A program made the position numbers and the translations under genes. Below are positions 1-64,000 of a stretch of 64,000 nt of DNA, piece by piece. The stretch spans positions 1,760,001-1,824,000 of the forward strand of contig CP182352.1 in the NCBI GenBank assembly GCA_048571215.1. Direction: 5' to 3'. Positions within the stretch are counted from its first letter, which is position 1. Every line of letters begins with the position of its first letter. The stretch comes from Halarcobacter sp. (lineage in GTDB: Bacteria > Campylobacterota > Campylobacteria > Campylobacterales > Arcobacteraceae). The notes beneath the pieces were generated by a model. That model worked only from the letters and a program-made list of their open reading frames with translations. It did not search any database and was not told the DNA's origin.

Positions 1-168
1 CTTAGCAGAGTTAAACTCTTGTGCAAGTCTTATATAAGCTGTTAAGAGTTCTTTTGTATCTACATTTTTATTTGCGTCTAGATTTCTAGTTAGTTCTTCT
101 TTTAAGCCTTGATCAACGCTAATTGTATAAGCCATATTATTTATATGGAAGGTTAACTTACTTTCCAT
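1..168 (-). CDS. ZapA-like small protein (partial, runs off window start)
   Basis: Manual translation from ATG at 168: MESKLTFHINNMAYTISVDQGLKEELTRNLDANKNVDTKELLTAYIRLAQEFNSAK; overlaps the stop of the upstream ZapB-like gene. Confidence 0.5.
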   Translation of the reverse strand, partial: MESKLTFHINNMAYTISVDQGLKEELTRNLDANKNVDTKELLTAYIRLAQEFNSAK

Positions 169-361
169 TTGTTCTAGCCTCGACAAAGGTTAATGTACTA
201 TCTATTTTTAAAAGCATATCTTGATTGTTTCTCTCCAATTCATCATTTTTATTTTTTAATTCATTAAAGTCTTCTTTTAATATTTCATTCTCTTTTTTTA
301 ATATTTCATATTCATAAATTAATTTTTCAATTTTTTGATTTAAATTTTCGATAATTTCCAT
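158..361 (-). CDS. ZapB-like coiled-coil cell division protein
   Basis: Short all-coiled-coil ORF (MEIIENLNQKIEKLI...LKKENEILK...); start MEII at 361 preferred over 379. Confidence 0.6.
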   Translation of the reverse strand: MEIIENLNQKIEKLIYEYEILKKENEILKEDFNELKNKNDELERNNQDMLLKIDSTLTFVEARTNGK

Positions 362-419
362 AAAAATAATTCTACCCAAATTTTCTAGAATATTATTTAA
401 ATTTAAGCTAAGAAAACTA

Positions 420-821
420 TCAATCTTTAATAAATATCTTACCTTGTTGGTAAAGTGCGGCTACTGCTTTACCCCATTGAGAATATAATTCAACATCTTC
501 TTCTCTAAATTTAAAAAATTTAGTTATCTCAGAGATAAGTGTTCTTTCTTTTAAATCAAACTTATCATCAGCATGAATTAAAATAGTAAGTTCTAATATA
601 ACAATTTTTTTACTTGTTTTTGATTTAAAATCTTTCAAAGTATTTTCTAAACTAAACTCATTTATATCAAACATATCGTCATTATCAATACCCATTTCAG
701 CACAATATTCTAAAATAACCTCTTCTTCTTTTTCTCCATATTCATTATCAATTCTAGCTAAATAGTGTGCAAGTTGTAAAAAAGAGAATTTCTCTTTTGG
801 ATGTAATTTCATTAAAAGCAT
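420..821 (-). CDS. TerB-family (tellurite resistance/DjlA-N-like) protein
   Basis: LARIDNEYGEKEEEVI and LIHADDKFDLKERTLI repeats typical of the TerB fold. Confidence 0.7.
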   Translation of the reverse strand: MLLMKLHPKEKFSFLQLAHYLARIDNEYGEKEEEVILEYCAEMGIDNDDMFDINEFSLENTLKDFKSKTSKKIVILELTILIHADDKFDLKERTLISEITKFFKFREEDVELYSQWGKAVAALYQQGKIFIKD

Positions 822-972
822 ATTTTTCCTGTGTAGTATATTTGTTTGTATATTGTGTAATTATATTGGAAAAAAGTTAATAATTATTAAATAAAATAAA
901 TTATCAACATAAATTACTTGAAAATTTCAAATAAATTTCAAAAAAGTTTTTATTTTTTAATAAAATTATAAC

Positions 973-994
973 TTTTGCAATGATTTTGCAATGA
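973..994 (+). promoter_or_regulatory. Tandem 11-bp direct repeat TTTTGCAATGA x2, candidate OmpR-family binding site
   Basis: Perfect 11-bp tandem repeat 46 bp upstream of the giant lipoprotein start codon. Confidence 0.45.
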
Positions 995-1040
995 AAAAAA
1001 AATAAAATTCATACATAAGATTTAATTTTAGGAGAAAACA

Positions 1041-4000
1041 ATGTTTCTAAAAAATTTAAAAATATGCTTATTAATATCGCTTATCATCATATTTTTTACA
1101 TCATGTGGAGGTGGGGGAAGTGATAGTACTACAAAAACTATTACAACTTCAACTTCATTAAATACAATTTCAAGTATTAGCTCTTTGACTAAACTAGCAC
1201 CTGTACTTTCTAATCTATCTATTACAAATACAGAAGAGTTGTCAGATAACTTGAAAACAAAAGAACCTTTAGCTTTACTTCTAGAATTAAAAAAACTTGA
1301 TAATTCTATACAATCAGAAGATTTATTAAACCTTATGAAAGATTTAGAAAAAGAGATTTTAATTAAACCACTGTTGCAAGAAAATAAAATAACAAAAAAA
1401 GCATTTAATAGCTTGTCATTTATTGATAGCTCTATTCAAAATTTAAAATCATCTACATTAAGAGTATGGCAAAGCCCTAAAAACAGCACTTTAAATACAA
1501 GTGCAAATGAAGAGTATATAAAACAACAATGGATTTCATATAATAACAAATTAACAGCTTTTGGGGAAGAACAGTTATCATTAGAAGATTTTAAATCCCT
1601 AAGAACTGAGATAAATAATATTATTCCTTTATTTGTAAATTTTGGCAAACCTATGCAAAATGTTATTTCATCAACAAATACTACTATGACTTCATATTTT
1701 GCTGGAAAAAGTATTGCCTCAATGAGTATAAATAGTACTCCCATATTAAATACTTCTGTTCTAAACCCAGTTAATGAAGCCCTTGGTTCACAAAAGAAAT
1801 CACCATCTGTTTTTTTAGATTTTAAACCACACCAATATATGGCTTGTAATGGTTTACAAAGAGAATATCCATTTCAAATAATGGGTACAGCATATTTAGG
1901 AGATTTTGCTGGAAATCCTATTTATGGAAATATCGACACATCAATCCCTTTACTTGGTGATGAACATGGAAAAAGATTTTTTCAGATAAACGAAACAGGT
2001 TTAGCTGAATTATTACTAACTAATAAATCAAATCAATCTATAACTTTAGAATTAAAACACAATGACAAAATACTATTTACAACTACAATTGAAGCATTAA
2101 AAAAACAAAAAGTATTTATTCCTGTCTTTGAAGATGATATTTGTGTCCCCTATTATATAACTAAAGATGATGACAATATAAATGCAACAATTATAGGTAT
2201 TAAAAAACCTAGAAAATTAGAAAAAGTTCTTGATTCTAAAAGTGGAGCTTATGATATTGTTGCAACAATAAATACAAATGAAGATCAAGATTTATTTCTT
2301 AACTCTGATTTAATAGAGTTTTCTCTACTTGAAAGCAATGAAAATCAAGATAAAATTATATCTTTTATAGATAATAATAGTGGATATGGGGTAATTCAAT
2401 ATATAATAAAATCACCCTCAGGTAAATTATCAAGTACCTTAAAAGTTGGAACAGAAGATTTCTCAATAAAAACACAAAATGGTAAATGGCAAATTTATGT
2501 AATTCCTATAGTAGGAGCTCAATTTGATGAAATAAAAATTGATGAATATAAAAATGAAATTACTTCTTTATATGTTATGAAAGAAAGTTCTTCCGTACTT
2601 GCTAATAAAGAATATAAAGTTTCATTAAGAACTAGCGAACTATCAAATAGAAAAAAATTTATTATCTCAGAAATGAAAAATGCAGAATTTTCTCATGATG
2701 GAGAATCACTAGGAAATAGTGCAGAAGTTATTTTATCTCTACATACAAATATGGCTCCAAAATTAGATATGGGTGAGGATTTAAATGATTTATTTAATGA
2801 AAGTCCAACTTATCCTGCATATAAATGTTGGAATGATAATGGAAAAACTATCAATTTATTTGATTTAAACCAAGCTTGTTATGAATTAAGAGATGGCTTG
2901 GAAAATATTTATTATGAATTTATGAAAGAAGAATATGGTATATCAAAATTTTTAATAAAAAACAATTCCCTTTACTCTAATTTACAATTTAGCAGTAAAA
3001 ATAACGAATTTAAACAATCTATTCTTATTTGGAAAAAAGCAGAAATTATAAAACAAATCAATGATGCACAGTTTGGTTTACTATTTGAAACATATAGTGA
3101 CTTGTATCAAGAGTGGGAAAATAGTATTGTTCAAATAAATGATTTAAAATTTCCTTTAGATTACCATTATGGAATTCAAGATTCAATTATAATAGTAGAT
3201 AATAATAATCCTTTAGCAAGTACCTATGATACTTTCTACCATCCTAGTATTCCTTTAAATATACCTATTTTAGCCCTTACAAAAAAAAGAATGGCATCAT
3301 CAACTATGCCTTTTGGATTTAAATATTCAGCCTATGATAATGATGAAGTCGATAAAGGTGCAATATTTTTTGCAGTTGCAAAATATATAGTAAATCAAAC
3401 CCTAGCAGCACTTTCTGGAAATTTTTCTGCATTTATTTGTAATACCTTTTCAACTATGGGGGAAGTAAGAGATATCCAAATTGCAGGGGAAGATGACCCA
3501 ATAGGTGAAGCTGATTTCTTTTTAAATCGTTTTTCATCAAATGACCAGTTTTATGGTTTGCAAAACAATAATTTAAATTTTTCTATTTCAGGGTTAGCAG
3601 ATATTCCAAATCACTACACCTCAGCAGATGAAGTCTTAGGATATGCAAACTTAGCTTGTGGTATTTTAGGAACAGTTAGCGCAGGTTATGATTTATATAG
3701 TTCTGTGGGAGGGATAATCTCTGGAGATTTTTATAATGCTGCAGATTTAGATAGTTTAAAAAGTGATATGTTAGATCAAGTTGAAGTAGGATCAAGTGAG
3801 TATAATAAAATAACTAATACATTTGATGCTCTTAAAAATGGTACAGCAGATGCTGCATCTCTTGCAGCATTGGAATATGCAATAAAAACAGAAGCTTTTA
3901 AAAGTGGAATAGATATTTATAATGATTTATCAAATCTAAATTCTGGATTGGGAGGATTAGGTTCTCAAGGTTATAATACAATGAGATCAGAAGCTAACTA

Positions 4001-7000
4001 TTATTTTTCGAACTTCAATGATAGAAAAACTCGTTCAGATATTCTCGTCAAAGAAGTTGAATCTATGCCAATAGTAGATACAAAAGTTACACTTGACAAT
4101 GTTTATATTATACACAATCTTGAAGATGGGAATGCAGAAGTAAAACTAAGAACAAGAGTTGGTGTTATTAGTGATGAAAATCCTAGCTATACAGGAGCAT
4201 TTGCAACAAATGCCCCATATATGATAAATGGGGAATTATTATATACAAATGGTACCAATGATTATAAAACTCTTCCAAACTTACCCTTTAAAGGATATTT
4301 ACTAAAAAGTAAAAATTTCAATGGTATAAGTGATGGTGAATTTTTAAATATAGGCACAGGATTATCTTTATATGAAGCAACTTATCCTAGTACAAATAAC
4401 ACGGCATCTATATATTTAGAAGTGGGTCTTTTTGAAGGAGATGGAGGGGGAGTTGATGATGATATGATTGGAGTTTTATCAAAAACTTTTTATTTAGAAG
4501 ATTTATTTAATAATGTGGAAGGAAAGAGATGGAGACATATAGGTAATAATATCTATAGATTAACAATTAGCGACTATCCAGTTTATGATGCAACAGGTTT
4601 AGCAACTTCTGTTGAGATTGTAAATGCTCAAAATAGAGAAAAACAATTAGCACACAATAATACACGTATAGATAATCCAAGTGCCTTAATATCTTTTCAT
4701 ATAGATGTACAACTTGGGGATTTTATAAACAATGAGATAATAGATGTTCAAGATGAGATAGTTGATGGTGATCCAAGTAATGGGAAAGTACCAATGGATT
4801 ATAGTATTCTTAACTTAAAAGAAATAAGCTCTTTAAGTGGCTCAGAAATGAAACTACATGATGTATATGGAGATAAAATAGTAGTATTAAGTGATACTGA
4901 TGGAATTAAAATAGCTAATATAGATCAAAATAAAAATCTTTCTTGGGAAAGAATTATCAATAGTAGCAATGTTGAACCATCATACAAATCACTTTTAGAG
5001 ATGAGTTCCACAGATTTCAATAATGAAAAGATAAAAAATATAAGCTTTATAGATTCAGAAAATTTACTTATGTTTAGAAAAGCTGATTCAGATGATACTT
5101 ATGGAAGCTTAGCAATTATAAATACAAAAGTAGGTAACAGCACAGGAGTGGTAACAAAACACAAAACAATTTTAACACAAGAAAAACCTACTTATATGGT
5201 AACACAAAGAGTAAGTAATGATAAGATTAGAGCCTTTGTTATTTTATCAAATTTAAATAACAATAGTGGACAAATTATTGTTTATGATGTTACGAAAGAT
5301 TCCATTGATATTGTCTCTTCACAAGTATTATCTCATGTGCCAGTAGACCTATTATTAATTGATAATAAAACTTTATTATTAAAATCTGAAAAACTTAAAT
5401 ACAAAGCTAAAACTACTTCAAATACTAGAAGCGAATACTGGATACAAGAGATATATCTTACTTTATATGAATTCAAAGATAATAATTTTACAGCAAAAGA
5501 TCTAAAACAATATACATTTAATCATCAAGATTATACTCCATATACAGGTATTGTCAATCCTGCTGGTTCAAGAAATATATATAGAATGAAAAATGTCAAT
5601 AATAGTAATCTAAATAGAATAGTTGGTGTACATATTAGTGATTACCATGATTATAATAATAATCCTGCTGTTAGAATGTTAAAATTACTTTATAATGGCG
5701 ATACCAAAAACTATAGATTTGGATTAAAACATAACACAAGAGTTGGTACAAGAAACTATTTAGAGAATGAGCAATATCCATATTTTATTGATACTAGATT
5801 AAAGGTATATGAAACAGACCTTAATTCAAAAACTTTAGATTCTGTAGATGTTTCAAAAATATTTGGAGATAATACATATTATCAAGGCAAAGATATGAAA
5901 TTCTTAGACTCTAAATATCTAGTTACCCTAGGTAAATTACAAAGAAATATCAATTATGACACCCTTAGTATAATTGATACCCAATATGTAGATAATACAC
6001 CTCCTATAATAACTAGTACTGATTTAGATAAAGAGCATATTATGGAATACTCTAACAACTTCACTGCATCTATTAATTTTAAAGTAAGTGATGTTGAAAG
6101 TTTAGCGAGTGATTTAAATATCACCTTTACCGAAATAGATCCAGATACAGATGAAGAGTACTATACAGGTACAGATACAAGTGATATAAATCTTTTACAA
6201 AGATCAAAACTCACTTGTGATAATAGTGGTAATTGTAATATAACAGTAAATTTGGCTTTACATGATAGTAGTATAAAAACTAAATTTAGAATAAATGTTG
6301 AAGACCATGGTATTGTAACACATAAATATTTTACTACTTGGTTAGCAAAATCTGAACCTGTAATCTATTCTCATGCACCTTTAGATGTCACACTAAAAAA
6401 TGAAGATACATATAATGAAGTTGATTTTGAAATAATCTCACAAAATGAGATTTCAAATGGATATATTGATGAATTCATAATTGAAAATAAACCTGACTGG
6501 TTAACTTCATCTGTTTATATCTATGGTACAAAAACATTAAGACTAAAAGGTACTCCACCTATTGGTTCACATGGTAGCTATGATATAAAAGTTACAGCAA
6601 AAAATGATAGATATGAAGATGTAGAACACTATGTTATTAATGTAATAAAACCAGACATAACACCCGATATCTTTAGTTTTCCAATAAGTAATGACGTACA
6701 AAGAGAAGTTACTATAACAAAAGAGTTTATAGTTAGTGGGATAAATGGATATGCCCCAATTTCAATAACAAATGGTGAGTACAAAATAGATGATAACAAC
6801 TGGACCAATCAAAGCTCAGTTGTTACTAATACAAGCAAGGTTACCGTAAGACACACAAGTTCAACAGAGTATTCAACAGAAACTATATCTACCTTAACAG
6901 TAGGAGGTATAACATCACAATTAATAAGTAGAACTATTACAGACCCAAATAGTGGTGACTTTACACCAAATCCATTTACTTTTGTAGATGCTACAGATGT

Positions 7001-9740
7001 AGCTTTATCTACTCAACAATATAGTCAAGTTACAATTACTGGAATTAATGAAATTGTTAACTTAAGTATTACAAATGGGGAATACTCTTTTGATAAAAAA
7101 CAATGGTTTACAAATAATACAACAGTACAAAATGACCAAACCATATACATAAGACATACTAGTTCTAATTTATATTTTACAGAAGTAAATACAACTTTAA
7201 CGGTGGGTGGTATTAGTGATGTTTTTACTTCAAAAACTATTCAGATTCCTAAACCAATTCTAACTCCTATTGCTCCTATTTCAGTAGATATTCAAGATGA
7301 TTTAGATTTTACACCAAATAATACAGGAGGTGAGGCAGGAGCATGGAGTATAGAAAACAAGCCTGAATGGGTCACATTTAATACAGCTACAGGTAAGTTA
7401 ACAGGTACTGCAACGCAAGCTGGGTATTTTTCAAATATCATAATCACTGCAACTAACGCTGGTGGAACTCATAGTATTAATATAGATATTAGTGTAGACT
7501 CAAAAAATCCACCATATATAAATAGTGGGAACCATACAATTGATGAAGAATATATGGAGTTTACTTTTACAGACAACCAATCTTGGAGAGATTCAATTAC
7601 TGAGATTACTATTCAATCAGACTATGGACAAGCTTCTAAAACTTTAGTTTTAAATAGTGATTATACTATTGAAACAGGAAAATTAACTTTAATTGTAAAT
7701 GGAACAAACAATGTTCCTACAAAAGCAAGTAACTGGCAAATAAATATAAAAGCTACAAATTATTATGATAGTAACTTACAAGTCTATGTTCAAAATGGTA
7801 CTATTAATATTTCCCATGCACAAAGTACTTTAAATGTTTCAAATGCACCACTTAGACAAGGAAAGGTATCAAATATAAAATTTCAAGCATTTGATAGGTT
7901 TGGAAATAGTATGAGTAGCAAAGAAGTATATTTTGATACTGTTATTACTAACAATAATAATACTTTTGATGAACCCTATTTTATAAAGGATATAAATCAA
8001 ACAACTTATACTAACTTTATAAACCCCTCTTCTACACCAACCAATAGACATAGTTACTATACTGATCAAGATGGCTGGGTAGAAGTTAATATAAAAGTTC
8101 CAGCCTGTGTTGATATTAATGATGGATTTGAAATAGTTATAAAGGATACAAATGAAACTATCTTGATGACAAGTTCTGCCTTGATTAATTCTATTAGTTT
8201 AAATAGCACAACAGCAATTTGTACAGATAGTGATTGGACTAAACGATTTGTAAATGCAAATATAAACAAGATGAAACTAATTACAGATTTAGCAGGCAAT
8301 ATTTATGTAGCAGGAAACACAACTGGAAATATAGATGGTTTTACTAATCTAAATGGTGATATTTATTTATCAAAAATAGATAGAAATGGTGTTACTAAAT
8401 GGCAAAAACTATTAGGTACAAGTGGATATGATTTAGTTAATGACCTTATAATAGATGACACTAATTTATATTTGGCAATTACAACAACAGGCTCATTAGA
8501 AAATAATACAAATGCCGGTCTAAAAGATGCTGGATTATTAAAAGTATCTGCACTTGATGGTTCTTTAACTTTTGCAAAACAAATAGGAGAGGTAAATGAT
8601 GATTTGGCCATTGGTATATCAAAATCCTTAAATGAAATAAATCTTTATGTAGATAAAAATTCAGAATCATTTCTATATAAATATGATTTAAATGGCACAC
8701 TTATTTCAAATAAAGATTTGTTACAAAATCTTAAAAAAGTAATCGGAGACAATGAAAACAATCACTTATCTATCGCAAATAGTGGTATCTTAAAGTATGA
8801 CGTAAATGGAGATTTTCTATTATCAAGAAGTAATACGGGTGGGGCTAGTTATTATAGTGTAGGTCTATTTACATTAGATACAAATAGCAATAATGATATC
8901 TATACAACAGGACAAACAAAACTAAAACTTTTTGATGAAGAGATAAGTGATTCTTCATATTATGGAACCATTGTAAAAAGAAATAAAAATGGTAATTACC
9001 AATGGAGTAAAATACTTGGAACTGAAAGTATTATTACAACGGGTGGAAATACAACAATAGATGGAATTACCTATGTAATCTATACACAAAGAAGTAGTTC
9101 ATTAAATTCATCTCCAAGAGATATGTATATGGAAGTATTCAATGATAAAAATGGTGTTACATTAGGCACATATACTTGGGAAGCTGGCAATTCTGCATAT
9201 AATGCTATCACAGCTAATGATATCATTTCAGATGCCAATAAACACTCTTTATATATAGCAGCCAATGTTATTGGAACAATGACTAATACAAATATCCAAG
9301 ATGGTTTAAATGTAATAATTAAAAAACAACAATACGATACACCTATTCCTGTTACAGGTTATTCAAGAAGTTCATATCTTAATATAGTTACAGATTATGA
9401 TAATAAAGTTCAATGGGTTGATACATCAAATTTCATATACAAAAAAACATATGATAATGCTTCAGATTTTTGTTCAAATGAAGTTTTTTTAGATGACAAT
9501 AATTCAAATGCTTCGTGGAGAGTACCTACATCAAGTGAACTAGATAAAATAATTAATAGTTCAAATACACCCGCTATAAAATCAATATTTGAATCAACTG
9601 ATTTAAATACAGCATATTGGAGTAGCACTGAAAAAGATACTTCAAATGCTTATGCAACGTACTTTTGGTCAAATGCGGGACTTGATGTTTATTCTAAATC
9701 AAGTTATCTATATGTTAGATGTATTAGAGACAATCAATAA
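1041..9740 (+). CDS. Giant surface lipoprotein/adhesin with Ig-like repeats, beta-propeller repeats and C-terminal DUF1566/Lcl-like domain
   Basis: Lipobox FFTS-C then GGGGS; IENKP.W He_PIG-like units; two D.TP..F.F...NGEY...RHTSS...LTVGG repeats; GNIYVAG SBBP-like repeats; C-terminal WRVPT..EL...YWSST...YVRCIR. Confidence 0.8.
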   Translation: MFLKNLKICLLISLIIIFFTSCGGGGSDSTTKTITTSTSLNTISSISSLTKLAPVLSNLSITNTEELSDNLKTKEPLALLLELKKLDNSIQSEDLLNLMKDLEKEILIKPLLQENKITKKAFNSLSFIDSSIQNLKSSTLRVWQSPKNSTLNTSANEEYIKQQWISYNNKLTAFGEEQLSLEDFKSLRTEINNIIPLFVNFGKPMQNVISSTNTTMTSYFAGKSIASMSINSTPILNTSVLNPVNEALGSQKKSPSVFLDFKPHQYMACNGLQREYPFQIMGTAYLGDFAGNPIYGNIDTSIPLLGDEHGKRFFQINETGLAELLLTNKSNQSITLELKHNDKILFTTTIEALKKQKVFIPVFEDDICVPYYITKDDDNINATIIGIKKPRKLEKVLDSKSGAYDIVATINTNEDQDLFLNSDLIEFSLLESNENQDKIISFIDNNSGYGVIQYIIKSPSGKLSSTLKVGTEDFSIKTQNGKWQIYVIPIVGAQFDEIKIDEYKNEITSLYVMKESSSVLANKEYKVSLRTSELSNRKKFIISEMKNAEFSHDGESLGNSAEVILSLHTNMAPKLDMGEDLNDLFNESPTYPAYKCWNDNGKTINLFDLNQACYELRDGLENIYYEFMKEEYGISKFLIKNNSLYSNLQFSSKNNEFKQSILIWKKAEIIKQINDAQFGLLFETYSDLYQEWENSIVQINDLKFPLDYHYGIQDSIIIVDNNNPLASTYDTFYHPSIPLNIPILALTKKRMASSTMPFGFKYSAYDNDEVDKGAIFFAVAKYIVNQTLAALSGNFSAFICNTFSTMGEVRDIQIAGEDDPIGEADFFLNRFSSNDQFYGLQNNNLNFSISGLADIPNHYTSADEVLGYANLACGILGTVSAGYDLYSSVGGIISGDFYNAADLDSLKSDMLDQVEVGSSEYNKITNTFDALKNGTADAASLAALEYAIKTEAFKSGIDIYNDLSNLNSGLGGLGSQGYNTMRSEANYYFSNFNDRKTRSDILVKEVESMPIVDTKVTLDNVYIIHNLEDGNAEVKLRTRVGVISDENPSYTGAFATNAPYMINGELLYTNGTNDYKTLPNLPFKGYLLKSKNFNGISDGEFLNIGTGLSLYEATYPSTNNTASIYLEVGLFEGDGGGVDDDMIGVLSKTFYLEDLFNNVEGKRWRHIGNNIYRLTISDYPVYDATGLATSVEIVNAQNREKQLAHNNTRIDNPSALISFHIDVQLGDFINNEIIDVQDEIVDGDPSNGKVPMDYSILNLKEISSLSGSEMKLHDVYGDKIVVLSDTDGIKIANIDQNKNLSWERIINSSNVEPSYKSLLEMSSTDFNNEKIKNISFIDSENLLMFRKADSDDTYGSLAIINTKVGNSTGVVTKHKTILTQEKPTYMVTQRVSNDKIRAFVILSNLNNNSGQIIVYDVTKDSIDIVSSQVLSHVPVDLLLIDNKTLLLKSEKLKYKAKTTSNTRSEYWIQEIYLTLYEFKDNNFTAKDLKQYTFNHQDYTPYTGIVNPAGSRNIYRMKNVNNSNLNRIVGVHISDYHDYNNNPAVRMLKLLYNGDTKNYRFGLKHNTRVGTRNYLENEQYPYFIDTRLKVYETDLNSKTLDSVDVSKIFGDNTYYQGKDMKFLDSKYLVTLGKLQRNINYDTLSIIDTQYVDNTPPIITSTDLDKEHIMEYSNNFTASINFKVSDVESLASDLNITFTEIDPDTDEEYYTGTDTSDINLLQRSKLTCDNSGNCNITVNLALHDSSIKTKFRINVEDHGIVTHKYFTTWLAKSEPVIYSHAPLDVTLKNEDTYNEVDFEIISQNEISNGYIDEFIIENKPDWLTSSVYIYGTKTLRLKGTPPIGSHGSYDIKVTAKNDRYEDVEHYVINVIKPDITPDIFSFPISNDVQREVTITKEFIVSGINGYAPISITNGEYKIDDNNWTNQSSVVTNTSKVTVRHTSSTEYSTETISTLTVGGITSQLISRTITDPNSGDFTPNPFTFVDATDVALSTQQYSQVTITGINEIVNLSITNGEYSFDKKQWFTNNTTVQNDQTIYIRHTSSNLYFTEVNTTLTVGGISDVFTSKTIQIPKPILTPIAPISVDIQDDLDFTPNNTGGEAGAWSIENKPEWVTFNTATGKLTGTATQAGYFSNIIITATNAGGTHSINIDISVDSKNPPYINSGNHTIDEEYMEFTFTDNQSWRDSITEITIQSDYGQASKTLVLNSDYTIETGKLTLIVNGTNNVPTKASNWQINIKATNYYDSNLQVYVQNGTINISHAQSTLNVSNAPLRQGKVSNIKFQAFDRFGNSMSSKEVYFDTVITNNNNTFDEPYFIKDINQTTYTNFINPSSTPTNRHSYYTDQDGWVEVNIKVPACVDINDGFEIVIKDTNETILMTSSALINSISLNSTTAICTDSDWTKRFVNANINKMKLITDLAGNIYVAGNTTGNIDGFTNLNGDIYLSKIDRNGVTKWQKLLGTSGYDLVNDLIIDDTNLYLAITTTGSLENNTNAGLKDAGLLKVSALDGSLTFAKQIGEVNDDLAIGISKSLNEINLYVDKNSESFLYKYDLNGTLISNKDLLQNLKKVIGDNENNHLSIANSGILKYDVNGDFLLSRSNTGGASYYSVGLFTLDTNSNNDIYTTGQTKLKLFDEEISDSSYYGTIVKRNKNGNYQWSKILGTESIITTGGNTTIDGITYVIYTQRSSSLNSSPRDMYMEVFNDKNGVTLGTYTWEAGNSAYNAITANDIISDANKHSLYIAANVIGTMTNTNIQDGLNVIIKKQQYDTPIPVTGYSRSSYLNIVTDYDNKVQWVDTSNFIYKKTYDNASDFCSNEVFLDDNNSNASWRVPTSSELDKIINSSNTPAIKSIFESTDLNTAYWSSTEKDTSNAYATYFWSNAGLDVYSKSSYLYVRCIRDNQ

Positions 9741-9770
9741 TATATAAAGTGATGTTCACTTTATATATTA
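9738..9770. terminator. Bidirectional hairpin between convergent genes
   Basis: TAATATATAAAGTGA-TGT-TCACTTTATATATTA, perfect 15-bp arms overlapping both stop codons. Confidence 0.6.
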
Positions 9771-10444
9771 ATTCTATAACCAATAGAGGGGATAGTCTCA
9801 ATAAATTTATACTTCATTTTTGAACGCAATCTACTAACTAAAGCTCTTCTTGTATTTTCATTGGCAGTTTTATCTGGCCAAATTTCATTTTCCATTTCAT
9901 AGATTGATACAATTGAATTTTTTGATTCTATTAGTAGATGCAAAAGTTCTTTTTCCCTTTTTGTTAGATGAATATATTCAGAAGAAAAAATTAATTGTTT
10001 ATTTTTACTATCAAAACTAAATTCATTGTCAAGAATTATATTTCCTCTTTTTATTTTTTGTTTTTTATTTCTTTTATTGTAATTAAATGCTGCAATTTTT
10101 AAAGAAGCAAATAACTCTTTTTTATTAAAAGGTTTAGTAAGATATGCACTTGGATTTGTTTTAACTGCTCTTTCTATTGTTTCTTCATCACAAAAAGCTG
10201 TTAGATATACAAAAGTAGTATCTATTTCATTTGAAATTTTAATAGCAGTATCAATACCATCAACATCCCCTTTTATTTTAATATCCATTAAAATAATATG
10301 AGGTTTGTATTTCATCGCTAAAGAATATGCATCTTCTGAATTATTAACTATACCAATTATTTTAAAATCAATACTTTTTAAATAACTCTCTATCTCCATT
10401 GAAACAATTCTTTCATCTTCTACAATTAAAATTGGTATTTCCAT
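9761..10444 (-). CDS. Response regulator, REC + OmpR-type winged helix
   Basis: ILIVEDE, ILMDI, YLTKPF; C-terminal LTKREKELL...IETIPSIGYRI. Confidence 0.9.
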   Translation of the reverse strand: MEIPILIVEDERIVSMEIESYLKSIDFKIIGIVNNSEDAYSLAMKYKPHIILMDIKIKGDVDGIDTAIKISNEIDTTFVYLTAFCDEETIERAVKTNPSAYLTKPFNKKELFASLKIAAFNYNKRNKKQKIKRGNIILDNEFSFDSKNKQLIFSSEYIHLTKREKELLHLLIESKNSIVSIYEMENEIWPDKTANENTRRALVSRLRSKMKYKFIETIPSIGYRINI

Positions 10445-10446
10445 AT

Positions 10447-12219
10447 TTAAAACCTTATTATATATTCACATTTATTTAAACTATTTATTTCTATTTCGCC
10501 TGCTAATTGGTCTATAACTAAATTTTTCACAAGGCTTAAACCTAATGAGTCTGTTGATATGTTTTCTATTTTAAATCCATTTCCATCATCATAAACATAT
10601 AAAAAATATTTTCCTTTTTTTTCTTCCAAATTAATATTTATTTTTGAACAAGTAATTGCATATTTTATTGTATTAGATATTAGTTCATTTATGATTATAC
10701 CTACATATATCGCTTTTTTTAGTGGCATTTTTACATCAGTTTTAAGTTCAAAAGATATATCTCTATTATTTAATGAAGAATCAATATCTTTATATAACTT
10801 ATAAAGATATTTATACATATTTATTTTTTCAATTTCATCATTTAAATATAATAAATCATGAGTTTGGGATATAGATTTAATTCGATTTTCTAATTTTACA
10901 AATTGTTCTTGAAGTTGGGTATTTTGAGATTGACCTTGCAATCGTATAATAGAAAGCATTAACTGTAAATTGTTTTTAACTCTATGGTGTAACTCTCTAT
11001 AGAGATTTTCCAAGTTTTTCGTCTGTTTTTTAACCTCTTTTCTTATTAAAATATTTCTTTCTTTTAGTTCTTCATATAACTTTTTATCTAAAAGCTCTTT
11101 TTGTATTTGTAAAATATTTAACCTATCAATAAAAGCTAATAATAAAAATAAAGCTTCAATTAAAGTCAAAATTAAAATCAATGGAGGTAAAAAATACATC
11201 ACAGAGATTATTCCAAGAGCATCTATTATTGTAAGGAAATACCCTATAGATAAAAATGACCACCCAACTATAAAAAATCTTGCTTGTTTATTTCCACTTC
11301 TATAAATATAAACTGCACTAAAAAGATTAAAAAATATAAAAAACAATGCAGTTAATATTGTAACTTCTGGATAATAAAAATAAGGAGTAGATAGTAGTAA
11401 TATCTGTAAAGATACAAAATATATTAAAAATTTGTAAATTCTATCTAACTTAGGAAAATATTTACTTTTTAAAAAACTCCTTGCAAAAATTATAGCAGTG
11501 ATAATCATCATACCAACTTTTGGAACAACAATTAAATTATCATAATAGGTAAACCAGCTTGGTGCATATAATGGCAAAAACCCTATATAAGTTAATTGCT
11601 GAAAAAGCAAAGTAAAAATATAAATACAATAATATAAATAACTCTTCTCTTTTGTATAAATAAACAAACTAAAAGAGTAGATTATAAAAGCTAAAATAAC
11701 TCCAATAAAAAATACTATAAGAAATTGTTTTATTAAATCATTTTTTTTAAACTCTTCTAATCCCTTTAATAAAATAGAAAACTGCAAAGCAGTAGTACTA
11801 TTAGAAAGTTTTAGATAATAAACTTTTTTCTCTTTTTTAAATAAGTTTAATTTAAAACTAGGATTTAAAGATTTTAACCTCTCTTTAATATGTAACATTC
11901 CACTGTGACTATCATCGCAATTTTCTGCATATAATGTAATATGTTCAAGTAAGGGATTGTTTATCTCCAATATAAAATATTTATTTATATCATCTAAGTT
12001 TGTTAGTTCAAGTCTTAACCAAATTGAAATTTTTGAATTAAAACCATAATTTACATGATCTTTTAATAAAGGGGTGAAATTAACTTTATTAATATTAGAA
12101 AAGCTTATATCTTTTTCAGTAGTATATATATCTACTTTTTTTAATATACTTAAATTTTCAGCCTTTACTAGGCTGAAAAATATAAGAGTAAGAAGAAAAA
12201 AAATTTTATAAAATTTCAA
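10447..12219 (-). CDS. 7TM-DISM sensor histidine kinase (HisKA_2 type)
   Basis: 7TM region, ELHHRVKNNLQ H-box, NELISN N-box, DDGNG, SLGLSLV. Confidence 0.9.
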   Translation of the reverse strand: MKFYKIFFLLTLIFFSLVKAENLSILKKVDIYTTEKDISFSNINKVNFTPLLKDHVNYGFNSKISIWLRLELTNLDDINKYFILEINNPLLEHITLYAENCDDSHSGMLHIKERLKSLNPSFKLNLFKKEKKVYYLKLSNSTTALQFSILLKGLEEFKKNDLIKQFLIVFFIGVILAFIIYSFSLFIYTKEKSYLYYCIYIFTLLFQQLTYIGFLPLYAPSWFTYYDNLIVVPKVGMMIITAIIFARSFLKSKYFPKLDRIYKFLIYFVSLQILLLSTPYFYYPEVTILTALFFIFFNLFSAVYIYRSGNKQARFFIVGWSFLSIGYFLTIIDALGIISVMYFLPPLILILTLIEALFLLLAFIDRLNILQIQKELLDKKLYEELKERNILIRKEVKKQTKNLENLYRELHHRVKNNLQLMLSIIRLQGQSQNTQLQEQFVKLENRIKSISQTHDLLYLNDEIEKINMYKYLYKLYKDIDSSLNNRDISFELKTDVKMPLKKAIYVGIIINELISNTIKYAITCSKININLEEKKGKYFLYVYDDGNGFKIENISTDSLGLSLVKNLVIDQLAGEIEINSLNKCEYIIRF

Positions 12220-12309
12220 ATACTTTCCTTAGGAAAAGTTTTTTTGTATTTTACAAAATTATATCCAAATTGCAATAAAATTATAACAAATAAACAATTA
12301 AGTTACTAG

Positions 12310-13005
12310 TTATGCACCTAAATATTTTTTTCTAACTTCATCTGAATCAATCAACATTGAAGCTTTTTCTTCCAAGGCAATCTCTCCATTTTCTAAAACA
12401 TATGCATAATCTGCTACATCTAAAGCTGCATATGCATTTTGTTCAACTAAAAGTATAGTGATTCCTTCACTTTTTAATTTTAATATTGTCTCAAAAAGTT
12501 CTCCAACTATTTTTGGTGCAAGTCCAAGTGAAGGTTCATCTAGCATCAATAGTTTTGGTGAACCCATTAATGCCCTAGCTATTGCTAACATTTGTTGTTC
12601 ACCTCCACTCATGGTACCTGCTAATTGATATCTTTTTTCTACAAGTCTTGGAAAAAGTTTATATGAGTGTTCTAATAAGGCTTCATAATTTTTTTCATTG
12701 TTAAAAGCACCAATTCTTAGATTTTCTTCAACTGTAAGATTTATAAAAACCCGTCTTCCCTCTGGAACTAAACTAATACCCTGTTTTATAATATCATGGG
12801 TTTTATATTTAGTAATATTTTTACCCTCAAACTCAATTTTACCAGTTTTTTTAACATCATTTACTATTGATTGTAAGGTGGAAGTTTTACCTGCTCCATT
12901 TGAACCAATAAGAGATACAATATCACCTTTTGAAACTTGAAAGTTTATACCTTTTACAGCTTTTATAAGACCGTAATATACTTCAAGATTATTGATTTTA
13001 AGCAT
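12310..13005 (-). CDS. livF: Branched-chain amino acid ABC transporter ATPase
   Basis: GSNGAGKT, MSGGEQQMLAIARALM, LDEPSLGLAP. Confidence 0.92.
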   Translation of the reverse strand: MLKINNLEVYYGLIKAVKGINFQVSKGDIVSLIGSNGAGKTSTLQSIVNDVKKTGKIEFEGKNITKYKTHDIIKQGISLVPEGRRVFINLTVEENLRIGAFNNEKNYEALLEHSYKLFPRLVEKRYQLAGTMSGGEQQMLAIARALMGSPKLLMLDEPSLGLAPKIVGELFETILKLKSEGITILLVEQNAYAALDVADYAYVLENGEIALEEKASMLIDSDEVRKKYLGA

Positions 13006-13765
13006 GTTTAAACTCTCCTAAATAGGCCTTTATAACCTCTTCATCTTTAATTGCATCTTCAATTTTTCCCTCAAAAATAGTTTTACCATAATCAAGTACC
13101 ATAACCCTATCACAAAGATGATTTACAAACTTCATATCATGTTCTATTAATAAAATAGTTACATTATATTTATCTCTAATATCAAAAAGTAGATGGGCTA
13201 ACTCTTTTGTTTCATTTGGATTCATACCAGCTGCTGGCTCATCTAAAAGTAAAAGCTTTGGAGATGTTGCTAAAGCTCTAGCTATTTCTACCTTTCTTTG
13301 CTGTCCATAAGATAGTGAAGTAGCCAATTCATCAGCAAACTTATCTATACCTAAAAAGTTCATTATCTCATAAGCTTTTTCTTTTACCTCTTTTTCTTGA
13401 GAAAAGAATCTTGGTAGTCTAAAAATTGACTCCAAATAAGTATATTTTGTAGCATTATTAAAACCTATTAAAATATTATCTAAAACACTCATTGAAGAAA
13501 AAAGTCTTATATTTTGAAAAGTTCTAGCAATCCCAAATTTTACTATTTTATAGTTTTTTTTGTTTGTTATATTTTCACCATCTAAAACAACTTCCCCACT
13601 TGTAGGCTTATAATTTCCAGTGATTATATTAAACATAGTTGTTTTACCAGCACCATTTGGTCCAATAAGTCCAAAAATTTCATTTTGTTTTATACTAAAA
13701 GATGTATCATTGATAGCAACAATACCACCAAATTTTTTTGTAATGTTTTTTATCTCTAATATCAT
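12998..13765 (-). CDS. livG: Branched-chain amino acid ABC transporter ATPase
   Basis: [34 protein letters not shown]. Confidence 0.92.
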
Positions 13766-14781
13766 CTTTTACCCTTTTTATCTTTTCTTTTGATGATATT
13801 ACTTAACTCTTTTCTACCCAATAAACCTTCCCTTGCAAAAAGCATTACTAATATAAGAATCATTGAAAAAACAACCATTCTAAGACCCGGATGGGCATCT
13901 GTTTGTAAACCAAAAATATTCATAGGTGAATCTAAAAATCTTAACCACTCACTACCACCTATAACAATAATTGTACCTATAATTGTTCCAGTCATAGAAC
14001 CTAAACCACCTAAAACTATTATAATAAGTAGTTGAAATGTTAAGAAAAATGTAAATAGATCTGGTGAAATAGTTGTAAGAAGAACTGCTAACAATCCTCC
14101 ACCAATTCCTTCAAAAAATGCAGAGGTACCAAATGCAAGAGTTTTTATCTTAAAAGTATTTATCCCAATTGCACTTGCTGCATCCTCATCATCCCTAACA
14201 GCTTTCATTGCCCTACCAAATTTTGAGTAAACAATATTTAACATAATCAAAACAGTAATAATAGCAATACCACCTGTCCAATAGATATTTATCAAAGATG
14301 GAATCTCATTTAGTCCAATTGAACCATTTGTAATCTCAGGAGAATTAATAGCAAAAACTTTTATAATAAACCCAAAACCTAAAGTTACAATTGCCAAATA
14401 ATCACCCCTAACTCTAAATACAGGAGCTGCAAGTAAAACTGCAACAATTGATGCTATAACACCACTTAATAATAGTGCTGGAACAAGTGAAGTATTTAAG
14501 GCTAATACCCAAGGGGCTGGATCTTCTAGTTGAAATAAATCCCACTTTAAATCTTCACTTAATAAACATAAGGCTGTAGTATAAGCACCAATAGCAACAA
14601 ATCCATTTGGTTCTAATGAAAACTGACCTGTAATACCATTTATTAGATTATATGAAGCGGCTAGTATTAAAAATATAAAAATGTTGTTTAATATTCTTAT
14701 CCCATAATCTTCAAATACATAAGGTGAAATTACAACAAAAGCGATTGCCAAAATTAAATAGAGTATAAAATTCTTATTCAT
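13762..14781 (-). CDS. livM: Branched-chain amino acid ABC transporter permease
   Basis: [32 protein letters not shown]. Confidence 0.9.
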
Positions 14782-14783
14782 GA

Positions 14784-15680
14784 TTAAAACCTACTCTTTT
14801 CAAAATTTATCCCCATAATACCAGTTGGTTTAAAAAGTAAAACAAGAATTAAAAATACAAAAGCTATGGCATCCTTATACCCTCCATACTCAGGAAGAAA
14901 TGCTACAAAAATAACTTCTGTAAATCCTAAAATAAAGCCACCTAAAACAGCACCAGTAACAGAACCAATACCACCTAAGACGGCTGCTGCAAACGCCTTT
15001 AACCCTATCATAACTCCCATATATGGAGTTAATATAGGGTATGATATAGCCCAAAAGAGTCCAGAAACTCCAGCTAAACTTGAACCTATAATAAAAACTA
15101 TCATAATAATTTTATTTGAGTCAATTCCCATTAATGATACTGTTTTTACATCAAAGGCTAATGCTCTAATTGCAATACCATATTTTGTTCTAAAAAGAAT
15201 AAAAAGTAAAACTGCCAATAAAAGTAAAGTTACAACAGGAACAATAATAACTGTTGGTGTTAAAACTGTACCACCAACACTAATTAACTGTTCAAAAAAA
15301 TCTGGTACATCAAATGATTTTGGTGTTCCTCCAAAAGTAACATTTATAATATTTTCTAAAAAAAAGGAAACACCAATTGCGGTTATGAGCAAAGAGATTC
15401 TTGGAGCTTCCCTTAAAGGTTTATAGGCAACTTTATCTGTTAAAATCCCTATAAGTGTGGAGATTACAATTGCAAAAAGAAAAGCAAAAGGAACAGAAAG
15501 TTCTAAAGTATTTGCAGCATAAAAAGCTGCAAATGCTCCTACCATCATTATGTCTGCATGGGCAAAGTTAATAAGCCTTAGTACTCCATAAACCATAGTG
15601 TAACCTATGGCTATAAGAGCATACATACTTCCTAAACTTACCCCATTGACAAGCTGTTGTAATAGTGTAATAAAATCCAT
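14784..15680 (-). CDS. livH: Branched-chain amino acid ABC transporter permease
   Basis: GSMYALIAIGYTMVYGVLRLINFAH, KAFAAAVLGGIGS. Confidence 0.92.
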   Translation of the reverse strand: MDFITLLQQLVNGVSLGSMYALIAIGYTMVYGVLRLINFAHADIMMVGAFAAFYAANTLELSVPFAFLFAIVISTLIGILTDKVAYKPLREAPRISLLITAIGVSFFLENIINVTFGGTPKSFDVPDFFEQLISVGGTVLTPTVIIVPVVTLLLLAVLLFILFRTKYGIAIRALAFDVKTVSLMGIDSNKIIMIVFIIGSSLAGVSGLFWAISYPILTPYMGVMIGLKAFAAAVLGGIGSVTGAVLGGFILGFTEVIFVAFLPEYGGYKDAIAFVFLILVLLFKPTGIMGINFEKSRF

Positions 15681-15696
15681 AAACTAACTTACAAAC

Positions 15697-16818
15697 TTAT
15701 TTTGGGTCGACAGTTGTAAGATACTCTTTTTTACCAGATTTTATTACATTGATAACTGCTGATCTTACTGCATCACCATTTTCAAGTGTAATAACCCCTG
15801 ATGCTCCTTGGAATTTTTTAGTTGCTCTAATGTTTTTATTTACACAAACAGAATCTGTTGGATCTTCACATTTATTCATAGCTGCTACTATTATATTGTA
15901 TGAATCACCTGATAAAACTCCAAAAGGATGAACCTCTTTATTCAATTTTGCCTTATATGCTTTTTCGTATTTTTTTGAAAGGTCAGTTGTTTTTGGAGCA
16001 CTTGGTGAATAAAGGTCTGTTGCATAAAAACCTTCAACTGCATCTCCTCCTACTTCAAAGAAAACATTATCTGCTGTCATACCATCAGTTCCTAAAAACT
16101 TAGCTGTGATTCCTAACTGCTTAGCTTGTTTTGCAATAAGTGCAGCTTCAGCTGAATAGATTGGGAAAAAGATAAGTTGTGGATTTAAAGCTTTGATATT
16201 TGAAAGCATAGCTTTATAATCAGAATCACCTTGGTTTATTTTAGCTTGTTGTAAAATAGTACCACCAAGTTTTTTATAAGCTCGTTTAAATACTTTTGAA
16301 ATACCTATTGAATAATCATTTTTAACATCAGTAATTAAAACTGCTTTTTTAAATTTCAAATAATTTATTGCAAAGTCAGCGGCAACTTGTCCTTGAAAGG
16401 CATCAGAGAAACAAACTCTTGAAACATAGTCTTTTCTTTTTGTTACTAAAATATTTGTCGCCACAGGTGCAACAACTGGAACCTTTGCATTCTCTGCAAT
16501 TTTTGTCATAGCCATAGTATTTGTAGAAGTAAGTGCACCAATAATTGCCGTTACTTTATCATATGAAACTAATTTACTTGCTGCATTTGCTGCTTCAATT
16601 TTATCTGATTTATTATCTACTAGTATAAGTTTTACATCATCACCATTTTTTAGTTTTGGTTGCATATCATGGGCAACATATAAACCCTCTACTGCACTTT
16701 GACCAAAACCACCAATAGGTCCAGACATAGGCATAATAACACCAATTTTTACCTCTTTTGCAAAAGCAACAGTACAAGCCAATGCAGAAACCACTGCTAA
16801 GTTAACTAACTTTTTCAT
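15697..16818 (-). CDS. livK: Branched-chain amino acid ABC transporter periplasmic binding protein (LivJ/K)
   Basis: Signal peptide; KIGVIMPMSG, RVCFSDAFQG; first gene of the liv operon. Confidence 0.85.
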   Translation of the reverse strand: MKKLVNLAVVSALACTVAFAKEVKIGVIMPMSGPIGGFGQSAVEGLYVAHDMQPKLKNGDDVKLILVDNKSDKIEAANAASKLVSYDKVTAIIGALTSTNTMAMTKIAENAKVPVVAPVATNILVTKRKDYVSRVCFSDAFQGQVAADFAINYLKFKKAVLITDVKNDYSIGISKVFKRAYKKLGGTILQQAKINQGDSDYKAMLSNIKALNPQLIFFPIYSAEAALIAKQAKQLGITAKFLGTDGMTADNVFFEVGGDAVEGFYATDLYSPSAPKTTDLSKKYEKAYKAKLNKEVHPFGVLSGDSYNIIVAAMNKCEDPTDSVCVNKNIRATKKFQGASGVITLENGDAVRSAVINVIKSGKKEYLTTVDPK

Positions 16819-16930
16819 AAAAACTCCTATTTTTTTATTTCAAAATAATATGCAGTAGATTATCATAATTAAACAAAAGCTTCAATAAGATGAAACTATT
16901 ATACATATTAATTGCTATTTTATTAAAATT

Positions 16931-18835
16931 TTAAGATATTGTATTTTTACCCTTTTCTTTTGAGTAGTATAAGGATTTATCAGCTCTAATTACCATATCT
17001 TCTATCTTATCATCATTTTTGAGATACTCAGTACAACCAATACTAATCGTAAATTTAACAATAATATTCTCTATATCATTTTGAAGTTTATTTATTTTTT
17101 TAAGTATTTTATTACCAACAATTTTTGAATTTTCTAAATTAACATCAGGTAATAAAACTAAAAATTCATCACCACCAAACCTAACTATAATATCATTTTC
17201 CCTCAAAAGCTCTTTTATTTCATTTACTAAAGTCTGAAGTATTTTATCTCCAGTATTATGTCCATATTGATCATTTATATGTTTAAAATCATCAATATCT
17301 ATCATTAGCAAAGATAATGTGCTCTTTTCTCTTTTTACTATTTCAAAATAATTTTTACTAAAATCATTTAAAAACCTTCTATTATAAGCACCAGTAAGAA
17401 CATCTGTATTTGATAAATGTTCATGCATCGCTTTGTTTGCTTCTGCTTCGATTAACTTTTCAGTTCTATTTTCTAACTCCTCAATCATATTATTAAAATT
17501 TTTATTTAATATATCAAGTTCTTCAACTCCTGTAGGAGATAAGCTTTTAATATGCTTTTGTTTAGCTAGGTTTTTTGTTAATGAAATAATTTTTAGTAAT
17601 GGGTCATTTATTCTTTTTACAAAATTATTAGATTTTTTATAAAGATATATAAAAAATAATGTATAAAAAAGTATAATAAGTGAGATAATCAATATTCCTA
17701 AATCTATATAATAATCCTCAAGTTCATTTACCTCTTTTAAAATATTTTCTTGTTTAATCAAACTTACAATATGCCAAGAAGTTTTTTCAATATACTCAGT
17801 AAATAAAAGATATTTTTTACCATCAATTTCTAATTCATTTTTATATTTTTTATTTTTTAAAATATCTTTTAAAATTGAAACCAACTGTTTATTTTTGTGA
17901 TTTAAAATATTAATCTTTTCTTTTAATATTGTCCCATTTACTTTTTCATCTTTTTTATATTTATAGCGATTGAAATCTATACCTAAAATTGCTTTTATAC
18001 CATCCGTTGTTGCGATAATGTCCCCTTGGTTATCTAACAAAAAACTATCAGCATTGTATGGAATTTTAATTTCTAAAAGTGATTCTATTATCTTTTCAAT
18101 AGTAATATCAAAACCTGTGACACCCTCTAATTTGTTGTTGTAATATATAGGAACTAGTGAACTTATCATCCAGCCCTGTCCTGCTGGATCCAAATATATA
18201 TCTGTCCAAACAACTTTTCTTTCTGGATTATGTATTAAATCAGCTTTATAAAAAAAATTGTATTTTTTTATATCAAAACTAGCAGGAAAAGTTTTATATG
18301 GATCTTTTAGATAGGGATAGTATCTACTATAATTATATTTAGAGTTATAATATGCAGATGTAATCATTTTATTATTATCAACAGCTATTTTAAAACTTTT
18401 ATCAAATAGTTCAGTTTTGTCTAATTCATCTTGCAAAGTTTTATCTATTTTTATATCTTTTGATACAATTACAAAAGAACCGCCATTGTCAACTGACTTG
18501 TAATACATACCATTTTCGGCTACTTTAAATTTAGGTTTTTTATCTATTTTAATATTCTTATAATATTTAAAAAAGTTTTGATGTTCATTTTGAAATAATA
18601 AAGCTATTTTTTCAATATCAAGAAGATTTCTATTTATATCATCTTTTATATCATCTATTTTACTATAAACTGTTTCTCTTAGGTCTTTAATAATAAAACT
18701 TGAACTTTTATTTACCAAATTATTTGTAACATTAAAATATAAAAATAAAAGTGTTATCTCTATAAAGATAATTGATGTTAATGCAGTTTTTAAATAATTT
18801 TGATAAATTAAGTTTTTTAAATTAACTGTTTTCAT
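16931..18835 (-). CDS. Membrane diguanylate cyclase (Cache, HAMP, GGDEF)
   Basis: Two TM helices, WTDIYLDPAG Cache motif, DIDDFKHINDQYGH, RFGGDEF. Confidence 0.9.
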   Translation of the reverse strand: MKTVNLKNLIYQNYLKTALTSIIFIEITLLFLYFNVTNNLVNKSSSFIIKDLRETVYSKIDDIKDDINRNLLDIEKIALLFQNEHQNFFKYYKNIKIDKKPKFKVAENGMYYKSVDNGGSFVIVSKDIKIDKTLQDELDKTELFDKSFKIAVDNNKMITSAYYNSKYNYSRYYPYLKDPYKTFPASFDIKKYNFFYKADLIHNPERKVVWTDIYLDPAGQGWMISSLVPIYYNNKLEGVTGFDITIEKIIESLLEIKIPYNADSFLLDNQGDIIATTDGIKAILGIDFNRYKYKKDEKVNGTILKEKINILNHKNKQLVSILKDILKNKKYKNELEIDGKKYLLFTEYIEKTSWHIVSLIKQENILKEVNELEDYYIDLGILIISLIILFYTLFFIYLYKKSNNFVKRINDPLLKIISLTKNLAKQKHIKSLSPTGVEELDILNKNFNNMIEELENRTEKLIEAEANKAMHEHLSNTDVLTGAYNRRFLNDFSKNYFEIVKREKSTLSLLMIDIDDFKHINDQYGHNTGDKILQTLVNEIKELLRENDIIVRFGGDEFLVLLPDVNLENSKIVGNKILKKINKLQNDIENIIVKFTISIGCTEYLKNDDKIEDMVIRADKSLYYSKEKGKNTIS

Positions 18836-18926
18836 TTACTTGCCTAAAATAGCGCTCTTAAAATAATTTTATAATCTTAAAAATCAAAGGCAAATGAAAA
18901 TAATAATCAATAAACATAATTTAAGT

Positions 18927-19268
18927 TTAATTTAACTCTAAACTCATCAAATACATCTCTTCACCATCAACTACTTTTATCATATTGCTATTACACTTTG
19001 GACAGAAGAACTCATTTTTTTCTAATGTTGAAGTGGTATTACAATCCAAACACTCAATAACCACTTTTTGATGATTTATAATAAATTGGGCATTTTCACA
19101 AACTGTTTTTTCTTTAAAAGTATCAAAGGCAGTTTGCAATAAATCTGGTTCTACTCCAGATAAAACACCTATTTTTACTACAACTTTTGTTACATTTGTT
19201 GACTCATTTTGTTTTGCATGCTCTTCGCAACTATCCAAAAGTGATTGAACTATACTATATTCATGCAT
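18927..19268 (-). CDS. hypA: Hydrogenase nickel incorporation protein HypA
   Basis: MHEYSI, CLDC and CPKC zinc motifs. Confidence 0.95.
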   Translation of the reverse strand: MHEYSIVQSLLDSCEEHAKQNESTNVTKVVVKIGVLSGVEPDLLQTAFDTFKEKTVCENAQFIINHQKVVIECLDCNTTSTLEKNEFFCPKCNSNMIKVVDGEEMYLMSLELN

Positions 19269-19310
19269 TAAATTTTTCCTTTTGAAATATCCTATTTTTT
19301 AAAGAGACCA

Positions 19311-20315
19311 TTAACAAATCCTTGGTAATAATTCACCTGTTGGCAAATCTATAAATCTTTGGGTTCCCCAAGCTGTATTTAAAATAACTTTACCTTTATG
19401 CTTTGAGTTTACAAGCCCTATAATACTTGATTGTTTTGAAGTATCCATTGATTTTAAAAGCTGCATCGCTTTTTCAACTTCACTTTTTGGAAGTGCTAAT
19501 ACAAAAGTTCCCTCATTTGCTAAACTTAGAGCTTCAAAACCTAAAAGCTCACAAACTCCATTTACCTCATCACAAACAGGTATTTTTTCCTCTTCTATCT
19601 CTATACAAATATCAGATTGTTTTGCCCACTCATTTAAAACTGCACTTACACCACCTCTTGTAGCATCTCTTAAGGCTCTAATATTTACACCATTTTCAAT
19701 AAGCTTTTCAACTACAGGCCAAAGGGAAGCACAATCAGATTCTAAAGAAGTTGAAAAATCAATCCCCTCGCGTGCTGCAAAGATTGTAGCTCCATGTTTT
19801 CCTATAGAGTTAGATACTATAATCACATCATCTTCTAAAATAGAGTTTGAAGAGATTCCACTTTTTTTAACCTCACCAATTCCAGTTGTATTTATAAATA
19901 TCTTATCCACACTACCACGAGGTACCACCTTAGTATCTCCAGATACAACAACAGCCCCATTTATCTCAAGCTCTTTTTTCATACTAGCAACTATTGTATT
20001 TAATGTTTCAACATCAAAGCCCTCTTCAAGAATAACTGAACAAGTAAGATACTTAGGCTTTGCACCCATCATAGCTAAGTCATTGCAAGTACCACAAACT
20101 GCAAGCTTACCAATATTTGCTCCTGGGAACTCTATAGGACTTACGGTAAAACTATCTGTAGAAAAAGCTAGCTTTCCATCTTGGATAATAGCTGCATCTT
20201 CACTTTTTGCTAAAATATCATTTTCAAAAGCCTTATAAAAAACTTTTGATATAAGTTCATTGTTTTCTTGCCCACCATTTCCCTGTGCTAGCGTTATTGT
20301 TTTAGTCATTTTCAA
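19311..20315 (-). CDS. hypE: Hydrogenase maturation protein HypE
   Basis: TDSFTVSP, NDLAMMGA, RDATRGG, C-terminal LPRIC. Confidence 0.95.
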   Translation of the reverse strand: MKMTKTITLAQGNGGQENNELISKVFYKAFENDILAKSEDAAIIQDGKLAFSTDSFTVSPIEFPGANIGKLAVCGTCNDLAMMGAKPKYLTCSVILEEGFDVETLNTIVASMKKELEINGAVVVSGDTKVVPRGSVDKIFINTTGIGEVKKSGISSNSILEDDVIIVSNSIGKHGATIFAAREGIDFSTSLESDCASLWPVVEKLIENGVNIRALRDATRGGVSAVLNEWAKQSDICIEIEEEKIPVCDEVNGVCELLGFEALSLANEGTFVLALPKSEVEKAMQLLKSMDTSKQSSIIGLVNSKHKGKVILNTAWGTQRFIDLPTGELLPRIC

Positions 20316-21021
20316 CCTCTTTTTCTACAATCTCTCCAAATCTTTTTAAAACTAAATTTGCATATGGAGTCTTCTTTATATTTTTAATTAAAATATCGAT
20401 TGGAATATCTTTATCTTTTCCAACTTCCTTGATATATGATTGCATAATATCTTCATTGTATTCTGGATGAAATTGTACACCCCAAGCATTTTTGCCTATC
20501 CTAAAAGCATGATTTTTTTCATATTTATTATATGCTAAATGTATGCTATCTTTAGGAAGTTCTAATACTGATTGGGAGTGTATTGTATGTGCCATAAACG
20601 ATTTTGGCACTCCACTAAAAAGTTTATCATTTGCTACATTATTTGATAAATTTATCTCTACACTACCTATCTCCATACCATCTTTATGAAAATCACTAAT
20701 TCCACCCATACTTTTTCCTAAAAGCTGGTGTCCATAACATATTCCCAATAGTGGTATCTCTTTTTCAATTAAAATTGGTATCCATTGTTCAATTGCTACA
20801 CTCCATGGCTCTTCATCTGTAACCATAGAGTGTGAACCTGTTATAATAACTCCTGCACACTCTTCAATATCTGGAAAATAGATTTTTTCTTGTATATGTA
20901 TAACTTCAATATCTAAATTAGGATTGTCTAACTTATCAATAACCCAAGTATCAAAATCTTTATTCTGTTTTTTTGTATCTTCAAAAGTGATACCAGCTTT
21001 AATAATAAAAAGTTTTTTCAT
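20302..21021 (-). CDS. Type 1 glutamine amidotransferase (GMP-synthase-like)
   Basis: ITGS, LGICYGHQ nucleophile Cys, QFHPE. Confidence 0.9.
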   Translation of the reverse strand: MKKLFIIKAGITFEDTKKQNKDFDTWVIDKLDNPNLDIEVIHIQEKIYFPDIEECAGVIITGSHSMVTDEEPWSVAIEQWIPILIEKEIPLLGICYGHQLLGKSMGGISDFHKDGMEIGSVEINLSNNVANDKLFSGVPKSFMAHTIHSQSVLELPKDSIHLAYNKYEKNHAFRIGKNAWGVQFHPEYNEDIMQSYIKEVGKDKDIPIDILIKNIKKTPYANLVLKRFGEIVEKEVEND

Positions 21022-22146
21022 TTATAATAGATTTCCATATTTATAGTAGGCACTACATGCCCCTTCACTTGATACCATACACGATCCTAATGGGCTACTT
21101 GGTTTACATGCTGTTCCAAATACACTACAATCATTTGGTTTGGCTACACCTCTCATGATTTGACCACAGATACATAACTTATGATCGTCAATTTTTTCAT
21201 TTGGTAAGATATCTTTATATATAACTTCGGCATCTAAAGAGGCGTATTCATCTCTTAGTCTAAAGGCTGAATTTGGAATATCCCCTATTCCTCTCCACCT
21301 AAAGCTATCTAATCTTGTGAAAAATTTATCATTTAATTTTTGTGCTGCTAGATTTCCATCATAAGAAACTGCTCTTGAGTACTCCACTTCTAAATCACAT
21401 CTGCTTTCATTAAACTGTTTTACTATCATATATATTGATTGCATCACATCAACTGGTTCAAAACCACTTACCACAACTGGTTTTTTATAATCTTTTACAA
21501 ACTCATCATATATCTTACTTCCACTTATCACACTTACATGTGATGGTCCTATAAAAGCATCTATTTTACAATCACTGCTATCAAGAAGGGCTTTCATAGG
21601 TTCTGGTACTGTGATATGATTTATATGAAAAAGGATATTTTTTATATTTGCTTTTTCAACTTGTTGCAAGAGTGCTGATGTCATTGGAGTTGTTGTTTCA
21701 AAACCTATGGCAAAAAATATTATCTTTTTATTTGGATTTTCAAGAGCTATTTTTAGAGTATCTAAAGGGGAATATACAAACCTTACATCAGCTCCTTTAC
21801 TTCTAGCATCTTGTAAACTTCCACGACTACCTGGAACTTTTACCATATCTCCTAAAGTTACTAAGATAACATCTTCTTGTAAACTTAAAATATAAGCATG
21901 GTCTATTCTCTCTTTTGGCATAACACAAACAGGACAGCCAGGTCCATGAATAAACTCTACATTTTCAGGCATTAGTTGATTTAGACCATATTTCATAATA
22001 GTATGGGTATGTCCACCACACACTTCCATAATATGAATTTTTTTATCTAGTTTTTTAGCCTCTTCATCAACCAATTGTTTTAAAGCTTTTATGGTTTTTG
22101 GATCTCTAAAACCATCATACAAATCTTTTAATTTTAATTCACTCAT
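21022..22146 (-). CDS. hypD: Hydrogenase maturation protein HypD
   Basis: MEVCGGHTH, GPGCPVC, GFETT, CMVSSEGAC. Confidence 0.95.
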   Translation of the reverse strand: MSELKLKDLYDGFRDPKTIKALKQLVDEEAKKLDKKIHIMEVCGGHTHTIMKYGLNQLMPENVEFIHGPGCPVCVMPKERIDHAYILSLQEDVILVTLGDMVKVPGSRGSLQDARSKGADVRFVYSPLDTLKIALENPNKKIIFFAIGFETTTPMTSALLQQVEKANIKNILFHINHITVPEPMKALLDSSDCKIDAFIGPSHVSVISGSKIYDEFVKDYKKPVVVSGFEPVDVMQSIYMIVKQFNESRCDLEVEYSRAVSYDGNLAAQKLNDKFFTRLDSFRWRGIGDIPNSAFRLRDEYASLDAEVIYKDILPNEKIDDHKLCICGQIMRGVAKPNDCSVFGTACKPSSPLGSCMVSSEGACSAYYKYGNLL

Positions 22147-22151
22147 AAATT

Positions 22152-22436
22152 TTAGGCTCTACTAGGACAATTATCTGATTCTTCTATGGCAGCTTGCCTA
22201 TCTTGTTCTTCCATTTTGTCTATTATTTCACGATAAACTTCAAGACTAGCTAGGGCATCCTCTTCGTCTATTTTGTTCATTGCAAAACCAATATGAATAA
22301 GAACATAATCACCCACTACAACGGGTTGATCTATTAAATCCAAAGAGGCACTTCTTTCTACACCCATAGTATCTACAGTACAAACATTATTTTCTTCATC
22401 TATATGGGTTACTTTTGAAGGGATTGATAAACACAT
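22152..22436 (-). CDS. hypC: Hydrogenase chaperone HypC
   Basis: MCLSIP, GDYVLIHIGFA. Confidence 0.95.
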   Translation of the reverse strand: MCLSIPSKVTHIDEENNVCTVDTMGVERSASLDLIDQPVVVGDYVLIHIGFAMNKIDEEDALASLEVYREIIDKMEEQDRQAAIEESDNCPSRA

Positions 22437-22559
22437 ATTTTTTCCTTAAAATGTCCCATTTTGATGGGACCAATAAATTTAATAACTTCTTTTAACAGGG
22501 AAAATAAATTTCGCTTAAAGAAGCAAATCCTAAAGAGCGTAACAAGTTACGCTTAATGC

Positions 22560-23348
22560 TTATCGCATTTTTCTTTTAAAATTAATCCAATCTACAACTG
22601 CTTGTAAACTTTTTTCATCTTTTGTTGATACTTCTAAGATATCTACATTAGGTTTTAATTTTCTAGCTTGGGCTTTCTCTTTTTCCATATCGTATTCAAA
22701 ATATGGCAACAAATCTGTTTTTGTAAAAAGAATTAAATCAGCAGTTCTAAACATAACTGGATATTTCTCTACTTTATCTTCCCCTTCAGGAATAGATACT
22801 AAAACTATATTTAGGTGAGTTCCCACATCATAAGAAGCAGGACAAACTAAATTTCCAACATTTTCCACAAAACATACATCTAAATCATCAAGGGGCATAT
22901 CGTGTAAACCCTTATGAACCATAAAGGCATCTAAATGGCAAGCTGAACCAGTTTGTATTTGAACTGCTTTTATCCCTTTTGTTATTAACCTATCTGCATC
23001 TCTGTTTGTTTCTAAATCCCCTTCTACAACCCCATATTTAAAATCAGCAAGTTCTGCCATATGTTCTAAAAGTGTTGTTTTTCCACTTCCTGGACTACTC
23101 ATTAGATTGATACCCAATACCTTGTGATTATCAAAATGAGCTCTATTGTGAGCTGCTTCATGATCATTTTTATCTAGTATCTTTTTTATAACTGAGATTG
23201 TTTTACTATCGTTTAGCTGTGGGTTATGGTGTAAAGTCTCATGGGCTGCTTGATGTGATTTGCTATCATGAGAGTGTGAGTGTTCATGATCATGGTCATG
23301 GTCATGATGGTGGTGGTCTGTTATACTACATCCGCAATCTTGGCACAT
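22560..23348 (-). CDS. hypB: Hydrogenase nickel GTPase HypB
   Basis: MCQDCGC, His-rich tract, SSPGSGKTT, ACHLDA, ENVGNLVCP. Confidence 0.95.
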   Translation of the reverse strand: MCQDCGCSITDHHHHDHDHDHEHSHSHDSKSHQAAHETLHHNPQLNDSKTISVIKKILDKNDHEAAHNRAHFDNHKVLGINLMSSPGSGKTTLLEHMAELADFKYGVVEGDLETNRDADRLITKGIKAVQIQTGSACHLDAFMVHKGLHDMPLDDLDVCFVENVGNLVCPASYDVGTHLNIVLVSIPEGEDKVEKYPVMFRTADLILFTKTDLLPYFEYDMEKEKAQARKLKPNVDILEVSTKDEKSLQAVVDWINFKRKMR

Positions 23349-23584
23349 ATAATTATCCTTTTATTTTTCCCTTAGGGAGTTATTTTTATTTATCTTTTTT
23401 AAACTCTTATAACCTGAATATATGTTCAGTTTCATGCAGTTTATTGTAATGAAACTGAATATAATCTAATACTTGCTATCACTTATGCATTTTTTGAACC
23501 ATTAAAATATAATTTGTCCTTTCAATATAACTTGTTTTAACAACTTTTTAAATAAAATACAAGAAAAAATTATCAAGGAAACAA

Positions 23585-24700
23585 ATGTCAGGTATATTAG
23601 GATATTTATCAATATTAGCAGATGATATTAGTACCTTAGCAGGTAAAACAATTGTAACAGCTTCAAAATCCCTTGCAACTTCCCTTGATGATATTGGAAT
23701 TTTATTTGATGATATAGTTACTTACACAAAACTTGCAAGTGCAAAATCTTCTGCTCTTTTGGTAGATGATCTTGCTGCCATTTCTAGTTTTACAAATGAA
23801 ACAACCTCTGATATATTAAAAAAAGAGTTAGCAAAAGCCGGTTCAATTGAAGAGTTGAAACAAAATATTAAAAATCTTGATAAAAAATCCCAAAAAGAGA
23901 TATTGGATGAATTAACAAAAATTAAAAACACTCTACTTAAAGAAGCTCAAAAAAATGCAGCAGCAAGAGAGCTTCCTATTGTATATAAGATTGCAAAAGG
24001 GAGTTTTAAAAACAAAATTATAATTATCCCTATAGTATTAATACTAAGTGCCATAGCTCCTTGGCTAATCTCTCCTGCTCTAATCTTAGGAGGTACCTAT
24101 TTAGCCTACGAGGGGGTAGAAGTTATTTTAGAAAAGTTTTTTCCCCATCAAGCCCATGAAGAGAATAATCATACTAAAAAAAATATTAGCAATGAAGAGT
24201 TTGAAAAACAAAAGGTTAAAAGTGCTGTTAAAACAGACTTTATTTTATCTTTTGAAATTATAGTAATAGCCTATAGTCTCCTAACCCAATCTGATTTCTT
24301 AGTAAAAATAGTAGTACTTATTTTAATAGGTATCATAACAACTATAGGTGTTTATGGAATAGTTGCTTTGATTATAAAACTTGATGATATTGGCTTTTAT
24401 CTACAAGAGAAAACTTCAAGTTTATTACAAGCTATTGGAGTAGGTCTTGTAAATGCTATGCCTGTTGTTATAAAGGTTATCTCTATTATTGGTACTATTG
24501 CTATGTTAGCAGTTGGAGGTGGAATTGTTGCCCATGAAACCCATGCCTTACATTTTTTAGATAATACAATTGAAAACTTAGGTGCTTTTTCATGGTTTAG
24601 CTCTTTTATTTTAGAGATTATATTTGGTCTTATTGTTGGTTTTTTTGCAGTTAAACTACTACAAATAGCAAATCCTATTTTTAAAAAATATAAAAGATAG
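23585..24700 (+). CDS. DUF808/YedI-family membrane protein
   Basis: RELPIVYKIAKGSFKNK, AVKTDFILSFEI, VYGIVALIIKLDDIG, GTIAMLAVGGGI. Confidence 0.85.
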   Translation: MSGILGYLSILADDISTLAGKTIVTASKSLATSLDDIGILFDDIVTYTKLASAKSSALLVDDLAAISSFTNETTSDILKKELAKAGSIEELKQNIKNLDKKSQKEILDELTKIKNTLLKEAQKNAAARELPIVYKIAKGSFKNKIIIIPIVLILSAIAPWLISPALILGGTYLAYEGVEVILEKFFPHQAHEENNHTKKNISNEEFEKQKVKSAVKTDFILSFEIIVIAYSLLTQSDFLVKIVVLILIGIITTIGVYGIVALIIKLDDIGFYLQEKTSSLLQAIGVGLVNAMPVVIKVISIIGTIAMLAVGGGIVAHETHALHFLDNTIENLGAFSWFSSFILEIIFGLIVGFFAVKLLQIANPIFKKYKR

Positions 24701-24711
24701 TATAAAATCTT

Positions 24712-25365
24712 ATGAAAATAATTAGTTGTCCCTTTTGCAAACATAAAAGACTCTACTCTTTACAAGATGATTATAAAAAATGTGCCTCTTGTAAGCGAAA
24801 ATTTTCTTTAAAGAAACTCAATACTGATATAAAAATTATCCAATTTTTTTGTAATAGTATTAATGCTAACAGATGTGCTAAACTTTTAAAGGTAAACTAT
24901 AGAACTGTACAAAATAGATATATGCTTTTTAGAAAGCTTATAGCCGTATATTTAGAAGAACAATACCAAAGTTCAATAAAAGACAATAGCTCATATGAAG
25001 AGTTTTACTATTTTACTTCCAGACAAAAAAAAGATAGAAAAAAATCTTTATATGATGCTATAAATATAATAGGTTTTTATTCAAATAAAAAAATCTACAC
25101 ACTTTTAATGCCAAGACTTCCCAAATACAATACATTTGAAGATAATAAGACTTTTGAAAACTATCTAAGATGGCATAGAATCTATTCTCAAAATTCATAT
25201 ACAACACCCCTATATGTTTTTTGGAAATACCTAGAAGAGAACTTAAAAAAATATAAAGGTATAGATGAAGAAAACTTTTTTTACTATTTAAAAGAGTGTG
25301 AATTTAAGTTTAACTATCTTCAAAATAAACAAATCGAAATTTTAAAAGAGATTTATTTTAAATAA
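24712..25365 (+). CDS. IS1595-family transposase-derived protein, apparently catalytically degenerate
   Basis: N-terminal CPFC...CASC zinc ribbon, HTH, C-terminal YLKECEFKFN; no DE.Y motif or N.IE.FW motif; no terminal inverted repeats seen. Confidence 0.6.
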   Translation: MKIISCPFCKHKRLYSLQDDYKKCASCKRKFSLKKLNTDIKIIQFFCNSINANRCAKLLKVNYRTVQNRYMLFRKLIAVYLEEQYQSSIKDNSSYEEFYYFTSRQKKDRKKSLYDAINIIGFYSNKKIYTLLMPRLPKYNTFEDNKTFENYLRWHRIYSQNSYTTPLYVFWKYLEENLKKYKGIDEENFFYYLKECEFKFNYLQNKQIEILKEIYFK

Positions 25366-25500
25366 TTTGTTTTATATAAATAGGAGATTCATTTTTTTTA
25401 ACTACTTTTTTTTATCTTCTAAAAAATAAAAAGATGAAACTATAAAAATACTAAAAACTAGAAAAAAAAGAGAATGTATTTTTTATACTCTTCATAATAA

Positions 25501-26253
25501 TCAAGCATACATAGATTCTTTTTTTATGTCATTATAATGTTTTAAAATAATATTATATCCATCTAGTCTTTCTTGATGTTGGTCTATAACTTTTGGGTGA
25601 GTTTTAGGATTTGCTAATGCTTCTTTATGCATTGAGATAACATCACCTAAAAATTTATTAAAATCTATATTCATATTATCATAATCCCATTTCCACATAT
25701 TTTCTGTTTCAGCTTCAACATAAAAAGATGGCATTAATTCATATCCAAAGTGAGCCTGCGCCACGTTCATTTTTACTTGACCTAAAACTGTCATTCTATA
25801 AATATCATCATCTAACTCTCTTGCTGTTCTGTATAAGGCTTCATTAAAGGTTTTATCATTTGTTGTTCGTGTAGCAAGTAACATATCGCCAATTTGATTT
25901 GTTTTATATACAATAGGTGTATTATTAATCTGTTCTTTAGTAAAATCACCTTGTGGATAAGCAATATACTCAAACTTTTCTGCTTGCTCATAAGTTAAGC
26001 TATCCATCTCAGCCATTGTAATTTGATCATCTTTTAGTATTTCCCTAAACAGTTTTCTATCTTCAGGTGATAAAGAATCAAAATAGTTAAACTGATCCAT
26101 ATATTTTATATATAGCCCTACCTCTTCTTTCTCTTCTGTTTTTTCTGAACTTGTTAGCATTGAAGAGAAAGAGTTTTCTTCTGTCTTTTCTGTTTTTGTT
26201 ATATTATTTGTTTGAGTATAGTAGTTTGTATATGTATTATTTGATACTTGCAT
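25501..26253 (-). CDS. Hypothetical protein, paralogue of 44753-45430
   Basis: 250-aa ORF with RBS; shares LTYEQA/LSYEEA and NDKTFNEAL/NDDDFNKTL motifs with the cassette-borne ORF. Confidence 0.7.
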   Translation of the reverse strand: MQVSNNTYTNYYTQTNNITKTEKTEENSFSSMLTSSEKTEEKEEVGLYIKYMDQFNYFDSLSPEDRKLFREILKDDQITMAEMDSLTYEQAEKFEYIAYPQGDFTKEQINNTPIVYKTNQIGDMLLATRTTNDKTFNEALYRTARELDDDIYRMTVLGQVKMNVAQAHFGYELMPSFYVEAETENMWKWDYDNMNIDFNKFLGDVISMHKEALANPKTHPKVIDQHQERLDGYNIILKHYNDIKKESMYA

Positions 26254-26462
26254 AATAACTCCTTTATTATAATTCTACTCCTTTTTAGTTAATAAAAAAT
26301 AAATATAATTATATTTTAATATAGAATTATATATTTTATTATTTAAAAAACCAAAACTGACTTTATATATGAAATCGACTACACATAAACTCTACATTAA
26401 TAAATTATAATTATAAAGCTATTATAATTTTAACTCATTATAATATCGAAAAATTTATAAGG

Positions 26463-26768
26463 ATGTTTATGTTGAGTAGTGCCATTAAAAGATTTAGAAT
26501 GATTTCTGCAATAGAGGGTATATCTTTTTTACTTTTAGTTTTTATTGCCATGCCAATAAAATATATAGGAGAAAACCCTTATCCTGTTAAAATATTTGGA
26601 ATGGTCCATGGGGTTTTATTTATAATATTTATGATTTCATTATTTGAAGCTAAAAAAAGAACTAACTTTGATACCGGTTTTATGTTTCAGCTTTTTGTTT
26701 TATCACTAATCCCATTTGGGGCAATTTTTATAGAAAAAAAGGTTAAACCCTTAGATAATAAAATTTAA
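26463..26768 (+). CDS. DUF3817-family membrane protein
   Basis: FRMISAIEGISFLLLVFIAMPIKY, GMVHGVLF, SLIPFG. Confidence 0.85.
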   Translation: MFMLSSAIKRFRMISAIEGISFLLLVFIAMPIKYIGENPYPVKIFGMVHGVLFIIFMISLFEAKKRTNFDTGFMFQLFVLSLIPFGAIFIEKKVKPLDNKI

Positions 26769-28987
26769 ACTTGTGAGTATATCTGTCCTACAGATATACC
26801 TGCATCATTTAGAGGGATTTTTTTAGAGTAATAAACTTTTATAAAATTGTCATTTAGTTTTTTAGTAACCAACTGTAAAAGTGTTTTATTTTGAAAAACT
26901 CCACCTGTCAATACTACAGGCAATCCCCTGTAATTTGTACTAATATCAAAAATGATATCAACTAACATATTTATAAACTTTGTACAGATTTTCTTATCAT
27001 CATTATCTTTAACTATCTGTTTTATACAAGGACTTATATCGATTTTATCTTCAAGTAATTCATAAGTATAACTATCTTTGATAACATCATCATAAAACAT
27101 CTCTATTTTAAGCCCTGTTTCACCCTCATAGCTTTGTTCATGTGCAATATTGGCAAAAGATGCTATTGCATCAAAAACTCTTCCTATAGAGCTTGTAAGT
27201 GGAGAGTTTAAATCATTTTCCCACATCTTATGATATAAACCTATTTCACTATATGAAAACTTTTTTAAAAGTGGCAAATCTAATAATCTTATCTCAGCTA
27301 AACTATAGTTATCAAATAGCAATGACAAGGCCACTCTTTTGGGTTCTTTTATACTCTTTTCACCACCTAAAAGTTTAAAATAATTTATATGATTTATCCT
27401 TTTATACTCTTTTTTACTTGCTAATAAAACCTCTCCACCCCAAATCTTTCCATCTTCACCAAAACCTGTACCATCAAAACTAAAGGCTAATACTTTTTCA
27501 TCTAAATTATATTCACACATAGTTGATAAAACATGAGCATGATGGTGTTGTATTTGTACCACTTCACAGTTTTGTTTCATAGCCCATTTTGTACTCTCAT
27601 AATTTTTATGTTTATCACAAACTATTAAATCTGGTTCAAAATCGTAAAATCTTTTAAAGGTTTCAATTGTTCTTTCAAAATATTCCATAGAGCTTATTGA
27701 ATCCAAATCTGCAATATGGGGTGAAACTATTAAAGTATCATCAAAAGCTAATGAAATAGTAGATTTTTGATTTGCACCTAAGGCTAATATCTTTTTATTT
27801 AATTTTTTAGCAAGTTTAAATGAACTTGGGGCAAAACCCCTTGCATTTCTTAAGATTTGTAGTTCATCATTTACAACTTGTACTACAGAATCATCACAAG
27901 CATTGATTATGTCCCTATTAAAATCCAAAACATAATCTACAACCTTATCAAGCTTTATCAAAATCTCATCTTTAAATCTAATAATTGGTTCCCCACTTAG
28001 ATTTGCACTTGTTGCAACTATTGGATTACTTAAATACTTGAAAAGGAGCAAATGTAAAGGAGTATAAGCTATAAAACAACCTACCCTATCAATATTTGGG
28101 GCAACAAAACTGCTTAAACCCATAGAGTTTGATTTTACTACTGTGATTGGTTTCTCTTTTGAGTTTATTATCTCCTCTTCTTTTGGAGTAATTGTAAGAT
28201 ATTTTTTTATTTGCTTAAGAGATTTGAACATAACAGCCAAAGGTTTTGTTGGTCTATTTTTTCTTTGTCTTAGCTGTTCAACAGCTAAATCATTGGTTGC
28301 ATCACAAACAATATGAAAACCTCCCAAACCTTTTATAGCTACTATACTACCTTCGTTGATAAGTTTTGCGAGGTCTTTTAAGGCTTCATTATCTTTTGAT
28401 ATTTTTATGCCATTTTTATCTAAAAGTTGTATTGTAGGTCCACACTCTCTACAAGAGAGTGGTTGAGCATGGTATCTTCTATTTGATGGGTCTTTATACT
28501 CTTTTTTACAACTTCTACAAAGGGTAAAATTATCCATAGAGGTATTTACCCTATCATAAGGAACTGTTTTTATAATAGAATATCTAGGACCACAGTTTGT
28601 ACAATTGGTAAAAGGATACTCAAATCTTGGATTATTTACATCACTTATATCATCAATACAATCTTCACATATGGCGATATCAGGAGATATAATTGTAGTT
28701 TTATTTGAGTTTGATTTACTTTTTACTATCTCAAAAGTATTGAACCCTTCAATATCCCTTTCTAAACAGTTTATCTCAAATATTTTTGATAAAGGTGGAG
28801 CAAGTTGCGTTATATCATCTATAAAAGACTCAATAGCTAACTCATCACCTTCTATGCAGATATTTACACCCGTATCAGAGTTATTTACCCAACCATTTAA
28901 AGAGTATTTTGTTGCTAAGTTATAAATAAAAGGACGAAAACCAACCCCTTGAACTACACCTTTTATCTCTATTGCAAGTGATTTCAT
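26765..28987 (-). CDS. hypF: Carbamoyltransferase HypF
   Basis: GVVQGVGFRPF, CTNCGPR zinc fingers, KGLGGFH, QHHHAH, DGTGFG..G..WGGE. Confidence 0.95.
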   Translation of the reverse strand: MKSLAIEIKGVVQGVGFRPFIYNLATKYSLNGWVNNSDTGVNICIEGDELAIESFIDDITQLAPPLSKIFEINCLERDIEGFNTFEIVKSKSNSNKTTIISPDIAICEDCIDDISDVNNPRFEYPFTNCTNCGPRYSIIKTVPYDRVNTSMDNFTLCRSCKKEYKDPSNRRYHAQPLSCRECGPTIQLLDKNGIKISKDNEALKDLAKLINEGSIVAIKGLGGFHIVCDATNDLAVEQLRQRKNRPTKPLAVMFKSLKQIKKYLTITPKEEEIINSKEKPITVVKSNSMGLSSFVAPNIDRVGCFIAYTPLHLLLFKYLSNPIVATSANLSGEPIIRFKDEILIKLDKVVDYVLDFNRDIINACDDSVVQVVNDELQILRNARGFAPSSFKLAKKLNKKILALGANQKSTISLAFDDTLIVSPHIADLDSISSMEYFERTIETFKRFYDFEPDLIVCDKHKNYESTKWAMKQNCEVVQIQHHHAHVLSTMCEYNLDEKVLAFSFDGTGFGEDGKIWGGEVLLASKKEYKRINHINYFKLLGGEKSIKEPKRVALSLLFDNYSLAEIRLLDLPLLKKFSYSEIGLYHKMWENDLNSPLTSSIGRVFDAIASFANIAHEQSYEGETGLKIEMFYDDVIKDSYTYELLEDKIDISPCIKQIVKDNDDKKICTKFINMLVDIIFDISTNYRGLPVVLTGGVFQNKTLLQLVTKKLNDNFIKVYYSKKIPLNDAGISVGQIYSQV

Positions 28988-29176
28988 AAATTATCCAATA
29001 TATAAGTTTATTTATAATTGTATTGGAAAATCCTTATTGTAAAATTATTTAGACTATCTTATATAAACAAATAAGATAATCAAACATAAATAGGTTCTTT
29101 TTTTATATTATTATAATGTTTTAAAACTCTCACTCTATATAAAATAAAAAGGATTATATATCATATAAATTCAAAA

Positions 29177-29351
29177 ATATTACATCACAAGTTGTACCGC
29201 GAATATCACAACTAATAAAAGGGGGGAGTAAAATTAGCTGTTTGGTAATCTTGTATTTTGATCAAACAAAAAGGGAGTGGGGCACTTGTGATTAGCAAGT
29301 ATAATAAATATACAAAGCTTGGTATTCACGGCACAACTTCTAATGTAATAT
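29177..29351. ncRNA. Candidate ~175-nt structured RNA (long closing stem, internal hairpins with G-rich or C-rich loops)
   Basis: Arms 29177-29206 and 29322-29351 form a ~30-bp imperfect inverted repeat; most mismatches are wobble-compatible; no ORF. Confidence 0.5.
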
Positions 29352-29414
29352 CTTTAATAAAGATTGAAATTTTAACTTTTATATAAATAAACTCCTTTTT
29401 TCTTAATAGTTTTT

Positions 29415-29978
29415 CTAAATTGTAAAATCATTTACTATAGACCTTTTAAAAGAGATTTTTGATATATCTTCTATACTTATAGTCTCATTTTTTATTTTTA
29501 ATTCTACATCCAACTTTTGTAACTCATTGACAAGGGTTTTTTCCATTGTTTTTACAGCTTGAATAATCTCAAAACTCAATTCAAATGCTGTATCATCAGC
29601 AACTCTTTTTGGAATTACACCTAATACATGTGTACTAGGTAAATCACCATTCATCTTTATCATATTTAGAGTTTGAAGCATCTCTACTTCGTGGGCACTA
29701 CCTTGCCAATCTATTTCACTAGGAGCTTTTAAATAATCAAAAAAATAAACATCTCCAGCTTTTGAATTTAAAGCATCGATACAATCAATAACAAAAACCT
29801 TATCAAATCTAACAATCAAAGGGATAAGTCTTTGGGCCAAAGTACCCCCATCAACTATACAAACTCTATTATCTTTTGAATTATATTTATATTTTTCATC
29901 CATATAGTGAACAAAATGTGCTCCTATCCCCTCATCTTGAAATAAGATATTTCCAATACCTAAGATTAATATATCCAT
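29415..29978 (-). CDS. hydD: Hydrogenase maturation protease (HyaD/HybD family)
   Basis: ILGIGNILFQDEGIG, VDGGTL, SAHEVEM. Confidence 0.9.
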   Translation of the reverse strand: MDILILGIGNILFQDEGIGAHFVHYMDEKYKYNSKDNRVCIVDGGTLAQRLIPLIVRFDKVFVIDCIDALNSKAGDVYFFDYLKAPSEIDWQGSAHEVEMLQTLNMIKMNGDLPSTHVLGVIPKRVADDTAFELSFEIIQAVKTMEKTLVNELQKLDVELKIKNETISIEDISKISFKRSIVNDFTI

Positions 29979-29979
29979 A

Positions 29980-30645
29980 TTATTTCTTATTTACCCATCT
30001 ATAACCACTAAATATAGAATCCATAGCACCAGCTTTTCCATATATAGAGTTAAATACAGCAAGATAGATATGAATAGGTATAAATAAAATAAACACCCAC
30101 ATAAAAATATGATGTATATTTCTAACCATTGCTAAACCACCAAATAAAACCTCAATTGGTTTTACCATATCAAATAAAAATCCTCCTATCCCTTCATGAT
30201 ATACATGAACATATAATATAATACCCGTTAGTGATATCATAAATATACTAATATAAATCCCCACATATGCCATAAACTGCAAAGGGTTATAAACCCCTTT
30301 TCCATGTGGATGTTTCGATATCAACAAATAATAACCTATTTGTTTAATCCAAATTTTTGGATTTATAAAGTCCCAAAAAGATTCCCTTTCAACTTTACTT
30401 TGTTTATCAAAAACAAAAAGATAAAACTTTCCAATAGTTACAGCAATAAGCAAGAAACCAAATATTATATGCCAAGATCTAGATAAAGCATTTAGAAAAT
30501 TAACAGGTTCCCCACCACTATGTGATGGTGAAATAAAAGGAAAAGCCAAATAAAATCCAGTTGCTGTTAAAATCAAAATTGTTAATGCCCTAAGCCAATG
30601 GGTTATCCTAACCCAAGATGAAAACTCATAATGTTTTTTAATCAT
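29980..30645 (-). CDS. hydC: [NiFe]-hydrogenase cytochrome b subunit
   Basis: RITHW, YNPLQ, RNIHH, HIYLA. Confidence 0.92.
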   Translation of the reverse strand: MIKKHYEFSSWVRITHWLRALTILILTATGFYLAFPFISPSHSGGEPVNFLNALSRSWHIIFGFLLIAVTIGKFYLFVFDKQSKVERESFWDFINPKIWIKQIGYYLLISKHPHGKGVYNPLQFMAYVGIYISIFMISLTGIILYVHVYHEGIGGFLFDMVKPIEVLFGGLAMVRNIHHIFMWVFILFIPIHIYLAVFNSIYGKAGAMDSIFSGYRWVNKK

Positions 30646-30654
30646 AAGTGCAAC

Positions 30655-32385
30655 CTAACAACTTGCTGAATACACTGGGTCAACTTTATAAGTTCCCAAA
30701 TCATTACCTTTTTTATCCATAACATGAACAGCACAAGCAATACATGGGTCAAAACTATGAATAACTCTAATAATCTCTAAAGGCTTACTAATATCTTTTA
30801 CTTTCAAACCAATAAGGTTTGATTCATAAGGTCCTTTTAGACCTCTTGAATCTTCAGGACCTGCATTCCAAGTTGAAGGAACTACAGCTTGATAGTTTTC
30901 AACAACTCCATTTTTTATCCTAATCCAATGACTTAACATACCCCTTGGAACATCACCTATAAATCTTCCTTTATACTCTTTATCTTTATCAATTTTATAA
31001 GAAGTATAAGTATCTTGATCAACTTTTAAGTTTTCTATTAAACTTTCAAAAGTTTCTAAACCATTATCAATAATAGCCTTTGCTTGTAAGGCTCTTGCTG
31101 CAGTTCTACCTAATGTTGTATATAGTGCCTCTAAAGGCAAATTAGTTTTGGCTAAGAACTCATCTACAATTTTTACTATTTTTTTATTTCCTTTTGCATA
31201 AGAAACTAAAATAGCAGCCAAAGGTCCAACCTCCATAGCTTTTTCATCATATCTAGGGGATTTTATCCAAGAGTATTTACCCTTATCATCTACTGATTTT
31301 GAGTGTACCTCTTTCCCATCTGCGCCAATAGTCATTTTCTCTTTTAGACCTGTATATTTTGGATTTGTTTTTCCATTATATGGATGTAAAGCTTCATTAT
31401 CTTCATACCAAGAGTGTGTTGCTTCTTCTGTTATAAAATCTTCATTTATAGGGTATACTTTTGATAAGTCTCCATCTAAAATAATCCCCGTATCAAATAA
31501 AAATTCACTTCTATTTAACTGCATCTCTTTATGTGACATAAAATTCATAGTTCCAGCTTTAGCAGTAACACTAGGCTCAGTTCCATAAGCCTTTGCTGCC
31601 ATTAAAACATCTGCGTAATATGCATTTTCAATAAAATTTGCAACCTCTTTGTATTTTGTTAAATACTCTGACATTCTTGAGGGGTCTAAAAGATCCATAA
31701 CACAAGTAACTCCACCAACAGTCAAACTTTGAGGATGGGGTTGTTTACCACCAAACATTGCCATAAGTTGAGCTGCTGTTCTTTGAACTTCAAGAGCTTT
31801 TAGATAATGTGACAAGGCTATCAAATTTTGTTCTGGAGTAAATTTAAATGTTTTATGTCCCCAGTATGCATTTGCAAAAGGTCCCAATTCCCCCCTTTGA
31901 ACAAAAGCCTTTACCCTATCCTTTGTTTTAACTAAATCATTTTCACCTGTTGCGATTGGGTATTTTGTATATTTAAATGCCTCTTTTGAAGCTTTTGCAG
32001 GATTGGCATCTAAAGCTGATACTACATCAACCCAATCTAAACCATGAAGATGATAAAAATGCACAACATGGTCATGCATAAATAAAGCTTGATTCATCAA
32101 ACTTCTAGTTAGCTTTGCGTTTAATGGTGGGATAATATCTAAGGCATTTTCAACAGCTTCAATTCCAGCTCTATAGTGTGAAAAAGTACAAACCCCACAG
32201 ATTCTTTGCATCAAAAAACCTGCATCTCTTGGATCTCTATTTTTAACAATTGTTTCTAAACCTCTCCAAAGTGTAGCAGTAGAAAAAGCGTTTTTAACAA
32301 CATTGTTTTCATCAACTTCAACTTCTATTCTTAAGTGTCCCTCTATTCTAGTAATAGGGTCAATGATAACTCTTTTATTTGCCAT
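30655..32385 (-). CDS. hydB: Group 1 [NiFe]-hydrogenase large subunit
   Basis: DPITRIEGHLR, QRICGVC, DPCIACAVH plus cleavable C-terminal extension. Confidence 0.95.
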   Translation of the reverse strand: MANKRVIIDPITRIEGHLRIEVEVDENNVVKNAFSTATLWRGLETIVKNRDPRDAGFLMQRICGVCTFSHYRAGIEAVENALDIIPPLNAKLTRSLMNQALFMHDHVVHFYHLHGLDWVDVVSALDANPAKASKEAFKYTKYPIATGENDLVKTKDRVKAFVQRGELGPFANAYWGHKTFKFTPEQNLIALSHYLKALEVQRTAAQLMAMFGGKQPHPQSLTVGGVTCVMDLLDPSRMSEYLTKYKEVANFIENAYYADVLMAAKAYGTEPSVTAKAGTMNFMSHKEMQLNRSEFLFDTGIILDGDLSKVYPINEDFITEEATHSWYEDNEALHPYNGKTNPKYTGLKEKMTIGADGKEVHSKSVDDKGKYSWIKSPRYDEKAMEVGPLAAILVSYAKGNKKIVKIVDEFLAKTNLPLEALYTTLGRTAARALQAKAIIDNGLETFESLIENLKVDQDTYTSYKIDKDKEYKGRFIGDVPRGMLSHWIRIKNGVVENYQAVVPSTWNAGPEDSRGLKGPYESNLIGLKVKDISKPLEIIRVIHSFDPCIACAVHVMDKKGNDLGTYKVDPVYSASC

Positions 32386-32387
32386 TT

Positions 32388-33545
32388 CTACTCCTCATCT
32401 TTTGGGTTTTTATATTTGGAGATTGCTGCATGTACTGCAATACCAATTCCTGTTACTGTTAATAATCCAATACCAATTTTATCTGCTGTTGCATCAGCTC
32501 CAAGTCCTCCAAATACCGTATCATATAATTTATCAGTAACTGGTTCTTCAAAAGTACCCATAGAATCCCAAAAATCAGGCTCACTACAACCAATACATCC
32601 ATGTCCTGCTTGAATAGGCCAAGAGGTGTGTTGATTGAATCTATTTTTTGAACAATTATTAAAAGTATAAGGTCCTTTACAACCCACTTTATATAAACAA
32701 AATCCTTTTTTTGCTCCCTCATCACCAAACTCTTCTACAAATTCGCCTGCATCAAAATGACCTCTTCTTTCACACAAATCATGTACTCTTAATCCATATG
32801 CCCATTTTGGTCTATTATATGCATCTAAAGCAGGTAAAGTTCCATATAAAATATAATGCATCAAAGTTCCCACAATATTTTTTTCACTTGGAGGACATCC
32901 TGGTACATTAATAACTGGTTTATTTGTGATTTTTGATAAGGCTACCGAACCCGTAGGATTTGGATATGCCGCTTGTACTCCACCAAATGAAGAACAAGTA
33001 CCAATTGCAAAAATAGCTTTTGCATATTCACTAGCTTTTTTTGCAATCGTTTCACCACTATTTCCATGTCCACCAACTGTTAAATAAAAATCTTTATCTC
33101 CAGCTGGAATTCCACCCTCAACCATCAAGATATAGTTACCTTTATATTTTTCTATTGCATGTTCTAAATTTGTTTCTGCTTGCCAACCTGCACTAGCCAT
33201 CAAAGTTTCGTGGTACTCTAAAGAGATATAATCAAATATCAATGAATCTATACTTGGAGCATCTGTTCTTAAAAGTGATTCAGTACATCCAGTACACTCT
33301 GCCATATGTAACCAAATAATTGGAAGTCTATCACTAAGTTGTGCAGCTTTAGCTACAAGTGGAGTGAAACTTGCAGGTAAGGCTAACATTGTTGTTATTG
33401 CAGCGGCCCACTTTAAAAAATCTCTTCTTTCAAAATTTTTTTCTTCCAAAATTTTAGGTATTGATTTACTTTCATCTATCTTTGGAAGTTTTTCTATATC
33501 TTCTAATCTTTTAGTTATTTGTATAAATAAACTTGATTCCTTCAT
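32388..33545 (-). CDS. hydA: Group 1 [NiFe]-hydrogenase small subunit (Tat-exported)
   Basis: ERRDFLK Tat motif, ECTGC, GCPP, CLYKVGCKGP, C-terminal TM anchor. Confidence 0.95.
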   Translation of the reverse strand: MKESSLFIQITKRLEDIEKLPKIDESKSIPKILEEKNFERRDFLKWAAAITTMLALPASFTPLVAKAAQLSDRLPIIWLHMAECTGCTESLLRTDAPSIDSLIFDYISLEYHETLMASAGWQAETNLEHAIEKYKGNYILMVEGGIPAGDKDFYLTVGGHGNSGETIAKKASEYAKAIFAIGTCSSFGGVQAAYPNPTGSVALSKITNKPVINVPGCPPSEKNIVGTLMHYILYGTLPALDAYNRPKWAYGLRVHDLCERRGHFDAGEFVEEFGDEGAKKGFCLYKVGCKGPYTFNNCSKNRFNQHTSWPIQAGHGCIGCSEPDFWDSMGTFEEPVTDKLYDTVFGGLGADATADKIGIGLLTVTGIGIAVHAAISKYKNPKDEE

Positions 33546-33557
33546 TTATTTTCCTTG

Positions 33558-33629
33558 ATAAATGAATGTTCATTTATATAAATTTTAGACAAAAAAAATT
33601 GACTAATTTATATGAATGAGTATTCATTT
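33558..33629. promoter_or_regulatory. Two palindromic operators upstream of hydA
   Basis: ATAAATGAATGTTCATTTAT (33558-33577) and AATGAGTATTCATT (33615-33628). Confidence 0.65.
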
Positions 33630-33765
33630 AAATTTTAAAAAGTATCTTACATAACTAAAACTTAAGCCAAACTAAATTTTTAGATTAATTTTAAAAAATT
33701 AAGAAATCCAGCTTTTTGTGAGTAATAATCAATTTTTGAGAGCTGTTTTTTTATAAAATAGAAAA

Positions 33766-33800
33766 ACTTATACCTATTATTTTCGATAATAAGTATAAGT
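33766..33800 (-). terminator. Hairpin downstream of the hydE-like gene
   Basis: ACTTATACCTATTAT...ATAATAAGTATAAGT inverted repeat. Confidence 0.45.
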
Positions 33801-33824
33801 TAATATTGGTAAGTTTTTATTGAC

Positions 33825-35360
33825 CTAAAAATCTAAGGGGTATTCTTTTGGGATTAAGATATTTATATTATTTATTGCTTTTTTTACTTTTGAAAGTAGT
33901 ATTGTGTTTCCAAACATATCTCCACAAAGTATTAAATCTTTTGCTTTTAATTCTGAGTTTATTTTTTCAACATTGTCTTTTATAAAATCACTTAGGCTTT
34001 CATAAAAAGAGTATGCTAACATACTATCTTGAACTCCTGCCATTTTATAACTCATAGTACTTTGAATAACTCTTCTATAATCTAAATAGTTTTTCCCATC
34101 AATTTTTACTATATTCATATCTATTTGAATACCACTTTTAGAATTATATGCTAAAGCTATATCTTCAAACTCTTTATAGTCTCTCATTCCTAAGATATAT
34201 GCTAAAAGATTTAAAATAGACTCAAAGCCATCTGAATCAGTATCTTTAAACTCTTTTTCAAAATAAGTAGCATATTTATTTTTATAATTATCTACTAATC
34301 TTAGAGTATTTTCATCTAAACTTTTTATATCTTCAAAACAATTTTCAATACTATTAAACACATTTGGTATGTGTATTACATCTTTTATTCCTACTCCTGG
34401 CAGATTAATTTTAATAGCGGACTCATCACTTTTGTAGGAAAAATATATCCCGATAGTTGGAACTAATTTTTTATAAAATTGATCAATACATGCCTTATAT
34501 ACACTGCCATATTCATCAAAATAATCTTTTATATTAATAACTTTTCTATCTAATTTATACTCATACTTAGGGAAAAGTCCCTTTTCACCATGGATAATAA
34601 TAGTTTGTCCCTCACTATATGTTACTTTTAATCCATCTTGATAAATATCATCTGCTGTGTATAAAATATAAGAAAATCCCTCTTTTTTTAGTGCATTCGC
34701 AAAAAGTAAAGTTTCTCTATCATCTGGTACTTTTGCATAAATAAATCTAGTCTTAGAAAATTCTGTATCTGAGTTTTGAAGTAATTTAAATTTTAACTTT
34801 ACAAGGGGTCTTTCTATTGAACATAATAATTGCAAATCTTTTTGTGAGATTTCTACCAAATCAGTTATATTATTTATATCTGTAATCAATAGCTTAACTT
34901 CATATCCCTTTTCTTCAAACTCTTCTCTTAATTTAGTAGATGGTAAAAAGAAATCTTTTACTCCATTATGGGTATCTATCCTTGATATCTTTCCTTTTTT
35001 TATAAGTTCAATATCATTAAAAAAATCTACATTGTTTTCTTCTATTGTTTTTGTTATCTCATCATTTGTTAAAAGTGCTAAATTAACTTTTACATCTTTG
35101 TCTTCTATCTCTTTAAAGGCATCAAAATCAAACTTTTCTATAACTTCTGCCTTCCCTAAAAAGATTGATAAGGGTAGTTTTTGTTCTAAAAGTTTAAACA
35201 AACTCTCAATTTTTTCTTCTACATCATCACAAACAATTAAAATCAAATCCTCATAAAACTTTGTATGTGCCTTGGTTCCTGATTTAGTAATTATCTCATC
35301 AATTATATGTTTATAATAAAAATTTGTAGAAAAGAATTCTATTTTATAAATCAATTCCAT
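33825..35360 (-). CDS. hydE: HydE-like hydrogenase accessory protein (Campylobacterota type, HypF-related C-terminus)
   Basis: LCSIERPLVKL, QSTMSYKMAGV, ILCGDMF; ~510 aa directly after hydD as in Helicobacter/Wolinella hyd operons. Confidence 0.7.
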   Translation of the reverse strand: MELIYKIEFFSTNFYYKHIIDEIITKSGTKAHTKFYEDLILIVCDDVEEKIESLFKLLEQKLPLSIFLGKAEVIEKFDFDAFKEIEDKDVKVNLALLTNDEITKTIEENNVDFFNDIELIKKGKISRIDTHNGVKDFFLPSTKLREEFEEKGYEVKLLITDINNITDLVEISQKDLQLLCSIERPLVKLKFKLLQNSDTEFSKTRFIYAKVPDDRETLLFANALKKEGFSYILYTADDIYQDGLKVTYSEGQTIIIHGEKGLFPKYEYKLDRKVINIKDYFDEYGSVYKACIDQFYKKLVPTIGIYFSYKSDESAIKINLPGVGIKDVIHIPNVFNSIENCFEDIKSLDENTLRLVDNYKNKYATYFEKEFKDTDSDGFESILNLLAYILGMRDYKEFEDIALAYNSKSGIQIDMNIVKIDGKNYLDYRRVIQSTMSYKMAGVQDSMLAYSFYESLSDFIKDNVEKINSELKAKDLILCGDMFGNTILLSKVKKAINNINILIPKEYPLDF

Positions 35361-35926
35361 GTGGTATCTTCCTCATTTGGGATTCTTGTTAAATGCTCTC
35401 CATTATAACTTCCAATTAACTCTTGGGCTATAGTTTTCACACTTTTATTATCTTTTTTTATTGCTTTAACTCCAATAGCTTCAATCTCTTTAATTGCTTG
35501 AAGTGTAAACTCTTCAAATCTATCCTCAATAGTTTTTGTAAGCCCAATCTCAACACTTACAATATCTTCTGGGATAATACCTAAAATAGTCACTTCTGCA
35601 TGTTTGTCTAAAACTGAGCATATCTCTAACATCTCTACAATCTCAACCTCATGGGCTGTTTTTCTATATTGTCCAAGTCCAAGTAAAACCTCTGAAGGCA
35701 ATCTAAAGATCTCCCCTACTCTATCTTCAATCGATACAGTATCTAGAATAATAACGTTGTCATACTCTTGAAAAAGTGCCATTAGTTTAAAGCCTAGTGT
35801 TCCACCTTCAATTATCTCTAAATCTCCATCAAACTCATAATTGTTTTCTAAATATTTAGCTGCATAAATACCTACACCCTCATCTTTAAATAAAACATTA
35901 CCAACACCAATTACAATATTTTTCAT
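35351..35926 (-). CDS. hydD: Hydrogenase maturation protease (second copy)
   Basis: GVGNVLFKDEGVG, EGGTLG, TAHEVE. Confidence 0.9.
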   Translation of the reverse strand: MKNIVIGVGNVLFKDEGVGIYAAKYLENNYEFDGDLEIIEGGTLGFKLMALFQEYDNVIILDTVSIEDRVGEIFRLPSEVLLGLGQYRKTAHEVEIVEMLEICSVLDKHAEVTILGIIPEDIVSVEIGLTKTIEDRFEEFTLQAIKEIEAIGVKAIKKDNKSVKTIAQELIGSYNGEHLTRIPNEEDTTWN

Positions 35927-35994
35927 ATAATACCTTCAAATTAAAAACTTATTAAAATCAAATAAATTAACTTAAATAAATTTTTAGGGAAAAA

Positions 35995-36026
35995 AATAGG
36001 CTATGGCATTTTAGCCATAGCCTATT
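35995..36026 (-). terminator. Hairpin after the second cytochrome b gene
   Basis: AATAGGCTATGGC-ATTTTA-GCCATAGCCTATT perfect 13-bp stem with a U-tract on the minus strand. Confidence 0.75.
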
Positions 36027-36050
36027 AATTATATATTAAAAGAGTTTAGT

Positions 36051-36761
36051 CTACTCTTCTATTTTTGATTTTTTGTGGGCAAATTTAGTTCCACCAAATA
36101 CAATATTGATATCACCCTCTCTCCAAAAAATAGTTCTCCAAATTTGATAATAAATATGAGACATAACCCACATAATAAGCAAATACATTGCTGTATGATG
36201 AGCAATTCTAACACCCATATTACCACCAAATAATAGATTTGTCCAATCAGTTGTTAGGTGTAAAAGTGAAGGCCACCAAGAACCTATAGAACTCATACCT
36301 GATGCTAATCCCTGAACATACATTTGTAGCCCTGTAAATAGCATAAATACTAATAGAATATGAAATAGTGTAAAAAACATAATGTTATAACTATCACTAT
36401 ATGTTGAATCAAATTTCTTTCTTCTATTAAATGTTATAAGATTAAAGAACACTTCACAAAACTCAATGAAGTTTTTCTTAGTTGGTAAAATTTTCTTATA
36501 TGGTTTTTCAAATCTTGAAAAAAGATATAAGTAACCAATTAAGATTGCTGTAACATCAAAGATAATTGCAACAATAAAATGTCCCCATCTATTCCATGCC
36601 ATCACATATTTATCAACAGCAGGCTCTGCAATAAGTGTTTGATAATACGGATGACCTATATATAGCCCGGTTATGACTGCTGCAACCATACAAATCGCAT
36701 TCACCCAGTGAATGGTTCGCATGATTGGAGTCATTCTCTCAACCCGCTTCATATTAGGCAC
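36051..36761 (-). CDS. [NiFe]-hydrogenase cytochrome b subunit (second copy)
   Basis: RTIHW, RWGHF, RIAHH, SHIYYQ heme-ligand histidines; follows the large subunit. Confidence 0.88.
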   Translation of the reverse strand: MPNMKRVERMTPIMRTIHWVNAICMVAAVITGLYIGHPYYQTLIAEPAVDKYVMAWNRWGHFIVAIIFDVTAILIGYLYLFSRFEKPYKKILPTKKNFIEFCEVFFNLITFNRRKKFDSTYSDSYNIMFFTLFHILLVFMLFTGLQMYVQGLASGMSSIGSWWPSLLHLTTDWTNLLFGGNMGVRIAHHTAMYLLIMWVMSHIYYQIWRTIFWREGDINIVFGGTKFAHKKSKIEE

Positions 36762-38490
36762 GGCATCCTCCTACTGGATCTACTTTATATACTGCCAATT
36801 CTTTACCTTTTGTATCTATAATGTGAACTGCACAAGCGATACAAGGGTCAAAACTGTGCACTGTTTTAATAATCTCTAATGGTTGATCAGGATCAACAAC
36901 TTTAGTACCAACTAAAGATGCTTCATAAGCTCCCATTCTACCTTTATAATCTTTTGGTGCTGCATTCCAAGTTGATGGAACTACCGCTTGATAATTTACT
37001 ACCTTACCATCTTTGATTTTAACCCAATGACCTAAACTACCTCTTGGTGCTTCTGCCATTCCATAACCTTGTGCATCTTTTGCAACTTTGTCAAAATCAA
37101 ACTCAGTCCAAGTAGATAAGTCACCAGCTGCTGCATTTGCTGCAAGTTCATTACACCAGTCAATTACAACATCACACATCATCTCTGTTTCTATTGCACG
37201 TGCCGCTGTTCTTCCAACTGTTGAAAATAAAACTTTTGTTGGTAAGTTTCCATTTTTTAGGAAAGTTGTAACATATTTAGAGATTCTCTCATCACCTCTT
37301 GCTACACCAACAATCATCCTTGCAAGTGGTCCAACTTCTATTCTTTTGTCATCATATAATGGTGATTTAATCCAAGAGTATTTTTTCTCAGTATCTAAAT
37401 ATGCAATACCATCTTTTTTCTCTTTGAACCCAGTATATTTTGGATTTGTTTTTCCATCAAATGGGTGAAGATTTTCATTTCCTTCATACCAAGAGTGTGT
37501 TACATCTTCAGTAATTTTTGTTTGGTCTAAATCAAAAACTTTTGATAAATCTTTATTTAAAACTATACCACTTGGGAAAAGTTTTTTTGCTTCATAAAAT
37601 GGTGTGTCATCAAGATTAAAATCACCATAACACATATAGTTTCCTAAACCACCACCAACACCTTCAAGTGCTTCATCTGCATACATTGTACCTGCCATAT
37701 AAACATCTGGTAAATATGCTTGTTTAACAAATTTTTGAGCTTTTTGAATAATATCTTTAAACTCAGCAACTCTTACAGGGTTTTTAATATCTTGAACACA
37801 AGTTACCCCACCAACAACTATTGATTGTGGATGTGGGTTTTTACCACCAAAAATTGCTTGAGCTTTTGCAATATCTCTTTGTAAATCTAAAGCATCTAAA
37901 TAATGAGAAAGACCTATTAAATTTTGTTCAGGAGTTAATTTATAAGCTTTACTTCCCCAGTAAGCATTTCCAAATATACCAAGTCTACCTTGTTTTACAT
38001 ATTTAGTAACTCTTGCTTGAACCTCTGCAAAAACATCTTCACTAGCATTCCAAGGTCTTTGACCTGAAACTTTTGCCCACTTTTGAGCTTCTGCAACAGC
38101 AGCTTTTGGATCAGCTTCAAGTGCTTTTGTAATATCAACCCAATCTAAAGCGTGTAGATGATAGAAGTGAACAATATGGTCATGGATATATAAACCACCT
38201 TGCATTAGGTTTCTAACAAGTCTTGCATTCTTTGGAATAGTTACACCAAAAGCATGTTCAACAGCTTCTATACTTCTTTGATAATGTGTACCTGTACAAA
38301 CTCCACAAATTCTCATAGCTAAAAGACCACAATCTCTTGGGTCTCTACCTTTTAAAATCTCTTCAATCCCTCTAAACATAGTTGAAGAACTGTAAGCTTC
38401 TTTGATAACATTGTTATCATCTATTACAGCTTCAATTCTAAGGTGACCTTCAATCCTTGTTATTGGATCTATTACTACATGTTTACTCAT
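36754..38490 (-). CDS. Group 1 [NiFe]-hydrogenase large subunit (second copy)
   Basis: DPITRIEGHLR, MRICGVC, DPCIACAVH plus extension. Confidence 0.95.
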   Translation of the reverse strand: MSKHVVIDPITRIEGHLRIEAVIDDNNVIKEAYSSSTMFRGIEEILKGRDPRDCGLLAMRICGVCTGTHYQRSIEAVEHAFGVTIPKNARLVRNLMQGGLYIHDHIVHFYHLHALDWVDITKALEADPKAAVAEAQKWAKVSGQRPWNASEDVFAEVQARVTKYVKQGRLGIFGNAYWGSKAYKLTPEQNLIGLSHYLDALDLQRDIAKAQAIFGGKNPHPQSIVVGGVTCVQDIKNPVRVAEFKDIIQKAQKFVKQAYLPDVYMAGTMYADEALEGVGGGLGNYMCYGDFNLDDTPFYEAKKLFPSGIVLNKDLSKVFDLDQTKITEDVTHSWYEGNENLHPFDGKTNPKYTGFKEKKDGIAYLDTEKKYSWIKSPLYDDKRIEVGPLARMIVGVARGDERISKYVTTFLKNGNLPTKVLFSTVGRTAARAIETEMMCDVVIDWCNELAANAAAGDLSTWTEFDFDKVAKDAQGYGMAEAPRGSLGHWVKIKDGKVVNYQAVVPSTWNAAPKDYKGRMGAYEASLVGTKVVDPDQPLEIIKTVHSFDPCIACAVHIIDTKGKELAVYKVDPVGGCRA

Positions 38491-39731
38491 TATTCTTCTC
38501 CATCTTCTTTATGTACTGTTCTTTTTCCTGCTACTGCTGAAGCTACTGCATGAACTCCAATACCAATTGTAGTTGCGGTTAATAATCCTAAACCAAACTC
38601 ATCAACAGTTTTTTCAACTCCACCTGTTGGTGCTTTGATATTCGCATCTGCCATTGGTCTTTCATAAGCATATTTATCCCAGAAATCTGGTTCAGAACAT
38701 CCAATACAACCTCGACCTACACCAATTGGCCAGTTTGCACCTTCGTTATATCTAATAATAGAACAGTTATTAAATGTCATAGGACCTTTACAACCCATTT
38801 TATATAAACAGAAGTTGTTTTTAGCACCTTCATCACCCCATTCTTCAACAAATTCACCTGCATCAAAATGAGCTCTTCTTTCACAGTTATCATGAATTCT
38901 ATAACCAAAAGCAAATTTTGGTCTTAATAATGAATCAAGCTCAGGAATTTGACCTGTTAATATAAATTGTAAAACTACACCAACCATATTAGCTGGATTT
39001 GCAGGACAGGCAGGGATATTAATAACAGGTTTACCTTTTACTAAATCCATAACACCAACTGCACCTGTAGGGTTTGGAGCTGCTGCTGGAACACCACCAA
39101 AAGTAGCACATGCACCAACTGCTATAACAGCTGCTGCATCAGAAGATAATCTCATTAGGTGTTCTTGGAAAGTTTCACCACTTGCACCAATTGTTCCATA
39201 TTGACCATTCATTCCTGTTGGAATTGAACCCTCAACAAATAGTAAATATTTACCTTTGAAATGCTCTACTGCATCTTCTAATTGAGCATCAGCTTGATGA
39301 CCAGAAGCTGCCATAAGAGTTTCATGGAACTCTAATGATAATACATCAAAAAGTAAATCATCAACTGTAGGAGCTGAACTTCTAAGTAATGCTTCTGAGT
39401 TACCAGCACAGTCTTGTAACTCAATCCAGATTACTGGAACTCTATTCATAAGTTCCGTAGCTTCAGCCACCAATGGAGTAAACATAGGAGGTAACATCAA
39501 TGTAGCAGTTGTAGCACTTGCCCATTTCATGAAATCTCTTCTGTTTACACCTTCACTCTCAATAACATCAATCATATCAATGTCTTTAAGTGCTGGTTGT
39601 TTTCTTAATGCCTCTAATCTACCTTTTGCTTTATTAAAAAGCGAATTATAATAAGCATCACCTTTATTCGTTTCAACTCTTGCAGAATTCTGGGTAAAAA
39701 CTTTTTTTACCATGTCTTGAGAATCAGCCAT
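38490..39731 (-). CDS. Group 1 [NiFe]-hydrogenase small subunit (second copy, Tat-exported)
   Basis: NRRDFMK, DCAGN, ACPA, CLYKMGCKGP; start MADSQ at 39731 preferred because of the AAGGGG RBS and an operator overlapping the longer start. Confidence 0.93.
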   Translation of the reverse strand: MADSQDMVKKVFTQNSARVETNKGDAYYNSLFNKAKGRLEALRKQPALKDIDMIDVIESEGVNRRDFMKWASATTATLMLPPMFTPLVAEATELMNRVPVIWIELQDCAGNSEALLRSSAPTVDDLLFDVLSLEFHETLMAASGHQADAQLEDAVEHFKGKYLLFVEGSIPTGMNGQYGTIGASGETFQEHLMRLSSDAAAVIAVGACATFGGVPAAAPNPTGAVGVMDLVKGKPVINIPACPANPANMVGVVLQFILTGQIPELDSLLRPKFAFGYRIHDNCERRAHFDAGEFVEEWGDEGAKNNFCLYKMGCKGPMTFNNCSIIRYNEGANWPIGVGRGCIGCSEPDFWDKYAYERPMADANIKAPTGGVEKTVDEFGLGLLTATTIGIGVHAVASAVAGKRTVHKEDGEE

Positions 39732-39751
39732 AAACTTCCCCTTTAGTTTTT

Positions 39752-39878
39752 TAAATGAATATTCATTTATCATCAGTATAAAGTTAGCTATTTTAAACTT
39801 AATATTATCTTAGAAAAAATACCCAAAATAGGAGCTTTAGTAGCAATAAAATAGCATGGCTAAAATGAACATTCATTT
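39752..39878. promoter_or_regulatory. Two palindromic operators upstream of the second hydrogenase operon
   Basis: TAAATGAATATTCATTTA (39752-39769, perfect) and AAATGAACATTCATTT (39863-39878). Confidence 0.7.
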
Positions 39879-39982
39879 ATATAAGCTTTAGTAACCACTT
39901 AGTACTAAAAATACATAAGTAATTTAATATTTAAAAAAAAATTGATTTTTTATTAAAATGTAACTTTTTAACTCAAATTATA

Positions 39983-41341
39983 TTAATGTGTAGTACATAC
40001 AGAACATACATCAAAACTTCTTAATATGATTTTTGCTTTTTCTATAGAATCAGTACCTACAATAGCCTTTTGGGTAGTACCTAAAGTATTATTATCACCT
40101 GGACCTAGGTTCCATACAGTGGGAGTTATGACATTGTACTCTTCTATTTTTCCATTTCTAATAGTAGCCTCATGAAATAATGAACCTCTACAAGCTTCAA
40201 CTACACTTAATGCTGATGAGTGTTCTAAATCATCCAATTTTATCTGTGGTTTTATATAAGATTCTTCATTTATATCTATTTTGGAGATAAGCTCTTTTGT
40301 ACTATATAAAAGGTGTGCTAGTTCATCCATTCTAGCTAATACTCTTGTAAATAGTGAATCTTCATATATGCTGTGTACATCTTTTAAAAGTTTTCTATTT
40401 GAAATAAGTGCTCTTGATAAGGGACCTGTTTCATAAAATAGATTATCATACTTAACAGTTTTTGCCCAACCATAAGCTTTTGGGTTTTCTTCATCTTTAT
40501 CTAAACTATAAGCAAAACTATCATCTTCATATATCTTTTTTAAATCTATTTTATGGCTAACTCTTTTATTTAATCTTCCTTTTTCAAAAAGAGCTGATTC
40601 ACCTAAACTAAGATGTCTATCGTAACTTTTTCCAATATTTTCAAAATCATTTTCAAAAGATATATCTATAAACTCTTTTAGATGTCCTCCAATTTTTGAT
40701 AACTCATAGGTTTTAGATAAGTCAAGATACTTTTCAAACTCCATATTTATTAAACTTTTTTCAAAAAACCTTATGCTTGAATCTAAATAGTTTTTCATTG
40801 TAGCTATATCCATAAGTGTTGGATCACTTACTACCCCTCCAGGTATCATATATGAAGTGTGTGGCCATTGACCACCTATAATCGCTAAAGCTTTTATTGT
40901 TTCACTTGCACACCCAAGTGCTTCTAACCAGTTTTTCCCTTTTAATGGTGTATATTCATTGAATTTTTTAGACGAAAGCTTTATTATATCAGGCATAATA
41001 AACATATAAAACCATTTTATATGAGAATCGATAATTTCAATATTTAAACCTATTTCCCTTAAAAGTTTTGCCTTTTGTGTCACTTGTAAATCAACGCCAG
41101 CGTTTTTATATAGATTTTCTAATAAATTAACAGTTGCAAGAAGATGTGCTTGTCCACAAATTCCACAAATTCTTGGGGTATAAACCAAGGCATCCAAAAT
41201 AGGTTTATTTTTTAAAATATATTCAAATCCTCTAAAGTTTAAAAACTCTATTCGTGCATCACTAATTTTTTCATTTTCCCAAGAACAAACAAGTTTTGCT
41301 TCACCTTCTATTCTTTCTACTAAATCTATTGTTTTCATCAT
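39983..41341 (-). CDS. Cytoplasmic group 2-type [NiFe]-hydrogenase large subunit
   Basis: ERIEGEA, PRICGICGQAH, ends FDVCSVCTTH with no C-terminal extension. Confidence 0.9.
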   Translation of the reverse strand: MMKTIDLVERIEGEAKLVCSWENEKISDARIEFLNFRGFEYILKNKPILDALVYTPRICGICGQAHLLATVNLLENLYKNAGVDLQVTQKAKLLREIGLNIEIIDSHIKWFYMFIMPDIIKLSSKKFNEYTPLKGKNWLEALGCASETIKALAIIGGQWPHTSYMIPGGVVSDPTLMDIATMKNYLDSSIRFFEKSLINMEFEKYLDLSKTYELSKIGGHLKEFIDISFENDFENIGKSYDRHLSLGESALFEKGRLNKRVSHKIDLKKIYEDDSFAYSLDKDEENPKAYGWAKTVKYDNLFYETGPLSRALISNRKLLKDVHSIYEDSLFTRVLARMDELAHLLYSTKELISKIDINEESYIKPQIKLDDLEHSSALSVVEACRGSLFHEATIRNGKIEEYNVITPTVWNLGPGDNNTLGTTQKAIVGTDSIEKAKIILRSFDVCSVCTTH

Positions 41342-41450
41342 AGCCTTTCAATGTGAAAAAAATTTTATCATATTTTTAATATGATTTAATAATAAGCGTT
41401 AGTTTTAGATATAAGAATTGAGTTAAAATAGTTTTTTTATACTTTTTAGT

Positions 41451-41580
41451 TTAATTTATCTTTTTTTTAAGTGTCCAAGCTGAATTGTATTGAGCAAATC
41501 CAATTTTGGGATAGTACTGTGTTACAACTAGTGATGAAAACAAAATCAGTTTGCATTTTGTACCAAGTAGTTCTTGTTTT
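41451..41580 (-). pseudogene. 3' remnant of a GNAT acetyltransferase
   Basis: Manual translation KQELLGTKCKLILFSSLVVTQYYPKIGFAQYNSAWTLKKKIN*, resembling the GNAT C-terminal YY.KIGF motif; no start codon. Confidence 0.45.
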
Positions 41581-41606
41581 TTAGGGTCAGATGCAATGCC
41601 TATGAG

Positions 41607-41888
41607 CTAATCATGAGCTTGTTGTCTGTGTTTAAAATCAACAACAGCTACAATAAGCTTATTACCCTCAATAAGATAAAAAAGTCTATAATTTCCAATT
41701 CTATATCTATAATAGCCTTCAAGATTATCTTTTAACTTTTTAATATTTGTTCCATAAAAAGGGTTTTCTCTAAGTTGAGGATAAACAAAGTTTTCAATTT
41801 TTGAATAAAGCTTTTTATCTATCTTTTTTTTAACTTTTTCAAAAGTTTTAGTTTCTGCAATTTGATACTTAGACAATTGTATAGTCAC
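41607..41888 (-). CDS. RelE/ParE-family toxin
   Basis: 93 aa, basic; IKKLK...YRYRIGNYRLFY. Confidence 0.9.
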   Translation of the reverse strand: MTIQLSKYQIAETKTFEKVKKKIDKKLYSKIENFVYPQLRENPFYGTNIKKLKDNLEGYYRYRIGNYRLFYLIEGNKLIVAVVDFKHRQQAHD

Positions 41889-42105
41889 CTTTTTTGAAAT
41901 CTTCTAGTCCATCCATAAGGTTTTTTACAAGCTCTTTATCATTCATAATTTCAGCCATTTCATCATTTTCTACAAATTGTGAAGATGTCAAGTATTGCAT
42001 TGTTGCAAACTCTATGAAATTTGAAAGATTTCTTTTTTGACCTTCAGCTGCAAGTTTTATCATATCGTAAACTGAATCATCTACTCTCATAGTTACTGTT
42101 TTCAT
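41869..42105 (-). CDS. RHH-type antitoxin
   Basis: MKTVTMRVDD ribbon-helix-helix N-terminus, acidic C-terminus, overlaps the toxin start. Confidence 0.85.
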   Translation of the reverse strand: MKTVTMRVDDSVYDMIKLAAEGQKRNLSNFIEFATMQYLTSSQFVENDEMAEIMNDKELVKNLMDGLEDFKKGDYTIV

Positions 42106-42176
42106 AATATATCCTTTGAATATTTATTAATACTATTGTATTCAATTTTATTCATTTTGTCAATTGAAGATGTTTC

Positions 42177-42247
42177 ATATAACGGTTGACTTGAGAAATA
42201 TTTGACCCGCACTTGGGTCAAATATTCGCTCCAGCATTTTGTTATCT
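42177..42247 (-). mobile_element. Integron attC site (71 bp)
   Basis: Minus strand AGATAAC...CTGGAG-CG-AATATTTGACCC-loop-GGGTCAAATATT-T-CTCAAG...GTTATAT; upstream gene stop lies in the TAAC. Confidence 0.85.
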
Positions 42248-42544
42248 AATAATATATTTGATGTGCGTACCAATTTTATTATTTTTAATAATATCTATAA
42301 ATTGTTTTATCGAAACTTCTTGTTCAGATTTTATATAATCTCCACTCCATATTGAAGTAAATGTTATTCCATTTTTTGAATAATTGAAAATTTTATTTAA
42401 TTCATTAGATATATGAGCCAACTTACTTTTTTCAAAAATCCAAAATTCATCATTCCAATCAGCTTCATCTGAAAGAAAATCATGTAAATTAATATGCATC
42501 TTTTCGTAAGTATCCATTAAAATAATTTCAGTAATTAAACTCAT
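42242..42544 (-). CDS. Hypothetical protein (gene cassette)
   Basis: 100-aa ORF with AAGGA RBS, bounded by attC sites. Confidence 0.7.
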   Translation of the reverse strand: MSLITEIILMDTYEKMHINLHDFLSDEADWNDEFWIFEKSKLAHISNELNKIFNYSKNGITFTSIWSGDYIKSEQEVSIKQFIDIIKNNKIGTHIKYIIR

Positions 42545-42560
42545 GGTAATTTTTCCTTTT

Positions 42561-42614
42561 AAATAACCTTTGACTTCAGTGACGCTCTGTGTTCACTGCG
42601 AGGATTTGTTATGA
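42561..42614 (-). mobile_element. Integron attC site (short, 54 bp)
   Basis: Minus strand TCATAAC-AAATC-CTCGCAGTG...CACTGAAG-TCAAAG-GTTATTT; the upstream ORF reads into it (HNKSSQ*). Confidence 0.75.
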
Positions 42615-43435
42615 GATTTTTTAATTTCATCCATTGTTTTAAATATTGATTTTACCCAATGGAAATCTGCATCCCACGAACCAGAGGGTGAAATAAGTAC
42701 ACCTAAAGGACCATCATGATTTAAATAATCTAAGACTTCAGAGTATTTTAAATCAATTATAATATTCCCACACATGCCAGGACTAACTTCATATTCACTA
42801 AATAGAAATTCTATGCTTTCATTTTTAATGAAAAACCTAGGTATAAAACTAGGTTCGTCAAATCTACTAAAAAAGTCACAATCATTTTTATTTTTAATAA
42901 TATTTTTCACTTCTTCAAGTGCATTACGTTTAGCATCAAAAACATCAAAAAAATCAAAATAATTGTTAGTCTTTGGGTTGATGTTAATTGACCATACCGA
43001 ATTATTTCCATTTAGTGCAGGATAATGGAAAGTATACTGAGTCATTTTTATAGATAATAAATTTGGGGAAATAATTCCTTTTTCATAATTAGAATTGTAA
43101 ATTATAAGGTCTTCAGTTATTGACTGAAGGACATTTTCTTTTATTTCATTATTAATATAATCCAAGAATTTATTGGAAAAAAATGGATAAATAATTTGAG
43201 GATAAAAGATATTATCTATTTCTCTATCATGTCCAGCATATTTTATGTCTTTAAATGTATAAGGATAATCTATTTTCTTTACTTCCAAGGAGTTGAAAAC
43301 ATAATCTTCAATAATAGTGCTTATCTTTAATGTTGCAAACGAAGTTAATGGAATTATTATTGCAAGAACTAAACCAATATAACTTGCTTTACTTGGTATA
43401 GACCATTTTGACCACTGCCGTATACTTGGAATCAT
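42593..43435 (-). CDS. DUF3298/RsiV-like membrane-anchored protein (gene cassette)
   Basis: N-terminal TM, YPQI, LLSIK, FLFSEYEVSP. Confidence 0.7.
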   Translation of the reverse strand: MIPSIRQWSKWSIPSKASYIGLVLAIIIPLTSFATLKISTIIEDYVFNSLEVKKIDYPYTFKDIKYAGHDREIDNIFYPQIIYPFFSNKFLDYINNEIKENVLQSITEDLIIYNSNYEKGIISPNLLSIKMTQYTFHYPALNGNNSVWSININPKTNNYFDFFDVFDAKRNALEEVKNIIKNKNDCDFFSRFDEPSFIPRFFIKNESIEFLFSEYEVSPGMCGNIIIDLKYSEVLDYLNHDGPLGVLISPSGSWDADFHWVKSIFKTMDEIKKSHNKSSQ

Positions 43436-43465
43436 GCGATTTACCTTTTATAATATTTCATATAC

Positions 43466-43495
43466 TCATAACTATTTATTCAACATACATTATAT
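43466..43495 (-). mobile_element. attI-like site 1
   Basis: Minus strand ...TTGAATAAATA-GTTATGA; core is the exact complement of R'' (TCATAAC) of the first cassette; TAACTATTTATT recurs at 47048 and 49964. Confidence 0.75.
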
Positions 43496-43763
43496 ATAAA
43501 ACACCCTAAAAATTAATAAATAACATACACAAAACATGTCGTATATTAAGACAACAAGAATTACCTAAAATAGAGAGTTCTTACGTATTTCAGTATAAAA
43601 AATATTGCAATATGTCATATTTTTTAAATTTATTTTAAGTTTTTAATATAGTTTTTATGTTCATTTATTATCGATATTTAGATGATAATAGTACATTGTG
43701 TATGTATATTATGTCAATATCGTGATAAACCTACATTATGTTAAATTTATTGAGAGGTATATT

Positions 43764-43805
43764 ATGGATAAAAAACTATTAGATATTATGAGAGATAAAT
43801 TCTAA
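43764..43805 (+). pseudogene. intI: Integron integrase N-terminal stub (MDKKLLDIMRDKF*)
   Basis: GAGAGG RBS; divergent from attI at the normal intI position; resembles the KLLD..RDKIR start of IntI proteins. Confidence 0.65.
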
Positions 43806-43810
43806 ATATT

Positions 43811-44706
43811 CACTTTTTTATTGAAAAAAGTAAAATAAAAACAACCCACAGATTTCGAAGGTGAAACTTCCCTCGCTTATTATTTCACTTTTCTGTTTTT
43901 CAAAACTCGCTCTTGTGCTTGCACTCTCTGTGAGAAAACGTAAGTTAGTTACGTTTTTTTACGCTCTAACAGTTGAAAAACTTTTCCGAAAAGCAAAATA
44001 AACACTCGGCTTCTCAAATGCGGGAAGGTGGGATAAGGACCTTTGCATTTTTTATACCATTTTATTTAAGCTGGTGTGATACTCAATTACTAAGAGAAAG
44101 TTCGAGGCTAGAGTATTTGTCCAGACTTTGTTGAAGCCGGAAGTTTTCTAATTATTTTCGGAGAAGACCGAGGACCGTTCAACTGGATAAAAGGTACTGA
44201 ATGTACCTTTTAGGAAAGCGTTCCGCAGGTCAGGAAATAATTATAAAACTGTAGGGAACTTTAGCTTCGACAACCGTCTGGTGGCTTTTGTTTTACTTTT
44301 ACCACTAAAAGTAAAGAAAGCGAAGAACTTGTTCTTCAAGACAATTGCATACAATAAAAACTATTTTCAAAATATTTGAGTGTGATTAAATTTTTACTGT
44401 ACGTCTTAACTTATTCCGACTTTCTTTTATGAAAAAGAAAGTAGCAAAGAAACCATCCTACAGGTTTCGAAAGTGAAACTTCCCTCGCTTATTACTTATC
44501 CTTTTTGAGTGACTAAAAACTTGCTCTTGTGCTTGCACTCTCTGTGAGAAAACGTGAGTTAGTCACGTTTTTTTACGCTTCAAACAGTTTAGTCACTTGT
44601 TTTCAAAAGAGATAAATAAACACTCGGCTTCTCAAATGCGGGAAGATGGGAAACTGACCTTTGCATTTTTTAATACCATTTTATTTTAGTTGGTGTAATA
44701 CTCAAC
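43811..44706. repeat. Structured non-coding repeat array 1 (A1-B1-A2)
   Basis: A1 43811-44087, B1 ~44096-44344, A2 44419-44706; GTGAAACTTCCCTCG recurs at 43861 and 44473. Confidence 0.9.
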
Positions 44707-44752
44707 AATTATTATAAAAGTGGAGATTCATCCTCTAGGGTGTTATTTCGAA

Positions 44753-45430
44753 TTATTCTATATTTAGTAATGGATTTTCTTTATTGTTTTTTGTTAAATT
44801 TTCTAAAAGAGCATTTTTCTCATCTTTTTTTTCTTGATAATCTTTTTGTAATTCTTTATAATTATTTAATGTTTCTTCAGTCTCTTCTCTATCTAAGTAT
44901 GAAGGTAAGTTTAGTAACATCTCTGTATATGTTTCTATTATATTTTCGAGAAATTTTTCTATATCTAAGTTTTTATAATCATCATTACTAAGAGATGTAT
45001 AATTCCCTTGGGCTTCATCCACCGATATAGTTGGCCAAGGAAACTGTCTATTTCCTGCTTCATATTCAATGTTATGTTTGATTTCATCAAAGTAAAGGCC
45101 TGGATACTCTTTTGTTTTCATCGTTTCAAATAAAGTTTTATTAAAATCATCATCATTGCTGAAATTTGTAACTTGCAATAATGCACTTCCAAAAGAAATT
45201 CTCTGATCTCCATTTTTTGATTCTTCTAAATAACTATTCTCTTCGAGCTTTTTTCTTAATTCTTTTGCTTCTTCATAACTTAAATCTTTTAATTCAGATT
45301 CATCTATAAATACATTTAAATTACCTTCTTTATTAATTATATTTTCAAATAGATCATTTACTTTGGCAGAGCTTTCTGATTTCAAGTCACTCTGATAATT
45401 CGGGGATACCTGTGTTGTATTAATTACCAT
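44753..45430 (-). CDS. Hypothetical protein (gene cassette), paralogue of 25501-26253
   Basis: 225-aa ORF, AAGGAG RBS directly after the GTTATCC cassette start. Confidence 0.75.
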   Translation of the reverse strand: MVINTTQVSPNYQSDLKSESSAKVNDLFENIINKEGNLNVFIDESELKDLSYEEAKELRKKLEENSYLEESKNGDQRISFGSALLQVTNFSNDDDFNKTLFETMKTKEYPGLYFDEIKHNIEYEAGNRQFPWPTISVDEAQGNYTSLSNDDYKNLDIEKFLENIIETYTEMLLNLPSYLDREETEETLNNYKELQKDYQEKKDEKNALLENLTKNNKENPLLNIE

Positions 45431-45448
45431 TTTATTTACTCCTTATAT

Positions 45449-45583
45449 GGATAACGTTTGAACTTGAAAAACAAGGGTACAATAGCACTTGATTATTTCA
45501 ATTTTCATTTTAGCTTTTTTGTTCTAAAAAACTTAAATAAACCACTGTATACCCTTGTTTTTATTTCCAAAGTTTTATTAGAG
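45449..45583 (-). mobile_element. Integron attC site (135 bp) with mutated R'' box
   Basis: AAAAACAAGGGTA/TACCCTTGTTTTT 13-bp stem; R' GTTATCC; R'' reads CTCTAAT instead of CTCTAAC. Confidence 0.75.
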
Positions 45584-45588
45584 GTTCT

Positions 45589-46269
45589 TTAAAGTTTAAT
45601 TGCTTTTGTAATAGCAAAATTATACATTCTCCAATAACAAGCACTTTGTTGAAATCCAACTTCTTTTAACCAATCAAAATGATTTGATAAAATAATTGGA
45701 AAATCTTTTTCAATATGTTTTTCATACCAAAACTCTGGGTTTTCACCTTGCTCTTTCATAAACTGTTTCCAAAGAGAATATTGATGTTCTCTAACATCTT
45801 TATCTTCATCTATGATAATATCATTTGAGATATAAACTGCATTTTGATTTGCACTATTAAAAAGTTTTTGATAAAAAACTTTTCTCTCTTCCCAATTTAG
45901 ATGATGTAGTGTCATACCTGTTAAAATTATATCATATGATTTTCCAATTGAATCTATTTTATAATCCCCTTGAATTAATTCATAGTTATTTGTATATTTT
46001 GATATTTTTTGTTCGTAAGCATCTAGCATTTCAGTAGTAATATCAAATCCAGTGATATGTGAATTTGGAAGTTTCTTTAAAACAATTTCAGATAATACAC
46101 CATTACCACAACCTAAATCCAATATTCTATAGTTTTTATTTTTATCACTTGGTAATAAATCAGATATGATTTTATGTTGTTCCAAATATTGTGGAACCAA
46201 TCTAGTCATCAATGCTTCATAATCAGAAGCTTGTTTTGCGAAATGTTCTTGTACATTTATATCTTTCAT
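45589..46269 (-). CDS. Class I SAM-dependent methyltransferase (gene cassette)
   Basis: ILDLGCGNG, GFDITTEML, MTLHHL. Confidence 0.9.
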   Translation of the reverse strand: MKDINVQEHFAKQASDYEALMTRLVPQYLEQHKIISDLLPSDKNKNYRILDLGCGNGVLSEIVLKKLPNSHITGFDITTEMLDAYEQKISKYTNNYELIQGDYKIDSIGKSYDIILTGMTLHHLNWEERKVFYQKLFNSANQNAVYISNDIIIDEDKDVREHQYSLWKQFMKEQGENPEFWYEKHIEKDFPIILSNHFDWLKEVGFQQSACYWRMYNFAITKAIKL

Positions 46270-46275
46270 TTTATC

Positions 46276-46344
46276 CTCTAACGTTTAAAATGAGCCGATG
46301 AATTGCCTGTAGGGTAATTTATTAGCTCTCCTGATTTGTTATAT
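46276..46344 (-). mobile_element. Integron attC site (69 bp)
   Basis: Minus strand ATATAAC-AAATC-AGGAGAGC...GCTCATT-TTAAAC-GTTAGAG with an imperfect central stem. Confidence 0.8.
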
Positions 46345-46353
46345 TTATCATGT

Positions 46354-47028
46354 CTAATAGACCTCCATATATATAACTTTTAATTTTTGTATCAACCCTT
46401 TTTTGTTAAATTTAATCTCAATTTTACCATTGGCATTATAGTAGTAATATTTACAGTTAATAGGCTCCTTATTACGTATATCTTGCTGAAGCATTATTTT
46501 TAGTTGTTTATTTGGTAATTTCAATCTTTTTTCGTAAAGATATTCTTGTTTCGCATCTGTTGCTAATGTAGGGTTCTGTAAATATTTTGATATTTGTTGT
46601 CTATTCATTCCAACTGCTAGACCAGATTTTGTACTGATACCTTGATATAGTTTATCGGTTTCTATGCAATGAGTTTGATTAATTTCTTGAGAATCGTCTG
46701 TAATTGAAAATCCATAGTAGTCCCAACCAGCATATTTATAATAAATTACTCCTACGCTTCTGTCTCTTGAAATATAACATGCTTCTTCATCACAAGAAGC
46801 ACATCCAGGTTTTCGCTTAAACGAATTGATCTCACCATAATATTTTTTTAAATCTTCAAAACTATGCTTGCCTATTGTTAGTCCAAGTAAAGTTTTATGT
46901 GATTCGTCCATTGTCATGCCAGAGACTTTGTTATCAACTTCAAGAACAGAAGGTGACAACTGACACAACTCATCATTTGCATAAACATTGACAAATATCA
47001 GTAAGCTCAATGTTAATAAAAGTCTCAT
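46354..47028 (-). CDS. Hypothetical exported protein (gene cassette)
   Basis: Signal peptide ending VYA, several cysteines, GGAG RBS. Confidence 0.75.
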   Translation of the reverse strand: MRLLLTLSLLIFVNVYANDELCQLSPSVLEVDNKVSGMTMDESHKTLLGLTIGKHSFEDLKKYYGEINSFKRKPGCASCDEEACYISRDRSVGVIYYKYAGWDYYGFSITDDSQEINQTHCIETDKLYQGISTKSGLAVGMNRQQISKYLQNPTLATDAKQEYLYEKRLKLPNKQLKIMLQQDIRNKEPINCKYYYYNANGKIEIKFNKKGLIQKLKVIYMEVY

Positions 47029-47044
47029 TATCTAGTCTCCATTA

Positions 47045-47075
47045 ATATAACTATTTATTGAATATACATTATATA
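47045..47075 (-). mobile_element. attI-like site 2
   Basis: Minus strand ...TTCAATAAATA-GTTATAT; core is the exact complement of R'' (ATATAAC) at 46338-46344. Confidence 0.75.
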
Positions 47076-47208
47076 AATAAAGTACTTAAATACACTAATT
47101 TATTATATATTTGCAAAGAAAGGTTGTTTTATGCATGTTTATAGAAAAGATATTACATAATGTCAAAATCTAATTTTAAAGTACATTTTTTATAATTTAG
47201 AAATAGTT

Positions 47209-47250
47209 GTAGATAAAAAACTATTTGATATTATCTGAAATAAATTTTAA
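47209..47250 (+). pseudogene. intI: Second, more decayed intI stub
   Basis: GTAGATAAAAAACTATTTGATATTATCTGAAATAAATTTTAA aligns without gaps to 43764-43805; start lost, internal TGA. Confidence 0.55.
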
Positions 47251-47255
47251 ATATT

Positions 47256-48183
47256 CACTTTTTTATTAAAAAAAGTAAAATAAAAATAACCCGCGGGTTT
47301 CGAAGGTGAAACTACCCTCGCTTATTATTTATTGTTTCTGTTTTGTAAAACTCACATAAAAATATGCTCCTAGCATATTTGTTCTGTTCAAACAGTTACA
47401 AAACTATTTCGAAACAATAAATAAACACTCGGCTTCTCAAATGCAGGAAAGTGGGAAACTGACCTTTACATTTTTTTAGTACCATTTTTTTTGAATTGGT
47501 GTAATACTCAATTTATACAAAGAAAGTTTGTGGCTAGTGTATTTAGTCCAGACTTTGTTGAAGCCGGAAGTTTTCTAATTATTTTCGGAGAAGACCGAGG
47601 ACCGTTCAACTGGATAAAAGGTACTGAATGTACCTTTTAGGAAGGCGTTCCGCAGGTCAGAAGATAATTAGAAAACTGTAGGGGACTTTAGCTTCAACAA
47701 CGTGTCTGGTTGCTTTTTGCCATACTTTTTACAATTAAAAAGTATGAAAGCGGAGAGCTTTGCTCTACAAGACAACTGCATACAATAAAAACTATTATCA
47801 AAATATTTGAGTGTAAATAAACTTTTGCTGTACCTCTTGGCTTTCTCAACTTTCTTTTGTAAAAAAGAAAGTAGCAAAGAAATTATCCCGCAGGTTTCGA
47901 AGGTGAAACTTCCCTCATTTATTATTTATTGTTTCTGTTTTGTAAAACTCACATAAAAATATGCTCCTAGCATATTTGTTCTGTTCAAACAGTTACAAAA
48001 CTTTTCCGAAACAATAAATAAACACTCGGCTTCTCAAATGCGGGAAGGTGGGATAAGGACCTTTGCATTTTTTAGTACCATTTTATTTGTATTGGTGAGA
48101 TACTCAATATATATTTTGAAAGTTCAAGGCTAGAGCATTTCAGTCCAGACTTTGTTGAAGCCGGAAGTTTTCTAATTATTTTC
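47256..48183. repeat. Structured non-coding repeat array 2 (A3-B2-A4-partial B3)
   Basis: A3 47256-47511, B2 ~47522-47775, A4 47849-48107, B3 48118-48183 truncated; B core near-identical to B1. Confidence 0.9.
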
Positions 48184-48232
48184 CATTTATCTAAACACTC
48201 ACTTATTTACTTCTGTATTTTGTTATAGGATA

Positions 48233-48688
48233 CTATACTAAAAGCTCAAGAAATAGAGTATTTAATTGATTCTTATCTTTTTTGTTTAATTTTGAGAAAA
48301 ATAAATTATCAATATCTTCTACAATTTTTACAGACTTTATTGCTAATTCTATTCCACTATGTGTTAATGTTATCGTTTTAGCTCTAGTATCTATTTCATT
48401 TTCACTTCTTAATATAAAACCATTTTTTTCTAAAATTTTTAAACTTTTGGATACTGTCATTTTATCCAGTTTAGTATGTTCAATTATTGTTGTTTGAGTT
48501 GTAATGATTTCTTGTTCTTTAAACCAAAGCAAAGAAGCCAAGATAACAAATCCAGAGTGATTTAAATTAACTCCATCCAATGCAGTTTTTATTTCTCTTT
48601 GCCAAAGTGTTGTCACTTGCCATAATAAAAAACCAGAACTTTGTTCTGCTTTTTTAACTTGAAAATTACTTTCTTTTTTCATTTTCAA
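48233..48688 (-). CDS. MarR-family transcriptional regulator
   Basis: SSGFLLWQVT.LWQR, DKMTVSK.LK.LE..G.I.R, DTRAK. Confidence 0.9.
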   Translation of the reverse strand: MKMKKESNFQVKKAEQSSGFLLWQVTTLWQREIKTALDGVNLNHSGFVILASLLWFKEQEIITTQTTIIEHTKLDKMTVSKSLKILEKNGFILRSENEIDTRAKTITLTHSGIELAIKSVKIVEDIDNLFFSKLNKKDKNQLNTLFLELLV

Positions 48689-49097
48689 TTAACCGTATTA
48701 ATCTATCCATATCTTCACCTAACTTATCTGCAACTTCTTGAGCAACTATCTTTTTCCATAAAAAAGATAAAATTCCTTCTATTTTTATGCTTGCTTTAAT
48801 CTCAATTTTACCATTTTTTTCTGTAATTTCATGAATACCGTACATTTTGGCTAATGGGAACTTTGTTAAATCTGTAAAACTTTTATCTTTTTCAATTTTA
48901 ATAAGTTGAATTTTAACTTTTTGTCCACCTTTTAATCCTAAAGTAAAAAAATTACCCTCTTTAAATTCTCCATCAAGTTTTGCGTAATCAATATCATCAT
49001 TAAAAGTATGCCAATTATTTATATCTGCCCATTTGTTAAAAATCTCCTCTTTTGAAATATTTTCAACTATTCTTGAATCTGTTCCAACTAATTGCAT
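48666..49097 (-). CDS. SRPBCC/polyketide cyclase-like protein
   Basis: IFNKWADINNWHTFNDDI, SFTDLTKFPLAKM. Confidence 0.8.
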   Translation of the reverse strand: MQLVGTDSRIVENISKEEIFNKWADINNWHTFNDDIDYAKLDGEFKEGNFFTLGLKGGQKVKIQLIKIEKDKSFTDLTKFPLAKMYGIHEITEKNGKIEIKASIKIEGILSFLWKKIVAQEVADKLGEDMDRLIRLIENEKRK

Positions 49098-49268
49098 CTA
49101 TTCTCCTTTTAGTAAAAATATATATAATATGCAAGTTTACTATATTGAATCTAAAAAATTGCTTTTATTTTATAAGTCATTTAATCTTTAGGCACACAAT
49201 AAAAAAGCCTCCGCACTACTCAAAAGTATTTAGTCCTATACGAATTTTTTTAATAGTTGATTATGTGT

Positions 49269-49544
49269 TTAGCCAAGGATTTCATAGTGACGCTCAACAT
49301 TAGCTGTTAGTTTACCCCAATGAGATTCTTTAACTCTTTTTTGATGATATTCAAAAGCAACTTTATTCGAAAATTCCTCATAAACGTCAAATCGAAGAGG
49401 GTTTTCTGGATTTTGAGTGACCCTAAATGTAATACAACCTGACTCTTCACAAGTGATACGTTTATGGTTTACCAATTCACTTTTTATTAATTCAAGCTGT
49501 GATTTAGGAACCAAAATAAAACCTTTTAATGTTACTTTAGACAT
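49269..49544 (-). CDS. Putative quinol/antibiotic biosynthesis monooxygenase (ABM)
   Basis: EESGCITFRV, RFDVYEEF, AFEYHQ.R. Confidence 0.85.
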   Translation of the reverse strand: MSKVTLKGFILVPKSQLELIKSELVNHKRITCEESGCITFRVTQNPENPLRFDVYEEFSNKVAFEYHQKRVKESHWGKLTANVERHYEILG

Positions 49545-49626
49545 AAATATCCTTATTATAAATTAGACCTACTACACCAAACAATTTGGAACACAATTTG
49601 GAATTGTTTCGAGTGATTAACGTTTC

Positions 49627-49944
49627 TTAAATGCCGTAGTCACGTTCTACTTTCGATATACGAGTTTTGAATGATGAATACCATTTTTCATGACCAAGCC
49701 TTTGGGCTTCTTGGTGCTCTGCATTTGCTTTCCATTGCATTATAGACTCAAGGTCAGACCAATATGAAACAGTAATTCCAACATCTTCTCTTGCAGACTC
49801 TACACCTAAAAAACCTGATTGCTTTGAAGCTAATTCAATCATTCGGTTCGCCATTTGTCCATAACCATTATCACCTTCAGTACGCTGAGATGTGAAAATC
49901 ACCGCGTAATAAGGTGGTTTGGGTGTGTTAGCGATAAGAGACAT
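49627..49944 (-). CDS. Antibiotic biosynthesis monooxygenase family protein
   Basis: TPKPPYYAVIFTS, GFLGVESAR, ITVSYW, EHQEAQ.LG...WY. Confidence 0.9.
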   Translation of the reverse strand: MSLIANTPKPPYYAVIFTSQRTEGDNGYGQMANRMIELASKQSGFLGVESAREDVGITVSYWSDLESIMQWKANAEHQEAQRLGHEKWYSSFKTRISKVERDYGI

Positions 49945-49960
49945 TTTTAATCCTTTTTAA

Positions 49961-49980
49961 AGTTAACTATTTATTATTCA
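49961..49980 (-). mobile_element. attI-like site 3
   Basis: Minus strand AATAAATA-GTTAACT immediately upstream of the RBS of the ABM gene. Confidence 0.55.
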
Positions 49981-49995
49981 TCCATTTTGAGTACA

Positions 49996-50092
49996 TAAAA
50001 ACTTGCTCTTGTGCTTGTAGACAAAAAAGTTAGAAAGCATACCCACGTTCAGTGGGTGTAAAAAAGCGAAGAACATTAGTTCTTAAAGACAA
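49996..50092. repeat. Eroded fragments of the A/B structured repeat
   Basis: TAAAAACTTGCTCTTGTGCTTG matches A2; AAAGCGAAGAAC..GTTCTT.AAGACAA matches the end of B1. Confidence 0.7.
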
Positions 50093-50102
50093 AATGTATA
50101 CC

Positions 50103-50999
50103 TCAATCAATCAACTTCCTATGAAGTCTATCTATTTTAAAAGTTTTAGCAATACCTGTCAGTGATAGATATGCTCTTTTTGTTATACCTAAGGGAACTT
50201 CAGCGGGGATTCCTATGTTTTTCTTAGTTTCAAGCATATTTTCCCTTGGAAAATCAAACTCAGTACACCCAATACATGGCATACCAGCTCTAGTTTTTGT
50301 ATTTACATCATTCCATAAAACTTTATTACAATTTGAGTGGGTCATAGGTCCACGACATCCTTGTTCATAAAAAAGACAGCCCTCTTTTAATCCAAAGCTT
50401 TTTGCTTCTACCTTCCATTCAAAGTACTCATTTCTTGTACAACCATGGTGGGCCAAACCATAATATAATTCAACTGGTCTTCCATATTCATCGAGAGTTA
50501 TCTTTCCATACTCTTTTAAGCTAAATAGAGTTTGAAAAATCCATTCTGGATGGACTGGGCAACCTGTAAGGTTTATTATTGGATGATTTAATCCATACAT
50601 ATTATCTATCTCTAAAGATTTTTCAAGCCCATCTATGTCACTATTGAAAGTAAATCTACTGTGAACTCCACCATATGAAGCACACGAACCAACGGCTATA
50701 ATATATTTTGATTTTTTTACAAGTTTATTAAACTGTATATATGGAGATTGATTTGATATTTTAAAAAAGTTTTCATTTGAACTTATTGCACCCTCGACAA
50801 GTAAAAAGTCAATTTCAACTTCACTATTTAAAATATCATCTAAAATAATCCCTTCAGTTAAGGAAGGGTGATATATAAGATCAAAACTATCTAAAAATAG
50901 TTTCATCCTATTTTGATTTGCACTTAAAAAAGAGTGGGTATTTCCATTACAAGTTATAGCTTGAAACCATAAAAGCTTTGGTTTTCCACTAGTTGTCAT
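50103..50999 (-). CDS. Cytoplasmic group 2-type [NiFe]-hydrogenase small subunit
   Basis: No Tat signal; LLWFQAITCNGN, GSCASYGG, GCPVHP, GCTRNEYF, GCRGP, CIGC. Confidence 0.9.
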   Translation of the reverse strand: MTTSGKPKLLWFQAITCNGNTHSFLSANQNRMKLFLDSFDLIYHPSLTEGIILDDILNSEVEIDFLLVEGAISSNENFFKISNQSPYIQFNKLVKKSKYIIAVGSCASYGGVHSRFTFNSDIDGLEKSLEIDNMYGLNHPIINLTGCPVHPEWIFQTLFSLKEYGKITLDEYGRPVELYYGLAHHGCTRNEYFEWKVEAKSFGLKEGCLFYEQGCRGPMTHSNCNKVLWNDVNTKTRAGMPCIGCTEFDFPRENMLETKKNIGIPAEVPLGITKRAYLSLTGIAKTFKIDRLHRKLID

Positions 51000-51579
51000 A
51001 CTTTAATGCTCTATAAATGTTTTCAGCAACTTGATCTGAATACTCCAATAAATCTTTTTCCAAAACCTTTTCACCACTTAAAAAAGCAAATCCACCAAGT
51101 GCACCCATCAACATACCAAAGGCAGGGAAAAACTCTTGTTGCCTAAACTCTTTATTAGCTGCACCCTCATCAAGTAAAATCATAACCTCTGTTACAAATT
51201 CACTTACACATAAAAATCCTTCACAGCCTTGATTAAAAACCTCTCTATTTGATAGGTAAACTCTTAAAAAATACTCAATAACTTCAGGAGATTTTTTTAC
51301 ATTTTTCAAATATACTTCTGTAAAAACAAATATTTTCTCTTTTGAGGAGATATCCATTTGATTAATTTCTCTTAATTCTCTTGCTAAAATATTTGTAGAG
51401 TATTTTATAGCATATTTGGCTAACTCTTCTTTGGACTTAAAATAGTTGTACATATTACCAACACTCATACTCATAGCTTTTGCAATATCAGGAATAGTAG
51501 TGTTGTAAAAACCTTTTGTAGAAAAAAGTTTTAAAGCTTTTTCAATAATATTATTTTTTTTCTCTTCTTTTGCGGACAA
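50989..51579 (-). CDS. TetR/AcrR-family regulator
   Basis: ALKLFSTKGFYNTTIPDIAKAMSMSVGNMYNYFKSKEEL; overlaps the hydrogenase small subunit start. Confidence 0.92.
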   Translation of the reverse strand: MSAKEEKKNNIIEKALKLFSTKGFYNTTIPDIAKAMSMSVGNMYNYFKSKEELAKYAIKYSTNILARELREINQMDISSKEKIFVFTEVYLKNVKKSPEVIEYFLRVYLSNREVFNQGCEGFLCVSEFVTEVMILLDEGAANKEFRQQEFFPAFGMLMGALGGFAFLSGEKVLEKDLLEYSDQVAENIYRALKYDN

Positions 51580-51635
51580 GGTATGCCTTTTTAATTTTTA
51601 TATTTTTTAATTATATAACTTAATAAGTTAATAGT

Positions 51636-51651
51636 AAATGAATACTTATAT
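51636..51651. promoter_or_regulatory. Degenerate copy of the hydrogenase operator upstream of tetR
   Basis: AAATGAATACTTATAT. Confidence 0.45.
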
Positions 51652-51689
51652 TTAAAAGAATTATTATAAAAGATTATTATAAAAAGTAT

Positions 51690-51725
51690 AAAAAAAGCCC
51701 AAGCAAAAAATGCTTGGGCTTTTTT
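51690..51725 (-). terminator. Rho-independent terminator after acnB
   Basis: AAAAAAGCCCAAGCA-AAAAA-TGCTTGGGCTTTTTT. Confidence 0.9.
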
Positions 51726-51740
51726 CTATTCTAGTATCTA

Positions 51741-54317
51741 TTAAGAGTGAACTAAACTTGTTAATTCTTCTGGTGATACTTTGTGGAAATTTAAGTATTT
51801 ATAAATATCATCTCTTTTTTCTGGAGTGATTTTTTTAGGTACCATTTCTAAGTATTCTTCTTTTGTTGGAAGTCTTCCTAAAAGTGCAGATAGTGCTGCA
51901 ACTTCTGCAGATCCTAAATAAACTTTTGAATCTTTACCAAGTCTGTTATCAAAGTTTCTTGTAGATGTACTAAATACAACTGCACCTTGACCAACATTTG
52001 CTTGGTTACCCATACATAAAGAACAACCTGGGATCTCCATTCTAGCACCAGCTGCTCCAAAGATTGAGTAGTAACCCTCTTCGTTTAATTGTTTTTCATC
52101 CATTTTTGTTGGTGGTGCAATCCATAATTTAGTTGGTACTGGACCTTCACCTTTAAGTACTTCACCTAAAGCTCTAAATAATCCAATATTTGTCATACAA
52201 GAACCAACAAATACTTCATCAATTTTTTCAGTTGGTCTGTTTGGATCAGCTAAAATATTTGATAATGTATCAACATCATCTGGATCGTTAGGACAAGCTA
52301 ATAATGGCTCAGTGATTTCATTTAAGTTGATTTCAATAGTTGCTAAGTACTCTGCATCTGCATCTGGTTGTAATAACTCAGGATTAGCAATCCATTCTTT
52401 CATTTTATCAGCTCTTCTTTGTAAAGTTCTAGCGTCTTCATAACCCTCTTCAATCATTTTTTCAATTAAAGCGATATTTGAAGATAAGTACTCAATAATT
52501 GGTTCTTTATCTAATTGAACAGAACAAGCTGCTGCTGATCTTTCTGCTGCTGCATCAGATAATTCAAATGCTTGCTCAACTTTAAGTTGTGGAAGACCTG
52601 AAATTTCAATTACATTACCTGCGAAAATATTCTTTTTGTTTTTCTTAGGTACTGTTAATAATCCATCTTTAATTGCTTGGTAAGGGATAGCATTAACTAA
52701 ATCTCTTAAAGTTATACCTGGTTGTAATTCACCAGTAAATTTTACATGAACTGATTCAGGCATAGTTAAAGGCATCATACCAGTAACACCTGCAAACGCT
52801 ACAAGACCAGAACCAGCTGGGAATGAGATACCAATTGGGAATCTTGTATGTGAATCTCCACCAGTACCTACAGTATCTGGTAAACATAATCTATTTAACC
52901 AAGAGTGAATAACACCATCACCTGGTCTTAATGTAACACCACTTCTTGAAGTAATAAACTCTGGTAGTGTATGTTGTAAGTTAATATCTGCTGGTTTTGG
53001 ATAAGCAGCAGTGTGACAGAATGATTGCATAACCATATCAGCACCAAAAGATAGTGCAGCAAGCTCTTTAATCTCATCTCTTGTCATTGGTCCTGTAGTA
53101 TCTTGTGAACCTACAGTTGTACAAACTGGTTCTACATACATACCAGGTTTAACACCTTCCATTCCACAAGCACGTCCTACCATTTTTTGTGCTTGAGTAA
53201 ATCCATTTGTACTTGCAGCTGGTTGAGATGCAGTAATAAAAGCATCAGATGCTTCTAAACCTAAAGCTTCTCTTGCTTTTGCAGTAAGACCTTTACCAAT
53301 GATTAATGGGATTCTTCCCCCTGCTCTCATCTCATCTGTTAATGTATTTGGAGCTAATTTGAATTCAGATACAACTTTTCCATCTTTTTCAATTACACCA
53401 TCAAAAGGTTTAAGAGTAATAACATCACCAGTTTCTAACTCATCAACTGGAGCTTGGATTGGTAAACAACCTGAATCTTCTGCTGTATTGAAGAAAATAG
53501 GAGCAATAATAGAACCAATAACAACCCCACCAGTTCTTTTATTTGGAACACCTGGGATATCTCTACCCATGTGCCATTGAACAGAGTTAATACCTGATTT
53601 TCTTGATGAACCAGTACCAACAACATCACCAACATATGCTAAAGGATAACCTTTTTCTTTTAATGAAGCCATTGTTTCAAGTGGATTTTCCATTCTTGAT
53701 TGTAACATTGCTGTTGCATGTAATGGAATATCAGCTCTTGTAAATGCTACAGTTGCAGGAGATAAATCATCTGTATTTGTTTCACCAGGAATTTTATATA
53801 CTGTTAAAGTAATCTCTTTTTCTAATGCTGGTTTATTTGTAAACCATTCAGCATTTGCCCATGATTCAATAACTTCTTTTGCTTTTGCATTACCTGCATC
53901 TGCTAACTCTTTTACATCATTGAATGAATCATAAACTAAAATTGTATCTTTTAATTGTTTTGCAGCAGAATCTGCTACTTCATCAATTTTTAATGCATCT
54001 ACTAGTGGAGTTACATTGAATCCACCCATCATTGTTCCTAAAATTTCAATTGCTTCAAGCTTTGAAATAACTGAACATGCAACATTTCCTTGTACTATAT
54101 CATTTAAGAATGCAGCTTTTACATAAGCAGCATCATCAACACCTGGGTTGATTTTATTTTTAAATAATTCTAATGCATAATCTGCGTCTTCTACAGAGTC
54201 TGCTTTTAATAACTCTACTAATTCAGCTGTTTGCTCAGCTGTTAATGCTAATGGTGGTAAACCACCTTCGTTTAATCTTTCTTCTGTATGTGCTTTATAA
54301 GTAGCTAATAAACTCAT
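51741..54317 (-). CDS. acnB: Aconitate hydratase B
   Basis: [61 protein letters not shown] favours the second Met. Confidence 0.97.
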
Positions 54318-54705
54318 ATACACCTCCTATTTAATTTGTAGCGCTAGTATAGCATAATGTTTATTTTCTATGATGTACAATTTTTGCTATACATGTCACA
54401 ATTTTTTTATTATCTAATAAAAGTTACTAAAAGTAATAAAAAAACAACAAGTCTCTCTTTATTTTCACTATTTTATACATAATTACACTATATTTCACTT
54501 AGTTAATCAAACTAGTTTTCCTATTTATGCTTAAATACTCAATATTAACTATGTACAAAAAATGTACATCAATTAAACTATTGTACAACTATTCAATATT
54601 TGCAATTACCTAAGAGAAGAGATATTTGATAATATTAAAAATAAAGACTTTTTAAATATAAATACACATATAATATGTTTAATAAAATAAAAAACAAGGT
54701 TACAA

Positions 54706-55149
54706 ATGACAATAGGAAAATTACAAGACAAATTACATACTCAAATACCTTTAACTAAACTAATGAAACTAAGTATTGACTCCTATAAAGATAATAAACT
54801 TTTCACCAAAGCTCCTTTAAATGTAAATATCAATGATAAGGGTACAGGTTTTGCAGGAAGTTTACTTACAACTGCAACAATATCTGCTTGGAGTGTTGTA
54901 TATCTACTTTGTGAAGAGCTAAATTATAATCCCCCAATCATTGCAATAGTTAAAAACGAATCTACTTTTAATTTTCCTGTTACAAAAGATATATACTGTG
55001 TTAGTTATAAACCATCTTCAGAGCAAATAGAGCTTTTAAGAGAGAAACTTAAAACTAAAAAAAGTGGTTCAATAAAAATCAAATCACAAATTATTGAAGA
55101 TGAAAAAGTTTGTTTAGAATTTGAAGGTGTTTATGTTGTTAAACTATAA
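54706..55149 (+). CDS. YiiD C-terminal-like thioesterase domain protein
   Basis: IPLTKLM, APLNVNINDKGTGFAGSL. Confidence 0.85.
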   Translation: MTIGKLQDKLHTQIPLTKLMKLSIDSYKDNKLFTKAPLNVNINDKGTGFAGSLLTTATISAWSVVYLLCEELNYNPPIIAIVKNESTFNFPVTKDIYCVSYKPSSEQIELLREKLKTKKSGSIKIKSQIIEDEKVCLEFEGVYVVKL

Positions 55150-55190
55150 TCTTCACTTTTATTATACAATTGATGTGTTATAATGTGTTT

Positions 55191-56000
55191 ATGAAAATTA
55201 TTATTTTATTTTTAACATCTATACTAATACCTTTTTATCTTAGTGCTAGCAATATATCAGCAAAGTACAAAATAACCTATGGAGGCTTTCTAAATCTAGG
55301 GGAAGCTATTAGCACCCTAATAATAAAAGATAATAAATATGATATTAAAATTGAAGCAAAAACTACTGGTATGGCAAAATACCTTACAAATAATCGTGTG
55401 GAAATCTATGAGAGTCAAGGCAAATATATTGACAATAAATTTATTCCAGAAAAGTTTATAAAAACTAAAAAAGATAATCAAAAACAAAGAATTAGAACAT
55501 ATACCTTTGACATAAACAATAAAAAGATATTAGTGGAAGATATACACAAAGGTGTAAAGTACAAGATACAAAACGATTTTTCTAAAAAAGCAATTGCATT
55601 TTCTGAACATAATAATTCAACTTTAGATTATTATGCAAAGGATGATATATTATCACTTTTTTTTAATATGCAAGAGCTTATGCATAACTTTAAAGATGGG
55701 AAAGAGTATGTTCTAAAAGCGGTAGGAGCTAATAAAACAAAAGGCAATATTAATATTTTGATGCCATCAAAAGAGCAAATGAAAAACTTAAATAAAGATT
55801 TAAATATCAAATCAAAAACAAAATTTATAGCATATATAAATCAAAAGATATTCTCAAGCAAAAGGGGTGAATTGATGATTTCATTAAATGACCATGGCTT
55901 TTGTAATAAAGCAATATTAAAAGATGTATTACTTTTTGGAGATATCTTAGGAGAGATGATTGAATTTAAAATAAATAAGGATACAAATGAAAAAACTTAG
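55191..56000 (+). CDS. DUF3108-family exported protein
   Basis: Signal peptide, AKTTGMAK, DDILSLFFN, LKDVLLFGD. Confidence 0.7.
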   Translation: MKIIILFLTSILIPFYLSASNISAKYKITYGGFLNLGEAISTLIIKDNKYDIKIEAKTTGMAKYLTNNRVEIYESQGKYIDNKFIPEKFIKTKKDNQKQRIRTYTFDINNKKILVEDIHKGVKYKIQNDFSKKAIAFSEHNNSTLDYYAKDDILSLFFNMQELMHNFKDGKEYVLKAVGANKTKGNINILMPSKEQMKNLNKDLNIKSKTKFIAYINQKIFSSKRGELMISLNDHGFCNKAILKDVLLFGDILGEMIEFKINKDTNEKT

Positions 56001-56775
56001 CATATATCTTATGTCACTATTCTTGATACTATTTATATCAGCTTGTACAGCAAAGGCACCATATACAAATAGAAGTCAGATGATTTTAATCTCACAATCA
56101 CAAGAGCTAGCTTTGGGTGAAGAATCATATAAAAATACTTTAAAAAAAGAGAAAGTTATAAAAAATACAAAAGATGCCAATAGAATAAAAAGGATTGGTT
56201 CAAATATTGCAAGAGTTGTAAATAAACCAGAATACAAATGGGAATTTAATTTAGTTGAAAATAAAGCTAAAAATGCCTTTTGTTTGCCAGGTGGTAAGGT
56301 TGTAGTATATACAGGTATTTTAGAAGTTGCAAAAAATGATGATCAATTGGCAACTGTAATGTCCCATGAAATTGCCCATGCATTAGCTAGACATGGAGCT
56401 GAAAGAGTAAGTAGTGGTATGGTTGCAAATGGTATTCAAGTGGTTGGAAATATAGTACTTGGTTCGCAAGCACCTCAATTAACAAAAACATTTAATGTAG
56501 CTTATGGTTTAGGGGCTCAATATGGGGTCTTGTTACCTTATGGAAGAATGCAAGAGAGTGAAGCAGATGAAATAGGGATACATCTTATGTATAAAGCAGG
56601 TTATGATGTACATGAAGCATTAAAATTTTGGGAAAATATGAGTAAAGATAAAAAAGAATCAATAGAGTTTTTTTCAACCCATCCAAACTCATCAACTAGA
56701 ATTGAAAATATCAAAAGAGTAATCAATAGTTTAAAACCTATAAAACAAACAAATTTAGGTAAAAAAATAAACTAA
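55987..56775 (+). CDS. M48-family zinc metallopeptidase lipoprotein
   Basis: Lipobox ISAC, NAFCLPGGK, HEIAH, ESEAD, FSTHP. Confidence 0.92.
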   Translation: MKKLSIYLMSLFLILFISACTAKAPYTNRSQMILISQSQELALGEESYKNTLKKEKVIKNTKDANRIKRIGSNIARVVNKPEYKWEFNLVENKAKNAFCLPGGKVVVYTGILEVAKNDDQLATVMSHEIAHALARHGAERVSSGMVANGIQVVGNIVLGSQAPQLTKTFNVAYGLGAQYGVLLPYGRMQESEADEIGIHLMYKAGYDVHEALKFWENMSKDKKESIEFFSTHPNSSTRIENIKRVINSLKPIKQTNLGKKIN

Positions 56776-56780
56776 TATAT

Positions 56781-57893
56781 TTATAGGGGCAAATATATTG
56801 TAAAACAAGCCCCTATTTTTGTATTTTTTGCCTTGATTTTTCCAAATAGCCTTTCTTCAACTATTTTTTTACTCATATAAAGACCTACTCCACTACCCTC
56901 TTTATCCTTTTTAGTTGAAAAATATTTATCAAAAATTTTTTCTAAATATTCTTTTTTTATGCCACCTGCATTATCTTCTATTTTTAAGCAGATATCTTTA
57001 TCGTTTCTAAAAAATTCAATTTTTATAATTTTTTCACCTTTTTTTTCAAAAAGTGCTTCACTTGCATTTGATAAAATATTCATCAAAACTTGGATTAAGT
57101 CATTTTGATATGTAGTTATCTCAATATCTATTAAATCCCTTTCAATAAGTATATTATCAGCTTTAAATTTTATTTGTAAAAGTTTTACTGTTTTATTTAC
57201 AATATCTTTTAAATTAAATCTATGTTTTTTCGTATCTGTTACTAAAAAATTTTTAAAATCATCTATTGTTTGACAAAGATGGTTTACAGATAAATCGATA
57301 GTATCAATAAAATTAATCAATCTATCTTCTGTTAACATACCATGCTCTTTTTCTAACTTAATCCCAGTTGTGGATACACTAATAGCTGATAGTGGTTGTT
57401 TCCATTGATGTGTAATATTTTCAAACATCTCTCCTAGAACTACAAGTCTTGATTGATTTACTAATAATTCATCACGCTCTTTTAAATCTTGTATAAGCTT
57501 GTCTTGAAACTTTTTTAGTTTTAGATGGGTATCTATTCTTGCTTTTAAAACAATTGGTTCAATGGGTTTAACTACATAATCAACAGCTCCAAGTTCAAAC
57601 CCTTTTACTATATCATGTTCATTTTCTAATATGGTTACAAAAATAATAGGTATATCTTTAAACTTAGAATTGTTTTTTAAGATTTTACATAATTCATAAC
57701 CATCCATATTAGGCATTATAACATCTAATAAAATTAAATCGGGTACTAAGTCATCTGATAATATAGATAATGCTTTTTCACCACTTATTGCTACATGTAC
57801 TAAATAATCCTTTTTTAATACTTCTATCATCACTTGGATATTTTCTGGTGAATCATCAACTACAAGGATTTTTTGTTTATTATTATCTTTCAT
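56781..57893 (-). CDS. Hybrid REC-histidine kinase
   Basis: N-terminal REC; ITHQWKQPL H-box, DNAGG, GSGVGLY. Confidence 0.9.
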   Translation of the reverse strand: MKDNNKQKILVVDDSPENIQVMIEVLKKDYLVHVAISGEKALSILSDDLVPDLILLDVIMPNMDGYELCKILKNNSKFKDIPIIFVTILENEHDIVKGFELGAVDYVVKPIEPIVLKARIDTHLKLKKFQDKLIQDLKERDELLVNQSRLVVLGEMFENITHQWKQPLSAISVSTTGIKLEKEHGMLTEDRLINFIDTIDLSVNHLCQTIDDFKNFLVTDTKKHRFNLKDIVNKTVKLLQIKFKADNILIERDLIDIEITTYQNDLIQVLMNILSNASEALFEKKGEKIIKIEFFRNDKDICLKIEDNAGGIKKEYLEKIFDKYFSTKKDKEGSGVGLYMSKKIVEERLFGKIKAKNTKIGACFTIYLPL

Positions 57894-57907
57894 CTATTTC
57901 CCCTCAT

Positions 57908-58300
57908 CTAATCTAAATTTTCTTTTTCTTTAGATTCAAACTTATTTAAATATTTTTGGACTTTTTTCAAAACTATATCTTTTGTAAAAGGTTTACTTAT
58001 AAAATCATCTGCTTTTATTTTAAATACTTTTTCATCTTCCAAAGAAGTGATATATATAATAGGTATATGGGATGTATTTTTATCATCTCTTAATATTTTA
58101 CAAACCTCATAACCATCCATATTTGGCATAATAATATCAAGCAAAATAATATCAGGTTTTATTTTATTATAAATTATTTCTAAAGCTTTATGACCATTTG
58201 TTGCTGCAATAATTATATATTTTTCTTTTAAAATATCCATTAAAAAATGTATGTTTGCAGAAACATCATCAACAATCAAAACCCTTTTTTTATTTTGCAT
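57908..58300 (-). CDS. Single-domain response regulator
   Basis: LIVDD, LLDIIMP, SKPF. Confidence 0.88.
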   Translation of the reverse strand: MQNKKRVLIVDDVSANIHFLMDILKEKYIIIAATNGHKALEIIYNKIKPDIILLDIIMPNMDGYEVCKILRDDKNTSHIPIIYITSLEDEKVFKIKADDFISKPFTKDIVLKKVQKYLNKFESKEKENLD

Positions 58301-61300
58301 TATTTAACTCCTCTAAAAAGTTTTCTATTAACTCTTCTGTTTTGTCCATGTCAAAACTATTTAAGGTATCACTTAATTCTAAATAAAATTCATTATAATC
58401 TTTTTGTAAGTATGTAGATAACTCCTCAAATATCTCTTCACAAAGAACAATATCTAAATTTAAATTGCTTTTTAGATTCTTTAATAACTCTACAACCTTC
58501 TTCTTATCAAACTTTTTTTCTTCATTCATATTTACAAAATCTATTTTTTCAATCTCTGAAATAACTTCTTTAAAAGAGCTTTTAAACTCTTCAATCAACT
58601 CCATATCCAAGATGGTTTTATTAATCAATTTTGCATTTATTAAAGATAAAACTCTATAAAGTTTTTTAGCAGCAATATTGCCAGATATACCTTTTAATTC
58701 ATGAATTTTTTTCTCTAAAAGTTCATGCTCATTATTCCGTAATAATTTCTCAATATAACTTAATAAATTTTTATAATTATTTGCAAATTGTTGCAAAATT
58801 TTAATATATACAAATTCATTTCCTGATACTCTATTTATAGCTTCCTCTATATCAAAAATTTCTGGATTTAAATTACTTATATATTTAAAATTATCTTTTT
58901 CTTTTATCTCTTTACCCTCTATATCTTTTTCAAGAATAAATTTTTTAAGTACGATATACAATTTATTTGGATCAATAGGCTTATTTAAATGTTCATTCAT
59001 ACCAACTTCTAAACTTTTTTCCTTATCACTAACTAAAGCATTTGCACTTAATGCTATTATTGGAAGAGTTTTAAAATAATCTTCTTTTAAAGATCTTATT
59101 TTTTTTGTTGCAGATAAACCATCTAATTTTGGCATTTGTATATCCATTAATACAAGTTTGTACTTTTTCGTTATAATTTTTTCAATAGCCTCAACTCCAT
59201 CAACTGCAATATCTACTTTAAGTCCAAAGCCTTCTAAAATGAGTGTAGCAAACTCTCTATTTAGTTCATTATCCTCAACTAAAAGAACATTCACGCTCTG
59301 TAAAACCTTATTATTATTTTGATTTTCCACCTTTATAATAGTTTTATTAGGATATAGTATTTCCATAATTTTATCATATAATGTTGAGGGAGAAATAGGT
59401 TTTAAAAGATAACCATATATACCATATTTTTCTATATCTTCTTGAATAATTTCTGTAGAATAAGCAGTAACTATTACAGTTTTAGGTGTTTTATCTTGTA
59501 AAATCTCTTTATATTTTATAAAAGTTTCTAAACCACTAAGTTTAGGCATTTTGTAGTCAAGAAAAACAATATCATATTTATTTTCTTGTACCATTTTTAT
59601 AGTTTCATATCCATTTGAAGTGTTATCAACTATATATTTAAATGATTCAAGCATATCAGTTAAAACTTCTGAAGCCAATCTATTATCATCAGCTACTAAA
59701 ACCTTTAAATTTGTAGTTGATGTTGGAAATATAAAACCTAAGTGCTCTTTTTTTGTAGTTATCTTTACTTTTGTTGTAAAACAAATAGTAGTACCCACTC
59801 CAATTGTACTTGACTCAATCCAAATATCTCCACCCAATAGATTTACAAGTTTTTTACATATGGCAAGTCCTAAACCTGTACCATGAAAACTCCTAGTAGC
59901 AGAATCATCTACTTGCATAAACTCTTGAAATAGTTTTTCTTGATTATCTTGTGATATTCCTACACCACTATCTTTTACACAAAATTTTAAAGTATCCTCT
60001 TCTAAACCTTTTGTTACTAAGCTTACAGATACTAAAACCTCTCCAGCTTGAGTAAACTTAATTGCATTTGAGATTAGATTATTTAAAACTTGAGCAAGTC
60101 TTAGTCTATCAGAAATGATATAAACAGGGATATCTTCATCAAACTGTGTTAAAAGTTCTAAACTATTATCTTCAGCTTTAACACTCATAATAGACATAAT
60201 ATCACTAACTAATTCAAAAATACTAAATTCACTATTTTTTATTTCAAGTTTATTTGCTTCTATTTTAGAAAAATCTAAGATATCATTTATTATTCCAAGT
60301 AATGTATTAGCAGCAATATTGGCTTTTTTAATATAGTTTTTTTGACTCTCTTTTAGATGCGTTTTTTCAAGTAGATATAACATACCAAGAACTGCATTCA
60401 TAGGGGTTCGTATCTCATGGCTCATTTTCGCTAAAAAGTCTGACTTAGATTCATTAGCCTTATTTGCCTCTTTTTGTGCAATTTGAAGTTTTTTTTGAAC
60501 TTTTATTCTTTCTGTTATATTTTGTTTAATAGAAACAAAAAACTTGATATTTTTATCTTCATCAAAAATAGGAGCAATAGTTGCACTTTCCCAATAAATA
60601 TCACCATTTTTCTTTTTATTTGAGAACTCTCCAGTCCATGTAAGACCTAAGTTAATAGTTGTCCAAAGATTATTATAGAATTTTTCATCCTGATACCCCG
60701 ATTTGAAAATATTTGGTTTATTTCCAAGTAACTCATTCTGGGTGTAACCACTTTCATTAATACAATATGGATTTACATAAATAATCTCTCCATTTAAATT
60801 TGTCAACATTATAGATACATCACTTTGCTCTATAATTTGAGAAAACTTATTTAACTCTTTTTGAGCTTTTGTCCTCTCATTTATCTCCTGTTTTAGTTTT
60901 CTATTCCAATAAATTATTACAAGAAAAACAACTAAAAACCAAGCTAAAATCTTATAAACTAAAGTATAATCTATAAGTTTTTGAACCTTTACCTTTAGCC
61001 AATTATCTTTTATACTATCTATACTATCTCTATCAGTTTTATTAATAACTTTGTTGAATATATCAACCAACAGTGTTTCATCATTTCGTGTTCCAACTCT
61101 TATTTTATAATCAAGTCCAACAGTAGTAGCAATTTTTAGATTTGTCATTCCATTATTTTCAATTGCATAATTTACTGTTGCAGTGGTATCAATAAAACCA
61201 AATAACTCTCCACTACTCACTTTAAACAAACCATCTAAGACATCTTTTGTTTCAACTAAATTTATTTGAGGATAATGGGCTTTAATCAATGTTGATATAG

Positions 61301-62456
61301 CATAGTCTTTAACAACACCAATTTTTTTATCAACAATATCTTCAAATTTTACAATAAATGGTTCTTTTTCTCTTGTTACTAAAACTTCAGGAAAACTCAT
61401 ATATGGTTTTGTAAAATCAAGAAATTTTTCTCTATATTGTGTTTTTACAGCTGCACTTAAAATATCACACTTTCTAACTTTTGCTAGGGTTAAAGATTCA
61501 CTCCAAGTTTTAGTCTCTACTAAATTTATTGGAACATTTAAATGATATTTAAATATTTTATAAATATCTGCAACCATTCCAGTATATTTCCCTTTTTCAA
61601 TATTTTCAAAGGGCAACCAAGATGGATCAACACACATCTTGATCTCTTTTTTATTATGCAAATAATCAAGCTCTTCTTTTGTAAAAGATACTTCTTTAAG
61701 AGTATTATTTAAAGTTTTAAAATTAAAATTTTTAGTCCACTTTAACTCAATGTCTTTAATCTGTTTTTCACTTATATCTTTAAAACCTTTTTCTATAATA
61801 TTTAATAATTCTTTATTTCCTTTTTTTACTGCTCCATAATATTTTTTTGAAAAGGCATAGGTGTTTTTATTATAATTATATAAAGATTCATCAATATTGT
61901 GTTTTCTTAGATAATAATAAAAAGTTGGAAGAGAAGATAAAACAACTTTAACTTCTCCATCAAAAAAAGTTTTATTTGCACTATTTGCACTTTTAAACTC
62001 TTTTCTGTAAAGTTCTGGATAATTATCCTTTAAATATGTAATTGCATATCCATTATCTACTGCAATTACATATGGTAAGAAATCATCTATTTTATATATA
62101 TTTTTAATACTTTTATAGTAGAAAAAATATTTTTTATTTGTATAAAGGGGCTTAGAAGTATAGTCTAAAAACTTATCACGTTTTTTTATATAGTATAAAC
62201 CTGCATGAATATCTGCTCTACCATCTTTTATCATCTCAAGAGTATCTGCCCAAGAACTTTCAATAAATTCTATTTTATGATTATTTTTTTTGGCCCAGAG
62301 TCTCCAGATATCTATTATCATCCCATTAGCAGTATTATTTGTATCGGTAAACTTTAAAGGTGGGGTGTCACTATTATAGACAATTTTTATTGTATCATCA
62401 GCAAAAATACATAACTTTAGTAGTATAATAAAGGTTATTATTTTTATAAAATACAT
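58290..62456 (-). CDS. Hybrid sensor kinase (two periplasmic SBP domains, PAS, HisKA, HATPase, two REC, Hpt)
   Basis: CVDPSWLPFE, PAS W.GE..N.KK.G..YW, MSHEIRTPMN, GTGLGL, two REC, HELKGISGN. Confidence 0.92.
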   Translation of the reverse strand: MYFIKIITFIILLKLCIFADDTIKIVYNSDTPPLKFTDTNNTANGMIIDIWRLWAKKNNHKIEFIESSWADTLEMIKDGRADIHAGLYYIKKRDKFLDYTSKPLYTNKKYFFYYKSIKNIYKIDDFLPYVIAVDNGYAITYLKDNYPELYRKEFKSANSANKTFFDGEVKVVLSSLPTFYYYLRKHNIDESLYNYNKNTYAFSKKYYGAVKKGNKELLNIIEKGFKDISEKQIKDIELKWTKNFNFKTLNNTLKEVSFTKEELDYLHNKKEIKMCVDPSWLPFENIEKGKYTGMVADIYKIFKYHLNVPINLVETKTWSESLTLAKVRKCDILSAAVKTQYREKFLDFTKPYMSFPEVLVTREKEPFIVKFEDIVDKKIGVVKDYAISTLIKAHYPQINLVETKDVLDGLFKVSSGELFGFIDTTATVNYAIENNGMTNLKIATTVGLDYKIRVGTRNDETLLVDIFNKVINKTDRDSIDSIKDNWLKVKVQKLIDYTLVYKILAWFLVVFLVIIYWNRKLKQEINERTKAQKELNKFSQIIEQSDVSIMLTNLNGEIIYVNPYCINESGYTQNELLGNKPNIFKSGYQDEKFYNNLWTTINLGLTWTGEFSNKKKNGDIYWESATIAPIFDEDKNIKFFVSIKQNITERIKVQKKLQIAQKEANKANESKSDFLAKMSHEIRTPMNAVLGMLYLLEKTHLKESQKNYIKKANIAANTLLGIINDILDFSKIEANKLEIKNSEFSIFELVSDIMSIMSVKAEDNSLELLTQFDEDIPVYIISDRLRLAQVLNNLISNAIKFTQAGEVLVSVSLVTKGLEEDTLKFCVKDSGVGISQDNQEKLFQEFMQVDDSATRSFHGTGLGLAICKKLVNLLGGDIWIESSTIGVGTTICFTTKVKITTKKEHLGFIFPTSTTNLKVLVADDNRLASEVLTDMLESFKYIVDNTSNGYETIKMVQENKYDIVFLDYKMPKLSGLETFIKYKEILQDKTPKTVIVTAYSTEIIQEDIEKYGIYGYLLKPISPSTLYDKIMEILYPNKTIIKVENQNNNKVLQSVNVLLVEDNELNREFATLILEGFGLKVDIAVDGVEAIEKIITKKYKLVLMDIQMPKLDGLSATKKIRSLKEDYFKTLPIIALSANALVSDKEKSLEVGMNEHLNKPIDPNKLYIVLKKFILEKDIEGKEIKEKDNFKYISNLNPEIFDIEEAINRVSGNEFVYIKILQQFANNYKNLLSYIEKLLRNNEHELLEKKIHELKGISGNIAAKKLYRVLSLINAKLINKTILDMELIEEFKSSFKEVISEIEKIDFVNMNEEKKFDKKKVVELLKNLKSNLNLDIVLCEEIFEELSTYLQKDYNEFYLELSDTLNSFDMDKTEELIENFLEELNNAK

Positions 62457-62543
62457 CTATATGCCTTTAAAATATATTTATACATTATAATCTAAATATA
62501 GATTAAAGTAAATATAGTTAAAAACAAATAGATAAATTTATAT

Positions 62544-62813
62544 TTATTGTTTCTTTTTTCTTATAGCATCTTTTGATTTATTAAAACAAAACATGCCCAT
62601 TTTTTCATTTGTAAAAGTCATAATACAAGTGCTTCCTGGGTCACTTACAGGGGTAAATTCATATACTCTAACATTATACCCTTCTGTTTCAATATTGTAT
62701 TTAACATCAGGTTCAATTGTTTTATTACCCCAACTTTTTAATTGTGACCAAGATATTGCATTTGCAACACTCAAACTTATAAGTGTAAAAAATAAAATTT
62801 TTTTCAAAATCAA
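62544..62813 (-). CDS. Small exported hypothetical protein
   Basis: Signal peptide ending ANA; RVYEFTP...C...C. Confidence 0.65.
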   Translation of the reverse strand: MILKKILFFTLISLSVANAISWSQLKSWGNKTIEPDVKYNIETEGYNVRVYEFTPVSDPGSTCIMTFTNEKMGMFCFNKSKDAIRKKKQ

Positions 62814-62846
62814 TCCTTTTTAATTTAAATAAAAAGTCTGCTGTGT

Positions 62847-63557
62847 TTATGCCATATTTGTATAAACTGCTTGAACATCATCATCTTCATCAAGCTTTTC
62901 TAATAGTTTTGATATCTCTTCTTGCTGCTCTTCTGTAAACTCTTGTGGATTGTTAGAGATTCTTTCAAGTTTAGCTTTTGTAAGTTCTATTCCCATATCT
63001 TCAAAAGCTTTATTCAATGAACCAAAATCTTTATAATCAGCCGTAACTAATACAATTCCATCTTCCTCTTCAATCTCTTCTAAACCAAAATCAATTAACT
63101 CTAACTCTAACTCTTCAATATCCATATCTTCAGTTTTATTAAACTCAAAAATAGCTTTTCTATCAAACATAAACTCTAATGAACCTGTTGGTGCCATTGA
63201 ACCACCATTTTTATTAAAGTACATTTTTACATTTGCAACTGTTCTAGTATTGTTATCTGTTGCTGTTTCAACAAAAATCAAAACCCCATGAGGTCCTTTC
63301 CCTTCAAAATTAACTTCTGTAAAGTTTGCAGAATCTTTTCCTGTTGCTCTTTTTATTGCTGCATCAATATTTGTTTTTGGCATATTTTCAGCTTTAGCAT
63401 TTAAAATTGCTGTTCTAAGTGCTGAATTCATTTCAGGATCTGGAACCCCAGCTTTTGCTGCCATCTCAATTGCTTTTGCTAATTTTGGGAAAACTCTTGA
63501 CATATTTCCCCATCTTTTCATTTTTGCTGCTTTTCTATACTCAAAGGCTCTACCCAT
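62847..63557 (-). CDS. yebC: YebC/PmpR-family protein
   Basis: MGRAFEYR, NMPK.NID.AIKRA, EGKGPHG, TDNNTRT, DDDVQAVY. Confidence 0.93.
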   Translation of the reverse strand: MGRAFEYRKAAKMKRWGNMSRVFPKLAKAIEMAAKAGVPDPEMNSALRTAILNAKAENMPKTNIDAAIKRATGKDSANFTEVNFEGKGPHGVLIFVETATDNNTRTVANVKMYFNKNGGSMAPTGSLEFMFDRKAIFEFNKTEDMDIEELELELIDFGLEEIEEEDGIVLVTADYKDFGSLNKAFEDMGIELTKAKLERISNNPQEFTEEQQEEISKLLEKLDEDDDVQAVYTNMA

Positions 63558-63783
63558 AAAAATCTCCATTAAATATTTTATTTTTAAAATTTTTGTGATT
63601 ATACCTTTTTTGGAATAATAGCTTTATAAGAGAATAAACATCAAATAAATTATACTTAAAAATGATATATTTTTACACAATTGTTAACTTTTTGTTAACT
63701 TTTTGATAATTAAATAAAATAATAAGTATTTTTTTCAAAAAAATTAGATAAAATCTTAAGACTTCAAACAACAAGGTTTTTTT

Positions 63784-64000
63784 ATGCAAAGTATTAAAAG
63801 ATTTATACCTTTATTTTTTATATCTTTATTTTTTATCTCATTTACTTGTTATGCACAAGATTTAGAAAATTTTGAAAATGAATTTAGCACACCTAAAAAA
63901 GAGATATTTGATCCATTAGAAGGTTATAATAGAAGTATGACAACATTTAATGACTATGTTTATACAAATATATTGGAACCAACAGCAAAGGGTTATGCTG
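63784..64000 (+). CDS. mlaA: MlaA/VacJ-family protein (partial)
   Basis: Manual translation ...FDPLEGYNRSMTTFNDYVY...PTAKGY, open to the window end. Confidence 0.85.
   Translation, partial: MQSIKRFIPLFFISLFFISFTCYAQDLENFENEFSTPKKEIFDPLEGYNRSMTTFNDYVYTNILEPTAKGYA

Follow-up and report, generated by a model that had tools for sequence, protein, structure and literature searches.

Cassette rows headed by attI homologues and lacking an integrase gene inside a hydrogenase gene pair of Halarcobacter sp.

What kind of integron is a cassette block that lies inside a hydrogenase gene pair and holds no integrase gene? The question is raised by a locus of Halarcobacter sp. within the window, i.e., the whole 64,000-nt stretch of DNA that has been analysed. 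The block covers 8.7 kb (41342-50102) and is an insertion that separates the NiFe hydrogenase small-subunit gene (50103-50999, minus strand; PF14720 and PF01058) from its downstream partner, the large-subunit gene (39983-41341, minus strand; Pfam PF00374 at 9e-44, NCBIfam, orthologues in nine relatives). In three relatives the two genes are contiguous or overlapping. The N-terminus of the small subunit, as read, is devoid of a twin-arginine signal. Ahead of the large-subunit gene a native spacer remnant (41342-41512) resembles the spacers of relatives, with 93% identity between 41342-41382 and the equivalent position in the closest relative, G062. All cassette genes within the block share one orientation and form three rows, two of which have genuine copies of an attI platform and one a 12-base remnant of the docking site. 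Judged by its sequence, the region is a variant of the integron/CALIN class, namely a set of integrase-less arrays headed by real attI homologues. The block contains three matches to an attC model and one long-class attC, as CALINs do, and intI (TIGR02249) is absent from the 64-kb window at E ≤ 0.001. The intI gene that adjoins attI in a complete integron is represented only by a stub of ~12-13 codons (43764-43805), and homology to the attI site of the clade's IntI has been found for the platforms called A and B, platform C being core only.

The docking site has been recognised by the 12-mer TAACTATTTATT, which sequence comparison identifies as the crossover core of the attI that belongs to this integrase clade. 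Exact copies stand at 43469, 47048 and 49964 and nowhere else, without exception on the plus strand, against a mean of 0.13 in shuffled sequence (0 of 100 shuffles reach three). From each copy it is 19-33 nt to the start codon that opens a minus-strand gene run. The claim of a first, sequence-only reading, that three such 12-mers each head co-oriented genes, is thereby borne out. With one mismatch allowed, four matches have been found against 4.93 expected, i.e., not above chance, so that it is the exact matches, taken with their context, that make the 12-mer significant. The same reading had expected the 12-mer beside intact intI of relatives, where it has indeed been observed 160-307 nt upstream of the gene in 38 of 53 loci (25 exact, 13 with a near variant).

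The three platforms differ in completeness and in kinship. Platform A consists of the core (43469-43480) and a type-A leader (together 43469-43763, plus strand) homologous to the true integron of this genome; its positions 43470-43799 align with C1:896495-896166 of the latter at 87% over 330 nt, from attI to 36 nt into intI, and with the equivalent stretch beside intact intI in four other loci (L037, L026, L041, L025) at 82-88% identity. The stub itself (43764-43805, plus strand) reads MDKKLLDIMRDKF before a stop, as compared with the IntI N-terminus MGKKLLDIMKDKIRF. Platform B (47048-47251, plus strand) combines the core (47048-47059) with a shortened type-B leader and a degenerate intI stub (~47207-47250); it is 80-83% identical, with an internal gap, to the attI-to-intI stretch of L042, L034 and L035, and in its intact form the type-B leader adjoins intI in other genera. 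Platform C is a remnant, the exact 12-mer (49964-49975, plus strand) without leader homology, so that a core of 12-13 nt is directly followed by ~125 nt of repeat debris. The proposal of attI, leader and intI stub at each module has consequently held in full at 43469, in part at 47048, with its shortened leader and degenerate stub, and has failed at the core-only site at 49964. A triplication of the platform itself has had to be given up: A resembles the resident integron (87%) and B other genera (80-83%), so the two are not mutual copies and no local triplication has taken place.

In attC sites, core boxes of the form RYYYAAC ... GTTRRRY, inverted as R'' and R', flank an imperfect palindrome. 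We have scored such sites with a covariance model (R1) derived from 13 sites of this genome that lie beyond the window, a model that differs from that of IntegronFinder; the RNAalifold consensus of the attC alignment was poor, and the structure was set from column pair counts. The model replaced heuristics, of which two stem-score versions missed known sites and a fold-filtered pattern scan returned 217 mostly spurious candidates. Three matches are the only ones at E < 0.001 in the 64 kb, all on the minus strand, which is the cassette strand, and four attC sites are supported in total, three by the model and one by homology; they belong to the attC family that is also present in other parts of this genome. 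The expectation that attC models score the intergenic sites has thus been confirmed for sites a, b and d below, whereas two other palindromes fall below scoring.

Read from each docking site into its cassettes, all features being on the minus strand and genes taken from open reading frames and profile searches, the first row begins with a DUF3298-domain protein (42593-43435, PF11738), followed by attC (b) (42561-42614; 32.9 bits, E 4e-4), a 100-aa gene without family match (42242-42544), attC (a) (42177-42247; 55.8 bits, E 7e-9) and a toxin cassette (41607-42105), in which a RelE/ParE-family toxin (41607-41888; PF05016 at 1.6e-10, TIGR02385) is joined by a small upstream partner (41869-42105). 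An imperfect, degenerate palindrome (41513-41577) after this toxin-antitoxin cassette is attC-like by eye and unscored by R1. Behind attI B stand a 224-aa protein (46354-47028) that has no family match and whose N-terminus is signal-peptide-like, attC (d) (46276-46344; 59.9 bits, E 1e-9; 89% identical to the attC at the orthologous G062 locus), a class I SAM methyltransferase cassette (45589-46269, profile match), the long-class attC (c) (45449-45585), which has been aligned with g1712875 and two attC sites of the true array and shows a mutated R'' box (AAT in place of AAC), and a 225-aa gene without family match (44753-45430) that adjoins a repeat end and has no attC of its own. The methyltransferase cassette is the sole one with a second copy (C1:1718999-1719688, 96.4% identical); in both copies the upstream homology stops exactly at the TAAC crossover, and the attC differs between them. 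The third row opens behind the core-only attI with an ABM-domain (antibiotic biosynthesis monooxygenase-like) cassette (49627-49944; PF03992 at 6e-6), a degenerate palindrome (49555-49630, folded, unscored by R1) and a further ABM-domain cassette (49269-49544; PF03992 at 5e-7). It continues with an overlapping pair (48233-49097) of a 143-aa protein (48666-49097) and a MarR-family regulator (48233-48688), and ends in the 5' half of an attC (48184-48232), whose R''-L'' part CTATAACAAAATACAG, compared with the attC consensus of alignment A1, is fused to a truncated repeat.

An IntI encoded elsewhere had been predicted, and the sole intact intI of the genome has been located at C1:895245-896189, ~905 kb away (TIGR02249, 398 bits against a cut-off of 265). 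Its reading frame is full length and stop-free, and the alignment of its product with VchIntIA (2a3v) extends over residues 1-317 and takes in the integron-specific insert as well as the motifs RHSYATHLL, LGH and IYTHV; a working IntI enzyme probably exists. Besides the site at this gene, the genome carries at least 14 orphan attI copies. Among 15 attI copies matched by a regular expression, the core is common and divergence towards the cassettes is immediate, with TAAC preceding it in 14 copies and CAAC in one; the homology between platform copies stops at the AA/C (G/TT) crossover, and each copy has a different first cassette. The ACATTATAT stretch, a TATAAT-like box on the cassette strand, is conserved in all copies and in relatives, and this box, 17-22 nt from the crossover, would serve as the cassette promoter (Pc). 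We regard it as the best reading, with a probability of roughly 0.6, that the locus is an array between hydrogenase genes with two full platforms and one remnant, used in trans by the IntI 905 kb away. Service by the distant IntI appears likely from the junctions and comparisons: cassettes would have been inserted or exchanged at the platforms after intI had been lost there, which implies that IntI acted from elsewhere. The extra modules would most likely have entered the array as multi-cassette circles, formed either through recombination of attC with attC or with attI, or through homologous exchange between copies of the repeat.

The repeats in question occupy the place behind the stubs. Array 1 (43807-44752, plus strand) comprises a full unit (43807-44418), a partial unit (44419-44721) and a conserved end with a terminator-like hairpin (44729-44742); array 2 (47252-48183, plus strand) comprises a unit (47252-47848) and a truncated unit (47849-48183); and a collapsed remnant (49976-50102, plus strand) is the orthologue of a full unit that G062 has next to its small-subunit gene, with 86% identity between 49971-50007 and L121:3288-3324 and the repeat end adjoining the stop of the small-subunit gene alike. 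The unit is ~600 nt long, forms ~40 blocks in the genome, is present in 36 of 60 family genomes, and no pair of copies is more than ~92% alike. Homologous recombination between these repeats, or their transposition, could have stacked attI sites and cassettes with IntI uninvolved in the module architecture. The abundance and spread of the repeat, the fact that repeat blocks always separate the modules, and the truncated or fused repeat ends at 48183 and 49976-50102, which point to recombination or deletion within repeats, are in line with such shuffling. We nevertheless hold it to be quite unlikely, as platform homology stops at the integron crossover and not in the repeat interior, no repeat accompanies two of the orphan attI copies (1938564, 1940120), and four of five repeat loci checked in relatives are without an attI-like motif within ~1.5 kb. 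Moreover, the repeat starts promoter-like and ends terminator-like, i.e., it is gene-like rather than transposon-like, and no transposase has been seen with it. The suggestion that platforms spread together with the repeat is accordingly retained as a common link, to which the two orphan sites are exceptions.

As to the nature of the repeat, an Rfam covariance scan of 38000-54000 has given no match in the repeats at E ≤ 1 and chance-level matches outside them only; a group II intron as identity of the ~600-nt units has been dropped for want of an Rfam match. Its right end GGGGTG/TTAT has been rejected as an integron core site on account of the terminator-like hairpin and T-run. Counts of G-U against A-C pairs favour each strand by its own consensus (168/14 vs 119/11), and only the consensus energies lean to the plus strand (−77 vs −53 kcal/mol). 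A sigma-70 promoter scan has found 49 sites against 49.4 expected. The former intI promoter may drive the structured repeat as a plus-strand RNA.

A further explanation takes the platforms as fossil integrons, dead remnants whose intI has been destroyed or replaced by the repeat and whose cassettes were captured with intI in cis, none having followed since. Signs of decay agree with it: platform C is core-only, one R'' box is mutated (attC c), one attC is halved (48184-48232) and two palindromes fail R1. Nothing at the locus has a recent look, near-identical copies being absent among repeats and cassettes, and the intact integrons that leader types A, B and C resemble belong to different species, as expected of separate acquisitions. 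Fifteen relatives with attI-pattern sites have no intI at E ≤ 1e-60, so attI sites can persist without the enzyme, and integrase loss has been proposed as one origin of CALINs by Cury et al. (2016, PMC4889954). Against it, the stub-to-repeat junction is identical behind the three leader types, which is hard to reach by independent decay and points to a common truncated ancestor, though the cassettes differ per copy. The module beside the small-subunit gene is the one orthologous to the single module of G062, which lies between the same hydrogenase genes but holds wholly different cassettes: it consists of attC, attI, leader, one repeat unit and three unrelated ORFs, and the intI of G062 is located on another contig. 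Despite decay of the stubs, every copy found has kept core and neighbouring box unchanged, in a search whose pattern itself requires the core, and no 3' remnant of intI has been found anywhere in the genome. The truncated intI of G008, checked for a repeat inserted in intI, has shown only a 27-nt repeat piece in the leader. We consider the fossil explanation improbable, though deserving of more weight than shuffling by repeats, and continue to favour service of the platforms by the distant IntI.

Surplus docking sites have been observed across the family as well. Matches to the attI pattern outnumber intI genes in 20 of 60 family genomes, which are 20 of the 24 relatives with any match, and a reversed-pattern control has given two matches against 67. 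In G000, 13 strict-pattern sites stand for one intI.

The tandem order might also be an artefact, a mis-join across the repeats, which the sequence-only reading had itself considered. Short-read unitigs break in the repeat blocks and leave the order of modules across them uncovered. Yet the genome is a single 3.6-Mb contig, a module of this kind occupies the corresponding site in a related species, and unitigs of four runs (two samples of one study, possibly the source; contigs only) cover all unique junctions with 0 differences (41144-43675, 44719-45611, 46278-47074, 47063-47298 and 48154-50384), so that mis-assembly appears highly improbable. Most unitig joints stem from cross-mapping of further copies of the repeat and have been set aside; the one from 44748 to 45582, for instance, is the second methyltransferase locus. 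Joints from 46342 to 43467 (X1) and from 46341 or 46307 to 47048 (X11, X6) have been seen in contigs and are without explanation. Contigs of other studies carry single cassettes that break at attC (42237-42567 and 45566-46286), the first being a 332-nt contig of run X8 that spans just this stretch with two differences. The linkage of the repeat end to the 225-aa gene recurs in a contig of run X5 (44565-45422), an RNA run with few region contigs at depth 2-8 and no strand information, which we have not taken as transcription.

Integron biology takes one attI per integrase as given, and integrase-less cassette clusters have been seen as debris or as products of insertion at secondary sites, partly because the attI of most integrons is unknown and cannot be searched for. 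In the survey that defines CALINs as attC clusters without an integron integrase, the search for attI was confined to exact class 1-3 sequences, that of most integrons being unknown, and just 15 of 279 CALINs had an intI pseudogene close by (Cury et al., 2016, PMC4889954). The present locus is like a CALIN, as described there, in its two or more attC sites, its co-oriented cassettes and an IntI encoded elsewhere with no intI nearby; it is unlike one, CALINs being defined without attI, in that its arrays are headed by attI homologues with promoter leader and intI stub, several of which stand in tandem and at least 14 of which are present genome-wide. With complete chromosomal integrons such as that of V. 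cholerae, to whose integrase (2a3v) the resident IntI aligns at full length, it shares the attI core, a divergent leader and cassettes bounded by attC, but it has no intI in cis, a structured repeat in the position of intI and a platform in many copies. In the complex class 1 integron In104 of SGI1, a truncated intI1 accompanies the second copy of the duplicated part, and neither a genome-wide family of orphan sites nor an RNA-like repeat is known for it. Like the present locus, In104 combines a first and a second attI site, both with a cassette, but it is a class 1 mobile integron whose two sites come from partial duplication (PMC7056807). The SALIN/attG insertions resemble the locus in that IntI places cassettes away from the integron at other genome sites; attG is unrelated to attI in sequence and structure, whereas the receiving sites here are true attI homologues (Loot et al., bioRxiv 10.1101/2022.09.11.507474). 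In the literature searched, supplements excepted, we have come across no account of an integrase with many attI sites. Tentatively, and with rather less assurance than for the locus itself, one may go further and postulate a distributed integron, in which one IntI would serve at least 14 scattered platforms. The attI/Pc/PintI module would then be multi-copy and integrase-free, its old intI promoter driving a large structured RNA; modules would move as attI-bearing circles (attC × attI), the platform behaving like a cassette; and many CALINs elsewhere would be sites of live capture whose attI has gone unrecognised.

What has become readable here is the attI of an entire integrase clade, in many copies that head most of the genome's cassettes; at an orthologous site it has been kept from one species to another, with different cassettes behind it. 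Should IntI act on the orphan sites, the capacity for capture and expression would be spread over many loci, because each platform brings its own promoter. Arrays could then split operons, as with the hydrogenase gene pair here, and the CALIN counts of databases would underestimate the number of functional integron sites.

The window contains three exact copies of the 12-mer TAACTATTTATT (43469, 47048 and 49964), always on the + strand, whereas a mean of 0.13 is expected and none of 100 dinucleotide-preserving shuffles has given three copies. With one mismatch allowed, four occurrences have been found in the window against 4.93 expected, which is chance level, and the 12-mer is therefore meaningful only as an exact word in its context. 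As the sequence-only reading had noticed, each exact copy accompanies a run of cassettes: the start codon of the run's first gene lies 19-33 nt from each 12-mer, and all sizeable ORFs within 41607-49944 are encoded on the minus strand of this window of ~28% G+C. Among 80 fetched intI loci of relatives, 53 had enough upstream sequence to be examined and 27 were dropped; in 25 of these, the exact 12-mer precedes the intI start by 160-307 nt, and 13 others have a near variant there, so that the word is present beside intact intI genes of relatives, while neither form has been found upstream of intI in the other 15. Over 330 nt, 43470-43799 of the window and C1:896495-896166 (C1, coordinates of the whole contig) share 87% identity; the latter stretch spans the edge of the true integron's first cassette, a divergent leader and 36 nt of intI. 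The positions 43764-43805 read ATG GAT AAA AAA CTA TTA GAT ATT ATG AGA GAT AAA TTC TAA, which encodes the first residues of IntI (MGKKLLDIMKDKIRF...) and then a stop. On these sequence grounds, the 12-mer is identified as the core of attI.

A single integron integrase is encoded in the genome (single contig, 3.61 Mb), at C1:895245-896189; it is stop-free and, at 398 bits, exceeds the cut-off of 265. Its residues 1-317 align with the structure of the Vibrio cholerae integron integrase 2a3v (E 3e-79), and the alignment covers the integron-specific insert and the conserved motifs of the catalytic region. The true array holds only ~4-5 cassettes, and the orphan arrays, which start at attI copies without intI, together hold far more. 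In the true integron, the first cassette is a gene-less, G+C-rich unit of ~185 nt (C1:896494-896680, locus L001 and beyond), which recurs two cassettes later (C1:898390-898575).

It had been proposed that the three sites are modules each carrying a platform of attI, leader and intI stub, spread or duplicated together with a repeat element. Platform A (43469) indeed has a complete leader and an intI stub. The leader of platform B (47048) is of another type and has an internal gap, and the stub of B has lost its ATG; across the attI-to-intI stretch, B shares 80-83% identity with Malaciobacter canalis (L042) and with two Arcobacter MAGs (L034, L035). A and B thus belong to different leader lineages, and the arrangement is no local triplication. 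At site C (49964), the core alone is left and joins ~125 nt of repeat debris through a TTATT overlap, so that two platforms stand and the third is a core-only remnant. Three attC sites of the cassette block score with a covariance model that has been derived from 13 aligned attC sites of ~70 nt from other parts of this genome, i.e., from own-genome sites rather than IntegronFinder's model, with the structure set by column pair counts. Run over the whole window with filters off, it has yielded three matches at E < 0.001, all inside the block and on the cassette strand: attC d (46276-46344, 59.9 bits), 42177-42247 (55.8 bits) and 42561-42614 (32.9 bits). The palindromes at 41513-41577 and 49555-49630 have not scored with this model. 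A long-class attC (~130 nt), the class of both attC sites of the true array, is located at 45449-45585 with an R'' box of AAT as compared to AAC in the homologue, and at 48184-48232 an attC is represented by its 5' half, which is joined to a truncated repeat. Regarding a possible mis-assembly, the unitigs of four runs (from two samples of a single study, which may be that of the genome) cover every unique junction with 0 differences, spanning 41144-43675, 44719-45611, 46278-47074, 47063-47298 and 48154-50384. As the unitigs end inside repeats, the order of the modules is based on the single-contig assembly and on a parallel in the relative G062.

The block at 41342-50102 is flanked by the small-subunit gene (50103-50999) and the large-subunit gene (39983-41341) of a NiFe hydrogenase. 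Of 12 relatives searched, nine have the large-subunit gene. Both genes adjoin or overlap in G064, G067 and G070, and are separated by ~20 nt in G065, by ~120 nt in G061, by ~700 nt with one opposite-strand gene in G063, G066 and G020, and by 3.67 kb in G062. From this spacing, the 8.7 kb of the window have been inserted into a gene pair that resembles an operon. The hydrogenase of G062 is 75% (large subunit) and 85% (small subunit) identical to that of the window. Its two genes likewise enclose an attI with its leader, an attC that shares 89% identity with attC d, and a single repeat unit, which ends beside the small-subunit stop codon, as does the debris in the window. None of the three ORFs at this site is related to those of the window, and the intI of G062 lies on another contig. 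Module C is accordingly old and orthologous, with cassettes that have been turned over or added independently. In G063, G020 and G066 of the same genus (L113, L114, L115), an opposite-strand gene of ~200 aa with a GDCEDF motif replaces the cassettes, presumably a transglutaminase-like cysteine peptidase. The small subunit of the split pair lacks a twin-arginine signal, and we take it to be sensor-type. For its expression, the large subunit is now predicted to rely on either read-through or the promoter of platform A.

Between stub and following cassette row, arrays of ~1.5 units of a ~600-nt repeat are found (43807-44752, 47252-48183), which forms ~40 blocks genome-wide and is found in 36 of 60 sampled family genomes. 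No Rfam family has matched the repeat, and it folds much more stably than shuffled sequence on both strands (z -5.6 and -7.6), with the consensus folding energy favouring the + strand. A conserved hairpin and T-run, terminator-like by its score on the + strand, closes the arrays, and those that are stub-less begin directly after a conserved TAAATATAT box that is homologous to the region immediately upstream of intI. One may infer from these sequence and folding features an RNA gene at the expected place of intI that would be run by the old intI promoter. The suggestion that the platform spread together with the repeat is partly borne out: two orphan attI copies are repeat-less, and, of five repeat loci checked in relatives, four have no attI motif within ~1.5 kb; the association is not obligatory. 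The repeat ends in a ~29-nt motif (AAAGTGGAGATTCATCCTC..GGGGTGTTA; window 44722-44752), which is solitary at eight further places (C1:384997, 388208, 548517, 809296, 810127, 2204758, 2557863 and 3396737), some of them with 2-3 tandem GGGGTGTTAY copies. An optional 27-nt insert of the repeat units, TCTTGTGCTTGCACTCTCTGTGAGAAA, has nine genome copies; its locations include window 43911-43937 and 44525-44551, C1:717694 and 724670, and L122 of genome G008. Its sequence is unchanged (100%) in distant genera, and in G008 it lies within the leader separating attI from an intI with two stops.

With the strict attI pattern AACTWHTTATT N4-9 CATTATAT, 13 sites have been found in the source genome and 54 in 24 of 60 relatives, as compared to two matches in total for the reversed-pattern control; the pattern is insensitive, being matchless in 10 of the 19 (out of 60) relatives that bear intI at E <= 1e-60. 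Pattern sites outnumber intI genes in 20 relatives, five with one intI and 15 with none. G056 holds four attI-pattern sites and no integron integrase, and G026 has three near-full-length intI copies at three loci, each with 1-2 in-frame TAG or TGA stops. In the literature searched, we have come across no integrase described with many attI copies. CALIN are defined without attI and attI is searched solely as exact class 1-3 sequences (Cury et al. 2016, PMC4889954), the attG sites of SALIN are dissimilar to attI (Loot et al., bioRxiv 10.1101/2022.09.11.507474), and in the complex class 1 integron of SGI1 cassettes are located at two attI sites (PMC7056807).

In all 15 attI copies retrieved by regex, the true one included, similarity begins exactly at the crossover (after TAAC in 14, CAAC in one), and the first cassette differs at every copy. 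All three leader types (A, B and C) are followed by the identical stub-to-repeat junction, so that the truncation is apparently of single origin, and the cassettes of the copies nonetheless differ. The methyltransferase cassette has a second genomic copy, 96.4% identical, whose upstream homology stops at the crossover and whose downstream flank is a repeat end with no attC. Within C1:1718908-1719693, this copy is followed by just the last ~70 nt of the repeat, with GGGGTGTTAT duplicated; the short repeat TTTTAAGGTGGCAACTGACCC adjoins this end and has further copies near 810127 and 2557863. Contigs from other studies contain single cassettes broken off at the attC sites. A contig of run X1 fuses attI core A (43467) to the R'' end of attC d (46342), and in X11 and X6, which belong to other studies, contigs fuse attC d (46341) directly to attI core B (47048), with the 224-aa gene absent; neither junction occurs in the assembled genome, and both may stem from co-occurring strains with attC-only cassettes at attI. 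Against activity, no event has turned up directly, the repeat copies are at most ~92% alike, which leaves nothing recent, several parts have decayed, and attI-pattern sites are retained in the 15 relatives without intI. The initial observation is confirmed. Corrected to two platforms and one remnant that are no duplicates, the earlier interpretation largely holds, and we infer that the resident IntI would act on the orphan sites in trans.

What the first reader, a model, noticed from the sequence alone, without database searches (positions are those of the whole stretch)
43811..48183. Arrays of ~250-bp covarying hairpin elements: two diverged subtypes of one fold, alternating on opposite strands
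Seen: four A units and three B units (one partial), arranged A-B-A and A-B-A-b, with periods of 612 and 597 bp and no credible ORF. Stems change sequence between copies but stay paired: GTTTTTCAA/TTGAAAAAC (A1), AGTGACTAAA/TTTAGTCACT (A2), GTTTTGTAA/TTACAAAAC (A3, A4); AAAACGTAA..TTACGTTTT versus AAAACGTGA..TCACGTTTT; terminal GAAGAAC/GTTCTTC versus AGAGC/GCTCT. The reverse complement of A has the same architecture as B: closing stem, GAAGCCG, long AT stem, TTTCGGA(A/G)AAG, apex, AGGGAA..TT..CTTC, closing stem, then a TACTTT..AAAGT hairpin. Inference: one structured element family (large ncRNA/ribozyme or ssDNA-folding mobile unit) propagated as inverted pairs, like an oversized BIME/REPIN. 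I cannot assign it to a named family.
Basis: partly seen in the sequence, partly recalled or inferred. Interest (0 to 1): 0.88.

Follow-up and report, generated by a model that had tools for sequence, protein, structure and literature searches.

The report
Rod-and-triplex repeats beside satellite integron sites
These are copies of an unnamed folded repeat found across many bacterial phyla, a long rod ending in a knot that holds a triple helix, and in this genome about fifteen spare integron gene-capture sites and two kinds of RNA-guided transposon have settled on them.

Summary
Confirmed and extended. A (minus strand) and B (plus strand) are two subtypes of one ~200-nt element: a model built from B alone finds all four A copies and 62 copies genome-wide. 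Relatives occur in Proteobacteria, Bacteroidota and other groups; close pairs are back-to-back in 14 of 16 cases. Each unit is a covarying rod plus an H-type pseudoknot whose linker follows the parallel triple-helix code: 52 of 52 asymmetric cases against 0 of 52 for ordinary pairing. No Rfam family, paper or linked mobilising enzyme was found. RNA versus single-stranded DNA is unresolved. All 7 IS110 copies sit inside it, with matching bridge-RNA guide loops. This scan noted this family, and two look-alike families, before on other DNA (e1-5231860; e1-7072290, e1-3566162); their summaries mention no attI or IS110 link.

The parts
43808..44025 (-). A1: rod plus 3' triple-helix pseudoknot (knot about 43808-43848); carries an optional 26-nt insert at 43910-43935
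   Evidence: CM 96.9 bits; knot read-out; insert
44059..44086 (-). sigma-70-like TTGAGT-16-TAAAAT upstream of A1 (again at 44678-44705 for A2); not kept in all copies
   Evidence: variation
44120..44337 (+). B1: rod, pseudoknot (about 44278-44317) and tail hairpin (44322-44337)
44417..44644 (-). A2, with the same optional insert (44524-44549); linker TTTCTTT against purine strand AAAGAAA
47253..47448 (-). A3
   Evidence: CM 100.7 bits
47547..47770 (+). B2: rod, pseudoknot and tail hairpin
   Evidence: CM 205.5 bits
47847..48045 (-). A4
   Evidence: CM 105.4 bits
48118..48183 (+). b3: 5' fragment of a B unit, fused to what looks like a truncated attC of the next cassette
   Evidence: attC reading by eye
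43470..43805 (-). satellite attI (GTT at 43472-43470), Pc-like -10 box (43489-43494), intI promoter region and a 13-codon intI stub on the + strand (43764-43805) that runs into A1
   Evidence: 87% over 330 nt to the intI-attI region at C1:896166-896495; matrix score 37.0
47049..47250 (-). second satellite attI (GTT at 47051-47049), of a different allele, with a degenerate intI stub (47209-47250)
   Evidence: matrix score 38.2; same allele stands before intact intI in two relatives
46354..47028 (-). cassette gene, 224 aa, no Pfam family; cassette start and end boxes are complementary; attC at 46276-46344
45589..46269 (-). methyltransferase cassette; attC at 45449-45583; a 95% identical copy lies in the array of an intact intI in G002
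   Evidence: attC by eye
44753..45430 (-). cassette gene, 225 aa, no Pfam family, followed by a separate 29-nt mini-repeat (44718-44746)
41607..43435 (-). cassettes behind the first attI: 280-aa DUF3298-like gene (attC 42561-42615), 100-aa gene (attC 42176-42248), RelE/ParE toxin-antitoxin pair
48233..49097 (-). two-gene cassette (143-aa protein plus MarR regulator), attC-flanked in G002
   Evidence: L228
41345..50100 (.). whole accessory island between hydrogenase large- and small-subunit genes, which lie about 20 nt apart in G006 and G016; a B-tail remnant sits near 50005-50090

Best explanation
SHOWN: A and B are subfamilies of one interspersed repeat that folds on one strand into a rod with conserved internal loops, then an H-type pseudoknot whose first loop lies in the major groove of the second stem as about 4-9 parallel Y.R-Y base triples, then a tail hairpin. 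The usual unit is a back-to-back pair of two different subtypes with the knots outermost. In this lineage the repeats adjoin spare attI/Pc sites with cassettes and are the targets of an IS110 clade. INFERRED (about 45%): it is a non-autonomous mobile repeat that acts as folded single-stranded DNA, REPIN-like, copied by an enzyme supplied in trans (HUH type most likely) that docks on the knot; only copies that fold are copied, which explains covariation among paralogues. INFERRED (about 65%): the satellite integron modules (A, intI stub, attI, cassettes) spread by homologous recombination between repeat copies and are loaded by the single distant IntI.
For: Structure: 93.6% of cells paired, 37 of 54 pairs with double changes, 0 of 500 shuffles, slid controls at most 53% (24 copies). 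Triplex: A opposite T 511 of 519, G opposite C 66 of 70 in register against 1-8 of 70 off register; C position matches G position 79 of 81, permutation maximum 49; parallel 52 of 52, antiparallel 0 of 52; own-genome A copies 20 of 21. DNA-type loops: 95 of 137 apices are GC-GNA-GC and all 95 two-base gaps end in A; outside the apex, GNA triloops 45 on the folded strand against 4 on the other, GNRA 9, UNCG 0; that GNA triloops are extra-stable in DNA is recalled. No strand bias to host genes (15 and 15 co-oriented cases among 48 loci). Patchy, 0-62 copies, 16 of 41 family genomes. IS110 members are known to target REPs (PMC12288879, passages). attI link.
Against: No enzyme tracks the element: Y1 in 8 of 16 positive and 9 of 25 negative genomes; RT 2 of 16 and 4 of 25; the 54 of 115 flanking ORFs scanned were mostly housekeeping genes, with one rve transposase; no recurring family among 773 ORFs. 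No clean filled/empty pair gave element ends. The knot geometry (one G bridging a 5-bp covarying extension) and the larger strand asymmetry under RNA parameters fit RNA better. Arcobacteraceae apices mostly lack GNA loops. The 137 wide matches include many close relatives, and the search pattern fixed part of the apex and the last three T of the linker.
Confidence: 0.45

Rival explanations
1. A multicopy structured non-coding RNA: each unit is transcribed (divergently from the spacer or by read-through), the rod is a protein scaffold or decoy and the triple-helix pseudoknot protects the 3' end or docks a protein; copies spread by recombination or gene conversion.
For: [quoted passage not shown] One G bridges a 5-bp extension whose pairs hold in 99-102 of 103 sequences, an A-form-type crossing (geometry recalled). 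Folded strand wins 58 of 61 and 132 of 137 with RNA energies. Pairs are 5'-to-5' in 14 of 16. Promoter-like boxes precede A1 and A2. Optional inserts fall in loops and junctions.
Against: GNA triloops dominate and UNCG is absent. The -10 box is broken in several A copies and no shared promoter motif was seen by eye in spacers of other genera. No strand bias to host genes. DNA energies also favour the same strand (53 of 61, 131 of 137).
Confidence: 0.38
2. A domesticated chromosomal DNA site (binding or pausing site for a host protein such as a topoisomerase, recombinase or nucleoid protein) kept for host benefit, spreading only by recombination.
For: Chromosomes and chromids hold it, phages almost never (no match; 3 viral contigs). 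Copies sit inside operons. Some loci are shared between species and genera.
Against: Absent from 25 of 41 family genomes searched, including complete ones; copy number runs from 1 to 62; stems swap sequence freely, which a duplex-reading protein would not allow.
Confidence: 0.1
3. The units are parts of the integron or IS110 systems themselves: giant attC-like sites, or orphan bridge RNAs / IS110-derived MITEs.
For: Close physical link to attI, cassettes and IS110 in this family.
Against: No copy within 1.5 kb of the intI-family loci examined (17 loci); intact intI in 7 of 25 genus genomes while 23 of 24 relatives match the repeat (a few only through a mini-insert). IS110 carries its own 267-nt left end with guides that match the repeat, so the repeat is the target; genomes with 39 and 37 copies have no IS110 hit. 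Loops are conserved, not variable like guides.
Confidence: 0.07

Closest known systems
REPINs / BIMEs with RAYT (PMC3116915, passages read)
   Same: Extragenic, multicopy, inverted doublets, tandem clusters of doublets, no coding capacity, target of IS110 members.
   Different: Units about 200-250 nt instead of short REPs; the two halves are different subtypes that each fold alone; triple-helix pseudoknot; no RAYT beside any copy and no Y1 co-occurrence.
Triple-helix H-type pseudoknots such as the telomerase RNA core (PMC7583470, passages read); TnpB omega-RNA (PMC10097598, search listing only)
   Same: Pyrimidine loop 1 in the major groove of a purine-rich stem, U.A-U and C.G-C code.
   Different: Longer run of triples, carried by a dispersed bacterial repeat with no partner gene; molecule type unproven.
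CALIN elements (PMC4889954, passages read)
   Same: attC clusters far from intI, in a genome that encodes IntI elsewhere.
   Different: Each array keeps an attI, a Pc-like box and an intI stub cut at the same base, about 15 per genome, each welded to a repeat unit.
IMU and MITE-flanked class 1 integrons (PMC3575428, passages read)
   Same: A non-coding element of about 300 nt next to a defective integron.
   Different: IMU/MITE copies are identical and move by transposase, with target duplications; here copies are diverged, structure-conserved and show no terminal repeat or duplication.
IS110 elements targeting REP (ISPpu9; PMC12288879, passages read)
   Same: IS110 inserted at a fixed position of a multicopy palindromic repeat, guided by a bridge RNA.
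   Different: One clade with near-identical donor ends has been retargeted to at least five positions, on both strands, of one repeat family.

Membership tests
REPIN/RAYT | Extragenic inverted doublets over-represented | tested here: met
   14 of 16 close pairs divergent, none convergent, in 80 loci; pairs in four other family genomes (one convergent pair there)
REPIN/RAYT | RAYT gene flanked by the repeat, and co-occurring with it | tested here: not met
   (no copy at the Y1 gene); 8 of 16 against 9 of 25; flanks of Y1 genes in relatives were not examined
REPIN/RAYT | Doublet of short near-identical REPs forming one hairpin together | tested here: not met
   A and B each fold alone and differ in their stems
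REPIN/RAYT | Mobilised through single-stranded DNA by an HUH enzyme | not testable with these tools
   needs biochemistry
Rfam RNA families (ribozymes, riboswitches, large ncRNAs) | Match at gathering score | tested here: not met
   window; 20 wide loci; 4 loci at E up to 1
Triple-helix H-type pseudoknot | Loop 1 parallel-complementary to the purine strand of stem 2 | tested here: met
Triple-helix H-type pseudoknot | Stem 1 between hairpin loop and upstream segment | tested here: met
   94% paired, 2 of 4 pairs with double changes; mean helix 3.69 against shuffled maximum 3.01
Triple-helix H-type pseudoknot | Formed by an expressed RNA | tested here: inconclusive
   only contigs of a related strain were available
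MITE / IMU | Terminal inverted repeats and target-site duplication | tested here: inconclusive
   none seen, but no close filled/empty pair was found
IS110 bridge RNA or IS110-derived MITE | Variable guide loops, IS110 ends, co-occurrence with the recombinase | tested here: not met
Retro-element (group II intron, retron, SINE-like) | Cognate reverse transcriptase | tested here: not met
   none in G000; 2 of 16 positive genomes
IS91/ISCR | Y2 transposase | tested here: inconclusive
   no hit in G000, but the control genomes gave none either
Integron attI and cassettes (flanking DNA) | Site homologous to the sequence before an intact intI, with cassettes starting at GTT and ending in attC | tested here: met
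Integron attI and cassettes (flanking DNA) | IntI recombines at the satellite sites | not testable with these tools
   different cassettes follow each site, which suggests but does not show activity

The most novel reading that the evidence does not exclude
A new class of bacterial mobile element, present across phyla, whose recognition end is a natural triple-helix pseudoknot and whose back-to-back pairs capture and shuttle accessory genes; in Arcobacteraceae it has turned one integron into a distributed network of about 15 expressed attI landing sites served by a single integrase.
Probability: 0.3. Interest if true: 0.92.

Novelty: new variant of a known kind. Interest (0 to 1): 0.78.

Why it matters
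Natural triple helices with many consecutive triples are few and mostly eukaryotic RNAs; here one is supported by in-register covariation in a repeat found in several bacterial phyla, up to 62 times per genome, with no family name. It can be tested at once with short oligonucleotides, as RNA and as DNA. The genome also shows an unusual integron layout, many attI/promoter platforms without integrase, which offers a route to the integrase-less cassette clusters whose origin is open (PMC4889954). The IS110 clade gives a natural series of bridge-RNA retargetings on one known target.

Tried and rejected
RNAalifold on a mixed A+B MAFFT alignment gave no pairs, so model R1 is sequence-only. One search mixed strands by my error and is not used. 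The structure string was off by one in its outer helices; one search replaces it. Expression: one metatranscriptome run with share 0.07, contigs of a related strain only, no evidence either way. Phage records: no match; plasmid hits of the window were only a 27-28-nt mini-insert. Group I/II intron, cobalamin riboswitch and 6S likenesses were considered from recall and dropped after the Rfam scans. Orphan bridge RNA: rejected. RAYT, RT and IS110 as mobilisers: no tracking. The 29-nt repeat after the last cassette first looked like half an attC belonging to A; it also occurs away from the element (5 of 12 hits lie over 700 nt from a unit). Replichore bias could not be judged (uneven skew). Attempts to fix element ends found swapped cargo, not clean empty sites. 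Paper searches without a description of the family: (30 of 47 listed); the library lacks most subscription journals and no supplements were read, so an unnamed motif in a supplementary table cannot be excluded.
Full report
Observation. The seven units are present as described, with spacings of 612 and 597 nt and no credible ORF inside them. Reverse-complemented A aligns with B. A covariance model built from 24 B-type copies recovers B2, B1, A4, A3, A1 and A2 at 205, 186, 105, 101, 97 and 44 bits, with a next-best 12.7 bits. Rfam has no match in the window.

Distribution. The window is G000:C1:1760001-1824000. Profile searches give 89 full or partial hits in 17 clusters and the model gives 62 matches. 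DNA search matched 23 of 24 same-genus genomes, a few only through a mini-insert. The sequence model matched 16 of 41 family genomes with 1-62 copies and gave strong hits only inside the family among 151 class genomes. The Arcobacteraceae-trained model gave 33 matches at E up to 0.1 over 47 of these and similar loci, up to 53 bits. Close pairs in the first 80 loci are divergent in 14 of 16 cases and never convergent. Four other family genomes show pairs of two different subtypes with spacers of about 70-100 nt, and one convergent pair. Single copies show no strand preference to neighbouring genes, and only 5 of 48 lie between divergent genes (gene calls by a rough composition score).

Fold. 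On 24 B-type copies, 54 pairs including the pseudoknot are 93.6% paired, 37 pairs show changes on both sides, no shuffle of 500 reaches this, and slid controls reach at most 53%. The structure was derived from these copies and they are related, so this overstates significance. After reading the title of note e1-5231860 I looked for a knot. The hairpin loop pairs with the segment just upstream (mean helix 3.69 against a shuffled mean of 2.66, maximum 3.01 of 1000, 90 unique of 124 parsed of 137). The pyrimidine linker between them copies the purine strand in parallel: T opposite A 511 of 519, C opposite G 66 of 70, against 1-8 of 70 off register. The C position follows the G position in 79 of 81 (permutation mean 35.6, maximum 49 of 5000). 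Where the purine run is asymmetric, the parallel reading fits 52 of 52 and the antiparallel reading 0 of 52. Own-genome A copies agree in 20 of 21. This is the Y.R-Y code of major-groove triple helices, commonly found in H-type pseudoknots (PMC7583470, passages). The pattern fixed the last three T of the linker but not the C.

RNA or DNA. For DNA: 95 of 137 apices are GC-GNA-GC (first G fixed by the pattern; all 95 end in A); outside the apex GNA triloops number 45 against 4 on the other strand, GNRA 9, UNCG 0; no strand bias to host genes. That GNA loops are extra-stable in DNA is recalled. For RNA: a single G bridges a basal extension whose three tested pairs hold in 99-102 of 103 sequences, which suits an A-form groove (recalled); pairs are 5'-to-5'; promoter-like boxes precede A1 and A2 (13 hits against 6.1 +/- 3.3) but are broken in other copies. 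Both energy sets prefer the same strand. I put folded DNA at 45% and RNA at 38%.

No mobiliser found. G000 has no RT and one Y1 transposase without a copy nearby. Across the 41 family genomes Y1 occurs in 8 of 16 positives and 9 of 25 negatives, RT in 2 and 4, IS110 in 7 and 3. Flanking genes in other phyla are mostly housekeeping (54 of 115 ORFs scanned; 773 ORFs clustered). Ends could not be fixed.

IS110 targets the repeat. All 7 IS110 copies in G000 (3 of 323 aa, 4 of 327 aa; family confirmed on two relatives' copies) lie inside units. Their 267-nt left ends contain segments that match the flanking target halves, read by eye. Of 17 IS110 loci examined in relatives, 3 could not be parsed; 9 lie in the repeat, 1 in what looks like another transposase gene in an element-negative genome, 1 at a different short repeat, and 3 are another type outside it. 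With G000 this gives at least five positions, on both strands, with matching guide changes. This parallels IS110 insertion into REPs (PMC12288879, passages).

Integron platforms. G000 has one intact intI at C1:895245-896189. Window 43470-43800 is 87% identical to its attI-promoter-5' region, with intI stopped after 13 codons where A1 begins. A matrix built only from 8 intI-linked sites finds 21 sites in G000: the primary one, 15 within 400 nt of a unit, and 5 others, two of them weak. They carry different alleles that match sites before intI in different relatives, and unrelated genes follow each. The stub joins A at the same base in 4 G000 copies and one G012 copy; other platforms join through the B-tail segment. 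The same link is seen in loci of G002, G010, G012, G017, G023, G195 and G213, while G098 loci showed none. No unit lies within 1.5 kb of the 17 intI-family loci examined. The window's methyltransferase cassette is 95% identical to one in G002's intact integron, and the MarR pair is attC-flanked there. The whole island sits between hydrogenase genes that lie about 20 nt apart in G006 and G016; G012 has only a repeat remnant, and G002 has other cassettes plus an A-B pair at that site. Inference: a pair arrived first, then modules of A, stub, attI and cassettes, flanked by direct repeats of A, were moved in by homologous recombination, as the run of modules at C1:1704-1722 kb suggests. Repeated site-specific insertion into intI is the alternative. 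In two 96%-identical genomes of another genus the gene beside the knot end differs, and Gallionellaceae pairs enclose single accessory genes, so cargo turnover at these sites may be general.

Comparison and verdict. It works like a REPIN/BIME but fails the RAYT and short-doublet tests (PMC3116915, passages). Its knot meets the sequence tests of a triple-helix pseudoknot. Its flanks are CALIN-like arrays that kept attI (PMC4889954, passages) and resemble IMU-flanked defective integrons only loosely (PMC3575428, passages). Ten paper searches found no description; no supplements were read. The scan has noted this family or look-alikes on other DNA; these are unchecked notes, not support. Verdict: real, unnamed, cross-phylum structured repeat; new variant of the non-autonomous interspersed repeat kind, with a 30% chance of being a new class; interest 0.78.

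Noticed in passing
window 43910-43935 and 44524-44549; L276, L282, L283: Optional 19-36-nt hairpin inserts occur at several positions in the units; in G000 the two tested types (7 and 6 hits) lie only in or at units, and one also matches Arcobacter and Sulfurovum plasmids over 27-28 nt. Possibly a second, smaller mobile repeat.
   Followed up: partly
window 44718-44746: A separate 29-nt repeat that often ends cassette arrays; 12 hits in G000, one 2.5 kb from the Y1 gene.
   Followed up: partly
L021:2748-2935: The first cassette at the primary attI has no ORF: about 30 nt followed by an unusually long hairpin attC.
   Followed up: no
G000:C1:2560378-2560911 and L039:1130-1190: The Y1 transposase has short GGGGACAG direct repeats upstream; the same repeats interrupt an A copy in G012, and one IS110 in G209 sits at such a repeat.
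   Followed up: no
L297:1200-1760: Paraburkholderia chromids carry 37-39 places with the knot; the one read has knots at both ends of a ~560-nt unit whose interior lacks the usual apex, so the knot may be a module shared by several repeat families.
   Followed up: partly
G000:C1:1938564, 1940120, 1697711: attI-like sites with no repeat unit nearby.
   Followed up: no
G000:C1:267634-267860 and 1715096-1715410: IS110 remnants: a left-end-like fragment after a truncated B unit and a C-terminal fragment next to an A unit.
   Followed up: partly
G000 genes behind satellite attI sites, e.g. C1:1713013, 1977361, 2745638, 634179: Several first cassettes look like anti-phage genes (TIR-, SIR2-, Mrr-, HNH-like); labels are by eye from N-termini, not scanned.
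   Followed up: no
L299:3253-18643: In G195 two repeat pairs bracket a 15-kb island that is replaced by two attC cassettes in G213.
   Followed up: partly
window 33825-41341 and 50103-50999: Two NiFe hydrogenase gene sets in a row; the island splits the small- and large-subunit genes of the second.
   Followed up: partly
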